A DNA stretch of 64,000 nt, taken from assembly GCA_973895155.1 (NCBI GenBank), contig OZ316894.1, forward strand, positions 7,154,234 through 7,218,233, read 5' to 3'. This document shows, piece after piece, positions 1 through 64,000 of this stretch (positions within the stretch are counted from its first letter, which is position 1; every line of letters starts with the position of its first letter). Under the pieces are notes generated by a model. It did no database searches. It was not told the origin of the DNA and saw only the letters and a program-made list of their open reading frames with translations. The DNA comes from Marsupella aquatica (taxonomy: Eukaryota > Plantae > Marchantiophyta). A program made the position numbers and the translations under genes.

Positions 1-1033
1 GGCCAAGGCGGGTGAGGCTTGAAGCAGGAGCGGGGGCGTGGGGTCGTGACCCTAAGGCAAGGTAGGGTCACCGGCGGGAGGAAAACAAAAGAGGCCGGTG
101 CGGGCTAGGTGCGAGAGGGATGCAGCTGCCGAGCGACTGCAAACGCGCCGGCCGGCGATGCGCAAGGCGCCGCTGCGCCATGAAAAATGGGAGTGCGAAG
201 GGGGGGGCAGGCAAATACCAGTATACAGGGCCGGGGGTATCGGGGTGTCGGGGAGGAGGGGGGGAGTTCAGGTGTGTGTATACACACCCAAATACACACA
301 CAAGTCCCCCCTTTAGACCCCCTTAAGTGGAAAAATTAACCCTAAAATGACACATGCCGATTACTCACCTCTTAGCTACTGTTTCTCGCAAGAAAAGTGA
401 ACAACGTCGATGGGAAATGTTGCCGAATTGCACCGACATAGTCTGTAGCTCCAGCAGAGTAAAAACTTTCCGCCGCGTCGCCTTCACTCCGCGTCAAGTG
501 CCAATCCCAGGCTCAAAACGACCGCCTCACCGTGATCAAACCGTTGAGCCGTGGCACTCCACGTTTCTTCCACCGAGTCAGTCGTTACGAAGAGAAACCC
601 GGTCCAGATGGGAACAAGCTCCATAGCTTGTGAGAAAACCTGAACGCCTCCGTCACTCGTCACGTCACACTCGGTAACAACTCGACACCAATCCAGCTAC
701 CGAAACGATCGACCAGCTCGCTTCAACCTTCAACTTGAGCTATAATGTGTGATCCCTCCCACACCGCATGGCTCACACCGTTGAAAAACGCGATCTCTGG
801 TCTCTCCCCCAAAAAGCCGTCGAACACGAATAAAACTTGAATGACGCAAACTTCAATTCCTTCGCACCACGGATACCGATCAGCGAGTTCTAACCACCGT
901 TAGAATGCCCTCTCACTAACCTATCCGCACAGCCACACACATTCGAGTTTCATGCGACGAAACTCCAAATGTACCATCGACAATGAACGCTGGAAAAACC
1001 CGTCACGAAAAAACCTCGTCACCTCCCAGGCAT

Positions 1034-1045
1034 GCTCTGATACCA
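1034..1045 (-). promoter_or_regulatory. Primer-binding site, tRNA-iMet
   Basis: Minus strand reads TGGTATCAGAGC immediately after the LTR terminal CA. Confidence 0.85.
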
Positions 1046-1047
1046 CT

Positions 1048-1386
1048 TGTTGAGCATAGACGACATTCGTAACGGCAAGCCCATGAACCATCCAACGCAC
1101 AATAGTTGACACAGAGAGATACGTGGTTCACCTCCACATGAGGCTACGTCCATGGGAACACACAAGAGCTTTATTGCACTCTAGGCCGACCGGCGATACC
1201 AAGCATCCACAGCACAAGCTCTCCCTATCTCTCAACTAGCTCCGTAACAATGAGCCTAAGTTCCACCAGGGTCTGGCATCAGCCCTGGCTATATACACAA
1301 CAGCACTACCGCTAACATTAGCCTTAACCCGAGTTAGACTAACTGTGGTTAGCTCATGAGTCACAAGACTAGAGCAATATCTAACA
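1048..1386 (-). mobile_element. 5' LTR (~339 bp) of a tRNA-iMet-primed LTR retrotransposon (Ty1/Copia or chromovirus type); truncated non-coding internal region continues to ~330
   Basis: TGTTGAG...CTAACA termini; GCTCTGATACCA (reverse complement of the canonical TGGTATCAGAGC PBS) lies 2 nt from the LTR edge; TATATA at ~1290 on the minus strand; no partner LTR in the window. Confidence 0.7.
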
Positions 1387-1499
1387 AACCTGGGGCTCTT
1401 ACTACAAACATGAATAGAGAATATGTTGTAAATGTGAGTTTATAATACCTTCTTTTGCCTCCTATGCTTTTAAATATTTATCTTGTTTATGTCAAAATT

Positions 1500-2300
1500 A
1501 TCTATTTTGGATTGCATGTGGCCCCATAGAATCAAGGTCTAGGGTAAGCGGGGGGTAAGTTCCCTCTTGAACTGTCTGGCTTTGTCTCTCCTCTTGGACC
1601 CTACACTGATTTGCCTTGCACCCAGGCCAGCTCACAAGTCTCACCCAAGCCTCACTGTGGTGGGCGAAAGGGAGAGGGGTTGCAAACATGAGGGGTTAGG
1701 CACTACAAGCATAGAGAATTATCTTCTAGTAATCCTTCTGTCACCATATCTGCCGACAACTCATTCATCCTGGCTTACTGAAGTTGTACCCTGTATTAGA
1801 GTTGTACATAAATGGGAAGGATGATAGACTTGGTTACCACTCCGACCACACCACTTTGATCATAGGCTAGAATTGAGTAACCAGACAATCTGCCCAGAAG
1901 TTGCTTAACCCAAAAAATACTAGGTGAGTTATTTCATTTTCTCCCTCTAGACTAAGTTGGCCTCTCCTCCTCCAGAGCTAAGTTTGTCCTCTTCCAAACT
2001 CAGGGTGACTTAGGGGAAAGCACCTAAGGGAGCCTCAATAAAGATTCACCAAGGTATGGCAAAGTCAGACTCTTACTCACCCTAGGCTTGAATTTAAATA
2101 CTGGTCCACTCATCTTGGTTTCAGCCACTCTTCTTATAGCTCTTATGCCATTTGTTGCATATGATTTCCAAGAATCTACACACTATACTATCCAATCCCG
2201 CCTGCTCTCCTCATGGTTTGTTTACAATGTGGGAATAAATTCATGTTTGTTTGTCAATGTTCACTTGGCCAAAAACACCTCCATGGCAAACCCTTCCTGC
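1500..2300 (-). pseudogene. Possible degenerate LINE (L1-like) 3' remnant
   Basis: Stop-ridden minus frames with 'WRCFW...RRAGGIG', reminiscent of the F-W...GGLG motif after LINE RT; weak. Confidence 0.3.
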
Positions 2301-2319
2301 CTCCTATGGGCACTCCTCC

Positions 2320-2590
2320 TCACCATCCCTGCCTCGCCCTTCACCTCTACACCTTGCCTCATCATCCATGCCTCACCAACCGTGCCTCACCCTTGCCCTC
2401 TACACCTCGCCTTGTCATCCATGCCTCACCATCTATGCCTTGCCCTCTACACCTCGCCTTGTCATCCATGCCTCACCATCTATGCCTTGCCCTCTACACC
2501 TCGCCTTGTCATCCATGCCTCACCATCTATGCCTTGCCCTTTGCACCTGGCCTTGTCATCCATGACTCACCATCCATGCCTTGCCATAGC
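2320..2590. repeat. 47-bp minisatellite (CCTTGCCCTCTACACCTCGCCTTGTCATCCATGCCTCACCATCTATG): 3 exact and 1 near-exact copies plus degenerate flanks
   Basis: Unit starts at 2391, 2438, 2485, 2532. Confidence 0.9.
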
Positions 2591-3039
2591 CCTTTGTCCC
2601 TCACTCTGGTCATAATATTTTGGACTACCCTACATGTTTCAACCACAGCTGAGTTCACTTGGGTCAATAACGATTATCAGATGAGACTGGGGAGCATGTT
2701 GATGATGGCGGAGACATGGTGGACGAGATTTTGGCTTGGGACACGATCTCTGCAGGGTTTCTCATTGTTCCCCCCAACGCAGTACTGGATCTTCGTGGTG
2801 ACAGCTCGGCCATCGTGTTCGTGCTTGCCTCAGTGTCTGTGGGAAGTGATGGCGGGTGAGGGTAAAATATATCACGATAATGATGAGGAGTGTCTAGTCG
2901 TCCACCAGCACCATCTGATTTGAATTCCTTTTCCATCTTCATCACAGCTGCAGATCCTGACTGCTGAAGAGTCGGTAACAACATCGCCAAGAGCTCTGAA
3001 ACAAACTTCGTGAGCTGTTGGCGCATCTGCCTGCTCACC

Positions 3040-4290
3040 TCATCCTCTAGGGCCCTCGCTATTGTTGCGTTGATCTTTGCTACATGAAGTTGTTCCTTCC
3101 ACAATTGCGCGAGGGGATGATGGTGATAAGGTAGTTGCTGTTGCTGCTTTAGTCTCACTTGACTGGAAGGTTAAGAGGAGATCCCACAACGACTGGTTTG
3201 TTGTTGCCATCACAACTTTAGCGGCACTGGAAGGTAACAGGAACTGGAAGATAAACCGCAAGTGTTGCACAATGAGTGTCACTTTTCCGAGGAGGCTAAC
3301 GTCTCCAAGCTGATATGTTTTATGCCATCTGGATATGGCTCTTTGGGCGCTCAAACACGGGGTTAAGAGTAGAAATCTCCTCTCCTCTTTAAGGAATTCC
3401 GCCACCTTTGTAAGAAATTGCAACACCGATTCACAAAGCTCTAAGATGTCCGGCCTTATGGTTTCCAAAAGAGATATCTTGACTAAAATGTCTAGAAACA
3501 GATCAAAGCCTGCAATTCCAGAGCCACGCCCAAAATGCTCAAGTAATATTCTGATCCAGATGTATGATTCTTGTGCATGCGTAGTACATCTGCCGCATCC
3601 GCACGATGAGTCGTGGCTGTCGCTTTGGTCTCTAGGCACATGTCTGGTGCTGTTTATGCCTGCATGGCTTCTCTCCAGATGTGAAGAAGACATTGTCGGC
3701 AAAATAGCCAATGCCTTGGTGTACTGGCGATGATTGAAAAGTATCCACGGAGGGAGCGGCCTATGCACGGTGAGCTTATGAAACAAGCTATCTTTATCCA
3801 CCGCAGTAGTTAGCGAGTGCACAATGGCAATGGCATTGTTGACCCGTTCAGCATCGATAGTTTGTGAACTGTTTGTAATTTGAAGTGATTTTATTACGCA
3901 CTTGGCCAAATCTGCCGTGAGCGCCATACAGTAGAGGACAATGTCGTTTTCAGTTGGCGATTTTGTCCAGCAAGGCGGATCGTGTATGTAATTCTCCAGC
4001 AAAGTGGGTAGTCCTTCCGAGTAGAGTTGCTTGAAAGATGCGCGCTCCTTGCAAGCCGGATCCTCCCTCTCTTCCATTTTAGCGGCAGCGTATAAACACT
4101 CAAATAGCGAGCTGAGGTCTGCACGGCCTTTCCCTCTGCGGAATGATTCCAACAATAAATGCACTTCATCGTCAAATCTTTGCTTCGAGGCTTCGGTTTC
4201 AAACTTCTCCGCCATCACCTCTGAATGCCTAGCAAAGCTCCATTTGTTCATCAACTCTGGCCTGGAATAGGGATACTCAAACCACTCCAT
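3040..4290 (-). CDS. ~416-aa helical protein resembling the N-terminal ARM-like region of USP9X/USP24 (fat facets) deubiquitinases, without a catalytic domain; may extend into the 2664-3158 frame by splicing or frameshift
   Basis: Uninterrupted ORF, ATG at 4290 (MEWFEY); segments 'FKQLYSEGLPTLLENYIHD', 'LTTAVDKDSLFHK', 'WIRILLEHFGRGSGIAGFDLFLD' and 'VAEFL' are collinear with USP9X segments as I recall them. Confidence 0.6.
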   Translation of the reverse strand: MEWFEYPYSRPELMNKWSFARHSEVMAEKFETEASKQRFDDEVHLLLESFRRGKGRADLSSLFECLYAAAKMEEREDPACKERASFKQLYSEGLPTLLENYIHDPPCWTKSPTENDIVLYCMALTADLAKCVIKSLQITNSSQTIDAERVNNAIAIVHSLTTAVDKDSLFHKLTVHRPLPPWILFNHRQYTKALAILPTMSSSHLERSHAGINSTRHVPRDQSDSHDSSCGCGRCTTHAQESYIWIRILLEHFGRGSGIAGFDLFLDILVKISLLETIRPDILELCESVLQFLTKVAEFLKEERRFLLLTPCLSAQRAISRWHKTYQLGDVSLLGKVTLIVQHLRFIFQFLLPSSAAKVVMATTNQSLWDLLLTFQSSETKAATATTLSPSSPRAIVEGTTSCSKDQRNNSEGPRG

Positions 4291-5499
4291 GATTGTCCTG
4301 TTTTGTTTCTCTTTCCTTGACTCACAATTCACAATTCTCTCGCTACCATGCTCGCAATTAAATTCCCGGAGCGCCTGAACGAAACGGTGATTTCACAATT
4401 CAATTCTCAATTGTGCCTTGCTCAAATAAAATCTTTGCTTAGGCTGAACTTTGACAGTGGGCTATAGTCCGAATTAAGTCAGACCATGAAAATGATTTTT
4501 CTCATTGTAATTATCAAAAGGGCATAATTTGACAAAGAGTACACTGTCAAGATTTGATAAATTCTTTATGAAGACTCGCCTCCACCTTTACTAAAACAAA
4601 AACAAGAGTGAATGCACATTCTTTTGAATGTTCATAGAGATAATAACAAAGGACAAAAGTAATTATGTATGATCATCGGACATATATAATATCCCATTCA
4701 CATACATATTGGTGGGGCCCTCTATGTCAAAAAATAGTAATGCATGATATCATTTTGACATACATACTATCCCATTCACTTACATTTTGGTGGGGCCCTT
4801 TCAGTCACGGCTTCACTCTAGAAACCTAGAACCCAACTCTACCTTCTCATCCCAAATTATTAGTAAGATTAGTAAAAAATCTCCTAGGATATTCAATGTC
4901 TTAAGGTCACAAGAACATTATGGGCAATACTAGCCCCTCAAAACTGGAGCTGAAAGTTTCATTTCTCGGCACACAATGGAGTGTGAAGAATGTACCAAGT
5001 TGTATCTAAAATGAAAACACCCAAATTTATCTACCTTATAGCAAAATCAATCTTATTGGACCCTTGACTCTTGACTACTTTAAGTCTATATACAATCTGA
5101 GGAGAGTACAAAAGACGGAATAGAGGTCCTTTGGCATGACCAAAACCTTTGTCCATCCCCCTTGCATTTCTTTAATTTGGTCATGAGGGAGGGACCCATA
5201 AGAAAAATCATTGCCACTAAGAATTGGTTTTTTACCCCGTTCCAGAATAGCCATGCCTCTAGATTATGGTCATTTGCCTGGCAGTGGACCTACTGGCCTT
5301 CTTTCCCGGTCTTTCAGGTTAGCAACTTAGGGGGTCTCAAATCTCAAAATTTGATGGACCTTAATAGTAGTTAAGGTTAGGGGCAGAAAAAATTATAGAT
5401 CACCATATTCATGAACCAAATCTTTTTGCCATAAAGATTGGTCATAAGTCACTCTATAGGTTAGTGAAAAACGAAAAAGAAACCGTTACACAACCGTAT

Positions 5500-5735
5500 C
5501 AAAAAAAGCTGAGGTCATTTGTTTATGGCCAAGAACCACGTCCTCTCACTAAGGGGGAAAAAAGCTATGGCTATTTGTTTATGGCCCAAAACCATCATCC
5601 AATTTCAGTACTCGGAAAAAAAGATATGGCTAGTTGTTTATGGCCCAAAACCACCATCCTCGTTCAGTTCTGGAAATAAGCTATGGCGTTTTGTTTAAGG
5701 CCAAAATCCATCGTCCTCTCTCAGAACGGAAAATT
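5500..5735. repeat. ~57-bp tandem repeat, 4 diverged copies (core TTGTTTATGGCCCAAAACCACCATCC), just upstream of a gene start
   Basis: Cores at ~5519, 5575, 5634, 5690. Confidence 0.8.
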
Positions 5736-5879
5736 GTCCCATATTTTAGTACAGTCCTTTACTGAAAATTGCATCTCAAGCTTTCGAGAATTTTGTCTGG
5801 CAAAGTGAGTGAGTGTTCTGGCCAGCGATTCGGTGGGCGTGACGAAAACGTTGGGATTGGCAATAGAGGAGAAATTGCA

Positions 5880-8365
5880 ATGTGGGCTACAACGGCCATG
5901 GCAAGTCCAGCACTGTCGGTGGTCTCTCAGGCGATGATTGTGAGAAGATGTGGACAACCGTGTATTCCGTCGGCGAGCTTAGCGGAGAAGGTCTCCATTG
6001 TGTCGATTCAAGGTGCTTCCCAGTTCTCTGTATGTTCAGTTCTTGGCTGAGTTCCGTCGGAGTTTTGAACCCCGTAGAGGACATGGAGTTTTCCTTGAGA
6101 CTGCAAAGCTAGGTATCATTTCGTATCCCACATTCTGGACATCACGCGAGAAGGAAAGAGAAGAAAATTGAGAATGAGAGTTGTCTATTGGGACCCAAGC
6201 AAGGCAGAGGACCAACGATGTCAAAGACTTCCACAAACATGTGTATTGTTTATCCAGACAGAAATGCATAGTACTGACTTTGATTGAAGTCAAGAGTGAT
6301 GGAGTACGTGCTTTGTTTACGTATTGATTGAATTGGGACAGTTGAGAAGAATCGGTTGTTGGTCTAAATCCATAACCCCGTCTTCGTCGAATTGTTCGCT
6401 TCTGGCTGGCCTTCTTTGGATTTTGTACACAACGTCTGCAAAATGATTTTTGAAACAGGGGTAAGTGCTGGTTGAGCAGATGAAAGGCAAGAGGATAAGC
6501 AGAAGCGTGGCGCTTGGCGGGATGCCAGGCGTGCCATACTCACTTCTGGGGTGATAGCCGCTGTGCAATTCGCCGTCGCAAGCGGCGACTATGCAATTGC
6601 TGACGTTAGAATTTCCCTATCCAACATGCAAGCCACCTCTGTCGCATGCCCGGGTACGAATTTCGGATTCAATTTTACAAATTTTTCAAACTAATGGAAA
6701 GGCTTCTTTCCAGGAGTTTTTAATGAAACGCTTCAAAATTATTTGGATGATGAGAGACAACTAGAAGGATACCAGAATCGCCACAGGCTGCTCCGGGTTA
6801 GATCTGGGTGGAGTCTTTGATCATCAAAGAAGATTATAGGGACATAAGAATCTACACAGGATGCTTTGTAAGAAGGTCGGGGTTCACGACGGTCCAAGCG
6901 TTCTAAAATGGCGAATGTCTCATTGTGAATGCAGCACTTGCTTACAGGAACATTACAGTGGATCTTAGAGTCCCGTCATACTTACTTGGCAGTGAGCATT
7001 GTTCTGTCATCTCGTCGCTTCGTCCACTGATCTTTGGTTGGGTGCAAGACAGAGGGTCAAACAACTGTAACAGGAGGTACATCGTTTGGAGCTGCTTGCT
7101 TCCGTATTACCGGGGACGCCATGAATCCTGCAACGCAACCGGTTTACAATGCAGTAAGGACGGTCAACCATATATCTGCCTCCAGGATTTTAGATATTTA
7201 ATCACATATATGAGACACCTTCTCAGTTTAATTGCTGGTTTGTTTCTGGAACGTCGTGTCTACTTAAGAACTTAGTGACTTTACTTAAGAACTTAGTAGT
7301 TCAACAAATCATATCTTAATGCAATATTGAACTTTTAAAGATGCTGGAGGGAGTCTTTCAGACATTTTCTTGTCGTCAATACAACTAAAGTTTGAAGAGA
7401 TCACACGGATTGCGTACCACGATAGCGTTGTTCGAACTGCTGGTACTGTCCTTCAACTTTGTGCTTTTGTTTGCCTCTACCTTCGAAATGCAATCCGAGC
7501 AGTTTGAATTGAAGTATGCATGCATGTTGGCTTTTTCTATATACAGGACATATTTGGCAGAGTTTATGATGCGCAAGGAGAATCCGCCCTGGACGCAGTA
7601 ATATCTTGAGTGACCTTTTGCTCCCTCGTATTGTCTATTCGCCTTGTCATTGTGTTCTCCTCTCCGCCTGGAACACAAGGATGATCCGAGCAGTTCGTAT
7701 AACATCTTGTTGGACGCTCATTTTCAAAGGGATATACTGTGTATGAGGCTTTTGTAAGGACAACGAAGTGTTTTTGTATTTCAGGTTGAGAACCTGCGAA
7801 TTGACACCATTGCAGAGCTTCCTCCTGGCAAGTCTAAGGTGAGAGAAGTGTAAGATTAAGGCGCAGCAGTTCATTAAACCCTACTTTTGATGTGCCTCGG
7901 TTGATATCTACTAAGCCGATTTCGATATCAAGGTTAGAGCATAGGCAAAATTTCAAGTGGTGCAAATTAGACTAGGCTCTTTCGCAGTGGGTGTAATTGC
8001 ATTTCGCACTTATATGCAGGTCAGCTTCCAGATTACTGTAAATGATGATCAAGCAAAGCTTGGGCCTCTTGAGCTGAGAAACTTCAAAGCAACTGGATAT
8101 CTTGGGAAAGTTAATAACAAACAGGTGAAACTGTTGACCCTAAGCGTAGGCCAAGATCTCCAGAATTCAGCTTTTCGTGTTACAATTTGCACCTCTTGTC
8201 AACTGTTCAACGGCTGGTGGATTTGTGTCTATTAGTCGATGTATATTGAGTTAGACGACGTGTGGTTTGTTGAATAATTTGAAGTCTGGATTTGTGGAGA
8301 AAAGACAGCCTTCGAGACAACCTGATGGATCAATGTGGGAGCTTGCAGGGGTCAGGCCGATTTGA
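5880..8365 (+). CDS. Multi-exon gene of unknown function with a transit-peptide-like N-terminus; internal exons may be degenerate
   Basis: ATG 5880 (MWATTAMASPALSVVSQ, Ser/Ala-rich); clean phase-0 exons 7785-7838 (VENLRIDTIAELPPGKSK) and 8020-8124 (VSFQITV...NNKQ) bounded by cag/GT; other exon-like blocks at ~7341-7441 and ~7547-7597; last exon ambiguous. Confidence 0.5.
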
Positions 8366-8555
8366 TGACATTGATTTTAGCGAGCTAGATGGGGAAGATT
8401 AGTCTTCAATCATGATCAGTATTCCCGCTGCTAAGTTTGAGGACAGTGTAATGACATTGCAGCTGTCTCTTTTGATAATGTCAGGAATTCTGTGCACTGT
8501 CATGCAGTTTGGGGTTAGTGTTGCAGCTGTCTCTTGATGAATCTTAACTCGATAA

Positions 8556-8847
8556 ACGGATTATTCAATCCACGGAGTCCCAGAGAAGTTGAAATTGGTC
8601 CTCAGTGTGTTGGCCCAACACAATGTTGGTTGTTTGTGTATGTTTTTTACAAATGATCCGTTTTACTGGAGGTAAAGGCTCGCCAAAAATGCAGTCAGCC
8701 ACGGATTATTTAATCCACGGAGTCCCAGAGAAGTTGAAATTGGTCCTCAGTGTGTTGGCCCAACACAATGTTGGTTATTTGTGTATGTATTTTACAAATG
8801 ATCCGTTTTACTGGAGGTAAAGGCTCGCCAAAAAGCCAGAGTCAGCC
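8556..8847. repeat. Recent tandem duplication, 145-bp unit x2
   Basis: ACGGATTATT...GGCTCGCCAAAA...GTCAGCC starts at 8556 and 8701, near identical. Confidence 0.9.
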
Positions 8848-10928
8848 ACACGTTTAACGCTTGGCAGTCAAATAAATATTCTGCTCTCCTTCGTGATTAG
8901 AATCGTCTGATTACGTCTTCAACGTTAATCGACACGTTCTCTAGGGTAGTCGATTTATTCCTGAGCATGGCAGTCTATCACCAGAGAAAGCGAATCTATC
9001 GTCTGATTACGTCTTCGACGATTGATCATGTTAAAAGTAACTAATATCCGTACTCCCTCTGTGCTGTAGAATTCTGAGAAGTTCTAATATATCAAACACA
9101 GATTGCAGTGCGAACCTTCCACGAGCAATCAGAAGAAGAGGAACCTGTCAAAGTGCACAACGCACAGCCCCCAGAAGCGTTGTGATCCGTCAGTTGACAA
9201 TGCAGGGCAACCCACGCACCAAGGGTTAGTTAGTTGATACTACGTCAGGGGCGAGTAGGTTCGTTGCTGTGATGAAGTCGTTTTCGGTTCTTAAAATCAA
9301 ATCCAGGCCGCGCTGTAAAGACCGAAGCAAGTCAGGGAGTTCAATAGCAAGTGGTTAGAGTTGAGACGATTCTTGTACTGGTGAGCTGAAGGAATAAATT
9401 GCCGGCGGGCTGTGCCGTCTGTGAGGAAGTGATCGGGCCGGGCAAAGGGTACCTTGAACGGACCTTGCACACTTGGGACCGAAAAACTCGCAAGCTGAGA
9501 ACCAGCTTTCCTTCCCCGATTTGTTTGTAATTCGACTGCCAGGACTTTCTTGTTCACTGCTGCTGAACTTAAGGACCACGTTGAATTTAGTGGGCCGTAG
9601 GTAGCAGATTGCGGTGTATTCCTTAGTTTGGATTTTGTGCTTCGATACTTCATAGGCTTGATCTGACATGATACCATTGTGCAGACGACAATAGGCAAAG
9701 CTGCGCCGCCATCCAAAATCTTGTATTGTACGTCAGAGACTTGCGCAGTTGTGCATTCGACATAAACTATGTCGTGCGATCGAGATGGTAGTGCATCAGC
9801 AAACGCAAATTTGAGTTTATGTTAGTCAAGTGCAGCACGCAGACTGGCAAGACGAGGTCAGAGCTAATCAAGATTCATTGGTTGCTACTTTCGGGGTTAA
9901 TGGGAAGAATTGCAAGCATCCAAGATCATTGGTTGCTGTCCACCGACACTGCGGGACAAGAATGTTCAAATGCAAGAGCGGGGTTCAGGAACGTAGTCAC
10001 ACTTATGTCAAGTCCCTCTCCACCAAGTCACTGTAAGCCTCGTGAACGTGTTAATTTACCTGCTGGAGTAACGAATCGAGAAACTCATCGTCCTGATCGA
10101 GTGAGAGGCATTTTGTTTCAAGATGTGCCGGTAGGCCAGAAATGATCTGAAGGCATTATCGAGTCGTTTGAATTAATCGTACAGAAGCACTGCTCCACAT
10201 TAGATCCCGACTGAGTGGCCCTCATCGTAATGTGATGACAATCTTGTGCCGACTTTTGGTCCCCAACTCATTGCAAGAAAATCCAAAGCCAGCAGTTCGA
10301 TCACGCACCCTACCACAAACTTACCGAGCCGCAAACTTACTTGTCTGAGACAGATCTAAAGAATGCCCAACGACGCAATACTCAAGCACATTCCTTTTAC
10401 TCCACAACCACGTCTCGCACTGCCAAGCAAAATCTATAAACAGCTCTCTCGAAGTAAAGACTACTTCGGAAGTTTTATTTTATTTTTGTGCACCGACCTT
10501 CGCAATACAGTTTTCTTTACAATTTTCTTTCGGTTGATTTGACTACGTATTTTCTGCACTCCTTCGATCAAATATAAATGTAGCCCAGCCCCGAGCACAG
10601 CCGGGTAGATACATCTCCATACAGACAGTTTGGAGAGGCAAATGTCGGGGCAAGGCATCGTAAAAAATTGGTGCAGGTGGTTCCTCGATCCAGATTAACC
10701 CGTCCTCTAAGACGATAATTTTTTTGATTATACTCAAATGCATAGACTATAATTAACATCCTCAATCTAGCCCGTTTATTTCTGTACAAGCGACCCAGAT
10801 TTGTCCAAGTTTATTCCCCCAAATCGATCGTGAGGGATGTCCAACAACAATACACGATATCAACAATTCTCCTTCGATCGTAGGCCCCAAGTTGTCTGAG
10901 GTCGGAAGTTATTAACGATCTGCACAGC

Positions 10929-11718
10929 CTAGGCTGTAAACTTATACAGGGCCGCGTAGCTCGAATTGAAGACATCTCCCGCAGTAGCGTTTACGCTCGA
11001 AGCGGGCGCTTTTCCATGTTGTGTGTAAATCCTTTGAATAAAGGTGGTTTTGTAAAGAAATGATCTCCTGCAATAATCGAATCGTGTTCAATGGTCAGTT
11101 TTCACATCCATTCAGTTTATACGTACATGGAATGTCAGTCTTTCCCATGAGCCAAGTCTAGAGTCTTTGCTAATTTGACATATATCGTTCTCCGCTTGAA
11201 GGTCGCAAAAGTAACTGAACATGTATGGAGATGCGTCCTGTGAAATGAACCTGCAAGCCAGGCAAGCAAATAGTGAAAGGTACGAATTAGAGCACTTACG
11301 TGCTGCCATTGTGGCTGGTCGCATTGAGGAGGACCCAATTGATCGAATCGCTCTCCACTGGTACAGAAGCAAGAGCTTTACCCGTGACACGAGCTGCAGG
11401 ACTGAATGTCTCCCAGCTTGGCTGCCCGCCATAGATGTCCTTCTGGGCAAGGAAAAAATGGAATCCAATTTTGAGACCAATGCTGTTGTACAAGTCGGCA
11501 CTCACGTTCGTGAGACTCCAAGTTGTGCCGTTGTACTGATAGATCTGGAAGCCAGTCCCGAACAGAATCGTCTGCACCTTGTGGCCTGCCGGTACTTGCA
11601 ACGCTGCTGGAATGGTGTCATCAATGCTTGAATAGTTGTAACCTCGGACCGTTTCTGTGCCCACCAGGACTAGGCACAACACTAGACAGACTACCAGGTT
11701 GGCTCTTGTACTCGCCAT
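10929..11718 (-). CDS. Secreted DUF3455-family protein, 185 aa, two exons (11718-11300 and 11067-10929)
   Basis: Signal peptide; motifs G-x-G-x-QIY, IG-x-HFF, P-x-W, I-x-W-x-LL; GTAAGT donor at 11299, ttgcag acceptor before 11067; spliced frame continues 'TFIQRIYTQHGKAP...YAALYKF*'; 558 nt total. Confidence 0.9.
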
Positions 11719-12399
11719 CGCTGTAAGTTTGTAATGTCGGAAACAAACTGGCTGAATTCAGCTGCCTCTTCTTCGATTAATGTACTTGACAGTCCTCTTC
11801 AACCTTACAGTGTAAATTGCTTTCACTTTTCGAATGCAATCGTCTAATTAACCAAATACTCTGAAACAAATTCTGTCAACCTGATTTCTACGCAAGTTGA
11901 CTCAAATTAAAGGTGAAATGTCGAATCAAAATCAAAATGAACAAGCTAGCGCGCTCCCAATAATAAAAAAAACTGGAGAAGCAAGCAGTAGAAGGTCAAG
12001 TGAATTGAGCTTTGAATGTCCACCACAACCGCGACGACGAGTCTAGTATGAGAGTATACGTTCCCCTATGTTCACACTCTGATTGCTCGTACGTTGTGTA
12101 TGAAGTGAAATGATAGTCTCAGGAGAGCAGTTATATATGCAGTCCAGCTAGGTCTACCTATTCTTCAGAACGGGCCTAACTGATTCAAGTGGGGGACCCA
12201 CTTTTCCACTTCTCTCCATCTCAGATCGAGAGAGTTGTTTTGACTGTGCAGGCTCCGTATCAATTCTTCGTGTATCATTCGCAATTGAGTTTTACGAGCA
12301 CTGTCTTAGTTTATTGCAAGCAATAGCAGAAGTACTTTTTTCGCTTTCAAATCCATGCCTTGCAAGCAATAGCAGAAGTACTTTTTCGTTCGCTATCGA

Positions 12400-14450
12400 T
12401 CAGGAAGTTCCGGATACACAGTCTGAACCATGCCTGGTGGCTTGGCCTCTTATCTCCGCGTCTCATGGAAATCATCTCTCGTTTGCGGCGCCTTCGGGTG
12501 GGGTATAGTAGAGGGGCTATTCGGGTACAGTCTCCTCTCAATCCGGATGGGACCGAAGGGTGACTGCTTGTTGTAAACTCTAGCAGATCGTAAAGCACAT
12601 CGTCCTGTTGCCAGACAATCGTAATGCTGCCAACTTCAAAAAGCCTTTGACGGCCCTACGTACATTGCCTCAATGCTAACGAAGAGTAATGTTCCACACA
12701 ACAGATAATGCCGGAGTAAATATCAATCTAGGGACACATTTGGACAAGATGTGGGATCAAAGGAAATTAACATGCAATAAATATGAATGTCGGGACGAGG
12801 GAAACAAAGTTTGAGGGAGATCTACAGTAGCTAATCTCGGGGCTAAATATCGTTGGGCGGGGGAGGAACTATCAAATCGATAGGAAAGTAACAGCATATA
12901 TTCAAATGAAAAATCTGACTAATTTGTTCATCAAGCCTTCAGTCGAACATTTAGATTTTTTTCTCTTGTTTTGGTTTGTGACTGAAATCGGGCCAACAGC
13001 AATCGTATACTGTGGGCGGTATTCGCTTGCAAAGTTCAGATACGTACGGAGGATCGAAAGTCTGTCTTTCTTTACCTCATGGTGGTTTACAGCACACAAG
13101 AGCGGAATAAGGCACTTACATGGCCTCGGACGACTGTTGAACAAGGATACAAATAGTAGATTGTCGACCTCGCCAGCTACTTAGTCTCAATGACGGGCGA
13201 GGTACAATGTCAACAGGCATATCATTGCATGGGGGAGAGGCAAGATGCTCTACAGGTCCTAGTTGTAGCCTCGGTTAGTCGCCTTGATGGCTCGATGTCT
13301 CATCGTGCCCCTCACACAAGAGGCGAGGATCTACGTACTCGTTATACGGTAGACTCGAAGAAATCCCGAGTAGCAGTGGGAGGACTAACTGTACTAATGG
13401 TTGCCTTGTTACGTTCACATATCACTGTGAAGCCGACACCATTCTGGAGCTAGTGCATGTAGCTCTCCGCCAAAAGGGACCCATGGCGAACCATGAATTT
13501 GCTTTCGGTAGCTCAACCTAGGATCATTGTTTGATGAGTGCACATCAAGTAAGAGTTCAATGGAGTACACATGGTCAAGCCTGGATATGTTTTTTCTGCT
13601 TTTGTCTGCTGAAAGTCTGACCATTTGTAAATGAGTGCCCCCTTGAGCAAGAATCGTGGCAAGAATTACGTATCGATCCTTTCTTCATTAACACAATGCG
13701 ATCACAGTGGATGAAGTATCTAGAATCGAGTACACACTAAGCATAAATAAAATTCAATCATAAATTATTCACTCGTAATGTATGAATCATCATTTTGACA
13801 ATACGTTACTAGCTCGGCACAGAAAGCTGACATGCAGATCGACCGAGCCAAGCTAGATATAAAGTGCGCAAATTTACTCCACGCCACAGGGCACTGTAGT
13901 TCAGGGTTCTAGAGGCAATACATAACGCAACAAATTGGATAGAGTAGAAATTGAGGAACAAGAAATTGCTTGTCGGAATAAACATCATTCTGGACATTCC
14001 ATAGATACACTGTGATTGAAGAGGAAAGAGCGAACTAAACAGATTGAGCATTTTCCTTGTGTGCACGGCAAGTCGCCCGTGGTCTCCTGATCGAGCTTTG
14101 TGTTGTAGTTATCGCTCGTTTGGAGTGTATCCCAACGTGTGTTTGAGTTCATCGTCCACGGGTTTCCGCTGCAGTGAGAAACTGGCACCAGAAGACATTT
14201 GCGTCTCAACATCATTCGCTACAGGAAATATAAATAAAAGGGAGTCGCCCTTCAATTCGGTTTTGTGAATCAGATCAGAATTTCGAAAATTGAGGTGATC
14301 CAAGTTGAAGTAGATCTTCAATCCGATTCGGACCCACAGGACAAACAGATGTCCCCAAGAGAATTGAAAACAGCAATCCGAATCTGAATTAAGGGCTTTG
14401 AGAGACGATTGCATCCTCCGGGAGTGTCCGTGTCTGTGCCCGCCATGGCC
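12400..14450 (-). pseudogene. Possible degenerate multi-exon gene, unidentified
   Basis: ATG near 14446 and several exon-like blocks with ag/GT borders (e.g. ~14218, ~13130), but in-frame stops and no recognisable domain. Confidence 0.25.
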
Positions 14451-14665
14451 GTCTCGAAAGTTCTGTATATCTGAATAATCTGTTCAACCTAAACTCTAAT
14501 GACTCTAAAATCAGATAGTTACTCATAACTGGTTACCCAACTGTTGAATGTGTTGGCAGTTTTGAAACGATTCATCTAATCCATGTTAGTGGGCAGAGGA
14601 CCGGTGGTGTACTTAGGTAAACGAATCAAGATATTTCGCCATCAAACCTCAGCACAAGTATAATA

Positions 14666-14892
14666 GGGCGTGTCAAACCAAGCTTGTAAAAGCTTGTAAC
14701 TCAGTTACAAATCATGACATCAAAGCTTGTAACTCATGACATATAAGCTTGTAACTAGGTTACAAATCATGACATAATTTGCTTTTAAAGCCAAAGACAA
14801 TATCGCTAAGGATGACCAACATACATACCCCATAATTTTATGTCCAAATGTTCACAGTCATTCTCTGCTTACGGAAGAACTTTGACACTCCC
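14666..14892. mobile_element. MITE-like element, 227 bp
   Basis: TIR GGGCGTGTCAAA / TTTGACACTCCC (11/12); TAATA on both flanks; internal AAGCTTGTAACT repeats and TTGTAACTnAGTTACAA hairpins. Confidence 0.7.
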
Positions 14893-15881
14893 TAATATAC
14901 CGTAGCATATGGGTCTCACTGTTTTTTTGCACCCATGACAAGGTCTTTGTAAAATCCCTAGCACCCATTGCCTTCACACATCATCCGTTTTTCACCCAAG
15001 CGCAAACATTCCCCTCAACATGCATAATTGGGGTTTTTATAAGCATGCTCAATTGTGTTTTGGACAACACCAACGTACAACAACTGTTAGGCCTCAGAAT
15101 AGCAAAAAGTTGAAAATCACAAAAAACAAAGAACCAATGCTAATACAAAGTTTACAATTGGATTGGTTCATTTTTTGGATTATAACTAGTAATTTTATAC
15201 ATCTAATTCAGTTACTTATCAGTCAGGCATTAGATTTTATTGATAAATGCATTTGATAGTTGATGGATAAGAATCATAAGAAAAAGTGCATATTGTTGGC
15301 GTAGATACACAAATAAAATCAGATGTTCAGACATAAAAGCATTATTTAGCCGTGACTGTGCACTTTAAAAGTTAGACCTGTACGCTAATTAACTCGGTTA
15401 TTCTTTTCTTTTTGGGTTCTTCTGTTGTTGTTTCTGATTGTCGGGCATGATGTGAATGTACTAAGATGCTACAAAAAGAATATAGCCATACTTTTGTCTT
15501 CTCAACTCCATGTGGGTTGAATTTGTTGAGTTATAATTACGTCGTCAATCTTGCTTGGTAGCTACTTATGTCGGATATCAATAAATTGAACAAATTCATA
15601 GACTAAAAATGGATTCCATGAACTTTCTAATAACCTTCTGTCATCAAACCATTCAGGTCAGATAGAATGAAAGGAAAAGGAAATACCAAGGAAAAAGTAA
15701 CTAAGATTGGAGGAGGGCAAAAAATAAAGAAAATGGATACAAGGTCAAAGGGTGTCTGAGAAGTGAGCTAGGATAAAACAAATAGGGTTAATTGCAAGTT
15801 TAAGTTTAGTTGAGCTTTTGTAAGGGTGTCTGAGAAGGGAGGATAAATCAAAGAATCAAAAGGAACAAATTTTGCATACTT

Positions 15882-15966
15882 CTTTGTGAATCAGGAAGTA
15901 GTGTATCATTCAAATGCATGCACCTTTGTGAATCAAGAAGTAGTGTTATCATTCAAATGCATGCAC
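15882..15966. repeat. Tandem duplication, ~42 bp x2
   Basis: CTTTGTGAATCARGAAGTAGTGT(T)ATCATTCAAATGCATGCAC twice. Confidence 0.85.
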
Positions 15967-17584
15967 TTGTCTCAACCAGAAAGTATTGTCCCTCTCTCAC
16001 ATCTAAAAATGTGTGCAGGTTTTCAATAACTTTCTTATAATCATTCTTAACAGTAGTATTTCATAAACTAGTGAAATTAAAATATCTCTTCACATGAACT
16101 CTTATAATGATTGTTTCAATTCTCTTATATAATTCAAAATAGACATGTAATAGGATGAACATGCTATAATGGGGACTCTTTGGTAGGTTGTTTGGGCAAA
16201 TACTTCATAGAAATCCAAGGACAGGGACAGGCAATTGAAAATACAAAGGCAGGAACAATTCCTTCATTCTTCACGTGTCAAGGTATTATAAGGTTAGGGT
16301 ATCAGTTCTACTGGTTTGAGCACACTGTTATTGTTAAAGCTCATCTCACCTCCCAACCTTGAAATTAAAAATGATTGGTTTCCCCCCAAGTCCTAATGGG
16401 AAGGGATTCCTTTTCTATATTTTGTAAAAAAGTTGTACTGGCCGATGCCTACAAGGTCTAGGAAGGAAAATATGTGGGACCCACACCATATAAATAGTAT
16501 TAAAACTATTTAAAGCCCTCAATCTGTCCTAATTTTATTGACAGCAATGACATCTTCAAAGATCTGTAGAATCCAAATATTTATTAATATTTGTCCTTAA
16601 ATATTAAAATCCTAAACCTGATTGACCAAATATTATATAGAGTGATTTGAGAAATAGTTTTGTCATACAAACCCCTGGATACAAACTTCAGAATGTTTTG
16701 TTGTAAACTCTAACTGGGAAATGGCTAGATTATGTATTACATTAAAATTTAAAATGACAAGGGAATATGTGTCAGTTCCTTACAAGCATTAAAGTAACAT
16801 AAGTAGGGGGTCCACAAACTAGTTGGAGATACCCATATCAAATGGGATCAGTGTCAGTTAGATTTTCTACGATACCTTAAGCTTCACAATAAAGTGTCTG
16901 TAACTTATAACCCAATCAGGTAATGATGGTGTATACTTTAAAATACGTCCAAATAGCAGGCCAAACAATTACTTTCAAAAAAATCCGGTGACGGCAGTCA
17001 TGTATTTCAAAACATCAAAACTGAACAAGAAAGTACTTATAAATTGATCAACTGATGATAGTGAGAACTTAAAAACTCAAGCAATAATAGGAAATTAGCC
17101 AGGTGATAACATATGACATTATTGAATATAGTTGGCCCATGCTATTTTAACTTATTGATAATAAATTCTATTGTACCCTATTTAGAGTACTGATAAATTT
17201 AGTTTATGAAACAGAAGCTATTCCTTAGTATTCAAATGTATTGAAACAATGATTCTCAAAAAGCCATCCTAGTCATAAAGCACTAGTTAAGGGGAAACTA
17301 GATTGAGTCAGTAGGTTTTTACAGTAAAGCCTCTAGACCATGACTCTAGGGCCCACCAAAGTATATATATATAAAGATGATGTGCATAGATATGTATATT
17401 ATATATGACATGAATGAGAATATATGTGCATGTAAAGAAGCCGTGCATAGACATGTTGGTATAATATTATGTATGACATGATATTAATATTAGAATGGGA
17501 ATAGGTAATATATTTTGTTACAGTTTACTATACTCTTTTCTATTCACGTTCAAAGAACCTTTACTCACGTGTTTAAAGAACTCA

Positions 17585-19410
17585 TAGTCAGGGCTAGTAA
17601 AATAAAAATGCACATGTTTGAAGAGGAGAGGTGCAGTAGTTTCTGGGTAAATGAAAAATGGTTGAAGTGAGGAGAGGTACTGTAGTTTTTGGGTGACAGA
17701 CAAGCACACTAAATTAACTCGGACTAGAATACATAGTTGTGCCACTTTTACAGTGGTGGTCATTGAAAATTTGCAGGGCACAAAATTAAAAAATCTGGTG
17801 AAAGGTAAGTAATAAAGTCAGGGCTAGTAAAATAAAAATGCACATGTTTGAAGAGGACAGACAAGTACTCTAAATTAAGTCCTATAATACACAGAGTGGT
17901 GCGTCATTGAAATTTTTCTTTTCGGGCACAAAATTAAAAAATCTGGTCAAAGGTAATAAAGTCAGGGCTAGTAAAATAAAATTGCACATGTTTGCAGAGG
18001 AAAGGTGCAACAGTTTTTGTGTAAATGAATTAAAAATGCACAGATTTGAAGAGAGGAGAGGTGCTGTAGTTTTGGGGTGACAAACAAGTACACTAAATTA
18101 ACTCCTATAATACACAGCCACTTTTTACAGTGGTTGTCATTGAAATTTGCAGGGCAAAAAATTAAAAAAATCTGGTGAAAGGTAAGTAATAAAGTCAGGG
18201 CTAGTAAAATAAAAATGCACAGGTTTGAAGTGAGGAGAGGTACTGTAGGTTTTGGGTGACAGACAAGCACACTAAATTAACTCCTATAATACATAGTTGT
18301 GTCCCTTTTTACAGTGGTGGGCATTGAAAATTTGCAGGGCACAAAATTCAAAAATCTGGAGAAAGGTAAGTAATAAAGTCAGGGCTAGTAAAATAAAATT
18401 GCACATGTTTGAAGAGGAGAGGTGCCATAGTTTCTGGGTAAATGAATTAAAAATGTACAGGTTGGAAGTGAGGAGAGGTACTGTAGTTTTGGGGTGACAG
18501 ACAAGTACACTAAATTAACTCCTGTAATACACAGTAGTGCCAATTTTTACAGTGGTTGTCATTGAAATTTGCAGGACACAAAATAAAAAATCTGGTGAAA
18601 GGTTAGTAATAAAGTCAGGGCTAGTAAAATAAAAATGCACATGTTTGAAGAGGAGAGGTGCCGTAGTTTCTGGGTAAATGAATTAAAAATGCACAGGTTT
18701 GAAGTGAGGAGAGGTACTGTAGTTTTGGGGTGACAGACAAGTACACTAAATTAACTCGTGTAATACACAGTAGTGCCACTTTTACAGTGGTGGTCATTGA
18801 AAATTTGCAGGGCAAAAAATTAAAAAATCTGGTGAATGGCAAGTAATAAAGTCAGGGCTACTAAAAAAACAAATGCAAGCCATATGTTTGACGAGAACAG
18901 ACAAGTACACTAAATTAAGTCCTACAATACACAGACGCACCACTTTTCAGAGTGGTGCGTCAGTGAAATTTGGTGGGCAGAAAATTTAAAAATCTGGTCA
19001 AAGGTAAGTAATAAAGTCAGGGCTAGTAAAATAAACATTGCACATGTTTGAAGAGGAGAGGTGCAGTAGTTTCTGGGTAAATAAATTAAAAATGCACAGG
19101 TTTGAAGTGAGGAGAGGTACTGTAGTTTTGGGGTGAGAGACAAGGACACTAAACTCCTGTACTAATACATAGTTGTGCCACTTTTTACAGTGGTTGTCAT
19201 TGAAATTTGCAGGGCAAAAAATTAAAAAATCTGGTGAAAGGTAAGTAATAAAGTCAGGGCTAGTAAAATAAAAATGCACATGTTTGAAGAGGACAGACAA
19301 GTACACTAAATTAACTCCTATAATACACAGTTGCGCCACATTCTACAGTGATTGTCATTGAAATTTGCAGGGCACAAAATTAAAAAATCTGGTCAAAGGT
19401 AAATAATAAA
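17585..19410. repeat. Satellite array of 9 units: ~235-bp monomer plus 144-184-bp deletion variants
   Basis: GTCAGGGCTA anchors at 17587, 17817, 17961, 18194, 18378, 18614, 18851, 19016, 19253. Confidence 0.95.
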
Positions 19411-20675
19411 TCAAAAGTGTGAATTGAGTTGTGTGACTCACAAAGAGCTGCACCATTGTCCAAGAAAGGCAAGAATAATCACAAAAGACACCCAAAAAAA
19501 TTGAAAAATTTCAACACAATGCAAGAGGATCAGTGTACGCGCCGGGATGAAAGAGGATACTCCCTCCATGATCCATGGAAGGAAGTGTTGTATGTATTCA
19601 ATACAAGTACATGTATTATACATATTGAATATTGTGTGCAACACATTTTTGTATAATACTGGTAAGAGGAGTTTAATTGCTAATATATTTTAGTCACTAG
19701 AGTATTGCATACACTAAATAATCAATAAAAAAATGTTCTCCCAATATTTGTAGTGATTTTTAGTCATTTGCACTGTCATTTTCAATGCCAAAAAACAAAA
19801 GCAATAAGACCCAAAGACATAGTGAAGTGCTTGGCATGGGCGTTGATGGCAAGGTGTCGGGCAAGGGGCACACTCGCAATGTAGGGCAACCCCTCAAAGG
19901 GCTCCAGTCCCGCATGGGTGGGGGCAGGGGGGCGGACGGCCAAAGAGGCGTAATGGTGAATGACAAAAAGAGAGACCAAAAAATAGGGAAAAGGGAGGTT
20001 AAGGTTTAGAAGGAACAAAAGAGAAAAAATGTTTTAAAAAATGAGAAAAAAATTAGAAAGAAAGCACCCTCTGATTGTGTTATACTTTTGTGGTTGTCAT
20101 AGCGAGTCTTTTGTGTAGTGACATCTTTTATTCAAGAATTGTTTTGTGCAAGGAGAAAAAAGAAAAAAAAGAAAATGGAACTTTTGTGACTGCCATAACC
20201 AGTATTTTACACAACGATATCTTTCACTCAACAAAAGTTTTTGTGCAGTAATATACTTTAACAATTGTTTTTTATTCAACGATATCTTTTGCACCACGAT
20301 CTATTTCTTAACAACATCTTTTATGTAACGCACAGGAAATGAAAGGATGGCGACAAAATTGTCATCTTTGCAAAACCCTAAACCTGAAACCAATAATATA
20401 ACGTTGCACCAATTTATAGAGTGGTCGTCATTCAAATGCATGGGCATTTTTGGTTAAAAACAAAACAAAACAAGAAAAAGACAAGGACAAGGACAAGGAC
20501 AAAGGAATAGGACCAAAAAAACCATGCCGGCCCTTGGATGCATCCGTGACAACAACATCAAGCCGCGAAAACCCTGACTCTTAGTCGACTTGCTCCTTAG
20601 ACTCTCCTTGACTTTTTACTTCACAACATTTCACATAACGACAACTTTGGTGAATATAATTTACTCTAGCTAGAT

Positions 20676-22935
20676 TGTTGTCTGTTGCCAAAATTCAGAA
20701 TCAATAGTATGACTCCACACCAGGTTTCTAGCCTCCTGCACACTCAATCCCAAAAAATCCAAGATTGTACTCTGCAAAATGCCCAAGGAAATGTGTCACT
20801 TGTCTATCCAACGATTAATACGTGCAAACCGTACTTTTCTTTGCTTAAACCGTTGGTATCGTATTATGGGGTCGTGGAGGGACGCTATTTGGAGGATTTC
20901 CACACCTAAGGATGAGTATGTTTGATTCCGCTCCCGGAAGTGTACTTTTTTGATCAAGTCCAAGGGACTGGTCCTACCATCTACAACTCATGCCCACCGG
21001 GTGAGTGTTGTCACCACCCCCCTCTCATGGGCAAGCATACAAACATTTACAATAAGATTTGAACACTAGTGACAAGGGCAAATGTTTCCACAACGAAACC
21101 GACCACATGCACTAGGGGAGGAAACAAACAACACAAGCAACAACAAGTGACACACAAAATATTGGAACCTCAAGCCAAATCCAGATCTCTTGGTGTTTCC
21201 CGTAACACATGCAAGGACAACCCGACCTCCTACCGTCTGCCCAACTCCTGCCTCGGGGGGACAAGTGCTACGTTCTCCACCTCACTACTCTGGCTTGAAC
21301 TTCTCCTAATTGGTGCGCTACTCACAAAAGCTACTCAAAAGCATTAGAGCACTACGATGAGTTCCCCCCCCCCCTCACTACTCCGGGGCTCTCCCCTTAA
21401 ATACTGGAAACAAACACACCAAAGCACCCCTCACGGGGTCACAAAGATGGCGGCTACCCTAGCGGCACCGCTAAAACTCTTCATGAAGAAATCCCTAATC
21501 CTAAAGAATGCGGCAAACACATGCTCCTAAAAACCCTAATCTAACTATGGGACCGACGATGCCTTCGACGGCGCCCCCCAACATCGCTACGTAAACCGTG
21601 AAAACGCAAGGGACCCCACAATTGCCGAAACTAGGTGCCACTCTGATTTCACCCCTGAGCTCACCCTTGGGTAGCCCTGCTCCCCCTGATCATGAATCAC
21701 CAAACCGCTCCCAAAACGGACGCCGGACGACCAAGTTATGGTCGTTTTAGTTTCCTATACCGACCAACTTCGTCGGGCCCTAACTTACTCATCCTGGCTC
21801 CATTTGAGGAGCGCTGCCTCTTGTTAGAATCAGCTCCACGAGCTCTTTCCAACAAGCCCGTGAGTGCCCACTTCCGAAAAGTTTTCAAAGTCAAGAGATC
21901 ATACGACCAAGTCCGTACGGCTACCCTAGTCCTCCTCCTCACTCACGATGCTCTGGCTTGGGCCCCGTGAGTTGGTCTCCTCATCAGTCCTCCTTCTCCT
22001 CACTCACGGTGCCCTGGCTTGAGCTCCATGAGTTGGTCTCCTCATCGCTCTCTATTGGAGTGGATACCACTCCGCTAAACAATGGCTCACTTGAGTCCAC
22101 CACCTCCTATCCTATCTATCTACCCTACCAGCCTCAATCCTCCTTATCGCCACCACCGGTCCGTTGTAAAAGGAGGGGGCCCCTATAATTGTCGAAACTA
22201 AAATTTTCTCAAAATTCACTTCTGAAAACATATATGAGGAGCCCTCCTCTTCCTGATCATGGCTCCGTAAACGGTGCACAAAATGGAGATCAAACGACCA
22301 AGATATGATCGTTTAACTTTTCACGGGGCACCGTCTCCCTCCGTTTTGTCCGTACAACACCAGGGGGCTCCGGCTTTGCAAAACATAGATCACGGGTTCT
22401 TCTTATGTGCTGCTACCTCCTCCTTCCCTTGCAAAACCGGGACCTCCTGCCGTACGGCCTCAAAACCCCCGTATTCTCAAAAAACGCGATCTATTGTATC
22501 TCCCCCGTCTTAGCTCTGTTTCGGTCGTGTGACACATCTTTGGATTCAGCTCGGCAAGCTCTTTCCAACAAGCCTGTAGAATCCTGATTTTGAGATGGTC
22601 AAAAATCTGATGTTCGTACAACCAGGGTCCGTACACACGTTGAAAGCAAGCACAAGAGGGAAAGGGTTTAGGGTTTAGGTATGGGTAGAAACCCCACAAG
22701 TGAGAATAGAGAAAAAGGGAAGGAAGAAAGTGTGAGGGCCCCTTCTACGAATGTGTTCTTCTACGGAGTGCCTCTCTACGAAGTGGGGAAGGGAAAGAGA
22801 GCAAAAACCATGTGAGGACCACACAAAGGGTGAAGGGGAACACAATTGTGGGAACCCCTTCCTTCTAAGGGCCCTCCCACCATCACTACTCCAAGATTGC
22901 CTAGTTTGCCATTTTACGGGCGTTGAGGTCCCTCA
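20676..22935 (-). mobile_element. Probable solo LTR (~2.26 kb) of a Ty3-type element
   Basis: TG...CA ends with AGAT on both sides; non-coding; internal diverged duplication (~21640-21900 vs ~22210-22610, AGCTCTTTCCAACAAGCC); TATTTAA near 21400 on the minus strand; telo-box motifs. Confidence 0.5.
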
Positions 22936-23442
22936 AGATGTCACTGTTTGATATAGACCTAAAATCAACTAGAGAACCTCAGTTTTGCATGGGGCTCATT
23001 GAGGGCTTCAAATGAATCCAAACATGACCATGTTTGGAATAGTACTAGCGCAGCAACGTCTGTTTTAAGTTTCAACATCTTCTATATTTTGATCATTCTT
23101 CTTGTTTTGCGCCTTACGTGGAACCTCCGACCAGCCCCCACCCCTCCAATATGCCCACACCTTGGCTCCAAGTCCTTGGGCTGCCTTGTGGCCTCCTTGT
23201 ACCCCCTCAATGGTTCCCTTGTCATCCATCATCGCCCGACACCCCTCACAACTCCGGCCTCCGGTTATCGCATCCATTTATTAGAACTAACAAAAATAAA
23301 AAATTTGAAAATCTAAAAACTTTTACTACACCTACTTGTCTTTCTACTTATATATGTAATTATAAGTCATCACTAAGTTACTACCGGGTTTGGGGCCCTG
23401 TCACAAAATGCCTTGTTGTTAGGGAACTCTCGGGGGTCTCAC

Positions 23443-24780
23443 TATATGGATGCAACACACTTCACCATATCCACAATATCATTCTCCGAAAATGGGACCT
23501 CATCATTTTCAGAGCCAAGCGCATTGAATCCATACGGAATGTTTGCAATCGCAAGTGTGTAATTCATTTTCTCTACAAACTTATCCAGCGCCCTAACATC
23601 TCCACAATGCAATGTATATCTGATGAAATTTCCATCAGCATTTTTCCACCGATGGTCACTCGACTATGCTTCAAACGTTTCTATCCCACGATGACGGTTG
23701 TAGTTCTCAATCGCCTCTTGAACATAATTCTTAAACCCTAGGGGAATAACACTCGAAGTCAGCTCCTTTGAAGGCTTCTCAACCACATCGGCACCAATTG
23801 CTTCTTTGTTCATCTTCTTCGAAAAGGCTTTCAACTGCAAACACAAACTTGTTAAAAGAATCCGGACAAAAGAAAATGGGGAGCCTAAACCATTTGCGCA
23901 TTCAAACAACGTAATCATGTTGGAAAGTAATCGAATCTTCAGGATGAATGCGACATGGGATATGCGGTATCCAAATTTGCATTCAAACAAGCAAAACCCA
24001 CATCAAAACCTCCCCAATGTCAAAACTCCACAAGTGAATCCAAAATGGGATACCCCGTATGGACCCACTTCACATTCAAACCTCAAATACCTAAAGAAAA
24101 CCTCCACAATGTTCAAAAACCCAAAGTGAATCCGAGATGGGATACCCCGTATCCCACTCCACATTCAAACAACAAATCCAGTAAGAAAACCTCCCAACAA
24201 AGCAAAATATGATATTGAATCCAAGATGGGATACAGACTGTGTATCCCTCTCTGGATTCAAACAACAATTACCGTCAGAAAACCCATACCATATCCTATT
24301 AGTCGATCATTTGAGAAACAAATAGGAAATTCCAATCAATGGAGGTGGAGAACATACCACATTGAACAACTTCCCACTCCATCTTTCGAGCTTGGCAAAT
24401 TCTGTTTCCTTCAAAAACATTTGTTTGCACGTCGCCTAGTCTGGTTCCCTGACAACTGAACAAAAAGCTTGCTGATTTTAACAAGTTTATTGTAACTCTC
24501 GGCTTCTTTTGCCATCTGCTCAAGAGATATCATCCGGTCCTTCACTCAGAGAAGAAGTGACTCCAAAAATGGTCGTGTTCAATTCCCGAGATTGCTCTCC
24601 AAGGTGTCGGGGTAAGGCCCCCTACGAGCTTATTCAAAGATTTCAGAATTGGCTGCGCTTTTCCCTTTCCTTTCTTGAGTTTCTTGATTGGCGACTTTTG
24701 CTTATTCTGCCCTTTGATCTCCAACCTATTCCACATATCAAAGATCTGGTCTTGGAGTTCCCAGACCTTACCTGACCTAA
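23443..24780 (-). pseudogene. Fragment of an intron-containing gene with the N-terminal half of a beta-class N4/N6 DNA methyltransferase-like domain
   Basis: Reading through the TAG at 23664-23666 gives 'YTLHCGDVRALDKFVEKMNYTLAIANIPYGF', matching the GD...(D/N)PPY layout; upstream exon has 'SLEQMAKE', similar to 'SIEELAKD' at ~62260. Confidence 0.65.
23945..24290. repeat. ~90-bp tandem repeat x4, probably intronic in the MTase-like fragment
   Basis: ATGGGATACCCCGTAT...CATTCAAAC...AAAACCTCC...GAATCC recurring at ~23955, 24045, 24137, 24226. Confidence 0.85.
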
Positions 24781-26608
24781 AGGTAATTTGGAAGAGAGGT
24801 TCATGCTTCTTCAGGCTTATGCTCGGGGGGGGGGGTCACTATATGGAGGGCCATACATCGCGTGCAACGTTTTAGGGTTTGATCCCCATAACTTATAAGT
24901 GAAATTGTTTTTTTTACAAAACCCTTTCTTTCTTTCAATTTTGTCATTTTTTACTAAAAAACCCCTAAAAACTTTAAAGAAAGTATTTTTTACAATTAAA
25001 TAAGCCTATGTGTTCTTTACAGTCAACCAGTCAATAAAACATGCCCTATGTGTTCTTCCACCAAACTTTAGAAGTCTTCCGCCACACCCATTTAAATGGG
25101 CCTATACTTCATCGCACGTGACCCCCGAGGGCTTATGGCATCCCCTGGAAAAAACCCATCGAGACACACCTCCAAGGCACACGCTTCTCTGGTCTCCTTG
25201 GTTTTTGCCATCATCAGACATTTCACTAATTCTGGAAAATTCTCCCAAGAATGGAACATTGAAAAGTGTTTTTTGGAAATTTAGAGAAGGGGTTTTGGAA
25301 TTTTTAAAACGAGGTTTTGGAATATTTAGTTTAGAGTTTTGGAATTTTCAGATTAGAGTTTTGGAATGAACACTAAGGGCACCATTGAAATTGAAATTTG
25401 AGTTTGGCAATTGAGGTCACCCATATTTGAATACTGAATAGCAAACCTGCGATGAGGAGTCCCATTACAACTTTATTGGGGACTGGTTGGGGCAAGGTAT
25501 GGGCTTGGAAAGGAGCAGCCCCTTAAGACCATTTTGTGAAGAATTGAAAATAAGATACAAGCCCCAACTTCTCTAATCACCCGATAGACCATTCACACTG
25601 TTAAAAAAATATCAAGAGGAAGGCCTCTGGGTTAGAAGCTTGGCCCAAAGAGGGGGGCCTTCTAGAGCCCGAGGATCGGATAGCCGCCGGATGCAAGGAA
25701 TCTGAGTTGAGCTTAGCTCTATCAAGGAACTTGTAATCAAGTCTACTTAATTGCTCGGTGAACTCTGGGATGAATATCGCACAATTTGTAGAAATGAAGG
25801 AGTATCGCACAATTTATAGAAATGACTTCAATGACAAAGTCGTGGCCCTACCGAATGCACAATGTTGGATGAGCCGGACACTGCAACCTCTATGCGACAA
25901 GAGGTGACACAAAAGAACGAGATACATGGGAGCTGAACGTACCATGCAAGTGATTGACAACGTGCATACAATTTTGCAAAGGATGCAAAATTGTTTTTAT
26001 TCTTCACAAAAATAGTTGATGTTGGAAGAGGCATCCCTCAAACCAACGCCATCGATGCCAAAACTAAATGAAATCTATTTCAAAACCTCCGATACAAAAC
26101 TATATTCAAAATCTATTGGGAATATGACTCAACCACAACTACTCACGGTAGTTGGCACAAAGATATGGGTAAGACAGTCGTGGAGGAGTAGAAGGACCTC
26201 AACATTCTACACGAGATTGGCGCAGAAAGAGATTTGGGTAAAATAAATTATCTATGATCACACAGTTGGAAGAGACATTCCTCCAACCAAGGCCCTGGTT
26301 CCCAAAAACCATTCAGATAAGGAAATCTCCTTCACAAGCTTAAAGTAGATAAAAATGTGAGCATACGCAATCTAAATTTTCCGGCGCCCAATATCTATGC
26401 GAGACTCGCATTATCCTCAAAATGCTTCAAAAACTTAAGACTCTCCCAAATGACTTCAAAACTTAATCGCGCCAAGAAGATGGCATCCACTCATCCGAGT
26501 TTGGAGTGGATGCGCAAGAGTCAAGGAATGCTAGAGATACTATAGTGTGAACCTCGACAGATAGTGTCTGTGGTTAGCAACTTAATTCAACAGTGCCCAA
26601 TTGCTAGC

Positions 26609-28420
26609 ATGTCTTACAATCCTGATTCTAGTTATGAACCTACGGAAAGACCCACCTACACCCGGTCTCAATATGAGCACCTTTTTTTTAGGGAGGATCT
26701 TCCTGAAGACTCTGATCCACCCTCAGATGGTGAAACTTATAGACCCGGGTACGCAACTCTTATATAATAGACAGGGGTCTACATTTTTATATGGACTAAA
26801 AAGTTGGCTATACAAAATAATTAAAATTTGAAAAAACCTGGGTTTCCCACTTTTAAAAATTTTCAAGTCATATAAAAGGTTTGGTTTCCTTCATTTTCCA
26901 TATGAAATTAAAAAATATTCCTATACATGTTGTAATTTTTATTAAAAGATTTTTAAAATTTTAATAAAAATCCTAAAAAGCTGGCTAGTTTGGTTGTAGA
27001 CCCCTATATTAAAAAAAACCCATATAATTTGGTTTTGATCAACTTTTTGTACATCAAAACATGTTTGGTTTTTTTTTTAAGTTACATTTTTGGATTCCTT
27101 GAGTTCAGAGGTACAAGACTTTAGTAGACTAAAATGAAATCTAAGATGGTCAATTGGATATAAGGCCATTATAAGGAATTAAAAACTTGCCTTATAAAAA
27201 GGGGAGTTGCATACCCGGGCTTATAGATCTTATGATAATTCTCTTGAGTCATCCCCAAGGCAAGGATTTGAAGATGTTGAAGCTGCATTACGGTCAAACC
27301 CAAATTTAGTGGCAGTGGTCACCTTGTCTACCCAAACCCCCAGGAATGCTACTATTGAAAGCAGGTACCCCAGACATCCTGAGTCACAAATGCACAGGTA
27401 TGTCACCACTTGCAAAATAATGCAGGCCAATCTCGGGGGTTTCATTTCCACAAAAATAGCATATCACGTGCGACGAAGGATAGGGTCATTTTATTGGTTC
27501 TAAGGGAAGACTTAAGAATTTTTGTAGAAGAACAATAGGGTCTTTTTAATTCAATTTTGAGACTTATAAGAACATTAGGGTCTTTTTAATCCAATTTTTA
27601 GAATATTCTGGAATATTCCAAGAATATTCCAACTTTATAGGGGTTAAAAAATAAATATTTTTTCTTACATTTTAGGGGGTCCGAGGCCTGAAAACGTCGC
27701 AGGTGATGGGAGGTCCCCATATAGTGAGACCCCTGAGAGGCCAATAGACCACCGGTTGGAGAACTTTGGAGATACTACTATCTGAAGAAGACTGAGGCAA
27801 GCTACATCTTTGATCTTAGGTGTCTTGGTACTTCTAGAGTGGAGATGGCACAATTTGATGAGTTTTGGACTGACTCTATCTACTTCCGACCCATACTGGC
27901 TATGATGCTGCTACAAGGTGATGTGAAGGTGGAGGATCCTGATTTAGTCCTAATATATTTTGGGAACTTTGCAGCTTATGCTCTGGATTTTATAATCTCT
28001 TTCCTTATGCAAAGTAAGAAGTCTACTCCTCTTCAGAATGATTACATTCCACAAAAGCCCAAGGTTGTACTCGTTTCGACCAATACCTTAGCTGATAAAC
28101 AGAGGATATGGAATAATGTTACCTCTCAGACTCTTACAGAATTCAACCGATACTTCAAAGATCATGTTATTTGGAGGTTTCATCCATTCTATTCTAGAAT
28201 GATGAGAACTGAAGATTTCCTATTCCATTACCCTCAAGTTTATGCTGCTACCTGCAATCACTATGATGTGATTGGAATTTACCGAGAGGCACTTCGTATA
28301 GATTCATGTTACTTAATGAAGAGAATGCCTCTTATGTATCCTGTGAGACAACTAAGATGCCTACCCTATTCTCGAGGATCACCGCATCAAGCAGAACTTA
28401 TGGAAGTCACTCAAGCTTGA
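26609..28420 (+). pseudogene. Possible three-exon gene of unknown function, probably degenerate TE cargo
   Basis: ATG 26609; donor GG|GTACGC ~26749 and acceptor cttatag ~27226 join in frame (RPG/SYDN); the last ORF (27839-28420) extends upstream to a TGA; no domain recognised. Confidence 0.35.
26773..27005. repeat. AT-rich segment bounded by 11-bp inverted repeats (MITE-like)
   Basis: AGGGGTCTACA at 26773-26783 and TGTAGACCCCT at 26995-27005; no clear TSD. Confidence 0.4.
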
Positions 28421-30026
28421 ATTGTTACCCTTGTGGAGCTTCTCAAACCAAATGATATTCGACAACAGACCATAAGAAGAGTCTAAGTCCTTTTTAGTTA
28501 GTTGTTTTTAGAGTAGTGTATCTTTTCCAGTTTTTCTAAATATGTTATAAAGCTTTAGAAACTATGAAACTTATCTAGTGCATAGTCTGTACCTAGGAGA
28601 ACCCACTGATTAATTTTCATAGCTTTCTGAGCTAGGAGTAGAAAGTTAAAAATAGTTGAATTTGGTAAGTCTTTAAGTCTACCATGTTTATCGGATTACG
28701 GGTTACGCTTTACGGCTTAAGACTTTACGACTTTATGGTTTTACGGGTTAGAACTTTTTACGAGTTTACGGGTTCTTACTTAGCCATTTTCTGGCACTCC
28801 ACTTACTGAATTGTTGTTTTAACTTTTGGAGGGGTATGAAGAGGGATGTCTCTTCGACCCTATGACCTCTCACTCTGTAGATTTTTACTATAAGACCCCT
28901 CTACCACTAGTGTAATTTATGGTTAAGTTATGCATTTTTGCCTCTTCCTTGTTTTAAACCCATTGATCATGAATCTATGAGTTCAAGATCAGGTTTAACA
29001 ATAGGAGAGTCTTACCTCCTTCTTGTGTTTGCACTTCTGTTTATAAACACAGGAAGTAAAACCCATTTGTGCAAAATCTTTGGATGTTGTAATGACAGAT
29101 TCCTCTTTGGTGACTCATTGCGATTTCCTAAGTTCTTAAAGTTAACTCATTGAGCTTTAAGTCTTATTGAAATTGATGGATTTTCTTTCATGTTGCTTAG
29201 TACCATCTAAATGTTGAAGTAGTCACCCTTTTAGATCTTGTCTGAGTACCACTTAGAAAGAAAAGACAAGACGTGTCGACGACACTTTAAAAGAGTACTC
29301 TAATAAGCACATTAGATCTGAAAAGCAATATGGATTTGAATCCTTAAGTCTTTTCATTTTGACTTATGTCTAAGGAGCAACCTTGGTCAATTTCAAACTC
29401 CCTTAGCATACTTTAAGATATTTTCCCTTGTGTTTTGTTAATCATTTCCTTTTCATTAATTTATGGTTATACAATGCTGAGTTACCATTAAAAACTACTC
29501 ACCGCTGTGGAGCGATCTTCAAAATACCATAGTAAAGTAATCAAACTTGAGTACTAACTATGTGTAGAAAACATCTTAAGTCTATTATTGTTGTTTAAAT
29601 CTATCAAACCAACCCCATCTTGTTCTTTACGGGAACGAATACCGAGTTTGACGACCTTTAAGTGTGTTTTTGGTTCTTCATAGCAAACTACATGCAAAGC
29701 CATTTCCTTTGCAAATACCATCAAAAATTAGAATTATGTTTTAATTTTCAAAGCACCCGCTTTCACACGACCTTAAAAAAATAGAGCCCGAGAGCATTTT
29801 TGCGAGAGAGCAAAGGTGTTGCGAAGCCCTTTGCTTCGCAATGGTTTTGCAAACTTGAGATACTACATGCAAAACAAAAAGGATTGCAAATTGCAAAGCG
29901 GATTGCTTTGCAAATCTTTCCCGCTTGTACATTAGCAATCGGCCGCCGCGTACTCAACGCCATTTCACAAGTTTCAAGCGTAGGGAGGGAGAAGGGAGCT
30001 CGCGCACGCTTGGGGGTGGCTTAGCT

Positions 30027-30567
30027 ATGGATTCCAGTGGAGCCAATGGAGGTGATGGGGCAGGGGTGAGTGACAGTGGCAATGGGAATGAAGGCAATGG
30101 GGAGCAGGAGAGGAATCGATGGACTGATTTGATGGCTGAGCACCTCAATGCAACACAGTTGAGCCGCTTAGATTTGACTACACCAGCAGGGATTGCTTCT
30201 TTGAGTGCAATCCTAGGGCAAGCCTTGAAAACGGGAGTAGCTACAGGGAATGTTGCAAGGGAGGAGAGCAAAGGAGTGCAGCTCAATAGAAGGCAAGAGA
30301 GAAGAAGCGTAAGAAGAAGGAGAGGGCCAAGGCAGAAGTAGTCTCACCTGCTGCCCTAGAAAAGAAGAGGAGGAGAGAGGAACAAGATGAGAGAAGAGCG
30401 TGCAGCGGGAGGAGCAGCGAAAGGAGGAAGAGAGGAAGAAGTTGCCTATGATTGCCTTGATTGAAGGCATTCCTACTGAACTGGCCTACACCGGGGCAAA
30501 GAGCACTATCAGGCTTATGGTGCGCTCCAATTTTGCACGAGGAGTTGAGTGGGGGAAACTCAGCAAG
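30027..30567 (+). pseudogene. 5' part of a frameshifted, probably TE-associated gene interrupted by element A
   Basis: MDSSGANGGDG..., a Lys/Arg/Glu-rich stretch, then 'IRLMVRSNFARGVEWGKLSK' cut exactly at the LTR; preceded by clustered TTGCAA motifs at 29690-29940. Confidence 0.45.
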
Positions 30568-33500
30568 TGTGGTGCGTCCCATGGCTCCCTAAACCCAAGA
30601 AACCCCCCAGCTCAAGCCGATTCCCGCAGGTTTCGCGCTTGGTGAGGCTGTTTCCGCGGCTTAGCGGCATGGGACGCTGCTAACCTCCTCCTACTCTTAC
30701 TATTAGTCTTTTACCCACATATACTGGACAGATCCTTCATCGGGTCATGAGATACGTAGCCGGCCTAATCTAGGCCGTCCCTTGTCTTCCTCTCCTTCTG
30801 GTTAGGTATGTTTGGATTCCGCCGCCGGAATGATCCCCAATAGGCTTGGTTAAGCCGCTAAGACCTCTCTCAGCTCGACACATCCAACTCTCACTCCCTT
30901 GTTTACTTTCCTTCCTTCTGGTAGATGTGGGCACTCTTCACACAAGTTAATGCGACACACAAATAGCAAAATGACTCCTTCTGACTGAGTCATACCATGC
31001 ACTTGCCATACAAACAGTACATCTCATACACAAGTTCTGCGAACTAAGCCGTGAGGCCAACTCTATTCAGCTCTTAGGCATGAGAAAACATGAATATACA
31101 CAAGGTCACGGTATGACTAACCGAGAGCTTCTCTTACTACTTGATCCCATCCCGGCTGGTGCAACTAAAAACTTGCTAACGAAGAGGCCCTGAGCTCCCC
31201 GCTGCCCAGGTACTTATCCTAGTAGTGGATCCGCCTAATTCTTTGCAGCGTAAGCCTAATCTACCTAACAGTAATCTACCTGCCCGAAACTACCTATGTA
31301 CAGCAAGGCAGGAGCACAAGTGTTGCTCCTACCAGTGGAACCGCAATCCCACTAAGCTAAGTGTCAGGGCCGCTCCTGGTCCTGATCCTAATCCTAAACT
31401 TGGAGATCAGCGCCCGCCCTGCCCACTCACGCCTCCTACCTCCATGTCCGCCTTTCCTAAAAGGAACGGCGCCCTTGCACCGTCACGACACCGGTGGTGG
31501 ATCCTCAATGGACGCCCCCAATGCTTCCTCCGCAACCACTGCCGTTGGTCCATCCTCTGACAGATTACCTGCCTCTGACCGAGTCAACTTTTCGGCATGA
31601 CTGGGCCCACCCTCAGCTTCGGCATCGGCTCGGGAATCATTCTCGGCTACGGCCTCAGCCTCGGCTTCAGCCACTGTCTCCCCGGCTTGCTCAAGAGGTG
31701 GATCTCGGATACCGGCCTCATTATTGAGTAGTCTGGCTTGGGCCGCGCCATCCCCACCTTTGGTGATAGCGGAATCTATTGCCGTGCTCATGCCGGAGGT
31801 TGGTGTTGGGTCTACCTCCTTGGTCACCACGGCCAGTGGAGTCGTATTACTCCTTGACCCTGAAGGTTTCCGCTTCTTCTTCTTTTCTGGTTCGGCAACT
31901 GGTCCCTTCCCCTTCCCACTTACTTCCGTCACTGGTGCAGGTGGCGCGGCTTGTTCTTCGGCCAGTACCACTCCTGGTAACTTGGTTGCCCCAATTGGAG
32001 TTGGGCCTGATGAAGACAAGCACTTAAATACTGCGGCTTGTTTCTTCAGCCGCTCTGTTTGGTTGTCGGCCCGTCGCTGTAGGTTCTCCATCTTCCTCGT
32101 GAGTTCCTCCAACTCCTCCTGGGTCTCATCCAGGTCCCTGCGCGCCTCCTCTAGTTCCTTCTAGGCTTCCTCCCGTTCCCTGTGGGCTTCCTCCAGTTCT
32201 TTCTTCAAGGTAGCCCTCTCCTCCCGTGTTGCTCTTAGCTCCTTGTCGAGCTCCGCTACGACCTTAGACTCCATGTTATTCATCTTGGCATAAGTCTGGT
32301 CGAGCTGGGCGTCCTTCTCCCGCAGGTCGGCCTTGAAGCTGGCCGTCAGGGACGCAAGCTCCTGCTGTAGCGCAATAATCCCTTGATAGGATTTCCCTAA
32401 CTCGGCCTCCTTCTGCTCAAGGACTCCGCGGATTTTCTCGAGCTCCCCCTTCAATGCCCTCTCCCTTCTCTGAGTCTCCGCCGTGACCCGGTTGTTGACT
32501 GCTATATGGGCCTCTTCTGCGTTTCTCAGCTCCTTCCATTTCTCCCTGTCCTTGATTGCGTCGGCCAATTCTCCCTGGGTCTGAGTCAGTTTATCCTTGA
32601 TAATCTGATTATCAGCCTGCGCTGTGTCCAACTGCCCCTGTATGATGTTCAGCTCATGCCGCTTAATCCTCAGTTCATCTTGGGCTTTCTTGGCCGCCTT
32701 TAGATCTTCAATCTCGGCTTCCATCCTCCTAAGCCGCCGGATGACCTCATCCTTCTTGCTTCTCTCTAAAGCCACCGCTTCTTCTAATTGGTTCTTCTCC
32801 AACTGCTCCCTATGGAAAAAGGGTCCTACCTCCAACTCCTCCCCAAAGATGCCGAGCGCAAGTTCCCCACACATCTCACCATACTCCATGGCTCTATTCT
32901 TAGCATAGGTGGAGTAAGTAGAAGTGATCGGCATCGCCCATCGCGGCCTCTGCTCCCAAGCCGTCTTGCGGATCTCTTCAATCGTGGCTAGAGGTTTGCT
33001 TCCTTTTTTGGCTAGGCGCCTGATGTCCTCTGGCCAATCTCCTCCTGGCAAATCCTTTTCCCTGGCCAGGGCTGCCTTCTCTTCCTGCCTGATTCGCTCC
33101 TGAAATTCCTGCGCCGTCTGTTTTATGCCGTCAAAGCTCGGGGGAGCAACATCTGGTGGGGGAGACTCAGGGCTACTCTGCTGGTTGGGGTCCCCTCGTA
33201 CTACCCTTGGAAGTGTGGGGATAAACCGGCCACAGGTCCTTACTCCTGGAACGTGATGGTCCGACCCATAGCCGGAGTTATCATGGCTGCAGTCCTCCAC
33301 TGCCTCCTCTACTTCTTGGACTTCCGGCTTCTCCCTCTCTTCTTCGTCGGTAGGAGCTTCAGGCAATTCTACCTCAGATTCAGAGCTTGAGACTCCCACG
33401 TACATTCAAACACCTGGCTTGGATTCTGGCCTGATTCTGCTTAGGTTGACCTCTGGGGCAGTGTCCTGCATTGTTGCCGTTGCCGTTGTCGTTGCCGATG

Positions 33501-35190
33501 CCGATCTCTTCTCCTTCTCTAGTAGTTTCAGCAGATTCTGCATGCCTGGTTGCTGCATCGGCAAGTCCTCCATCCTTGGCCTAAACACCTGCTCGATCGT
33601 AGGGCTAATAGGTGGTTGAGGCTTCTCTACTACCGGCCTCGGTGCTGGGGCTTCCTCGGGTGCCCTTACCTGCAGGGGAAGTACTGGGGCAAAGGTCTGA
33701 CCTCTGGCATACCGGCACAACAGCGGCATGTGATAGCCAAGCCGCGACACGCTCCCCATGCCGATTACCTGCTGCTCCTCCTTTAAGATCTTCTTCAATT
33801 GGTTGAGGAGGTACCCATTGTACGTAGTCCCGGCTTGGGTCTGGCCTCTCTGCCAGATAGACCTGTGCGTTGCCGATCTCTGCCCTCGGCAAGTTACAAT
33901 GCATGGTCACCCGCAAGAAGTTGATCATCTCTCCTATGTGCGGGTTGGTGCAGGTGTTCCGGAAGAAGCCATTCTTCGTTGATGGCCCGGGGAACGACCG
34001 GAACTCCTTGTCAGGCAAGGTCTTCTTGGTATCAACTTTGGTCTTATTACCTATCGGCAAGCCAAACACTTCGGCAATCACCTTGGGAGTAAGATAGAAA
34101 TCCTTCCCATATATCCTCGTGCAATTGGTCTGAATCCGGTACCTCCGGCTTCAGCCATGGTAATCTTACAAAGGCCTCTAAGCCGGATCCGGCCATGAAG
34201 CCTTGGTACTTCTTGGTCTGCATGGCCGTAAAGCATGCATCCTCCTCCCGTGCAAAATGTAGTTGCACCTCCACTGGTAGGGTTGCCGCCCAGCCCTTCC
34301 AGGTGTCATCCCTGGTTGGAATGGCATTGATGGGATCGTCCTCCTCCTCTTCGGCTTCTCCCTGCCTCCTGCTCTGCTGCTTGGCTGGCCTCCTTGGTGC
34401 CGCCGACCTCGTTCTTTTTGCCGGGGTGGCTTCATCGTTGACGGCTCCCTTCCTCTTCATCTCTGCTGCCGTGGAGGTTTCTCCTAGCACCGTTTCTGGG
34501 GTCCACCTTTCCGTGCTACCCTTTAATTCCCAGTGTATGTCGTTGCAGTTCTTGATGGCCTCTCAAATGCCGATGATTCTATCTTCACAAAACAGAAGAT
34601 CGTCGAGCTGATTGGAAGTAGGAGTCCACAAGAACTCGGCGTTGATGAGTTTGCCTCCTAAGAAAGCCGTCTTCTACAGCTCCCACAATCGAGCGAGCTC
34701 CTGTCGTTCTCGAGCTGCCCTTTCTGATTCTTTGTCCTCGTAAGTCTTGATGTACTCAGTTTCCCGTTCGAACAGGCATCCCTAGAAATGTGCCGCTTGA
34801 TTGACGTTGCTCATACCCTCCTTGAGTCGATCGTTGGTATCTGTTCCCACCCCGCGTGCTTGCCTAAGCAGCTGACAGTAGTTGGCCTCCCATAGTCGTC
34901 TGCCTAGTTCGTGCTCACAAATGAGCCACCATCTCCTGGAAGCGCTCCTTACCCCTCTCCTCTTCCTGTCCTTTCTCCCGTTGATCTTTCCTAGCCGCCG
35001 ATGCTTAGCGCGCCCTAACCCTAATCTTGTTTTCACCCCCAGCGTCCTTACCTCCAGCCTCGGCCCGGGTTCCATAGTCGCCCCTAATTGTTTATATTTT
35101 CCTTGTTTTGTCCCTATACTAAGGTGTTTCTAGGGTGCACGCCTGCTTTACCCACTTAACTGGCCGAGTGATTCCTGGCTAGGCATCACA
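30568..35190 (-). repeat. Element A 3' LTR, 4623 bp
   Basis: TGTG...CACA ends; PPT AAGTGGGGAGCTA abuts at 35191-35203; collinear with 41417-44808 and 44809-49434. Confidence 0.92.
31483..35075 (-). pseudogene. Disrupted copy of the LTR-encoded ORF (element A 3' LTR)
   Basis: ORF fragments 34782-35075, 34047-34490, 33605-34081, 33406-33798, 32161-33405 and 31483-32112 tile the 1199-aa protein of element B. Confidence 0.93.
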
Positions 35191-38100
35191 TAGCTCCCCA
35201 CTTAATTGTGAAGCGTCCTCGCGAACAACTTCATCTTCGTCCATATAGTATTTCTTGAGGCGGTCATAATGGATGCGAACTGGATACACTTCTCCCGTAA
35301 TGTTGGCCAATTGTACGGAGCCATTGGAGAACTTCATGGTTACTCTAAAGGGTCCTAACCAGCGAGTGTAAAGCTTCCCTGGAAACCTACTATACCTACT
35401 GTCATAAAGTAATACAAGATCACCAGTGTGAATACTAACTACTTTCAACTTTTTATCATACTGCTGCTTCATGATATTCTGTCTGTATTCTACTCTTTTG
35501 GCTGAAATCATTCTCGCCTCCTCTAAAGCTTCTAACCTATATTCTTGCTCCTTTAGGCTCTCCTCCGCTGAGGCTCTTTCCTCAATTGTAACTTGAAATG
35601 TCGGTATCTCAAGTTGCATGGGTACCAGGGCTTCTTGTCCAAAGGTTAAGAAGAAGGGTGTATGACCGGTAGTGGTTTTATGGGCTAAATTATAAGCAAA
35701 AACAGCAGCAAATAATTTATCATCCCAATCGAGTTTATTCTGAGCTACTGTCTTGTTTAATATCTTTCCTATAATTCTGTTTGCTCGTTCTGTCAACCCA
35801 TTTGCCTTTGGATGGTAGGGAGTAGTAGGCCTATGTCTAACTAAATACTGCTCATTTAAACGACTAATTATATCATTCAAAAAATGGGTTCCTCTATCAC
35901 TAACTAATTCTAGGGGTGCACCATACCTGGTGAAGATCTGCTCATACATGAATCTAGCCGTAGTAATTGAATCATCCTTCGTGGTCGGTCTGGCCTCTAC
36001 CCATTTAGTTGCATAATCCGTAGCCAGGATTATATACTTGTTTCGTCGGGGGTAGGTCAGTGGTTTCAGAGGTCCGATGTAATCAATACCCCACTTATCG
36101 AATGGTGCCAGAGGTAGAATAGGGTGCAGTGGATGTCTGGTGGACGCCCTTGGTCCTCCCGCTCGTTGACAAGGATCGCATTGTTTGATAAACTGATAGA
36201 CATCCTTGTGCAAGGTGGGCCACCAGTAACTGGCATTTAATATTTTTTTAGACGTGGTTACTGGGGCAAAATGTCCGCCGGCCTCCTCTCCATGCATGGC
36301 CCGTAGGACTCGCTTTACCTCTCCCTTTTCCAAACACCTTTGAATAGTGCCGCTGATTCCATACCTGTGTAGTACACCCTTAATGTACTGATACTGTCTG
36401 ACCTTCCGCAAAAAGACTGCGGCTTGTTCTCGGCTTAACCCTGGCTGTAATTTGGAAGTGCTGAGAAAATGTAAAATCTCAGGGTACCATGTATCAGCTA
36501 TTTCCACAACGAATAGTTCCTCGTCGGGGAATCGATCATCGATGCAATCCGTGGCAGGTTCACCTGTGATTCTTGAAAAGAAGTCGGCATTGGCGTGTAA
36601 CTTTCCCGGCTTGATCCTCAGCTCATAGTCAAACTCCTGTAATAGCAAAATCCATCTTGCTACTATGCCTGTAAGGTCCGGCTTATTGACTAGGTACTTC
36701 AAACTTTCATGATCGGTATGAAAGATTACCTTGTACCCTAGTAAATAATGCCTAAACTTTTTACAGGAATAAATGACTCCTAATGCTTCCCTCTCTGTGG
36801 TGGAGTAGTTCCGTTCGGCATCGACAAGTTGACGGCTTGCAAAGTATATGGGATGGTCCCTTCCTTTCTCATCTAACTGACTTAGTACTGAGCCGATACA
36901 GAAGCCCGAGACATCTACAAAAACATGAAAATCTTTGTTCCAGTCCGGTGCTATCATGACTGGGGCCTCTACCAACATCTGCTTCAATTCTACCACCGCT
37001 GTGACTCGTTCGGGTGTGGGTTCGAAGTCTGCTCCTGCCTTGAGCATGTTGGTTAATGGTAAAGTTAGTTTGGCAAAATCCTTGATGAACCGGCGATAGT
37101 AACCAATGCATCCCAAGAAGGATCTTACATCCTTTATGTTCTTAGGTTGCACGATATCTAGCCATACTGCTAGCTTACCTTTGTCAATCTCAATGCCCTT
37201 CCTTGATACCTTGTGACCTAGTAGCACCCCCTCGGTTATTCCAAAGAAACATTTATCTGGGTGTAACTTGAGACCTACCTCTCTACATCTCATGAAGGTT
37301 TTCCTGAGGTATTTAGCATGTTTCGATGCCTTCCCGAATACTACAAAGTCATCAATGAAGATTTCCATGAACTTTCTCAAGTAATCATGAAAAATGTTCA
37401 CCATCAATCGTTGGAACATAGCTGGTGCGTTGCAGAGTCCAAACGGCATACGATTGAAGACATAGATCCCCCATTCCGTGATGAAGGCCGTCTTGATTTG
37501 GTCTTCCTGCCGAATCCTGATTTGGTTATAACCAGAGTACCCATCCATGAATGAATATAGTTCATGACTGGCTACCATGTCTAGTACCATATCAGTAAAG
37601 GGTAAGGGAAAATGGTCTTTTAACGTTGCTTCATTCAGTTTCCTATAATCCTGACAAACCCGGATCTTGGGTTTACCATCGGGTCCAGCTTTCTTGGGAA
37701 CTATCACAATTGGAGACACCCAGTCTGAATGCAGGACTGGAGTGGTGAATCCATCTTCCACTAGTTTGTCGATTTCCGTTTTGACCAGCAGGGAATACTT
37801 CGGGTTCATCCTTCGAATTGGTTGTCTGAATGATTTGGCTCGTAACATGAGATCAATTCGATGTTCCCCCAATGTTGGATCTACTCCCTTTAGATCTTGG
37901 TGACTCCATGCAAACACATCCTGAAATTCAATCAGTAAGTCACTGATCTCTTTCTCAAGCTCAGGTGCTAGGTCTCTCCCTAAGTTTAGTTCCCTCCCTT
38001 CTCCTAAGTCGAGCTTCCGGTATTGCCGTGCTTGGATCATATTAATCTGCTTCTTCAAATTCGGGTCCAGCTCGGCTTCCAGTCTCTCCAGTCTCATACC

Positions 38101-38445
38101 TCCATAAATTGGAATCTCGGCTGTACTAGCCGAATCAGTTTCTCCCTTGGTGCCCATAGACTGTCCCCTTGCCGGCCTATTCGGTTTTGAATTGGTAGTA
38201 GGTTTTCCTTCCTGACTCGGCTCTGGATTCTCTCTGTGCATCTCATCCACCTCTTCCTCCTGAGGGTCAGGCCGCTGTGCTCTCCCGGCTTCTAATAGGG
38301 CCTCAATTTATTCTGCCCTTGTAATCGGCTTGTATGCCGATCCCTTGGTATTTAATTCCTTGCCGATGATCGATGGCGTTGTGGACCCTGTCGGCTCTGC
38401 CACAACGCCTGCAGAAAATCCATTGTCCCTGCTACTGCTCCCCAC
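35179..38445 (-). CDS. pol: Element A pol (RT-RNase H-integrase); one premature stop near 38309 upstream of RT
   Basis: WVSPIVIVPKK, DYRKLN, MPFGLCNAP, FIDD, RNase H 'VDVSG...NYSTTERE', HHCC, WGIDYIGP/SDRGTHF/NGLTE, WLGPF. Confidence 0.95.
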
Positions 38446-41347
38446 TTAGCCGTTTCATCCAATTGGTCTACATCCTTTACTTCCTCCGGAATTCCAGCTA
38501 AAAAGGTGGATTCTATTGTAAAGCAGTCCTCGACCTCTTCGTCTTCTTCTTCCAAGTCACCTTTCATTGGTTCTTGCCATAATCCGCTGGGGGGTACCTC
38601 TGGTCCAAAGACACTTTCTTCGGTTTGGTCAGCGAGGCATTCTAACCAACGTACTTCATCGGCTGACTCCAGTCCACTGTCGTACCCATCTACTTCCCTT
38701 ATGCTTTTCCTATGGTCATCCTTAGTGTCCCAGGATACCGTGATAGAGGGGGTCCCAAAAGTGAACTGCTTTTTACCCCAATCTTCTATTACCTTGGCTA
38801 GGTACAGCCATGGCCTGCCAATTAATAGCCGAAACGACGTAGGGTTTACCGGCTTCATTACTACATAGTTAATGCTAAAGAAGATACCTCCTATCTCTGT
38901 CTTAATGCCGGTTAACACCCCCGTGGGAATGACCTGATATCCATTGGCCATGTTCAATACTCTTCCAGTCATCTCCGGTGTTAGACCCCATCCTTTTGCT
39001 GTTGAATCAATCATGATACATACCCCGGATCCTCCGTCAATGGGTACCCGTAGTAATATTTCTCCTTGAATCATTAATGGTAAAGCTGGGGCTCCTTGAT
39101 CTTCTTCTATCATCAGCACGTCGGATTTGGTTGCTACCTTGGGTAATCTCGGCTTGCCAAGAATAGCCTTCCTTAATTGTTTCCGGAAGTACGGGCTATT
39201 TTTCAATAGTTGACCAACTGTTGCCGAGACTCTAGACTCTAGCACATCTTTAGCCAGGTCATAGAGAACAATCGGATTCTCCTCCGGTGGTGTTTCCTTT
39301 TGGGCTTCGGCCTATTTTGCCATGCTAGTCTCTACAGCTGTTGGATCCTCCGAAGCAAACAATGCTTTTGCTCGTTTCACATCCTTGGCTATGGCTTCGG
39401 TATTCTCCAGGGTTTCTAATTCTCTCAGTTGTTCCTTAACACTAGCCGTAACAGAGGGGTAGAACAACTTAGGATGATCTCGATTGAAGTCGCTATCTTG
39501 TGAGGGATTGGGTTCACTGGTGGGCTCATGGCTTACCTATATTGCCGGAGCCCTCCCTTCTCTTTCCGTTGATGTTGACGAAGAGTCGATCTTTTCTTCC
39601 TGGACCTTCCCTTTATTTTTGGCCAGCCCATCCCACCTTTCCTTCCTTCTGGTAGATCGAGTAGAGACCCGGTAGCAATCATGATTTAAATCCTCTTCTG
39701 AGAAGGTTGATAGGGCTTCGGCCTCATCATCAGATGGTACGAACTCTGCCTCGGCATCCTCTTGCCATCCTAGTTCGATGTGGTTGATTTGAACTCCTCC
39801 GGGGGTAGTACCTGGCAGTAAGACCTTAATTGGCAAGAGCTTATGATTTGCGGCCAGGCCTGCCACCCAAGTAGGACATTGCCCTAGCATATGACCTTCT
39901 TGTCGGCATCCCATACATAGCTGAGCTAGTTGTCCATCACCCTATTTGCGTGCATTCGGGCACTCTAGCAAAATGGCCAGGTTGACCACAGTTATAGCAT
40001 GCCGCAAATCTCTGCACATTCGGCCTAGGAGGTACTGACAGGTTCTGAATAATCCGAGGATACATCTCTCCCGGATTGTTCCTTAATCTTGACCATAGGG
40101 ATGCAGGTCTGTTGGATAGGTCTCGTGTTCCAGTCTCACTGATGCCGAAAACACTATCAGCGGCATCTCCTAAAAAGTACTCTACTTCTCCCTGAGATGG
40201 TCTGATCTCGGCCACATGCCGAACATGATTAGTATTAAGTTTAGGACACGCATCTTTATGGTGTCCGGTTTTATAACATAAGGCACACCATATAGAGCTA
40301 TCCTCCTGTACTACCTTCTTCTTCGGCTTTACTTCTGCAATTATAGCCTTAAGTTGCTCGGTAAGGGCTACGATGTTATCTGGTGGCTTAGCCTCCAGCT
40401 TGACTTTCATCTTCCCTCTCCTTCTGCCCTTCCTTTTCCTAGTTTTTTCTTCTTCAGAACTAGAAGATGACTCACTCTTGCTACTTCCACTATCCGAGCT
40501 TGAGTTATCACTTCTTGACTTCTTAGAATATTTCTTCTTCTTATCCTTTTTCTTATGGGGTGATCCTTCCTCCGATGAGGAACTCTCAGACTTAAGCTGT
40601 TTCTTCCGGCTTGTGATATCTGCATTAATATATGTATAATTGAATATCCTTAATTGCCTCGGCCAAGGTCTCCGGGTTCTCCTTCCTAATTGCAAAACTC
40701 ATCTTTTGTGGCAAAGCATTCACCAACCATTGAAGTTGCATACCTTCAGATGCATTGGTCTTTGTACGTCTTACCAGTTTCTGAAAGCGTTGCAAGAACT
40801 TCCTGAAGGATTTGTTCTCCTTGAACCGAAGTCATCCCAACTTCAGCACTGCTAGTTTTGAAGTTCCAATGGGTCAAAACTCCTTAACAAAGAGTGTTTT
40901 GAAGATATCCCAGATGGCTTGATCTTCCACATCTAATGCTCTGTACCAAGGCCTAGCCTCACCCTTGAATAGGCCGGGAAGAATCTGCATCTTGATGGCC
41001 GATTCTCCATTTGCTGCAGCGGTTCCCTCGAAATCATCCAACCATTCGTCCGGATCCTCATCTCCCTTCCCATGAAATGCCTTGTAATGAATGCCCGACC
41101 GTTGGCTCAGTCTGGTCCCTGGCCTCTCGTCTGGCCGTGCCTCTGGTTCCCCCATGTCGGTTGGAGACTCACTTCTCCTTACCGACTCTTCTTCTGGTAT
41201 GTTTTCTTCGACGCCACTTCCAGCTTCGGAGCTACCAGCTCTTTCTGCCCCTCTCAGTCGCTGTGTATCATGCCACCCGGCCAGCTGCTGCAGTCGAGCT
41301 CTCTCCCGTTGAATCACTCTTTCTTCCCTCGGCGTACGGTCAGTCAT
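38352..41347 (-). pseudogene. gag: Element A gag-protease, several stops and frameshifts
   Basis: 'FHGKGDEDPDEWLDDFE', CCHC knuckles, protease 'VPIDGGSGVCIM' and 'LLIGRPWL'. Confidence 0.92.
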
Positions 41348-41394
41348 TACCTACGTTTCCTTTCTAACTTCATATCTCACGGCTTAAGAAATGC

Positions 41395-41412
41395 CCCCTC
41401 CATCTAGCGCCA
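41395..41412 (-). promoter_or_regulatory. Element A primer-binding site, probably tRNA-Asn
   Basis: TGGCGCTAGATGGAGGGG 4 nt after the LTR; complementary with one mismatch to the plant tRNA-Asn(GUU) 3' end as I recall it (CCCCTCCTTCTAGCGCCA). Confidence 0.8.
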
Positions 41413-41416
41413 AAAA

Positions 41417-44400
41417 TGTGGTGCGTCCCATGGCTCCCTAAACCCAAGAAACCCCCCAGCTCAAGCCGATTCCCGTAGGTTTCGCGCTTGGTGAGGCCGT
41501 TTCCGCGGCTTAGCGGCATGGGACGCTGCTAACCTCCTCCTACTCTTACTATTAGCCTTTTACCCACATATACTAGACAGATCCTTCATCGGTCATGAGA
41601 TACGTAGCCGGCCTAATCTAGGCCTTCCCTTGTCTTCCTCTCCTTCTGGTTAGGTATGTTTGGATTCTGCCACCGGAATGATCCCCAATAGGCTTGGTTA
41701 AGCCGCTAAGACCTCTCTCAGCTCGACACATCCAACTCTCACTCCCTTGTTTACTTTCCTTCCTTCTGGTAGATGTGGGCACTCTTCACACAAGTTAATG
41801 CGACACACAAATAGCAAAATGACTCCTTCTGACTGAGTCATACCATGCACTTGCCATACAAATAGTACATCTCATACACAAGTTCTGCGAACTAAGCCGT
41901 GAGGCCAACTCTATTTAGCTCTTAGGCATGAGGAAACATGAATATACACAAGGTCACGGTATGACTAACCGAGAGCTTCTCTTACTACTTGATCCCATCC
42001 CGGCTGGTGCAACTAAAAACTTGCTAAAGAAGAGGCCCTGAGCTCCCTGCTGCCCAGGTACTTATCCTGGTAGTGGATCCGCCTAATTCTTTGCAGCGTA
42101 AGCCTAATCTACCTAACCGTAATCTACCTGCAGCCCGAAACTACCTATGTACAGCAAGGCAGGAGCACAAGTGTTGCTCCTACCAGTGGAACCGCAATCC
42201 CACTAAGCTAAGTGTCAGGGCCGCTCCTGGTCCTGATCCTAATCCTAAACTTGGAGATCAGCGCCCGCCCTGCCCACTCACGCCTCCTACCTCCACGTCC
42301 GCCTTTCCTAAAAGGAACGGCACCCTTGCACCGTCACGACACCGGTGGTGGATCCTCAATGGACGCCCCCAATGCTTCCTCCGCAACCACTGCCGTTGGT
42401 CCATCCTCTGACAGATTACCTGCCTCTGACCGAGTCAACTTTTCGGCATGACTGGGCCCACCCTCGGCTTCGGCATCGGCTCGGGAATCATTCTCGGCTA
42501 CGGCCTCAGCCTCGGCTTCAGCCACTGTCTCCCCGGCCTGCTCAAGAGGTGGATCTCGGATACCGGCCTCATTATTGAGTAGTCTGGCTTGGGCCGCGCC
42601 ATCCCCACCTTTGGTGATAGCGGAATCTATTGCCGTGCTCATGCCGGAGGTTGGTGTTGGGTCTACCTCCTTGGTCACCACGGCCAGTGGAGTCGTATTA
42701 CTCCTTGACCCTGAAGGTTTCCGCTTCTTCTTCTTTTCTGGTTCGGCAACTGGTCCCTTCCCCTTCCCACTTACTTCCGTCACTGGTGCAGGTGGCGCGG
42801 CTTGTTCTTCGGCCAGTACCACTCCTGGTAACTTGGTTGCCCCAATTGGAGTTGGGCCTGATGAAGACAAGCACTTAAATACTGCGGCTTGTTTCTTCAG
42901 CCGCTCTGTTTGGTTGTCGGCCCGTCGCTGTAGGTTCTCCATCTTCCTCGTGAGTTCCTCCAACTCCTCCTGGGTCTCATCCAGGTCCCTGCGCGCCTCC
43001 TCTAGTTCCTTCTAGGCTTCCTCCCGTTCCCTGTGGGCTTCCTCCAGTTCTTTCTTCAAGGTAGCCCTCTCCTCCCGTGTTGCTCTTAGCTCCTTGTCGA
43101 GCTCCGCTACGACCTTAGACTCCATGTTATTCATCTTGGCATAAGTCTGGTCGAGCTGGGCGTCCTTCTCCCGCAGGTCGGCCTTGAAGTTGGCCGTCAG
43201 GGACGCAAGCTCCTGCTGTAGCGCAATAATCCCTTGATAGGATTTCCCTAACTCGGCCTCCTTCTGCTCAAGGACTCCGCGGATTTTCTCGAGCTCCCCC
43301 TTCAATGCCCTCTCCCTTCTCTGAGTCTCCGCCGTGACCCGGTTGTTGACTGCTATATGGGCCTCTTCTGCGTTTCTCAGCTCCTTCTTCCATTTCTCCC
43401 TGTCCTTGATTGCGTCGGCCAATTCTCCCTGGGTCTGAGTCAGTTTATCCTTGATAATCTGATTATCAGCCTGCGCTGTGTCCAACTGCCCCTGTATGAT
43501 GTTCAGCTCATGCCGCTTAATCCTCAGTTCATCTTGGGCTTTCTTGGCCGCCTTTAGATCTTCAATCTCGGCTTCCATCCTCCTAAGCCGCCGGATGACC
43601 TCGTCCTTCTTGCTTCTCTCTAAAGCCACCGCTTCTTCTAATTGATTCTTCTCCAACTGCTCCCTATGGAAAAAGGGTCCTACCTCCAACTCCTCCCCAA
43701 AGATGCCGAGCGCAAGTTCCCCACACATCTCACCATACTCCATGGCTCTATTCTTAGCGTAGGTGGAGTAAGTAGAAGTGATCGGCATCGCCCATCGCGG
43801 CCTCTGCTCCCAAGCCGTCTTGCGGATCTCTTCAATCGTGGCTAGAGGTTTGCTTCCTTTTTTGGCTAGGCGCCTGATGTCCTCTGGCCAATCTCCTCCT
43901 GGCAAATCCTTTTCCCTGGCCAGGGCTGCCTTCTCTTCCTGCCTGATTCGCTCCTGAAATTCCTGCGCCGTCTGTTTTATGCCGTCAAAGCTCGGGGGAG
44001 CAACATCTGGTGGGGGAGACTCAGGGCTACTCTGCTGGTTGGGGTCCCCTCGTACTACCCTTGGAAGTGTGGGGATAAACCGGCCACAGGTCCTTACTCC
44101 TGGAACGTGATGGTCCGACCCATAGCCGGAGTTATCATGGCTGCAGTCCTCCACTGCCTCCTCTACTTCTTGGACTTCCGGCTTCTCCCTCTCTTCTTCG
44201 TCGGTAGGAGCTTCAGACAATTCTACCTCAGATTCAGAGCTTGAGACTCCCACGTACATTCGAACACCCGGCTTGGATTCTGGCCTGATTCTGCTGAGGT
44301 TGACCTCTGGGGCAGTGTCCTGCATTGTTGCCGTTGCCGTTGTCGTTGCCGATGCCGATCTCTTCTCTTTCTCCAGTAGTTTCAGCAGATTCTGCATGCC

Positions 44401-44808
44401 TAGTTGCTGCATCGGCAAGTCCTCCATCCTTGGCCTAAACACCTGCTCGATCGTAGGGCTAATAGGTGGTTGAGGCTTCTCTACTACCGGCCTCGGTGCT
44501 GGGGCTTCCTCGGGTGCCCTTACCTGCAGGGGAAGTACTGGGGCAAAGGTCTGACCTCTGGCATACCGGCACAACAGCGGCATGTGATAGCCAAGCCGCG
44601 ACACGCTCCCCATGCCGATTACCTGCTGCTCCTCCTTTAAGATCTTCTTCAATTGGTTGAGGAGGTACCCATTGTACGTAGTCCCGGCTTGGGTCTGGCC
44701 TCTCTGCCAGATAGACCTGTGCCTTGCCGATCTCTGCCCTCGGCAAGTTACAATGCATGGTCACCCGCAAGAAGTTGATCATCTCTCCTATGTGCAGGTT
44801 GGTGCAGG
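41417..44808 (-). repeat. Element A 5' LTR, left part, with a disrupted LTR-ORF copy (42334-44808)
   Basis: Near identical to 30568-33954; resumes at 58376 after element B. Confidence 0.93.
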
Positions 44809-47800
44809 TGTGGTGCGTCCCATGGCTCCCTAAACCCAAGAAACCCCCCAGCTCAAGCCGATTCCCGCAGGTTTCGTGCTTGGCGAGGCCGTTTCCGCGG
44901 CTTAGCGGCATGGGACGCTGCTAACCTTCTACTACTACTATTAATATTTTACACACATATACTGGATAGATCCTTCATCGGGTCATGAGATACGTAGCCG
45001 GCCTAATATAGGCCTTCCCCTGTCTTCCCCTCCGTCTTGTTAGGTATGTTTGGATTCCGCCGCCGGAATGATCCCCAATAGGCTTGGTTAAGCCGCTAAG
45101 ACCTCTCTCAGCTCGACACATCCAACTCTCACTCCCCTGCTTACTTTCCTTCCTTCTGTTGATGTGGGCACTCTTCACACAAGTTAATGCGACACACAAA
45201 TAGCAAAATGACTCATTCTGACTGAGTCATACCATGCACTTGCCATACAAACAGTACATCTCATACACAAGTTCTGCGAACTAAGCCGTGAGGCCAACTC
45301 TATTCAGCTCTTAGGCATGAGGAAACATGAATATACACGAGGGTCACTGTATGACTAACCGAGAGCTTCTCGTACTACTTGATCCCAGCCCGGCTGGTGC
45401 AAACTAAAAACTTGCTAAAGAAGAGGCCCTGAGCTCCCCGCTACCCAGGTACTTATCCTGGTAGTGGATCCGCCATTCTTTGCATCGTAAGCCTAATCTA
45501 CCTGACAGTAATCTACTTGCCCGAATCTACCTATGTACAGCAAGGCAGGAGCTCAAGTGTTGCCCCTACCAGTGGAACCGCAATCCCACTAAGCTAAGTG
45601 TCAGGGCCGCTCCTGGTCCTGATCCTAATCCTAAACTTGGAGATCCGTGCCCGCCCTGCCCACTCACGCCTCCTCCCTCCACGTCCGCCCTCCCTAAAAG
45701 GAACGGCGCCCTTGCACCGTCACGACACCGGTGGTGGATCCTCAATGGACGCCCCCAACACTTCCTCCTCAGCCACTGCCGTTGGCCCGCCTACTGACAG
45801 ATTACCTGCCCTTGACCGAGTCAACTCTCCATCGGCCTGACTGGGTCCACCTTCGGCTTCAGCCTTGACACCGGCCTCGGCAATACCCACGGCTTCGGCC
45901 TCAGCCACTCCCACGGCTTCGGCCTCCCCTTCCCCTAGGGTAGTTGGATCCTTAGCCGTGACCCTGTCTGGGGTCGGTGTTGGGTCTACCTCCTTGATCA
46001 CCACGGCCTGTGAAGTCGTATTACTCCTTGACCCTGAAGGTTTCCGCTTCTTCTTCGTTGGTGGCTCGGCAGCTGGTCCCTTCCCCTTCCCACTTACTTC
46101 CGGCACTGGTGCAGGTGGCGCGGCTTGTCCTTCGGCAATTACCACCCCTGGTAACTGGTTTGTCCCAACGGGAGATGGACCTGCTGCAGCTAAGCATTTA
46201 AATACTGCGGCTTGTTTCTTCAGCCGCTCTGTTTGGTTGTCGGCCCGCCGCTGTAGGTTCTCCATCTTCCTCGTGATTTCCTCCAACTCCTCTTGGGTTT
46301 CATCCAGGTCCTTACGTGCCCCCTCCAGCTCATTTTTGGCCTCCTCCTGCTCCCTGTGGGCTTCCTCCAATTCCTTCTTCAAGGTAGCCCTCTCCTCCTG
46401 GGTTGCTCTTAGCTCCTTGTCGAGCTCTGCAATGATGACAGACTCCATCTGGTTCATCTTGGCGTAAGTCTGTTCGAGCATCTCGTCCTTCTCCCTTAGG
46501 TCGGCCTTGAAGCTGGCCGTCAGGGACGCAAGCTCCTGCTGCAGCGCCATAATCCCTTGATAGGATTTCCCTAACTCGACCTCCTTCTGCTCAAGGGCTC
46601 CGCGGATTTTCTCGAGCTCCCCTTTCAACGCCCATTCCTTTCTTTGGGTCTCCGCCATGGCCCGACTGTTGGCTGTTATGTGGGCCTCCTCTGTATTCTT
46701 CAGCTCTTGCTTCCACTTCTCCCTCTCTTTGATCGTGTCGGCCAACTCTTCCTGCGTCTGAGTCAGTTTATCCTTAATATTCTGATTATCAGCCTGCGCG
46801 GTGTCCAACTGCCCCTGCATGATGTTCAGCTCATGTCGTTTAATCCGCAGTTCATCTTGGGCTTTCTTGGCCGCCCTTAGATCTTCAATCTCGGCTTCCA
46901 TCCTCCTAAGCCGCCGAATGACCTCGTCCTTCTTGCTTCTCTCTAAAGCCACCGCTTCTTCTAATTGGTGTTTCTCCAACTGCTCCCAATGGAAAAAGGG
47001 TCCTACCTCCAACTCCTCTCCAAAGATGCCGAGCGCAAGTTCCCCACACATCTCACCATACTCCATGGCTCTATTCTTAGCGTAGGTGGAGTAAGTAGAA
47101 GTGATCGGCATCGCCCATCGTGGCCTCTGCTCCCAAGCCGTCCTGCGGATCTCTTCAATCGTGGCTAGAGGTTTGCTTCCTTTTTCGGCTAGCCGCCTGA
47201 TGTCCTCCGGCCAATCTCCTCCTGGTAAATCCTTTTCCTTAGCCAGGGCGGCCTCTTCCTCCTGCTTGATTCGCTCCTGAAATTCCTGCACCGTCTGTTT
47301 TATGCCGTCGAAGCTCGGGGGAGCAACATCTGGTGGGGGAGACTCAGGGCTACTCTGCTGGTTGGGGTCCCCTCGCACTACCCTTGGAAGTGTGGGGACA
47401 AACCGGCCACAGGTCCTTACTCCTGGAACGTGATGGTCCGACCCATAGCCGGAATTATCATGGCTGCAGTCCTCCACTGCCTCCTCTACCTCTTGGACGT
47501 CCGGCTTCTCCCTCTCCTCTTCGTCGGTAGGAGCTTCAGGCAATTCTGCCTCAGATTCGGAGCTTGAGGTTCCCACGTACATTCGAACACCTGGCTTGGA
47601 TTCCGGCCTGATTCTCTCCTTGTCTCCAGCAAAGGGGTTTTCTCTTGTGAGCCAGTGTAGGCCTACCTCTGTAGTAGTGTCCTGCATTGTTGCCGTTGCC
47701 GTTGTTGTTGCCGATGCCGATTTCTTTTCTTTCTCCAGTAGTTTCAGCAGACTCTGCATGCCTGGTTGCTGCATCGGCAAGTCTTCCTTCCTGGGCCTAA

Positions 47801-49434
47801 ACACCTGCTCGATCGTAGGACTAACAGGTGGTTGAGGCTTCTCAGCCAACGGCCTCGGTGTTGGAGCTTCCTCGGGTGCCCTTACCTGCAGGGGAAGTAC
47901 CGGGGCAAAAGTCTTACCTCTGGCATACCGGCACAACAGCGGCATGTGATAGCCAAGCCGCGACACGCTCCCCATGCCGATTACCTGCTGCTCCTCCTTT
48001 AAGATCTTCTTCAATTGGTTGAGGAGGTACCCGTTGTAGTCCCGGCTTGGGTCTGGCCTTTCTGCCAGATAGACCTGTGCCTTGCCGATCTCTGCCCGCG
48101 GCAAGTTACAATGCATGGTCACCCGCAAGAAGTCGATCATCTCTCCTATGTGCGGGTTGGTGCAGGTGTTCCGGAAGAAGCCATTCTTCGTTGATGGCCC
48201 GGGGAACGACCGGAACTCCTTGTCAGGCAAGGTCTTCCTGGTATCAACTTTGGTCTTATTGCCTATCGGCAGGCCAAACACTTCGGCAATTACCTTGGGA
48301 GTAAGATAGAAATCCCTCCCATATATCCTCGTGCAATTGGTCTCGGGTTCCCATGACCCCACGAATTCTAATAGGTCTGACTCCGGTACCTCCGGCTTCA
48401 GCCATGGTAATCTTACAAAGGCCTCCAAGCCGGATCCGGCCATGAAGCCTTGGTACTTCTTGGTCTGCATGGCCGTAAAGCATGCATCCTCCTCCCGTGC
48501 AAAATGTAGTTGCACCTCCACCGGTAGGGTTGCCGCCCAGCCCTTCCAGGTGTCATCCCTGGTTGGAATGGCCTTGATGGGATCGACCTCCTCCTCTTCG
48601 GCTTCTCCCTGCCTCCTGCTCTGCTGCTCGGCTGGCCTCTTTGGTGCCGCCGACCTCGTTCTTTTTGCCGGGGTGGCTTCATCATTGATGGCTCCCTTCC
48701 TCTTCATCTCTGCTGCCGTGGAGGTTTCTCCTAGCACCGTTGCCTGGGTCCACCTTTCCGTGCTACCCTTTAATTCCCAGTGTATGTCGTTGCAGTTCTT
48801 GATGGCCTCTCGGATGCCGACGACGCTGTCTTTGCAAAACAGAAGATCGTCGAGTTGATTGGAAGTAGGCGTCCACAGGAACTCGTCCTTGATGAGTTTG
48901 CCTCCTAAGAAAGCCGTCTTCTGCAGCTCCCACAATCGAGCGAGCTCCTGCCGTTCTCGAGCTGCCCTTTCTGACTCCTCGTCCTCGTAAGTCTTGATGT
49001 ACTCAGTTGCCCGTTCGAATAGGCATCCCCAGAAATGTGCCGCTTGATTGACGTTGCTCATACCCTCCTTAGGTCGATCGTCGGTATCTACTCTCTCCCC
49101 GAGTGCTTGCCTAAGCAGCTGACAGTAGTTGGCCTCCCGTAGTCGTCTGCCTAGTTCGTGCTCGCAAATGAGCCACCATCTCCTGCAAGCGCTCCTTACC
49201 CCTCTCCTCTGCCGGTCCTTCTTCCCGTTGATCCTTCCTAGCCGCCGACGCTTAACGCGCCCTAACCCTAATCGGGTTTTCACCCTTAGCCTTACCTCCG
49301 GCCTCGGCCCGGGTTCCATGGTTGCCCCTAATTGTTTATATTTTCCTTGTTTTGTCCCTATACTAAGGTGTTCCTAGGGTGCCTTCCTGCTTTACCCACT
49401 TAACCGGCCGAGTGATTCCTGTCTAGGCATCACA
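44809..49434 (-). repeat. Element B 3' LTR, 4626 bp
   Basis: PPT at 49435-49447; TSD at the left edge; matches 55660-58370 apart from a deletion. Confidence 0.95.
45720..49319 (-). CDS. Intact 1199-aa extra ORF wholly inside the LTR: basic N-terminus, plant-mobile-domain-like motif, acidic/Pro linker, long coiled coil, NLS-like KKKRK
   Basis: Open frame with ACCATGG start 115 nt inside the LTR; 'LLEFVGSWEPETNCTRIYGRDFYLTPKVIAEVFGLPIG' resembles the PMD W-x-PET...T-x-x-x-V...GLPI motif; E/K/L heptad region ~46200-46990. Confidence 0.9.
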   Translation of the reverse strand: MEPGPRPEVRLRVKTRLGLGRVKRRRLGRINGKKDRQRRGVRSACRRWWLICEHELGRRLREANYCQLLRQALGERVDTDDRPKEGMSNVNQAAHFWGCLFERATEYIKTYEDEESERAARERQELARLWELQKTAFLGGKLIKDEFLWTPTSNQLDDLLFCKDSVVGIREAIKNCNDIHWELKGSTERWTQATVLGETSTAAEMKRKGAINDEATPAKRTRSAAPKRPAEQQSRRQGEAEEEEVDPIKAIPTRDDTWKGWAATLPVEVQLHFAREEDACFTAMQTKKYQGFMAGSGLEAFVRLPWLKPEVPESDLLEFVGSWEPETNCTRIYGRDFYLTPKVIAEVFGLPIGNKTKVDTRKTLPDKEFRSFPGPSTKNGFFRNTCTNPHIGEMIDFLRVTMHCNLPRAEIGKAQVYLAERPDPSRDYNGYLLNQLKKILKEEQQVIGMGSVSRLGYHMPLLCRYARGKTFAPVLPLQVRAPEEAPTPRPLAEKPQPPVSPTIEQVFRPRKEDLPMQQPGMQSLLKLLEKEKKSASATTTATATMQDTTTEVGLHWLTRENPFAGDKERIRPESKPGVRMYVGTSSSESEAELPEAPTDEEEREKPDVQEVEEAVEDCSHDNSGYGSDHHVPGVRTCGRFVPTLPRVVRGDPNQQSSPESPPPDVAPPSFDGIKQTVQEFQERIKQEEEAALAKEKDLPGGDWPEDIRRLAEKGSKPLATIEEIRRTAWEQRPRWAMPITSTYSTYAKNRAMEYGEMCGELALGIFGEELEVGPFFHWEQLEKHQLEEAVALERSKKDEVIRRLRRMEAEIEDLRAAKKAQDELRIKRHELNIMQGQLDTAQADNQNIKDKLTQTQEELADTIKEREKWKQELKNTEEAHITANSRAMAETQRKEWALKGELEKIRGALEQKEVELGKSYQGIMALQQELASLTASFKADLREKDEMLEQTYAKMNQMESVIIAELDKELRATQEERATLKKELEEAHREQEEAKNELEGARKDLDETQEELEEITRKMENLQRRADNQTERLKKQAAVFKCLAAAGPSPVGTNQLPGVVIAEGQAAPPAPVPEVSGKGKGPAAEPPTKKKRKPSGSRSNTTSQAVVIKEVDPTPTPDRVTAKDPTTLGEGEAEAVGVAEAEAVGIAEAGVKAEAEGGPSQADGELTRSRAGNLSVGGPTAVAEEEVLGASIEDPPPVS

Positions 49435-52400
49435 TAGCTCCCCACTTAATTGTGAAGCGTCCTCGCGAACAACTTCATCTTCGTCCATATAGTATTTCTT
49501 GAGGCGGTCATAATGGATGCGAACTGGATATACCTCTCCCGTAATGTTGGCCAATTGTACGGAGCCATTGGGGAACATCATGGTTACTCTAAAGGGTCCT
49601 AACCAGCGAGTGTAAAGCTTTCCTGGAAACCTACTATACCTACTGTCATAAAGTAGCACAAGATCACCGGTATGAATACTAACTACTTTTAACTTTTTAT
49701 CATACTGCTGCTTCATGATATTCTGTCTATATTCTACTCTCTCGGCTGAAATCATTCTCGCTTCCTCTAAAGCTTCTAACCTATATTCTCGCTCCTTTAG
49801 GCTCTCCTCCGCTGAGGCTCTTTCCTCAATTATAACTTGAAATGTCGGTATCTCAAGTTGCATGGGTACTAGGGCTTCTTGTCCAAAGGTTAAGAAGAAG
49901 GGTGTATGACCGGTAGTGGATTTATAGGCAAGATTGTAAGCAAAAATAGCAGCAAACCATTTATCATCCCAATCGAGTTTGTTCTGAGCTACTGTCTTGT
50001 TCAATATCTTTCCTATGATTCCGTTTGCTCGTTCTGTCAACCCGTTTGCCTTTGGATGGTAGGGAGTAGTAGGCCTATGTTTAACTAAATACTGCTCATT
50101 TAAACGACTAATTATATCATTCAAAAAATGGGTTCCTCTATCACTAACTAATTCTAGGGGTGCTCCATACCTGGTGAAGATCTGCTCATACATGAATCTA
50201 GCCGTAGTAATTGCATCATCCTTCGTTGTTGGTCTGGCCTCTACCCATTTAGTTGCATAATCCGTAGCCAGGATTATGTACTTGTTCCGTCGAGGGTGGG
50301 TCAGTGGTTTCAGAGGTCCAATGTAATCAATACCCCACTTCTCGAATGGTGCCAGAGGTAGAATAGGGTGCAGTGGATGCCTGGTGGACGCCCTTGGTCC
50401 TCCCGCTCGTTGACAAGGATCGCATTGTCTGATAAACTGATAGACATCTTTGTGCAAGGTGGGCCACCAGTAACCGGCATTTAATATCTTCTTAGACGTG
50501 GTTACTGGGGCAAAATGTCCTCCGGCCTCCTCTCCATGCATGGCCCGTAGGACTCGTTTTACCTCTCTCTTTTCCAAACATCTTTGAATCGTGCCGTTGA
50601 TTCCATGCTTGTGCAGTATGCCTTTAATGCACTGATACTGTCTGACCTTCTGCACAAAGACTGCGGCTTGCTCTCGGCTTAATCCTGGCTGTAATCTGGA
50701 AGTGCTGAGAAATTGTAAAATCTCAGGGTACCATGTACCAGCTATTTCCACAACGAATAGCTCCTCGTCGGGGAATCGATCATCGATGCAATCCGTGGCA
50801 GGTTTACCTGTGATCCTTGAAAAGAAGTCGGCATTGGCATGTAACTTTCCCGGCTTGATCCTTAGCTCATAGTCAAACTCCTGTAATAGCAAAATCCATC
50901 TTGCTACTCTGCCTGTAAGGTCCGGCTTATTGACTAGGTACTTCAAACTTTCATGATCAGTATGAAAGATTACCTTGTACCCTAGTAAATAATGCCTAAA
51001 CTTTTTACAAGAATAAATGACTCCTAATGCTTCTCTTTCCGTGGTAGAGTAGTTCCGTTCGGCATCGGCAAGCTGACGGCTTGCGAAGTATATGGGATGG
51101 TCCCTTCCTTTCTCATCCAACTGACTTAGTACTGAGCCAATACAGAAGCCCGAGACATCTACAAAAACATGAAAATCTTTGTTCCAGTCCGGTGCTATCA
51201 TGACTGGGGCCTCTACTAACATCTGCTTCAATTCTACCACCGCTGTGACTCGTTCGGGTGTGGGTTCGAAGTCTGCTCCTGCCTTGAGCATATTGGTTAA
51301 TGGTAAAGCCAGCTTGGCAAAATCCTTGATGAACCGGCGATAGTAACCAATGCATCCCAAGAAGGATCTTACATCCTTTATGTTCTTAGGTTGCATGATA
51401 TCTAGCCATACTGCTAGCTTACCTTTGTCAATCTCAATGCCCTTCCTTGATACCTTGTGGCCTAGTAGCACCCCCTCGGTTACTGCAAAAAAACATTTAT
51501 CTGGGTGTAACTTGAGACCCACCTCTCTACATCTCATGAAGGTTTTCCTGAGGTATTTAGCATGTTTCGATGCCTTCCCGAATACTGCAAAGTCATCAAT
51601 GAAGATTTCCATGAACTTTCTCAAGTAATCATGAAAAATGTTCACCATTAATCGTTGGAACATAGCTGGTGCGTTGCAGAGTCCAAACGGCATACGATTG
51701 AAGACATAGATCCCCCATTCCGTGATGAAGGCCGTCTTGATTTGGTCTTCCTGCCGAATCCTGATTTGGTTATAACCAGAGTATCCATCCATGAATGAAT
51801 ATAGTTCATGACTGGCTACCATGTCTAGTACCATATCAGTAAACGGTAAAGGAAAATGGTCTTTTAATGTTGCTTCATTCAGCTTCCTGTAATCCTGACA
51901 AACCCGGATCTTGGGTTTACCATCGGGTCCAGCTTTCTTGGGAACTATCACAATTGGAGACACCCAGTCTGAATGCAGGACTGGAGTGATGAATCCAGCT
52001 TCCACTAGTTTGTCGATTTCTGTTTTGACCAGCAGGGAATACTTCGGGTTCATCCTTCGAATTGGTTGTCGAAATGATTTGGCTCCTAACATGAGATCAA
52101 TTCGATGTTCCCCTAGTGTTGGATCTACTCCCTTTTGATCTTGGTGACTCCATGCAAACACATCCTGAAATTCAATCAATAAATCACTGATCTCTTTCTC
52201 GAGCTCAGGTGCTAGGTTTCTCCCTAAGTTCAGTTCTCTTCCCTCTCCTAAGTCGAGCTTCCGATATTGCCGTGCTTGGATCATATTAATCTGCTTCTTC
52301 AAATTCGGGTCCAGTTCGACTTCCAGTCTCTCTAATCTCATACCTCCATAAACTGGGATCTCGGCTGGACTAGCCGAGTCGGTCCCTTCCTTGGTGTCCA

Positions 52401-52689
52401 TAGATTGTCCCCTTACCGGTCTATTCGGTTTTGAATTAGTGGTCGGCTCTCCTTCCTGCCTTGGCTCTAGATCGTGTCTGTCCATCTCATCCACCTCTTG
52501 CTCCTGAGAGTTAGGCCGCTGTGCTCTCTCGGCTTCTAATAGGGCCTCAATTTGTTCTGCCCTCGTAATCGGCTTGTATGCCGATCCCTTGGTATTTAAT
52601 TCCTTGCCGATGATCGATGGCGTTGTGGACCCCGTCGGCTCTGCCACAACGCCTACAGAAAATCCACTGTCCCTGCTACTGCTCCCCAC
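49423..52689 (-). CDS. pol: Element B pol (RT-RNase H-integrase), intact frame, ending 12 nt inside the 3' LTR
   Basis: Same motifs as element A; no stops over 1088 codons; frame opens just upstream of a slippery site. Confidence 0.96.
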   Translation of the reverse strand: MGSSSRDSGFSVGVVAEPTGSTTPSIIGKELNTKGSAYKPITRAEQIEALLEAERAQRPNSQEQEVDEMDRHDLEPRQEGEPTTNSKPNRPVRGQSMDTKEGTDSASPAEIPVYGGMRLERLEVELDPNLKKQINMIQARQYRKLDLGEGRELNLGRNLAPELEKEISDLLIEFQDVFAWSHQDQKGVDPTLGEHRIDLMLGAKSFRQPIRRMNPKYSLLVKTEIDKLVEAGFITPVLHSDWVSPIVIVPKKAGPDGKPKIRVCQDYRKLNEATLKDHFPLPFTDMVLDMVASHELYSFMDGYSGYNQIRIRQEDQIKTAFITEWGIYVFNRMPFGLCNAPAMFQRLMVNIFHDYLRKFMEIFIDDFAVFGKASKHAKYLRKTFMRCREVGLKLHPDKCFFAVTEGVLLGHKVSRKGIEIDKGKLAVWLDIMQPKNIKDVRSFLGCIGYYRRFIKDFAKLALPLTNMLKAGADFEPTPERVTAVVELKQMLVEAPVMIAPDWNKDFHVFVDVSGFCIGSVLSQLDEKGRDHPIYFASRQLADAERNYSTTEREALGVIYSCKKFRHYLLGYKVIFHTDHESLKYLVNKPDLTGRVARWILLLQEFDYELRIKPGKLHANADFFSRITGKPATDCIDDRFPDEELFVVEIAGTWYPEILQFLSTSRLQPGLSREQAAVFVQKVRQYQCIKGILHKHGINGTIQRCLEKREVKRVLRAMHGEEAGGHFAPVTTSKKILNAGYWWPTLHKDVYQFIRQCDPCQRAGGPRASTRHPLHPILPLAPFEKWGIDYIGPLKPLTHPRRNKYIILATDYATKWVEARPTTKDDAITTARFMYEQIFTRYGAPLELVSDRGTHFLNDIISRLNEQYLVKHRPTTPYHPKANGLTERANGIIGKILNKTVAQNKLDWDDKWFAAIFAYNLAYKSTTGHTPFFLTFGQEALVPMQLEIPTFQVIIEERASAEESLKEREYRLEALEEARMISAERVEYRQNIMKQQYDKKLKVVSIHTGDLVLLYDSRYSRFPGKLYTRWLGPFRVTMMFPNGSVQLANITGEVYPVRIHYDRLKKYYMDEDEVVREDASQLSGELCDA
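52606..52665 (-). promoter_or_regulatory. Predicted programmed -1 ribosomal frameshift signal; the equivalent in A is at 38362-38421
   Basis: G GAU UUU in the PR frame, 5-nt spacer, 10-bp stem GGCGUUGUGG/CCACAACGCC, loop GCCGA pairing with downstream UCGGC; pol is -1 relative to gag-PR in both elements. Confidence 0.8.
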
Positions 52690-55590
52690 TTAGCCGTTTC
52701 ATCCAATTGGTCTACATCCTTTACTTCCTCCGGAATTGCAGCTAAAAAGGTGGATTCTATTGTAAAGCAGTCCTCGACCTCTTCGTCTTCTTCTTCCAAG
52801 TCACCTTCCATTGGTTCTTGCCATAATTCGCTGGGGGGTACCTCTGGTCCAAAGACACCTTCTTCGGTTAGGTTAGTGAGGCATTCTAACCAACGTACTT
52901 CATCGGCTGACTCCAGTCCACTGTCGTACCCATCTACTTCCCTTATGCTTTTCCTACGGTCATCCTTAGTGTCCCAGGATACCGTGATAGAGGGGGTCCC
53001 GAAAGTGAACTGCTTTTTACCCCAATCTTCTATTACCTCGGCTAGGTACAGCCATGGCCTACCAATCAATAGCTGGAATGACGTAGGATTTACCGGCTTC
53101 ATTACTACATAGTTAATGCTAAAGAAGATACCTCCTATCTCTGTCTTGATGCCGGTTAACACTCCCGTCGGAATGACCTGATATCCATTGGCCATGTTCA
53201 ACACTCTTCCAGTCATCTCCGGTGTTAGACCCCACCCTTTTGCTGTTGAATCAATCATAATACATACCCCTGATCCTCCATCGATGGGTACCCGTAGTAA
53301 TAATTCTCCTTGAATCATTAATGGTAATGCTGGGGCTCCTTGATCTTCTTCTATCATTAGTACGTTGGATCTGGTTGCTACCTTGGGTAATCTCGGCTTG
53401 CCGAGAATAGCCTTCCTTAATTGCTTCCGGAAGTACGGGCTATTTTTCAATAGTTGACCTACTGTTGCCGAGACTCTAGATTCTAGTACATCTTTAGCCA
53501 GGTCATAGGGAACAATCGGCTTCTCTTCTGGTGGTGTTTCCGTCTTGGATTCGGCCAGTTTTGCTATGCTAGTCTCCACAGCTGTTGGGTCTTCCGAAGC
53601 AAACAATGCTTTTGCTCGTTTTACATCCTTGGCAATGGCTTCGGTATTCTCCAGGGTTTCTAATTCTCTTAGTTGTTCCTTAACACTAGCCGTAACAGAG
53701 GGGTAGAACAACTTAGGATGATCTCGATTGAAGTCGCTATCTTGTGAAGGATTGGTTTCACTGGTGGGCTCATGGCTTACCTGTATTGCCGGAGCCCTCC
53801 CTTCTCCTTCTGTTGATGTTGACGAAGAGTCGATCCTTTCCTCCGTAACCTTCCCTTTATTTTTGGCCAGCCCATCCCACCTTTCCTTCCTTCTGGTAGA
53901 TCGAGTAGAGACCCGGTAGCAATCATGATCTAAATCCTCCTCTGAGAAGGTTGATAGGGCTTCGGCCTCATCATCAGATGGTACGAACTCTGCCTCGGCA
54001 TCCTCTTGCCATCCTAGTTCGATGTGGTTGATTTGAACTCCTCCGGGGGTAGTACCTGGCGGTAAGATCTTGATCGGCAAAAGCTTATGATTTGCGGCCA
54101 GGCCTGCCAACCAAGTAGGACATTGCCCTAGCATATGACCTTCCTGTCGGCATCCCATACATAGCTGAGCTGGTTGTCCATCACCCTGTTTGCGTGCATT
54201 CGGGCATTCTCTAGCAAAATGGCCAGGTTGACCACAATTATAGCACGCCGCAAATCTTTGCACATTCGGCCTAGGAGGTACTGACGGGTTCTGAATAATC
54301 CGAGGATACATCTCTCCTGGATTGTTCCTTAACCCTGACCACAGAGATGCAGGTCTGTTGGATAGGTCTCGTGCTCCAGTCTCACTGATGCCGAAAACAC
54401 TATCAGCGGCATCTCCCAAAAAGTACTCTACTTCTCCGTGACATGGTCTGATCTCGGCCACATGCCGAACATGATTAGTATTAAGCTTAGGACACGCATC
54501 TTTATGGTGTCCGGTTTTATAACATAAGGCACACCATACAGAGCTATCCTCCTGTACTACCTTCTTCTTTGGTTTTACCTCTGCAATGATAGCCTTAAGT
54601 TGCTCGGTAAGGGCTACGATGTTATCTGGTGGCTTAGCCTCCATCTTGACTTTCGTCTTCCCTCTCCTTCTGCCCTTCCTTTTCCTAGTTTTCTTCTTCT
54701 TCAGAACTAGAAGATGACTCACTCTTGCTACTTCCACTATCCGAGCTTGACTTATCACTTCTAGACTTCTTGGAATGTTTCTTCTTCTTATCTTTTTTCT
54801 TATGGGGTGATCCCTCCTCTGATGAGGAACTCTCAGACTTAAGCTGTTTCTTCCGGCTTGTGATATCTGCATTAATGTATAATTGAATATCCTTAATTGC
54901 TTCGGCTAAAGTCTCCGGGTTCTCCTTCCTAATTGCAAAACTCATCTTCTGTGGCAAAGCATTCACCAACCATTGAAGTTGCATACCTTCAGATGCATTG
55001 GTCTTTGTACGTCTTACCAGTTTCTGAAAGCGTTGCAAGAACTTCCTGAAGGATTTGTTCTCCTTGAACCGAAGTTGTCCCAACTTCAGCACTGCTAGTT
55101 CTGAAGTTCCAATGGGTCGAAACTCCTTAACAAAGAGTGTTTTGAAGATATCCTAGATGGCTTGATCTTCCACATCTAATGCTCTGTACCAAGGCCTAGC
55201 CTCACCCTTGAACAGGCCGGGAAGAATCTGCATCTTGATGGCCGATTCTCCATTTGCTGCAGCGGTTCCCTCGAAATCATCCAACCATTCGTCCGGATCC
55301 TCATCTCCTCTCCCATGAAATGCCTTGTAATGTATGCGCAACCGCTGGCTCAATCTGGTCCCTGGCCTCTCGTCTGGCCGTGCCTCTGGTTCCCCCATGT
55401 CGGTTGGAGACTCACTTCTCCTTACCGACTCTTCTTCTGGTATGTCTTCTTCGACGCCACTTCCAGTTTCGGAGCTACCAGCTCTTTCTGCCCCTCTCAG
55501 TCGCTGTGTATCATGCCACCCGGCGAGCTGCTGCAGTCGAGCTCTCTCCCATCGAATCACTCTTTCTTCCCTCGGCATAAGGTCAGTCAT
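52653..55590 (-). pseudogene. gag: Element B gag-protease (three CCHC knuckles); one TGG>TAG stop at 55153 and a 1-nt frameshift near 54690
   Basis: CALCYKTGHHKDAC, CYNCGQPGHFAREC, CMGCRQEGHMLGQC; IDGGS protease motif; lesions defined by comparison with A. Confidence 0.93.
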
Positions 55591-55637
55591 TACCTACGCT
55601 TCCGTTCTAACTTCATATCTCACGGCTTAAGAAATGC

Positions 55638-55655
55638 CCCCTCCATCTAGCGCCA
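55638..55655 (-). promoter_or_regulatory. Element B primer-binding site, probably tRNA-Asn
   Basis: TGGCGCTAGATGGAGGGG, identical to A. Confidence 0.8.
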
Positions 55656-55659
55656 AAAA

Positions 55660-58370
55660 TGTGGTGCGTCCCATGGCTCCCTAAACCCAAGAAACCCCCC
55701 AGCTCAAGCCGATTCCCGCAGGTTTCGTGCTTGGCGAGGCCGTTTCCGCGGCTTAGCGGCATGGGACGCTGCTAACCTTCTACTACTACTATTAATATTT
55801 TACACACATATACTGGATAGATCCTTCATCGGGTCATGAGATACGTAGCCGGCCTAATATAGGCCTTCCCCTGTCTTCCCCTCCGTCTTGTTAGGTATGT
55901 TTGGATTCCGCCGCCGGAATGATCCCCAATAGGCTTGGTTAAGCCGCTAAGACCTCTCTCAGCTCGACACATCCAACTCTCACTCCCCTGCTTACTTTCC
56001 TTCCTTCTGTTGATGTGGGCACTCTTCACACAAGTTAATGCGACACACAAATAGCAAAATGACTCATTCTGACTGAGTCATACCATGCACTTGCCATACA
56101 AACAGTACATCTCATACACAAGTTCTGCGAACTAAGCCGTGAGGCCAACTCTATTCAGCTCTTAGGCATGAGGAAACATGAATATACACAAGGGTCACTG
56201 TATGACTAACCGAGAGCTTCTCGTACTACTTGATCCCAGCCCGGCTGGTGCAAACTAAAAACTTGCTAAAGAAGAGGCCCTGAGCTCCCCGCTGCCCAGG
56301 TACTTATCCTGGTAGTGGATCCGCCATTCTTTGCATCGTAAGCCTAATCTACCTGACAGTAATCTACTTGCCCGAATCTACCTATGTACAGCAAGGCAGG
56401 AGCTCAAGTGTTGCCCCTACCAGTGGAACCGCAATCCCACTAAGCTAAGTGTCAGGGCCGCTCCTGGTCCTGATCCTAATCCTAAACTTGGAGATCCGTG
56501 CCCGCCCTACCCACTCACGCCTCCTCCCTCCACGTCCGCCCTCCCTAAAAGGAACGGCGCCCTTGCACCGTCACGACACCGGTGGTGGATCCTCAATGGA
56601 CGCCCCCAACACTTCCTCCTCAGCCACTGCCGTTGGCCCGCCTACTGACAGATTACCTGCCCTTGACCGAGTCAACTCTCCATCGGCCTGACTGGGTCCA
56701 CCTTCGGCTTCAGCCTTGACACCGGCCTCGGCAATACCCACGGCTTCGGCCTCAGCCACTCCCACGGCTTCGGCTTCAGCCACTCCCTCGGCTTCGGCCT
56801 CCCCTTCCCCTAGGGTAGTTGGATCCTTAGCCGTGACCCTGTCTGGGGTCGGTGCTGGGTCTACCGGCACAACAGCGGCATGTGATAGCCAAGCCGCGAC
56901 ACGCTCCCCATGCCGATTACCTGCTGCTCCTCCTTTAAGATCTTCTTCAATTGGTTGAGGAGGTACCCGTTGTAGTCCCGGCTTGGGTCTGGCCTTTCTG
57001 CCAGATAGACCTGTGCCTTGCCGATCTCTGCCCGCGGCAAGTTACAATGCATGGTCACCCGCAAGAAGTCGATCATCTCTCCTATGTGCGGGTTGGTGCA
57101 GGTGTTCCGGAAGAAGCCATTCTTCGTTGATGGCCCGGGGAACGACCGGAACTCCTTGTCAGGCAAGGTCTTCCTGGTATCAACTTTGGTCTTATTGCCT
57201 ATCGGCAGGCCAAACACTTCGGCAATTACCTTGGGAGTAAGATAGAAATCCCTCCCATATATCCTCGTGCAATTGGTCTCGGGTTCCCATGACCCCACGA
57301 ATTCTAATAGGTCTGACTCCGGTACCTCCGGCTTCAGCCATGGTAATCTTACAAAGGCCTCCAAGCCGGATCCGGCCATGAAGCCTTGGTACTTCTTGGT
57401 CTGCATGGCCGTAAAGCATGCATCCTCCTCCCGTGCAAAATGTAGTTGCACCTCCACCGGTAGGGTTGCCGCCCAGCCCTTCCAGGTGTCATCCCTGGTT
57501 GGAATGGCCTTGATGGGATCGACCTCCTCCTCTTCGGCTTCTCCCTGCCTCCTGCTCTGCTGCTCGGCTGGCCTCTTTGGTGCCGCCGACCTCGTTCTTT
57601 TTGCCGGGGTGGCTTCATCGTTGATGGCTCCCTTCCTCTTCATCTCTGCTGCCGTGGAGGTTTCTCCTAGCACCGTTGCCTGGGTCCACCTTTCCGTGCT
57701 ACCCTTTAATTCCCAGTGTATGTCGTTGCAGTTCTTGATGGCCTCTCGGATGCCGACGACGCTATCTTTGCAAAACAGAAGATCGTCGAGTTGATTGGAA
57801 GTAGGCGTCCACAGGAACTCGTCCTTGATGAGTTTGCCTCCTAAGAAAGCTGTATTCTGCAGCTCCCACAATCGAGCGAGCTCCTGCCGTTCTCGAGCTG
57901 CCCTTTCTGACTCCTCATCCTCGTAAGTCTTGATGTACTCAGTTGCCCGTTCGAACAGGCATCCCCAGAAATGTGCCGCTTGATTGACGTTGCTCATACC
58001 CTCCTTAGGTCGATCGTCGGTATCTACTCTCTCCCCGAGTGCTTGCCTAAGCAGCTGACAGTAGTTGGCCTCCCGTAGTCGTCTGCCTAGTTCGTGCTCG
58101 CAAATGAGCCACCATCTCCTGCAAGCGCTCCTTACCCCTCTCCTCTGCCGGTCCTTCTTCCCGTTGATCCTTCCTAGCCGCCGACGCTTAACGCGCCCTA
58201 ACCCTAATCGGGTTTTCACCCTTAGCCTTACCTCCGGCCTCGGCCCGGGTTCCATGGTTGCCCCTAATTGTTTATATTTTCCTTGTTTTGTCCCTATACT
58301 AAGGTGTTCCTAGGGTGCCTTCCTGCTTTACCCACTTAACCGGCCGAGTGATTCCTGTCTAGGCATCACA
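55660..58370 (-). repeat. Element B 5' LTR, 2711 bp, with a ~1939-bp internal deletion truncating the LTR ORF (56861-58255)
   Basis: Junction at ~56865 on TACC microhomology joins the equivalents of ~45990 and ~47930; one extra 24-bp unit near 56770. Confidence 0.95.
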
Positions 58371-59067
58371 GCAGGTGTTCCGGAAGAAGCCATTCTTCGT
58401 TGATGGCCCGGGGAACGACCGGAACTCCTTGTCAGGCAAGGTCTTCCTGGTATCAACTTTGGTCTTATTACCTATCGGCAAGCCAAACACTTCGGCAATC
58501 ACCTTGGGAGTAAGATAGAAATCCTTCCCATATATCCTCGTGCAATTGGTCTGAATCCGGTACCTCCGGCTTCAGCCATGGTAATCAGTCTTGAAATGTA
58601 CACTTTTATGTCCCCAAATGTACACTTTTTGATACCTAAATGTACACTTTATAGGCCAAATCTTATTAGTATTATATTAATATATTATATTATATTATAT
58701 TATATTATATTAATTATAATAGTATTATATTACTTATTAGTTCACAAAGAACCATGGGATAGAGATCATACTTGTAAAAACATTTCCGCACAAAGAAGCC
58801 CAGGCAAGGACCATTGATTGATAATGTGTGAAAATAATTATATACAATTGTGTCCAAACTTACAATGAATATCCAGGGCTGGCACCCATTTTACTATCTA
58901 ATGGGCTTAACATGAGTCAGATCTCTAAACAAAGTGCTTCTTACAATATTTATTTGAGCACGTGCCTTTGTCTCCTTTACTATCTACCCTAATGTCACGG
59001 TTGCAACTCCCTTTATCTTCAGGGAGATGAAATTTGGTGGTGTTGTTCCTAACTGCTATAATCTCCC

Positions 59068-59960
59068 TCAAAAAGTGTCTGGGATTTCTCTATACAGACC
59101 TGAATATTCCCGTCCTACAAATGATCTAGCAAGTGAGATGACAAGTGCATTGTCAAGTTCCACCTCAGGACGTAAGCTACATATACGGTGCTTCACAGCC
59201 CAAGGAATCTCATTGCTATTGAGGTCCAACACACTATGCCTATACTGTGACTTCCAAATTTTTGCTACACATCTCTTACTAAGTTGATCATAAGTAATCT
59301 CATTTTTTGCCTTGTCTCTCTTAATGTGCAATAGAGACCACTTTGGAGAGTTTAGGAGAAGATAACAATGAATGTCACTTGCATGTGACAGTTTCTCAAG
59401 ACATGGCCAAAGAATTGTTAGAAGAAAATTGTCTCCACGATTGGCATGCGTGTAGGGCACTGGAAATAGTCCGGTCATGTCTGGGTTGGCAAATGCCTTC
59501 AAGGGGGAGTCATCCACAAGGAGTGTGTTGGTTTCATCATATAAATTTCCAAATGCACTCCATACCACCCGAAAATCCTTCAATAGCACATTTGCCTTTC
59601 CATTTGTAATGTCACGCCTTTGAATGCCTGTGTCAAAGGCTTCCACCTGTGTGAATACAAACTTCAGTTTCAACCGCTCCTCAATTGTGAACATCATGTT
59701 CAACATTTTCACTGTTCGCGGCATCCCAGCACATGTCCAAATTGCAACGTCAAACCGGTCAAAACCAACTTTAGAAACTCATGGAGCCCTGGCCTCTCTG
59801 TATACATGCGACTAGTTCCATTTGATCTATCCCAATGCACTCCACTTGAGGTGACAATATTCCTGGATGTGCCCTTGCTTTGGAATTCAATAGAATCCCA
59901 AAGTATTTTATTAAGGTCCAAAATCAGCAACTTCCGCTTGACGGGACCAGGTCTCGATTC
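59068..59960 (-). pseudogene. FCP1/NIF-like HAD phosphatase domain, frameshifted near 59760
   Basis: 'KRKLLILDLNKIL', 'ERPGLHEFL', 'VAIWTC', 'LLKDFRVVW', 'YDETNTLLVDDSPLKAFANP'. Confidence 0.85.
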
Positions 59961-62606
59961 TGCAAGTGCACCAAACACCATTCTCAGAGAAAAGATCAAA
60001 AGTGAACTTTGGATTAGGATTGTCTCAGTCCAAAAATACAAGACAGTGGCTTAAAGAAAATTAACCTACATACCATTTTTAGAACCCTCACAATGTGTAG
60101 ACGGATATGGAGACTTTAATTGGTGAGCGCATTCTGTGAGACCGAGAAGTATTTTAGATTGATATGAATAAATACAAAGTCAAAGGCTGAATTTCATTCC
60201 GAAATAAGAGATCCGTATTCATCAATAATCATGTCAGCACCAAGCTCCTGTTGGATTTCAAAATTGACATCTGAAGTACTTTGTTCTACCCAATAAGGTG
60301 AAGTCCAAACAGGAGTTATCAACCCCAATTCTCCACTCTTATACTCCTCCTTATTGAGAATTGAAGGAGCAGCATCCAATGATATTTCTTGGCCTCGATT
60401 TGGCCCACTTTTCCACACGTAACATCATGCGTCGCATTCCAATGACCTCCATCCAATTGATCCAACTCTATTTCCTTTCTTTTTTGAGAGTGGAAGGACA
60501 ATAGGACTCCCCGAGTGTGAATGAACGAACACCAATTTGTCATCAGAAGCTGAAAAGAGTGTGTCAGGACAAGTTGAAGCACCTGCCTGGTTGTCAACAG
60601 CCGTTGATGCATTTCCTCCTGGATTGATCGGAATGTCAGGCAATCCGCCAGTCTCCCCCTCGATCTCCCCCCGAGTCAATTCTTTAGTTTCAGCTTCATT
60701 TGAATCTCCAAGCCTCGTTGCGCCTTCATTGATCAGATTGGTTGAAGAAAGATGATCAAACGTATCAACCCTTGCTCCTTCCAGTTGCTCCATCTGTCCT
60801 CCCGGCGTTGTTGGATTGGGATCATCCTTGTCCAAGTTATCATCAACTTGAACTTCATTGGGCCCCGGAGGGATGTCATCTAAACCAGATGAACGGTTTG
60901 GTGCAAGTCCAATATCATCATCTACATCGTAAGGCTCACCTTGACCAACACGGTCATCCAAATTCTTGACATATGCCTCCTTTGATGCCTCTACGCCTTC
61001 AGCCACTTTGTCAGCAACATCTTCAGACTCAGAACCATCGGATTCAACAGCGACAGCTACAGCCGCAACAGTGGTAGCCCATTGTCAAGAATTTTCAGCA
61101 AGTGATTCACAATGAGCTTTAAGTGAGGGAACTCTCTCGCAAAGGTAGGAAGCAAAAGCTTCCACAAAATGCCTCTCGGAGTGAGAGTCACAATAAACAA
61201 AGCATTCCCTATCGCAAAAAAATGATGTCTTCATGACTTGGCCACCGGAGAAAAAATCTAGAACCAAATCTCCCGGTTCTGACAAGGATTCAATAATCCT
61301 TTGGATCATCCGCGTGGGTTTGGCATGAGGATTAACTCACCCTCCGCGACTGCCAGCTGTCTCAAATCGAGGGGCCATATTCATAATCTTGACGGCCTCT
61401 TCCGGGTCCAAAACCACTTTTAGGTCGTCATTTTGTGTCCCCTCATCTGATTCCTTAGCCTTCCCCTTTCCCTTGTCGATCTTGCATACTTCGTAATCAA
61501 CATCCTTTGCAGTATACAAGAATTTTGGCTTTGGATACTTGGGCTTGAAAACTTCATTCCAATTGATGTCTTCATCTCGAGAAATCCCCGCAAAGATAAC
61601 TTCTTCAATCCCCCCACCCCAACATGAGTCATGAGGGTGCGGTTGATCATCTCGAGAATAACTCCCATACTCAATGTGAATGGTCAAAGCTTTCTCTTGT
61701 CCCAGTTTACGAAGGGCACCATGGACATTCAATGCAAGTTGTCCAGGATGAACTGTTATCGTCACAACAATCGTGGGATTTTGTGGAAGCTCCACAATGT
61801 ATTCAAAGAGAACAAGAATCTCTGCTTCAGTCCATTGTTTTTGCGGAAGCCGGCTAAAATCAACAATGGCAAGAGGGCAGGTCGGAGGAGCTTCTTGCAA
61901 TGACTCTGGATCAATGGTCTTCATGAGATTGTCGCTAAAAAATGTAGCCCATGGTAGGGTCCGAGAATGTGATCCTCTGCCAAATTTCTGGCAGTATATA
62001 TCATCTAGGCGGAATGCCAATACCGTCGGCAAGATTGCGCTCTCCCGTGTATGATTTGGTTTTAAAAGGTTGGCAAGATAGACCTCGCCAGCGGCTCTTC
62101 AACACCTGCTGAACTCTGAATCAATTGCTAGCGTAGGAGGAACCTCCACTACTTTCCCCCAATTAGTATTTGTCGGGAAATTCACCGCATCCTTGGTGCA
62201 ATAGTAGTCTTCAATAAGGGACTTCAGTTTCCGCACGATCTTCACATCTTTGGCCAACTCCTCTATAGATGGCATGTCTGATTTATTAGAGGCATCTTTC
62301 TCACCATCAAAACAACCATCAACTCACCATCAAAACAACGAAACATGGCAACAGTAATTGCTTTTTCAGACTTCTCATTTCCTTCTACCCCAGCTCCATC
62401 GGGAAGTTTCCCATCCAACCACAATTGGCATACCAAACTCCATAACTCAAAAAGAGCATCGTCCGCAAACAGTAACCAGTAAACATTTTGACAATCTTTC
62501 CTTCCCATGGTCATTCTTGCAAGAGCCAACCAATCCTACAATTGCAAAGGAAAGTCTGTTAGTTCTCCATAACTCAATTGTTTGATAGCACTCAGGTGCG
62601 GATTGA

Positions 62607-62992
62607 GACCATCCCAGTCCAACACAGAACTAGACAGTATCAGTGGAAATATTCTATTGAATGTGCATGATTTAGTTTGGACTGGGACCATCCCAGTCCA
62701 GAACAAAACTAGACAGTATCAGTGGAAAAATAATCTATTGAATGTGTATGAATCCATTTGGACTGGGACCATCCAGTCCAACGCAAAACTAGGCGATATC
62801 AGTGGAAATATTCTACTGAATGTGCATGAATCCATTTGGATTGGGACCATCCCAGTCCAACACAAAACTAGACGATATCAATGGACAAAGATTCTACTGA
62901 ATGTGCATGAATCCATTTGGACTGGGACCATCCCAGTCCAACGCAAAACTAGGCCATATCAGTGGAAATATTCTACTGAATGTGCATGAATC
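62607..62992. repeat. ~80-bp tandem repeat x5 inside an intron
   Basis: GACCATCCCAGTCC anchors at 62607, 62686, 62767, 62845, 62926. Confidence 0.92.
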
Positions 62993-63759
62993 TACGGTAT
63001 TGTACCCATCAAGCAGTAACACTTCGTACCTGAAATTTTTGATTGTCTTGAGCGTTTGTTTTGTTGTCCCCATGTTTTGGCCGGCTAGGTCTTCCACAAT
63101 CCACAAATTGTCGCCTAGCATGAACGACTATATCTTTGAAGCATGACTGAAACACCATCGTGCTATTGATCGCATTAGATCACATTGAATGCTCAACTAA
63201 TATTGACGATGGTGTTTGATGAGATAATATTCTTGACTTTCAAAATTCCAGCTTTTTCGCCAATGCTGTCAGCTTGGCATCCTTGTTTGCCCATTCTCGA
63301 ATCCATCTGGCTACTCTAGCCAAATGTTGACCGCTAATGGCAAGGAATTGAACCTTGCCCTTTTTCACGGCTGCTACAAAGTCCCTCCTATCTGATTCTG
63401 TGTTGTCATACTGCATTAGGTTTCTATGTTTTGTAGTGTAAGGAATCAAGTCTGCTATGTGTGGTTCATGCCCCAGATTTCTTATCATGGAATTGGCCAC
63501 CTCCTTTACATGGTCTGCATTCAACATTCTTTAACAGAGTCTTGCCGACGCAGGGAAAATACTGTCTATAGGAATAAAAAATATTGAATTGATCCCAAAC
63601 GTATAATATTGCTCCATTTGTTGCAATACCTCATTACCTTCTAAGACCTTCTTCTCCTCAGGAGCGTCCAACTGCTCGTCCACATCTTGTGAATGCACTG
63701 TTAGGTTTTCTGTAGTGTCATCCATGATGGCACTGTCAATTTTCTGCTTCTTCTTCTAT

Positions 63760-63925
63760 CTTGGTCTCTTTTCACTTGCACTCGGCTTCTCAACCGAACG
63801 TTTCTTCTCAACTAGCTTCTCAACTTGGCTTCTCGTACTCGGCTTCTCAACTGGCTTCTCAACTAGCTTCTCAACTCGGCTTCTCGTACTCGGCTTCTCA
63901 ACCGGAAGTTTCTTCTCAACCGGAG
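63760..63925 (-). repeat. Coding tandem repeat (GTTGAGAAG; VEKP/VEKL/STRS units)
   Basis: Repeated CTTCTCAAC on the plus strand, in frame with the ParB-like ORF. Confidence 0.8.
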
Positions 63926-64000
63926 GTTTCCTTTGGCTTTGTTTTCATTTTCCCACTGCTCCTTGAGAGGTCGCTGCTGTAGTTCCCGCGGTCTCTGTTG

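Follow-up and report, generated by a model that had tools for sequence, protein, structure and literature searches.

In the brown alga Ectocarpus, the element Sola1-1_Ec32 is described as carrying, as cargo, an accessory protein with a ParB-like and an N4C/N6A methyltransferase domain, for which a self-binding, self-modifying role was proposed; the fusion architecture and the self-modification idea are already published for this element (PMC12477816). In red algae, the Plavaka accessory genes PAG2 and PAG3 are reported to encode a PF01555 methylase and a ParB-like domain as transposon cargo, with arrays of inverted repeats beside the ParB gene (bioRxiv 10.1101/2025.02.11.637652). In Marchantia, DN4MT1a and DN4MT1b are described as two host genes, active in sperm, with a TSPPY motif and an N4C product (bioRxiv 10.1101/2021.02.12.428880). 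For VANC, encoded by the Arabidopsis VANDAL elements, anti-silencing was tested in vivo, and the protein causes loss of 5mC (PMC5735166). A literature search (supplements outside its scope) found no description in land plants of the family reported below, and no published account of a DIPY or DVPY motif IV fitting it.

The window, i.e. the whole 64-kb stretch of DNA analysed, looks like repeat-rich plant genome. It holds, on the minus strand from about 25,270 to 23,452, a real methyltransferase-like gene fragment, longer than first noted. What remains here is a dead copy, truncated at both ends, of a two-part plant gene that is present in many copies. The gene is probably transposon cargo, and the protein of its intact copies is predicted to use a ParB-like region to bind palindromes in the gene's own intron; its beta-class methyltransferase domain would then methylate nearby DNA, most likely at adenine N6.

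The motifs quoted in the initial annotation are found on the minus strand where it placed them (TLHCGD starts at 23615, IANIPY at 23549 and SLEQMAK at 24527, with SIEELAK at 62269 in a second gene). The last surviving exon (23452..23834, minus strand) encodes the end of a linker and the N-terminal half of a beta-class methyltransferase, covering the GD strand, motif IV and then a helix; it is split by a TAG stop at 23666-23664 and cut at about 23452. Motif IV (23532..23543, minus strand) reads N-I-P-Y in this copy and aligns to DPPY of CcrM. A GT-AG intron (23835..24357, minus strand) is preceded in the gene by an exon of the helical region 3' of the ParB core (24358..24813, minus strand), which includes the WRA...ISLEQM block, with SLEQMAKE at 24527-24504, and is damaged by stops at 24548 and 24438-24436 and by frameshifts near 24569 and 24445. 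A 308-bp MITE (24822..25129, given without strand; ends CTCGGGGG..TCAC) lies inside the exon and, once it is skipped, an upstream coding piece (25130..25268, minus strand; 5' limit uncertain) is in frame with it. The left end of the same MITE family, 23 bp long (23429..23451, plus strand), is found at the cut point of the gene. The window copy is without the ParB core, which was searched for within the 64-kb window and not found, and without the SAM-binding half, as it ends before motif I. A single stop had been thought to hide the fragment from the open reading frames; the TAG does split the last exon, but the whole gene piece has three stops and two frameshifts.

Along its length, the read-through of the two window exons matches the second repeat of a Chara protein, the exons following one another there as in the window, with a score of 215 which none of 500 shuffles reached; it is 41-52% identical to five metagenome loci (L054-L058). 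A stop-free 73-aa segment matched the family profile, built without the window sequence, at E 1.4e-27, the best of 999 shuffles being 0.14, and also scored above all 999 shuffles against a phage methylase profile (E 0.005). The fragment alone (138-aa read-through) had no match in Pfam, PHROGs, useful PDB sequences or a word-based search of longer proteins; metallophosphoesterase rows, with E of 1.7-2, were discarded as chance. The methyltransferase profile match anticipated for the IPYG segment is therefore missing from Pfam and PHROG, and is obtained by way of intermediate homologues and family profiles.

The state of other copies was read from contigs of four sequencing runs, belonging to two studies. 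In all four runs, most of the depth has sense codons in place of the stops at 23666 and 24548; the stop at 24437 is a sense codon in the three runs covering that site. Part of the depth lacks the frameshift near 24569 in three of the four runs, and the one near 24445 in the three runs that cover it. Position 23543 shows T>C in each of the four runs, where the D codon accounts for 959/994, 2401/2401, 372/372 and 3709/3933 depth units, so that sister copies encode D-I-P-Y. As these copies read D-I-P-Y without the stop, the N of NIPY is decay private to the window copy, which amends the D/N-IPY of the initial annotation. Past 23452, at the 23-bp MITE end, other copies go on in frame as ..EVTSSPMWR. 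Many near-identical open sister copies are present in the run contigs; a contig matching the window copy has a depth of 35 in run X1, a value which is not a count but suggests tens of copies. The window copy itself, with three stops, two frameshifts, a MITE insert and missing parts, is dead and truncated at both ends.

The 308-bp MITE is flanked by an 8-bp target duplication, GGCTTATG, at 24814-24821 and 25130-25137. Contigs of other copies skip it, with a joint from 24813 to 25130, and loose ends at 24818 match the sequence at 25137; many unrelated flanks join at 24825 in the run contigs. Members of the family (24822-25129, 27342-27737 and 23429-23451) have a very high depth and the ends CTC(G/A)GGGGT..CACTATATGG. 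A single element bounded by inverted repeats at 23427 and 27739 is ruled out, since contig joints and target duplication identify separate MITE insertions. A transposase or element ends were looked for beside the window copy and not found.

The fragment sits among nested repeats. A high-depth LTR-like repeat ending in TGTCACA (about 21000-23405) adjoins the cut gene, and no matching target duplication was seen for it. A LINE reading of 25.4-26.7 kb was dropped, being without Pfam support, and a 227-aa open frame in repeated DNA at 27737-28420 (plus strand) has no Pfam match. Farther away are a large tandem array (17586-19410; periods 165-236 bp) and Ty3/gypsy copies, nested or in tandem (30565-58586), which include a direct repeat of 10.8 kb at 93% as well as long additional ORFs.

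A phmmer search with the fragment matched 27 proteins, about 20 of which are true homologues, sharing the LAIAD[IV]PYG region or the stretch preceding it; six (P0010, P0016, P0018, P0024, P0026 and P0027) are repeat-protein artefacts and were excluded from all alignments. The named sources of the homologues are Chara braunii, Riccia sorocarpa and Diphasiastrum complanatum, together with plant-like metagenome contigs. A profile search collected 52 proteins; two of them bear Gb_ labels and are taken to be from Ginkgo. Full-length homologues are fusions of a ParB-like region and a beta-class amino-methyltransferase and match PF01555, above the cut-off for P0006, L054 and L056. The family profile aligns GD..DIPY to the GD..DPPY of CcrM (whole-sequence E 0.02), in agreement with the beta-class layout initially proposed, and the motifs of intact homologues follow one another as DIPY, YQKP and DLCCGTG, corresponding to the beta-class order IV - TRD - I.

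Motif IV is covered by 56 of 71 homologue rows, and reads DIPY in 37, DVPY in 10, DLPY in 2, DFPY in 1, NIPY in 2 and otherwise in 4. D-x-P-Y, with I, V, L or F as the second residue, is thus found in 50 of the 56 rows and SPPY in none, counts which are biased, as the queries bore the motif and the rows include near-duplicates. Compared with the consensus (D/N/S)PP(Y/F/W), the P in second position is replaced, giving D-I/V-P-Y. Motif I is DLC[CSA]G[TS]G in 35 of the 44 covering rows and FSGSG in Chara and Ginkgo rows, the F of FxGxG being mostly C in the homologues. For a weak model of homologue P0006 (mean pLDDT 52), the nine best Foldseek rows are CcrM, PvuII and BceJIV, the best CcrM row having an E of 1.2e-4, while a wide structural search placed Mur-ligase domains first (Z 9.5) and CcrM seventh (Z 7.9, rmsd 6.0, 165 aligned). 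At the sequence level, the assignment to the beta-class amino-methyltransferases is supported.

In 14 of 15 homologue pairs, saturation has been reached at synonymous sites, with pN of 0.14-0.33, and the one unsaturated pair (dN 0.066, dS 0.88) has a dN/dS of about 0.075; as measured on these coding sequences, the protein family is under purifying selection. Relatives are also found in phages, as 39 distinct stand-alone ORFs of 165-265 aa, 21-49% identical. This group (L001-L053) consists of beta-class methylases with D[IV]PYG, 37 of the 39 distinct ORFs having DVPY and two DIPY, in a set that had been selected by the D[IV]PY pattern; they offer a possible bench proxy for the activity of this motif variant. 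A scan of prokaryote genomes gave 14 pattern matches, none of them confirmed, and no donor was found there or among the phage relatives.

In L054, L056, L057, L059 and Chara a ParB-like region is N-terminal to the methylase, and the window copy keeps its helical part only. The first exon of the relatives matches HTH_ParB at E 8.6e-4, which is below the cut-off, and Spo0J at GHWRAL..LSLEQ (E 0.17). Its predicted fold is closest to ParB/Noc/Spo0J (best E 0.002, for a low-confidence model with a mean pLDDT of 52), and the 15 best of the rows listed consist entirely of entries for ParB, Noc, Spo0J, the KorB complex or PadC. On the basis of these matches, SLEQMAKE likely lies in the DNA-binding helices of ParB. 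Its reported echo of SIEELAKD in the 62-kb gene is collinear, but of marginal significance: the pairwise score was reached by 5 of 2000 shuffles, and the profile score was 19.2, where the highest of 20 shuffles had 18.7. Upstream open frames, alike by eye and with no Pfam match, are found 5' of the ParB-like exon in L054 (403-1779) and L056 (138-1235). In the window, a 27-codon remnant at 20676-20756 (minus strand), FLGLSVQEARNLVWSHTIDSEF, matches the motif next to the ParB region in this family (profile E 1.8e-4; reversed sequences score -1.4 bits at best); given its lack of collinearity with the piece at 23-25 kb, it probably represents a third copy.

The intron at 24357-23835 sits three codons after W..KL, before F/L, a position common to the window copy and all five close loci (L054-L058). 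It contains a minisatellite (23945-24284, period 89-93 bp; 24005-24234 with period 89-92 in a first delimitation), whose units carry GGGATAC-N3-GTATCCC palindromes, perfect at 24138 and 24228; these two are the only perfect palindromes of the window copy, and outside the intron there are none. The 62-kb gene also has a minisatellite (62600-62994, period 81). A minisatellite in a putative intron had been noted in both genes; both were found, the first within the GT-AG intron, but the introns occupy different protein positions. Perfect palindromes with arms of 6 or more were counted in introns, and each count was compared with 200 shuffles. Those of L054, L056 and L058, three of the five close loci, exceed all shuffles, and that of the 62-kb intron was reached by 6 of 200; the counts of L057 (32/200), the window copy (47/200) and L055 (70/200) are not significant. 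The palindromes differ by member, being GGACTGGGA-CCA-TCCCAGTCC at 62 kb, GAGCGAGAC-N2-GTCTCGCTC in L054, L057 and L058, and CCCGAT-N6-ATCGGG in L056.

The 62-kb gene (61073..63620, minus strand; approximate limits) is a distant family member with a ParB-like start, a minisatellite intron and a methylase fold. It matches PF01555 at E 8e-7, with motif IV eroded to DFSR and motif I reading DFFSGG, and has three homologues, one of them from Calypogeia fissa. CPLAIVDF(S/T)R is kept in all four members of this branch, where the other branch reads LAIADIPYG. The two window proteins do not align directly: their last exons score 28 against a shuffle mean of 31, and the whole read-throughs score 53, in a non-collinear stretch, a value reached by 11 of 500 shuffles. 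The profiles of the two branches do align (probability 96.6, E 6e-10, score 85, 207 columns), while among the controls the reversed profile scored 22, the best of 20 column shuffles 28.7 and the phage methylases 26; a smaller profile-profile comparison was weaker (E 0.0013). Taken to the letter, both refuting conditions of the initial annotation thus apply (no pairwise alignment, no Pfam or PHROG match of the IPYG segment), but its reading holds on both counts once intermediate homologues and profiles are used. A tree of 29 rows, including 13 of the 39 phage rows and leaving out the window fragment, places the 62-kb branch among plant sequences, a placement which is only suggestive, given the very long stem (3.07) and the meeting of long branches. 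These comparisons support a family split into motif-intact and conserved motif-eroded branches, with the 62-kb gene as a distant offshoot. The multi-copy, diversified family with two such branches, foreseen in the initial annotation, holds at the sequence level. A NIF/FCP1-like phosphatase frame (59071-59974, minus strand; PF03031 E 2e-6) lies downstream of the 62-kb gene.

In the reading we consider probable, the gene would travel as cargo of a DNA transposon. ParB loads on parS; the ParB-like half of the plant protein would dock on the element's own palindromes. The beta-class domain would then, as a dimer, methylate nearby DNA, beta-class methyltransferases being described to work as dimers (PMC7544214). 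D rather than S in motif IV would favour a 6mA product, without being diagnostic (PMC4738411), and the N6-methyladenine mark may act as self-marking or anti-silencing for the element. Since the sister copies keep the catalytic letters, the family likely enables transposons to mark the DNA of their own copies with methyl-adenine. As neither transposase nor element end accompanies the window copy, carriage by a transposon rests on repetitiveness and on the Ectocarpus report (PMC12477816). A broader proposal is made tentatively: Chara, liverworts, lycophytes and Ginkgo may carry an active, transposon-borne, ParB-loaded adenine methyltransferase, every subfamily of which recognises the palindrome of its own intron and writes 6mA on its own DNA against silencing, with a writer (DIPY) and a derived reader-only branch (DFSR, the 62-kb gene) in one genome.

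Judging from its motifs, the 62-kb branch has likely lost catalysis and kept binding. As its eroded motif is conserved in four of four members, loss of the catalytic motif does not prevent the gene from being kept, and the whole family might by extension be a DNA-binding regulator, in which the methylase fold is a scaffold kept for dimerisation, SAM or base binding and no mark is written even by the DIPY branch, as for VANC-type anti-silencing proteins. The non-canonical DIPY and DLCCGTG motifs would agree with this, yet we regard it as unlikely, because D, P and Y and the glycine-rich SAM loop are conserved between Chara and land plants, across synonymous distances that have reached saturation, and the 39 stand-alone phage beta-class genes with the same D[IV]PY, chosen by that pattern, align over the whole domain. 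That the DIPY branch is an active writer of N4-methylcytosine, as are Marchantia DN4MT1 and rotifer N4CMT, seems to us quite improbable: in N4C enzymes, motif IV is described as beginning with serine (PMC4738411), where this family has D, even if both activities fall within PF01555 and the neighbours by structure and profile include PvuII (N4C) and rotifer N4CMT.

The gene could also belong to a host family, or be a captured piece of a host gene that Pack-type elements distribute passively, without serving the element in any way. The lack of a transposase near the window copy and the position of the fragment among nested repeats would fit, but this is very improbable in view of the many near-identical open sister copies, the several deeply diverged intact paralogues held by one metagenome assembly (L054-L058), the palindrome arrays specific to each member, and the cargo status known in algae (PMC12477816; bioRxiv 10.1101/2025.02.11.637652). 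If the transposon-borne methyltransferase reading is true, a self-written bacterial-type mark on plant transposons would add a new layer to the conflict of these elements with 5mC silencing, and would be a defined source for plant 6mA. The window locus is a fossil, of value as a pointer to the motif-intact branch, which is the one worth assaying; the intact relatives L056 and L057 supply both a protein and a predicted palindrome for a direct test.

Among the known systems, CcrM, M.RsrI, M.PvuII and M.BceJIV share with this family motif IV before motif I and the GD strand ahead of motif IV, as described (PMC7544214), and differ from it in D-I/V-P-Y for DPPY, C for F in motif I, the ParB-like fusion and the spliceosomal intron. 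DN4MT1a/b are likewise prokaryote-type beta-class methyltransferases of a seed-free plant, but the DIPY family is without TSPPY and has the ParB fusion; DN4MT1 is set apart by its description, where no such fusion is mentioned. VANC resembles the predicted plant protein in being encoded by an element and in having its targets in tandem repeats of non-coding DNA, which change fast; it is a functional analogue, with neither a ParB nor a methylase domain in its description (PMC5735166). The Ectocarpus Sola1-1_Ec32 protein, likened by described architecture and not by sequence, has both domains in one spliced eukaryotic gene and the same proposed role, but belongs to an intact 21.5-kb brown-alga element with transposase, whereas the window holds a land-plant-type dead fragment without element ends. 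Plavaka PAG2/PAG3 share the PF01555 methylase, the ParB-like domain and the repeat arrays; there, according to the description, the domains are on separate genes (methylase with SET, ParB with 2OG oxygenase), whereas in the plant family they are fused, and the palindromes lie in an intron.

Follow-up and report, generated by a model that had tools for sequence, protein, structure and literature searches.

Two sister copies of an LTR retrotransposon, A and B, which lie nested in the window (by which we mean the whole 64,000-nucleotide stretch of DNA that was analysed), carry pol in a frame that is offset by -1 from that of gag and the protease (PR), raising the question of how RT, RNase H (RH) and integrase (IN) come to be translated from them. 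Copy B shows the hallmarks of a Ty3/Gypsy element, including TG…CA LTR ends, a target duplication and the domain order gag-PR-RT-RH-IN, and is inserted within the 5′ LTR of A with a 5-bp target duplication (span 30565-58586). The LTRs of B run from 49434 to 44809 (3′) and from 58370 to 55660 (5′, with 1.9 kb deleted), and the 5′ LTR of A is without its first kilobase. The two copies are 94.7% (about 95%) identical to one another; the identity between paired LTRs (99.6-99.7% in B, 99.1% in A) is high, indicating that both are young. Domain searches of the upstream ORF of B returned zinc knuckles and a protease-region domain under the Pfam cut-off. Pfam and PDB sequence searches with the protease yielded sub-threshold matches only, and this domain is therefore assigned as a retropepsin by its predicted fold (pLDDT 91), which matches the retroviral protease-like domain of Ddi1 (E 1e-6, TM 0.72). 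Gag is broken in both window copies: gag-PR of B contains a stop at 55155 and, near 54693, an offset of 1 nt, and A has gag lesions together with a stop in its pol frame at 38310-38308.

Inspection of the PR-RT junction revealed a compact candidate recoding signal (Table 1). A sequence-only reading of this DNA had claimed that gag-PR and pol are offset by -1 in A and in B, and that the overlap holds G GAU UUU, 5 nt, a perfect 10-bp stem and a loop GCCGA complementary to UCGGC 8 nt past that stem; the frames confirm the offset, and every element of the layout was found in both copies. The heptamer fits the X XXY YYZ rule (in which G GA is permitted), is in phase with the upstream frame and is the only one of its kind within the gag-PR/pol overlap, and the downstream pol ORF, in the -1 frame, is open across the slip site. 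As predicted, the pseudoknot would comprise a loop 1 of 4 nt, an interstem loop of 6 nt, a loop 3 of 8 nt and a stem 2 of five Watson-Crick pairs.

Table 1. Coordinates of the candidate signal, of its host element B and of related features in the window.
Feature	Position	Strand	Remarks
Slippery heptamer G GAU UUU, B	52659..52665	-	In phase with gag-PR frame (…V D F L stop)
Spacer, 5 nt	52654..52658	-	Length kept; 3/5 places variable
Stem 1, 5′ arm	52644..52653	-	Pairs with 52628-52619, ten Watson-Crick pairs
Stem 1, 3′ arm	52619..52628	-	No listed variant
Stem 2, 5′ strand, GCCGA (predicted)	52635..52639	-	In 15-nt loop of stem 1
Stem 2, 3′ strand, UCGGC (predicted)	52606..52610	-	8 nt past stem 1 (loop 3)
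Counterpart of the signal in A	38362..38421	-	Identical in 137/141 aligned columns
gag-PR stop, A-type copies	52596..52598	-	22 codons from start of slip codons
Second hairpin repeating both stem-2 words	52568..52585	-	Stem not fully kept; loop variants; 3′ arm altered in two loose ends
Candidate 152-nt intron	52653..52804	-	Donor 52804, acceptor AG 52654-52653; computed
gag-PR region of B (capsid, zinc knuckles, protease; active site 53285)	52653..55590	-	Domain and fold evidence
pol frame of B (linker, RT, RNase H, integrase)	49423..52689	-	Open 1088 codons, first ATG 52485
Whole element B, Ty3/Gypsy LTR retrotransposon	44809..58370	-	LTRs, TG...CA ends, target duplication
LTR ORF	45720-49373, within 3′ LTR 44809-49434	-	Copies 31483-34611; partial 42334-44760, 56861-58309

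Such an arrangement is rarely reproduced by chance. Stem 1 is the sole perfect 10-bp stem (loop 3-40 nt) in 6.2 kb of B, its window is the most stable among 1236 windows of 50 nt, and an in-phase heptamer accompanied by a perfect stem of at least 8 bp turned up in 0.02% of 20,000 shuffles; folding z-scores over 121 nt were -4.2 and -4.6. A 5-bp match between the loop and downstream sequence arose in 1.9% of shuffles. ViennaRNA draws a 3-bp inner helix in place of stem 2, a helix that is disrupted at 52630 in 11-68% of family depth; its being broken at this position in the family favours stem 2 over the inner helix. Comparison with Rfam gave no real family match for the signal, with three chance matches under the cut-offs. 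Downstream, a second hairpin repeats both words of stem 2, so that the pseudoknot strands have alternative partners, and a structural switch between the two arrangements is possible.

The sequence-only reading had also described the signal as conserved in both elements. It is indeed the same in A and B, but at 94.7% identity the two copies are too alike to serve as two witnesses, and contigs from the wider family weigh more. Seven public runs, none of them recorded as RNA, contain part of the stretch, and family copies were sampled as contigs of six (X1-X6) of ten listed runs, whose depths are not copy numbers; contig assembly drops rare variants, and the copies are related to one another. A wide survey took in 692 contigs of four runs over 52350-52950 at a 3% threshold, with 40 of its 96 variant rows listed, and a narrow survey took in 337 contigs of four runs (two studies; 57% of X4) over 52570-52720 at a 1% threshold, 107 of these contigs being less than 90% alike. 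A majority of copies with gag and pol in one frame, named in the sequence-only reading as an outcome that would count against it, is not what these contigs contain: no net frame-changing indel or joint at the junction is listed among the 692 + 337 contigs. The sole gaps among the variants listed for the 692 contigs (52350-52950) are three single-base ones at 52712-52716 that sum to three bases, and in the narrow survey one base is gained and another lost, both in the same three contigs, for a net of zero. No in-frame gag-pol copy appears among the contigs of either survey, from which rare variants are dropped. Four features qualify as traits of the family: the -1 offset, heptamer, spacer and stem 1.

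The distribution of variation across the signal is uneven. Among the 25 variant rows at 1% or above in 52570-52720, none falls in the heptamer in the four runs (0/7 places), as compared to 10/15 places in the flank upstream of it; variable places number 3/5 in the spacer, 1/20 in stem 1, 0/4 in loop 1, 2/10 in stem 2, 2/6 in the interstem loop and 2/8 in loop 3, the loops together having 4/18. Taken over all positions, 3/37 constrained places vary as against 7/23 unpaired ones (p 0.035), and for pol-frame third positions the counts are 1/12 and 5/8 (p 0.018), p values that treat related copies as independent places and hence serve as a guide only. Both variants in stem 2, at 52635 (A-U to G-U) and at 52609 (to G-U), retain pairing; they are one-sided changes, the only ones seen, in contigs too short to link partners. 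In stem 1, a variant at 52650, present at 1-2% of depth, would alone make a mismatch; a change of its partner at 52622 occurs in a loose end of two contigs, and the two changes may lie in the same copy. In loose ends read by hand, positions 52622 and 52619 are each changed singly, with stem-1 pairing kept. Diverged contigs, placed by hand, have 4/8 or 5/7 of their loop 3 places changed with the adjoining arms intact, and the 3′ strand of stem 2 is retained in a contig whose loop 3 differs at 4/8 places. Diverged loose ends, likewise placed by hand, keep the heptamer and the 5-nt spacer while the flank is altered, in one case with a 3-nt offset upstream.

The family contigs also bear on a stop that the sequence-only reading had noted in B two codons after the slip site. 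The stop is present, but it stems from a change at 52655 that is not part of the signal: A's base at this position accounts for a depth of 103,167.5 out of 103,278 in X1 and for the entire depth in X2, X3 and X6, with 99% in X4 and 90% in X5, and since the other copies carry A's base, the early stop is private to B. The gag-PR frame normally reads on across the structure as far as the stop at 52598-52596. Because the early stop is confined to B, we rejected the idea that a nearby stop belongs to the signal in the manner of pea enation mosaic virus. Codon-level variation was tallied on both sides of the slip site. The frame whose third positions hold the variants changes from gag-PR upstream (19/41 places) to pol downstream (10/17 places); the upstream excess alone is not significant (p 0.10-0.19), and the downstream excess (p 0.027) is partly due to structure.

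Programmed -1 frameshifting, as the sequence-only reading proposed, is the explanation best supported by these sequences, in which variation avoids the heptamer and both stems. We assign a probability of roughly 0.7 to the site being a programmed -1 frameshift signal that would yield Gag-PR plus a minor Gag-PR-RT-RH-IN product. Under this model, the majority of ribosomes would translate Gag-PR and terminate some 20 codons past the slip site, and a minority would pause when the stem arrives at the entry channel and the P and A sites are occupied by GAU and UUU; the tRNAs on these codons would then shift back one base, and the pol frame would be read to give Gag-PR-RT-RH-IN. In this way the signal would fix the ratio of RT, RNase H and integrase to Gag and protease, with protease produced at the level of Gag, as in Rous sarcoma virus (RSV). 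We lean slightly towards an H-type pseudoknot as the predicted stimulator, the alternative being the hairpin alone. The loop complement that the sequence-only reading had drawn as a pseudoknot is feasible, but it is less sure than the hairpin because of its 6-nt interstem element and because the changes in stem 2 are only wobble-compatible, none of them two-sided. The 5-nt spacer is at the short end of the typical range, stem 1 at 10 bp falls short of the 11 bp of an IBV-type long-stem pseudoknot, and the invariant A at 52654 (unpaired, and a pol third position) is unaccounted for by the frameshift model.

The strongest competing account, which we nonetheless consider unlikely, is an Ogre-like partial splicing, in which a minority of transcripts would lose a 152-nt intron so that gag-PR is joined in frame to pol, and in which a stem beginning on the acceptor's G would hold splicing inefficient. 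That Ogre elements bridge the same PR-RT boundary by splicing had been stated in the sequence-only reading and is borne out by the available part of PMC6317226; what that reading missed is that the slip site doubles as a plausible 3′ splice site. Removal of the 152 nt restores the frame; given the base that the family carries at 52655, the heptamer together with the spacer forms a U-rich 10-nt tract followed by CAG/G, an acceptor that ranks second by pyrimidine count of the 27 CAG/G sites in A, and the listed spacer variants are pyrimidine-rich with the AG retained, one contig excepted. The donor is among the two best in-phase donors of the ORF, with 6/8 matches to the consensus. Against this, frame-restoring GT-YAG pairs number 109 in the linker, so that finding one is no surprise; purines make up 64% and U 22% of the candidate intron, which contains no stop, four other YAG lie in the 30 nt preceding the acceptor, and P0263, a diverged relative, retains the peptide that the intron encodes (47% identity, E 3e-21). 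Moreover, the silent G (52665) and U (52662) of the heptamer are invariant while C/U swaps are free in the spacer, no intron-less DNA contig is among those listed, and stem 2 is left unexplained. The frameshift and splice routes may both exist, and the bases of the signal may also act as a weak splice acceptor.

Selection on Pol weighs on the remaining alternatives. Between A and B, pol has a dN/dS of 0.16 (dS 0.15, 1079 codons), compared to values of 1.25 and 1.95 for the two other frames, which places Pol under purifying selection; as the two copies share the offset, Pol was needed while the offset was in place. The A-B comparison gives no codon-level support within the linker, where the stretch from PR to 52806 has 7 non-synonymous but no synonymous codons and that from the slip site to the first ATG has 6 non-synonymous and 2 synonymous ones. 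The purifying selection, together with the lack of any in-frame copy among the contigs and the placement of the strongest stem of the internal region 5 nt past the sole heptamer in the overlap, largely refutes the idea that the offset is an old disabling mutation in a non-autonomous family borrowing Pol from an in-frame helper, with heptamer and stem there by chance; the broken gag of both window copies and the single-frame layout of relatives speak for such an origin, which we judge the least probable of all. Scarcely more probable is that Pol is made as a separate protein from its own start, on a subgenomic RNA or by internal initiation, the stem serving in packaging or another RNA role. The ATG at 52485 lies upstream of RT with a purine at -3 and a G at +4, and comparing A with B gives no sign of purifying selection from the slip site up to this codon; yet the pol frame of B is open for 58 codons before it, none of the 19 variants there makes a stop, those variants prefer pol third positions (the partly structural 10/17, p 0.027), and the exact heptamer would go unexplained. 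A carries a stop before this ATG, but A is broken elsewhere too.

Among named proteins, those closest to the A/B family belong to the liverworts Calypogeia fissa and Riccia sorocarpa, which makes a liverwort the probable host. P0004, at 72% identity in RT-RH, has Gag, protease and RT in a single product. In a quick tree of RT-RH, from which 41 of 123 proteins were omitted for covering less than 80% of the query, A and B group first with C. fissa P0013 and P0015 (support 89) and next with P0004 (100), within a wider clade (97) whose other 37 rows have PR in the same product in 30 cases and start after PR in 7. An overlap of 67 residues, at 82%, links C. fissa P0235 to P0013, and the pair spans PR to RT, both being gene-model products in which an intron in the model is possible. 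Among metagenome loci with both domains, the offset is 0 in 11 of 16, and the remaining five have gaps of 254-1337 nt with stops and no overlapping frames. Because relatives have PR and RT in one frame, the offset looks derived and is explained most simply as a gain in the A/B family; read from the tree, the signal would have arisen within the PR-RT linker of a single-frame ancestor. A diverged 106-residue Logan protein (P0263; three contigs) matches the linker at 45-47% and ends five residues or fewer from the slip-equivalent place, a hint that the offset may be older than the contigs reveal.

Other searches for relatives of the signal were less productive. One metagenome scan (37 loci) reached protease identities of at most ~40-48% and contained no locus with a frameshift signal; a G GAU UUU in L002 was set aside, as a stop follows immediately in the -1 frame, and L008, offset by -1 without overlap, looks decayed. 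In four distant elements of the scan (L017, L029, L034 and L036), the protease frame closes 0.9-1.3 kb before the RT frame opens, and the DNA in between is rich in stops, a gap that by analogy appears Ogre- or Tat-like. Scans of IMG/VR by protease, alignment, RT and DNA motif returned no relative, and the likeness of the pre-slip peptide to C. fissa P0015 (E 3.5) is not significant.

The exact heptamer G GAU UUU is also the slip site of the dianthovirus RCNMV. In wheat-germ extract, ribosomes shift by -1 on this heptamer in the context of pea enation mosaic virus 2 (PMC4737148), and G_GA slip sites are named for umbraviruses and dianthoviruses in PMC5009743. The heptamer of pea enation mosaic virus 2 and the dianthoviruses is the same as that of the A/B family; the viruses, however, rely on a nearby stop and on a bulged hairpin whose partner lies far away, whereas here the predicted fold is a local one of two stems and the nearby stop is confined to B. 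Excerpts of the same review give spacers of 5-9 nt as typical and report that a 7-nt loop between the pseudoknot stems works in Visna-Maedi virus, as compared to the 6-nt interstem loop seen here. For IBV, stem 1 needs 11 bp and 8 nt is the minimum for spanning a stem 1 of that length (PMC7618472, available part); loop 3 here matches this minimum at 8 nt, with a stem 1 of 10 bp. The likeness to the alpharetrovirus gag-pro/pol arrangement drawn in the sequence-only reading holds, with PR lying within Gag and a single proposed -1 shift: in RSV, protease is part of Gag (PMC12789967), and ~5% Gag-Pol results from a single -1 shift where gag ends, with a pseudoknot (PMC5009743). The present elements differ from RSV in being plant Ty3/Gypsy elements without env, in having a different heptamer and in placing the shift in the middle of a 200-residue linker; because relatives have one ORF, the likeness would be convergent. 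We consider it slightly better than an even bet that the full combination applies, namely a pseudoknot-driven -1 shift between protease and RT, derived from a single-frame ancestor, with an RSV-like layout and a plant-virus heptamer.

The lineage table of REXdb separates GAG-PROT from RT only by a spacer or stop, the spacer being an intron or stop in Ogre and a single stop marking Retand, neither listed with overlapping frames; overlapping ORFs occur in it only between GAG and PROT, in Tcn1, Selgy and SIRE (PMC6317226). These three share two overlapping frames with the A/B family, but at GAG/PROT, and a -1 overlap between PR and RT is absent from the table, which records prevailing layouts only and leaves room for minority cases (PMC6317226). 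A 2003 survey found plant overlaps solely in the +1 frame, as told in the accessible part of a 2016 review (PMC5009743), and splicing is named as the worked case for plant elements in the available portions of PMC5580714, PMC3735527 and PMC12786077. The parts available of PMC11963269, PMC10508981 and PMC12885004 make no mention of such a signal, and a full-text literature search, with most subscription papers outside its scope, found no report in the text it reached of a -1 signal in a plant retrotransposon. The proposed mechanism is a known one, in a place and lineage for which the literature searched seems to hold no record of it.

By the features compared, the element is neither Ogre nor Phygy. 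The additional RNase H of Ogre/Tat elements is absent, with one RNase H-like domain only (E 0.01), a trait that some liverwort Tat clades also lack (PMC10508981, in part), as is a non-coding spacer or single stop between PROT and RT, the frames here overlapping; the 4-bp NCGN target duplication of Phygy is likewise absent, the duplication being 5 bp. Two Athila features, a 5-bp target duplication and the lack of an extra RNase H, are present, and A and B cluster with liverwort and unnamed proteins apart from flowering-plant matches in a tree without labelled Athila references, so that Athila membership is not proven.

If the frameshift reading is true, the signal would be the first of its kind in a plant retrotransposon and a third solution at the PR-RT boundary beside the Ogre intron and the Retand stop. 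How plant retrotransposons make more Gag than Pol is partly understood, the worked cases being splicing (EVADE, BARE1, Ogre) and most lineages having one ORF; a conserved -1 signal between PR and RT would add frameshifting as a route, by way of a 60-nt element. The single-frame sister families would show how a recoding signal can originate inside a polyprotein linker, and the case bears on the repeated splitting of the PR-RT boundary in non-chromovirus Gypsy elements. Gene callers split such copies in two and would count them dead.

Several further features of the locus were noted. The LTRs, at ~4.6 kb, each carry a sense ORF of up to 1217 codons, one half of which is a long coiled coil, and the first 458 residues match no Pfam family at E 0.5; a large ORF within an LTR is unusual. 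The pol frame extends 12 nt into the 3′ LTR in both copies (49423-49434 and 35179-35190, minus strand), and the purine tract preceding the 3′ LTR is short and interrupted. A PBS-like stretch lies 4 nt past the 5′ LTR, at 55659-55638 and 41413-41392 (both minus strand), and looks similar to the 3′ end of plant tRNA-Asn; the primer sites of Athila elements are for tRNA-Asp or tRNA-Asn. Outside the nested pair, an ORF at 59068-59778 (minus strand) matches a NIF-type phosphatase (Pfam E 2e-6) and is accompanied by more ORF pieces up to 62098, a region that may represent a further mobile element or else a host gene. Repeat arrays, either tandem or interspersed, occupy 17586-19386, 2291-2625 and 62600-62992.

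What the first reader, a model, noticed from the sequence alone, without database searches (positions are those of the whole stretch)
60194..64000. Eukaryotic intron-containing ParB-like / amino-DNA-methyltransferase-like fusion gene
Seen: after reading through single stops, mostly compatible with C>T decay, one protein carries 'IPIDSIFP...HVKEVANSM...FLAISGQH' and 'NPHAKP..MIQRIIESLSEPGDLVLDFFSGG', with GT-AG introns. Established: ParB/Srx domains have a G-x-H-R core; beta-class N4C/N6A MTases end in HPTQKP...PGD-x-VLDPF-x-GSG; ParB-MTase fusions are typical of phages and prokaryotic mobile elements; bacterial-derived 4mC MTases were co-opted in Marchantia and bdelloid rotifers. Inference: cargo of a large, possibly undescribed plant DNA transposon that marks or binds its own DNA. 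The presumed catalytic position reads 'LAIVDFSR' rather than DPPY, so this subfamily may be a catalytically dead DNA binder.
Basis: partly seen in the sequence, partly recalled or inferred. Interest (0 to 1): 0.86.

Follow-up and report, generated by a model that had tools for sequence, protein, structure and literature searches.

The report
Decayed plant ParB–pseudomethylase transposon gene
This is a broken copy of a many-copy plant gene that joins a bacterial-type ParB domain to a DNA-methylase-shaped domain lacking its catalytic motif; it is likely a DNA-binding helper gene of giant transposons, a kind so far described in algae.

Summary
On the minus strand a pseudogene (9 internal stops, one deletion frameshift, one GT-AG intron) encodes a ParB/Srx-fold domain, a helical linker, a beta-class amino-methyltransferase fold, an acidic tail and a small unknown domain; its 5' end lies beyond the window. 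Intact relatives exist, and the named ones are from liverworts (Calypogeia, Riccia). A confident model of one relative matches CcrM/PvuII/RsrI (Z 16-18) and, more weakly, six ParB/Srx-type proteins (Z 5-7). The catalytic loss is family-wide, not decay: 0 of 56 rows keep (D/N/S)PP(Y/F/W), motif I is shortened, and ParB lacks its GxxR arginine (0 of 21). Read depth is about 100-400 times that of nearby low-copy DNA. A NIF/FCP1-like phosphatase gene lies downstream and is fused to the methylase-like domain in some relatives. The intron holds an 81-bp tandem array carrying a 9+3+9 palindrome. No transposase or terminus was found, so transposon residence is inferred. ParB-methylase accessory genes are already reported from giant algal transposons (Ectocarpus Sola1-1). 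This is a new, probably non-methylating land-plant variant.

The parts
63030..64000 (-). Exon A (open at the window end): Lys/Glu-rich low-complexity stretch, then the ParB/Srx-fold domain (about 63680-63075; SGQHL at 63335-63321); 5 in-frame stops
   Evidence: fold from the relative's model
62536..63029 (-). GT-AG intron, 494 bp, phase 0, position shared with relatives
   Evidence: donor, acceptor, spliced relative P0051
62600..62992 (.). 81-bp tandem array (4.9 copies) inside the intron; units carry a 9+3+9 inverted repeat (perfect in 2 of 5 units); candidate binding sites (inferred)
61961..62535 (-). Exon B, helical linker domain; deletion frameshift near 62320; stop at 62101
61130..61960 (-). 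Exon B, beta-class amino-methyltransferase-fold domain; motif IV reads DFSR (61861-61850), motif I reads DFFSGG (61258-61241); stop at 61339
60194..61129 (-). Exon B, acidic disordered tail and a conserved C-terminal domain of no known family (about 60589-60200); stops at 61087 and 60427; terminal TGA 60196-60194
59071..60050 (-). NIF/FCP1-like HAD phosphatase gene, same strand, about 150 bp downstream; frameshift near 59760; motif I reads DLNK
   Evidence: Pfam NIF E 2e-6; 37-41% identity to the NIF parts of P0082, P0133, P0150; table 4
58587..58650 (.). Three 22-bp repeats beside the junction with Ty3 LTR-retrotransposon sequence; possible subterminal array; other copies continue with different sequence before 58583
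   Evidence: (table 7)

Best explanation
This is a pseudogene copy of a multicopy plant gene family that fuses a ParB/Srx-fold domain to a beta-class DNA methyltransferase fold without its catalytic motif, and intact members likely act as non-methylating DNA-binding accessory proteins of giant DNA transposons. Shown: gene structure, both folds (in a predicted model of an intact relative), family-wide motif loss, high copy depth, linkage to a NIF phosphatase. Inferred mechanism: the ParB and helical part dimerises and recognises the element, possibly at palindromic arrays such as the one in its own intron; the pseudo-methylase serves as a second DNA- or protein-binding module; the protein helps the element assemble its transposition complex or resist silencing, with the NIF phosphatase as a co-carried regulator. 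This copy was inactivated, largely by C>T changes, and cut off on one side by nested Ty3 elements. Odds for the steps: fusion and folds 0.95; transposon-borne 0.8; no methyl transfer 0.75; binds its own palindromes 0.3.
For: Folds: model of P0171 from a 45-row alignment, mean pLDDT 76.9, 518 of 1009 residues at 90 or more. Residues 463-737 match CcrM Z 17.9 (rmsd 3.6, 221 aligned), RsrI 16.1, PvuII 15.8, rotifer N4CMT 15.5. Residues about 56-284 match PadC Z 7.3 (rmsd 3.2, 97 aligned), KorB 6.7, SerK 6.6, Pnob8 ParB 6.4, sulfiredoxin 5.7, SbnI 5.7. The best viral match is a phage ParB/Srx protein of 494 aa, E 8.5e-9 over 711 columns. Motifs: global profile alignment puts the family's AIVD-F on bacterial LIYIDPPF; 0 of 56 rows have (D/N/S)PP(Y/F/W) and 52 of 56 keep only the Asp; motif I is one residue short; an acidic residue sits at the motif II position in 2 of 61 rows; the residue after ParB GQH is Arg in 0 of 21. 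The domain stays conserved at 16-48% identity across 30 members. Copy number: median summed contig depth over the gene 22,270 vs 145 over low-copy DNA in run X2, 10,424 vs 25 in X1, 228 vs about 2 in X6 (my medians of table 2). 183 clusters at 50% identity. 5 of 10 proteins looked up are Riccia sorocarpa models on contigs of three different lengths. NIF is fused in 3 of 41 relatives scanned. Precedent: PMC12477816 and the Bostrychia preprint.
Against: No transposase, terminal repeat or target-site duplication was found; six-frame Pfam of 19400-30600 and 58400-60200 gave none, 1-19400 was not scanned that way (one search failed), and no flanks of relatives could be fetched. ParB matches are all under Z 8, the range the tool calls ambiguous, and no Pfam, PHROG or NCBIfam ParB model hits; a profile comparison with one bacterial ParB-methylase gave nothing. 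Summed contig depth is not a true copy number. The motif IV Asp, motif X Lys (65 of 68) and F-S-G-G are strongly kept, which a non-canonical enzyme would also show. The local profile alignment covers only the C-terminal half; motif IV placement rests on the global alignment and the structural overlap. Palindromic units occur in 22 of 5000 shuffles of one unit, and nothing links the protein to them.
Confidence: 0.6

Rival explanations
1. Intact members are active, non-canonical amino-methyltransferases (or need an active partner, as METTL14 does) that put 4mC or 6mA on their own element.
For: Whole beta-class fold kept; Asp of motif IV in 52 of 56, Lys of motif X in 65 of 68, FSGG conserved. 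Two short fragments among the hits (P0160, P0165) keep a full-length motif I and acidic motif II. The Ectocarpus protein is predicted to make 4mC or 6mA.
Against: 0 of 56 rows keep PP(Y/F/W); the three residues after Asp vary freely (DFSR, DLTH, DTTS, DATT); motif I loop shortened; motif II acidic residue in 2 of 61. The Tyr and Pro of motif IV contact the target base in solved enzymes (PMC10406627).
Confidence: 0.17
2. The gene pair is a relic of an endogenous large DNA virus or virus-like element rather than a cut-and-paste transposon.
For: Structural neighbours include phage ParB-methylases and Pandoravirus methylases; NIF phosphatases occur in large DNA viruses (recalled).
Against: No relative in IMG/VR by either domain (the three weak hits cover 40 residues of an unrelated ORF), none in 50,697 phage records; spliceosomal intron; no viral hallmark gene in the scanned part of the window.
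Confidence: 0.08
3. A host gene family gained by horizontal transfer and spread passively (duplication or capture in non-autonomous elements), with a chromatin role for the host.
For: Liverworts have domesticated a bacterial 4mC methylase (Marchantia preprint); no transposase was seen here; the family is old and diverse.
Against: About 100-400-fold depth with many 80-95% identical variants; repeat-rich setting; this copy is decayed; many named models are fragmentary.
Confidence: 0.12

Closest known systems
ParB-like plus N4C/N6A methyltransferase accessory protein of the Ectocarpus Sola1-1_Ec32 transposon (PMC12477816; passages and supplement rows read)
   Same: Same two domains, similar length (1104 aa vs 1009-1219 aa here), eukaryotic repeat context
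   Different: Here a land-plant lineage, catalytic motif lost across the family, NIF gene attached, transposase not seen.
Plavaka (EnSpm) accessory genes PAG2 and PAG3 of Bostrychia (bioRxiv 2025.02.11.637652; passages read)
   Same: PF01555 methylase and ParB-like domain on one element; tandem arrays of inverted repeats next to the ParB gene
   Different: There the domains are in separate genes, fused to SET and 2OG-oxygenase; here they are fused to each other and the array lies in the intron.
Phage and prophage ParB plus N6_N4_Mtase fusions (PMC4738411 passages; locus L022)
   Same: Domain order ParB then beta-class methylase; best structural neighbours
   Different: Those keep DPPY and the GHxR arginine (L022); this family has neither, and has introns and a longer helical linker.
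Marchantia DN4MT1 and rotifer N4CMT (bioRxiv 2021.02.12.428880 and PMC10406627 passages)
   Same: Bacterial-type beta-class fold in a eukaryote; N4CMT matches at Z 15.5
   Different: They are active host enzymes with SPPY; no ParB is mentioned in the Marchantia text; not high-copy.

Membership tests
Beta-class N4C/N6A DNA methyltransferases (PF01555) | Permuted fold, motif IV region before motif I | tested here: met
   Z 15-18 over residues 463-737 of the relative's model; Pfam hit above cut-off on the window
Beta-class N4C/N6A DNA methyltransferases (PF01555) | Catalytic (D/N/S)PP(Y/F/W) motif IV | tested here: not met
   0 of 56 rows; window DFSR
Beta-class N4C/N6A DNA methyltransferases (PF01555) | SAM-binding motif I F-x-G-x-G and acidic motif II | tested here: not met
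   Loop one residue short; full form in 3 of 175 fetched proteins, one of them a bacterial-type methylase; acidic motif II in 2 of 61
Beta-class N4C/N6A DNA methyltransferases (PF01555) | Methyl transfer to DNA | not testable with these tools
   needs an assay
ParB/Sulfiredoxin superfamily | ParB/Srx fold | tested here: met
   Six different superfamily members at Z 5.2-7.3 on one region and several ParB-named viral models at E 8.5e-9 to 8e-3; each Z alone is under the tool's bar of 8, and sequence models do not hit
ParB/Sulfiredoxin superfamily | G-x-(H/x)-R nucleotide-binding arginine (motif recalled) | tested here: not met
   SGQHS in 16 of 21, Arg in 0 of 21
ParB CTPase clamps | CTP binding, palindrome (parS) loading, sliding | not testable with these tools
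   A palindromic array is present but binding is untested
Accessory genes of giant DNA transposons (Sola-1, EnSpm/Plavaka, MuDR, KDZ) | Linked transposase, terminal repeats and target-site duplication | tested here: inconclusive
   None in the scanned parts of the window; element is cut at 58586 and runs past 64000; no genome held
Accessory genes of giant DNA transposons (Sola-1, EnSpm/Plavaka, MuDR, KDZ) | Many dispersed copies | tested here: met
   Depth ratio about 100-400; Riccia models on at least three large contigs
Accessory genes of giant DNA transposons (Sola-1, EnSpm/Plavaka, MuDR, KDZ) | Homology to the algal ParB-methylase proteins | not tested
   Sequences not found in the paper text or its five held supplements
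NIF/FCP1-like HAD phosphatases (PF03031) | NIF domain with DxD nucleophile motif | tested here: inconclusive
   Pfam above cut-off; motif reads DLNK in the window and DVEG in three relatives, so activity is open

The most novel reading that the evidence does not exclude
Early land plants carry giant transposons with a eukaryotic parS-like self-recognition system: a ParB-pseudomethylase binds palindromic arrays inside its own intron and, with a co-carried FCP1-like phosphatase, shields the element from silencing or loads its transposase, having given up methylation and canonical CTP binding.
Probability: 0.22. Interest if true: 0.82.

Novelty: new variant of a known kind. Interest (0 to 1): 0.47.

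Why it matters
It would extend ParB-methylase transposon accessory genes from algae to land plants and show that a large, old branch (183 clusters) kept the methylase fold after losing its catalytic motif, which argues against the published idea that such proteins work by methylating their own element. Intact single-ORF members and a candidate binding array make that idea directly testable. Standard domain scans miss the family (no Pfam hit at E 0.1 on P0171 or P0173), so it is probably under-annotated in plant genomes.

Tried and rejected
Folding the ParB part alone from 11 rows gave pLDDT 43.5 and an uninformative fold search. Alignment A4 misplaced the ParB fragments and was dropped for A5. 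No true relative with flanking DNA in metagenome, viral or GTDB contigs; the 63 loci are ordinary prokaryotic methylases. No RNA holder listed. No phage match. The C-terminal domain has no Pfam or PDB sequence match and was not folded alone. The idea of a second intron near 62320 was rejected. An Atlas link of the ParB part to fungal DUF3723 (score 0.91, 151-152 shared features, below the 170 level) is a lead only. A second methylase-like relic at 23445-24830 seen by eye was not supported statistically. No complex was predicted. Literature searches for a land-plant report found none; most subscription journals are not searched, and Iyer 2011 is not held, so it is cited only through PMC12477816. 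Supplements of the bioRxiv papers were not seen; Bostrychia Supplemental Table 6 may bear on homology.

Full report
Observation. The minus strand of 60194-64000 holds one decayed gene. Exon A (64000-63030, open at the window end) and exon B (62535-60194) are separated by a 494-bp GT-AG intron. There are 9 internal stops and a deletion frameshift near 62320. Pfam N6_N4_Mtase hits the motif X/I part at E 2.2e-7. Of 5 stops that align to conserved columns, 4 fit C>T or G>A; at 61339 other copies read a Trp codon in all 4 runs laid. CpG observed/expected is 0.60-0.66 in the exons and 0.39 in the NIF gene against 0.77-0.81 in the left part of the window.

Relatives. A search with exon B gave 2 proteins of 3423 candidates, with exon A 10 of 578, and a profile search 183 clusters at 50% identity, of which the best 150 were listed. 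Named members are from liverworts: Calypogeia fissa (57% identity in the ParB part) and Riccia sorocarpa (5 of 10 proteins looked up, on contigs of three lengths). The host of the window was not identified; a plant near these lineages is an inference. P0171 and P0173 are intact single ORFs with the full architecture; P0051 reads across the window's splice junction.

Folds. P0171 folded from a 45-row alignment has mean pLDDT 76.9. Residues 463-737 match beta-class methylases at Z 14-18 (CcrM 17.9, rmsd 3.6, 221 aligned; Foldseek E 1e-6); by sequence the profile finds M.RsrI at E 8e-9. The N-terminal part matches six ParB/Srx-type chains at Z 5.2-7.3, each under the tool's bar but all on one region, and ParB-named viral models, the best at E 8.5e-9. 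No sequence model for ParB hits. A small C-terminal domain is conserved and confidently modelled but has no match.

Catalytic state. A global profile alignment with 23 prokaryotic methylases places the family's AIVD-F on LIYIDPPF and shows motif I one residue short and Ser at the acidic motif II position. From 175 fetched proteins, after dropping 6 near-duplicates, 0 of 56 rows covering motif IV have (D/N/S)PP(Y/F/W) and 52 keep the Asp; ParB reads SGQHS in 16 of 21 with no Arg; motif II is acidic in 2 of 61. The loss spans all branches of a 30-member tree at 16-48% identity, so it is not decay of this copy. In solved enzymes the Pro and Tyr of motif IV hold the target base (PMC10406627 passages). 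I infer no methyl transfer (0.75); the kept Asp, Lys and FSGG leave a non-canonical activity open.

Context. Summed contig depth over the gene is about 100-400 times that over low-copy DNA at 10700-16035 in three runs (medians 22,270 vs 145; 10,424 vs 25; 228 vs about 2). The tool warns this is not a copy number; it does show a repeat family. A NIF/FCP1-like gene follows about 150 bp downstream, 37-41% identical to NIF domains fused to the methylase-like domain in 3 of 41 relatives scanned, one a Riccia gene model; such fusions could be gene-model artefacts, but they still show linkage. The intron holds 4.9 copies of an 81-bp unit with a 9+3+9 inverted repeat; 22 of 5000 shuffles of one unit give such a palindrome. 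To the left, three 22-bp repeats abut a rearranged cluster of Ty3 elements at 30568-58586. No transposase was found in six frames of 19400-30600 or 58400-60200; 1-19400 was not scanned in that way, the element runs past 64000, and no genome is held.

What is known. PMC12477816 (passages; supplement rows) describes a 1104-aa ParB-like plus N4C/N6A methylase gene in the 21.5-kb Sola1-1_Ec32 transposon and cites similar proteins in green and red algae. The Bostrychia preprint (passages) has Plavaka elements with a PF01555 gene, a ParB gene and inverted-repeat arrays beside it. PMC4738411 (passages) derives some eukaryotic methylases from phage ParB-terminase loci and notes inactive methylases in DIRS elements. 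The 2026 DAM-retrotransposon preprint (abstract, part 1 of 5 and a term search) does not mention ParB, Riccia or Marchantia. The Marchantia preprint (passages) concerns SPPY enzymes. PMC11735767 (passages) does not discuss the family in the passages seen. Nine searches found no land-plant report. Unchecked notes of this scan describe similar decayed genes in other plants, an animal and a dinoflagellate, which pointed me to the Ectocarpus passage.

Verdict. A real pseudogene of a large, under-annotated family. It works most likely as a transposon accessory DNA binder (0.6 overall). It has the folds of a beta-class methylase and of ParB but fails their catalytic motifs, and membership of a transposon superfamily is unproven. 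New variant of a known kind; interest 0.47.

Noticed in passing
window 23445-24830 (-): Possible second, distant methylase-like relic: a helical-linker-like piece (24829-24365), a 89-92-bp tandem array with 8+3+8 palindromes (23945-24284), then a piece with LHCGD...LAIANIPY, cut near 23445. Support is weak: linker P 0.05; 3 of 60 and 75 of 1000 shuffles score as well; no library hit.
   Followed up: partly
window 30568-58586: Two related Ty3-type LTR retrotransposons in tandem on the minus strand with very long repeats (3.4 kb, 98.9% identical) that hold a long extra coiled-coil ORF (45723-49373, 1217 aa); the right end is rearranged.
   Followed up: partly
window 27737-28417 (+): 227-codon ORF in high-depth repeat DNA with no Pfam or PHROG match.
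   Followed up: partly
window 17586-19410: Degenerate tandem array with 165-237-bp units.
   Followed up: no
window 3043-4392 (-) and 11299-11757 (-): Low-copy host-like ORFs (450 aa helical; 153 aa with a signal-peptide-like start) with no significant Pfam hit.
   Followed up: no
proteins P0160, P0165: Short relatives that keep a full-length motif I and acidic motif II; possibly an active sister group.
   Followed up: no
proteins P0009, P0010, P0013, P0017, P0018: A conserved domain of about 200 residues with no Pfam match lies N-terminal to the ParB part; in this copy it would be beyond 64000.
   Followed up: no
protein P0007: Language-model neighbours are fungal DUF3723 clusters (score 0.91); DUF3723 is recalled as a Starship accessory gene, so a ParB-like fold there is worth testing.
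   Followed up: no
L022:8678-10288: A metagenomic ParB plus methylase fusion with intact DGHNR and DPPY.
   Followed up: partly
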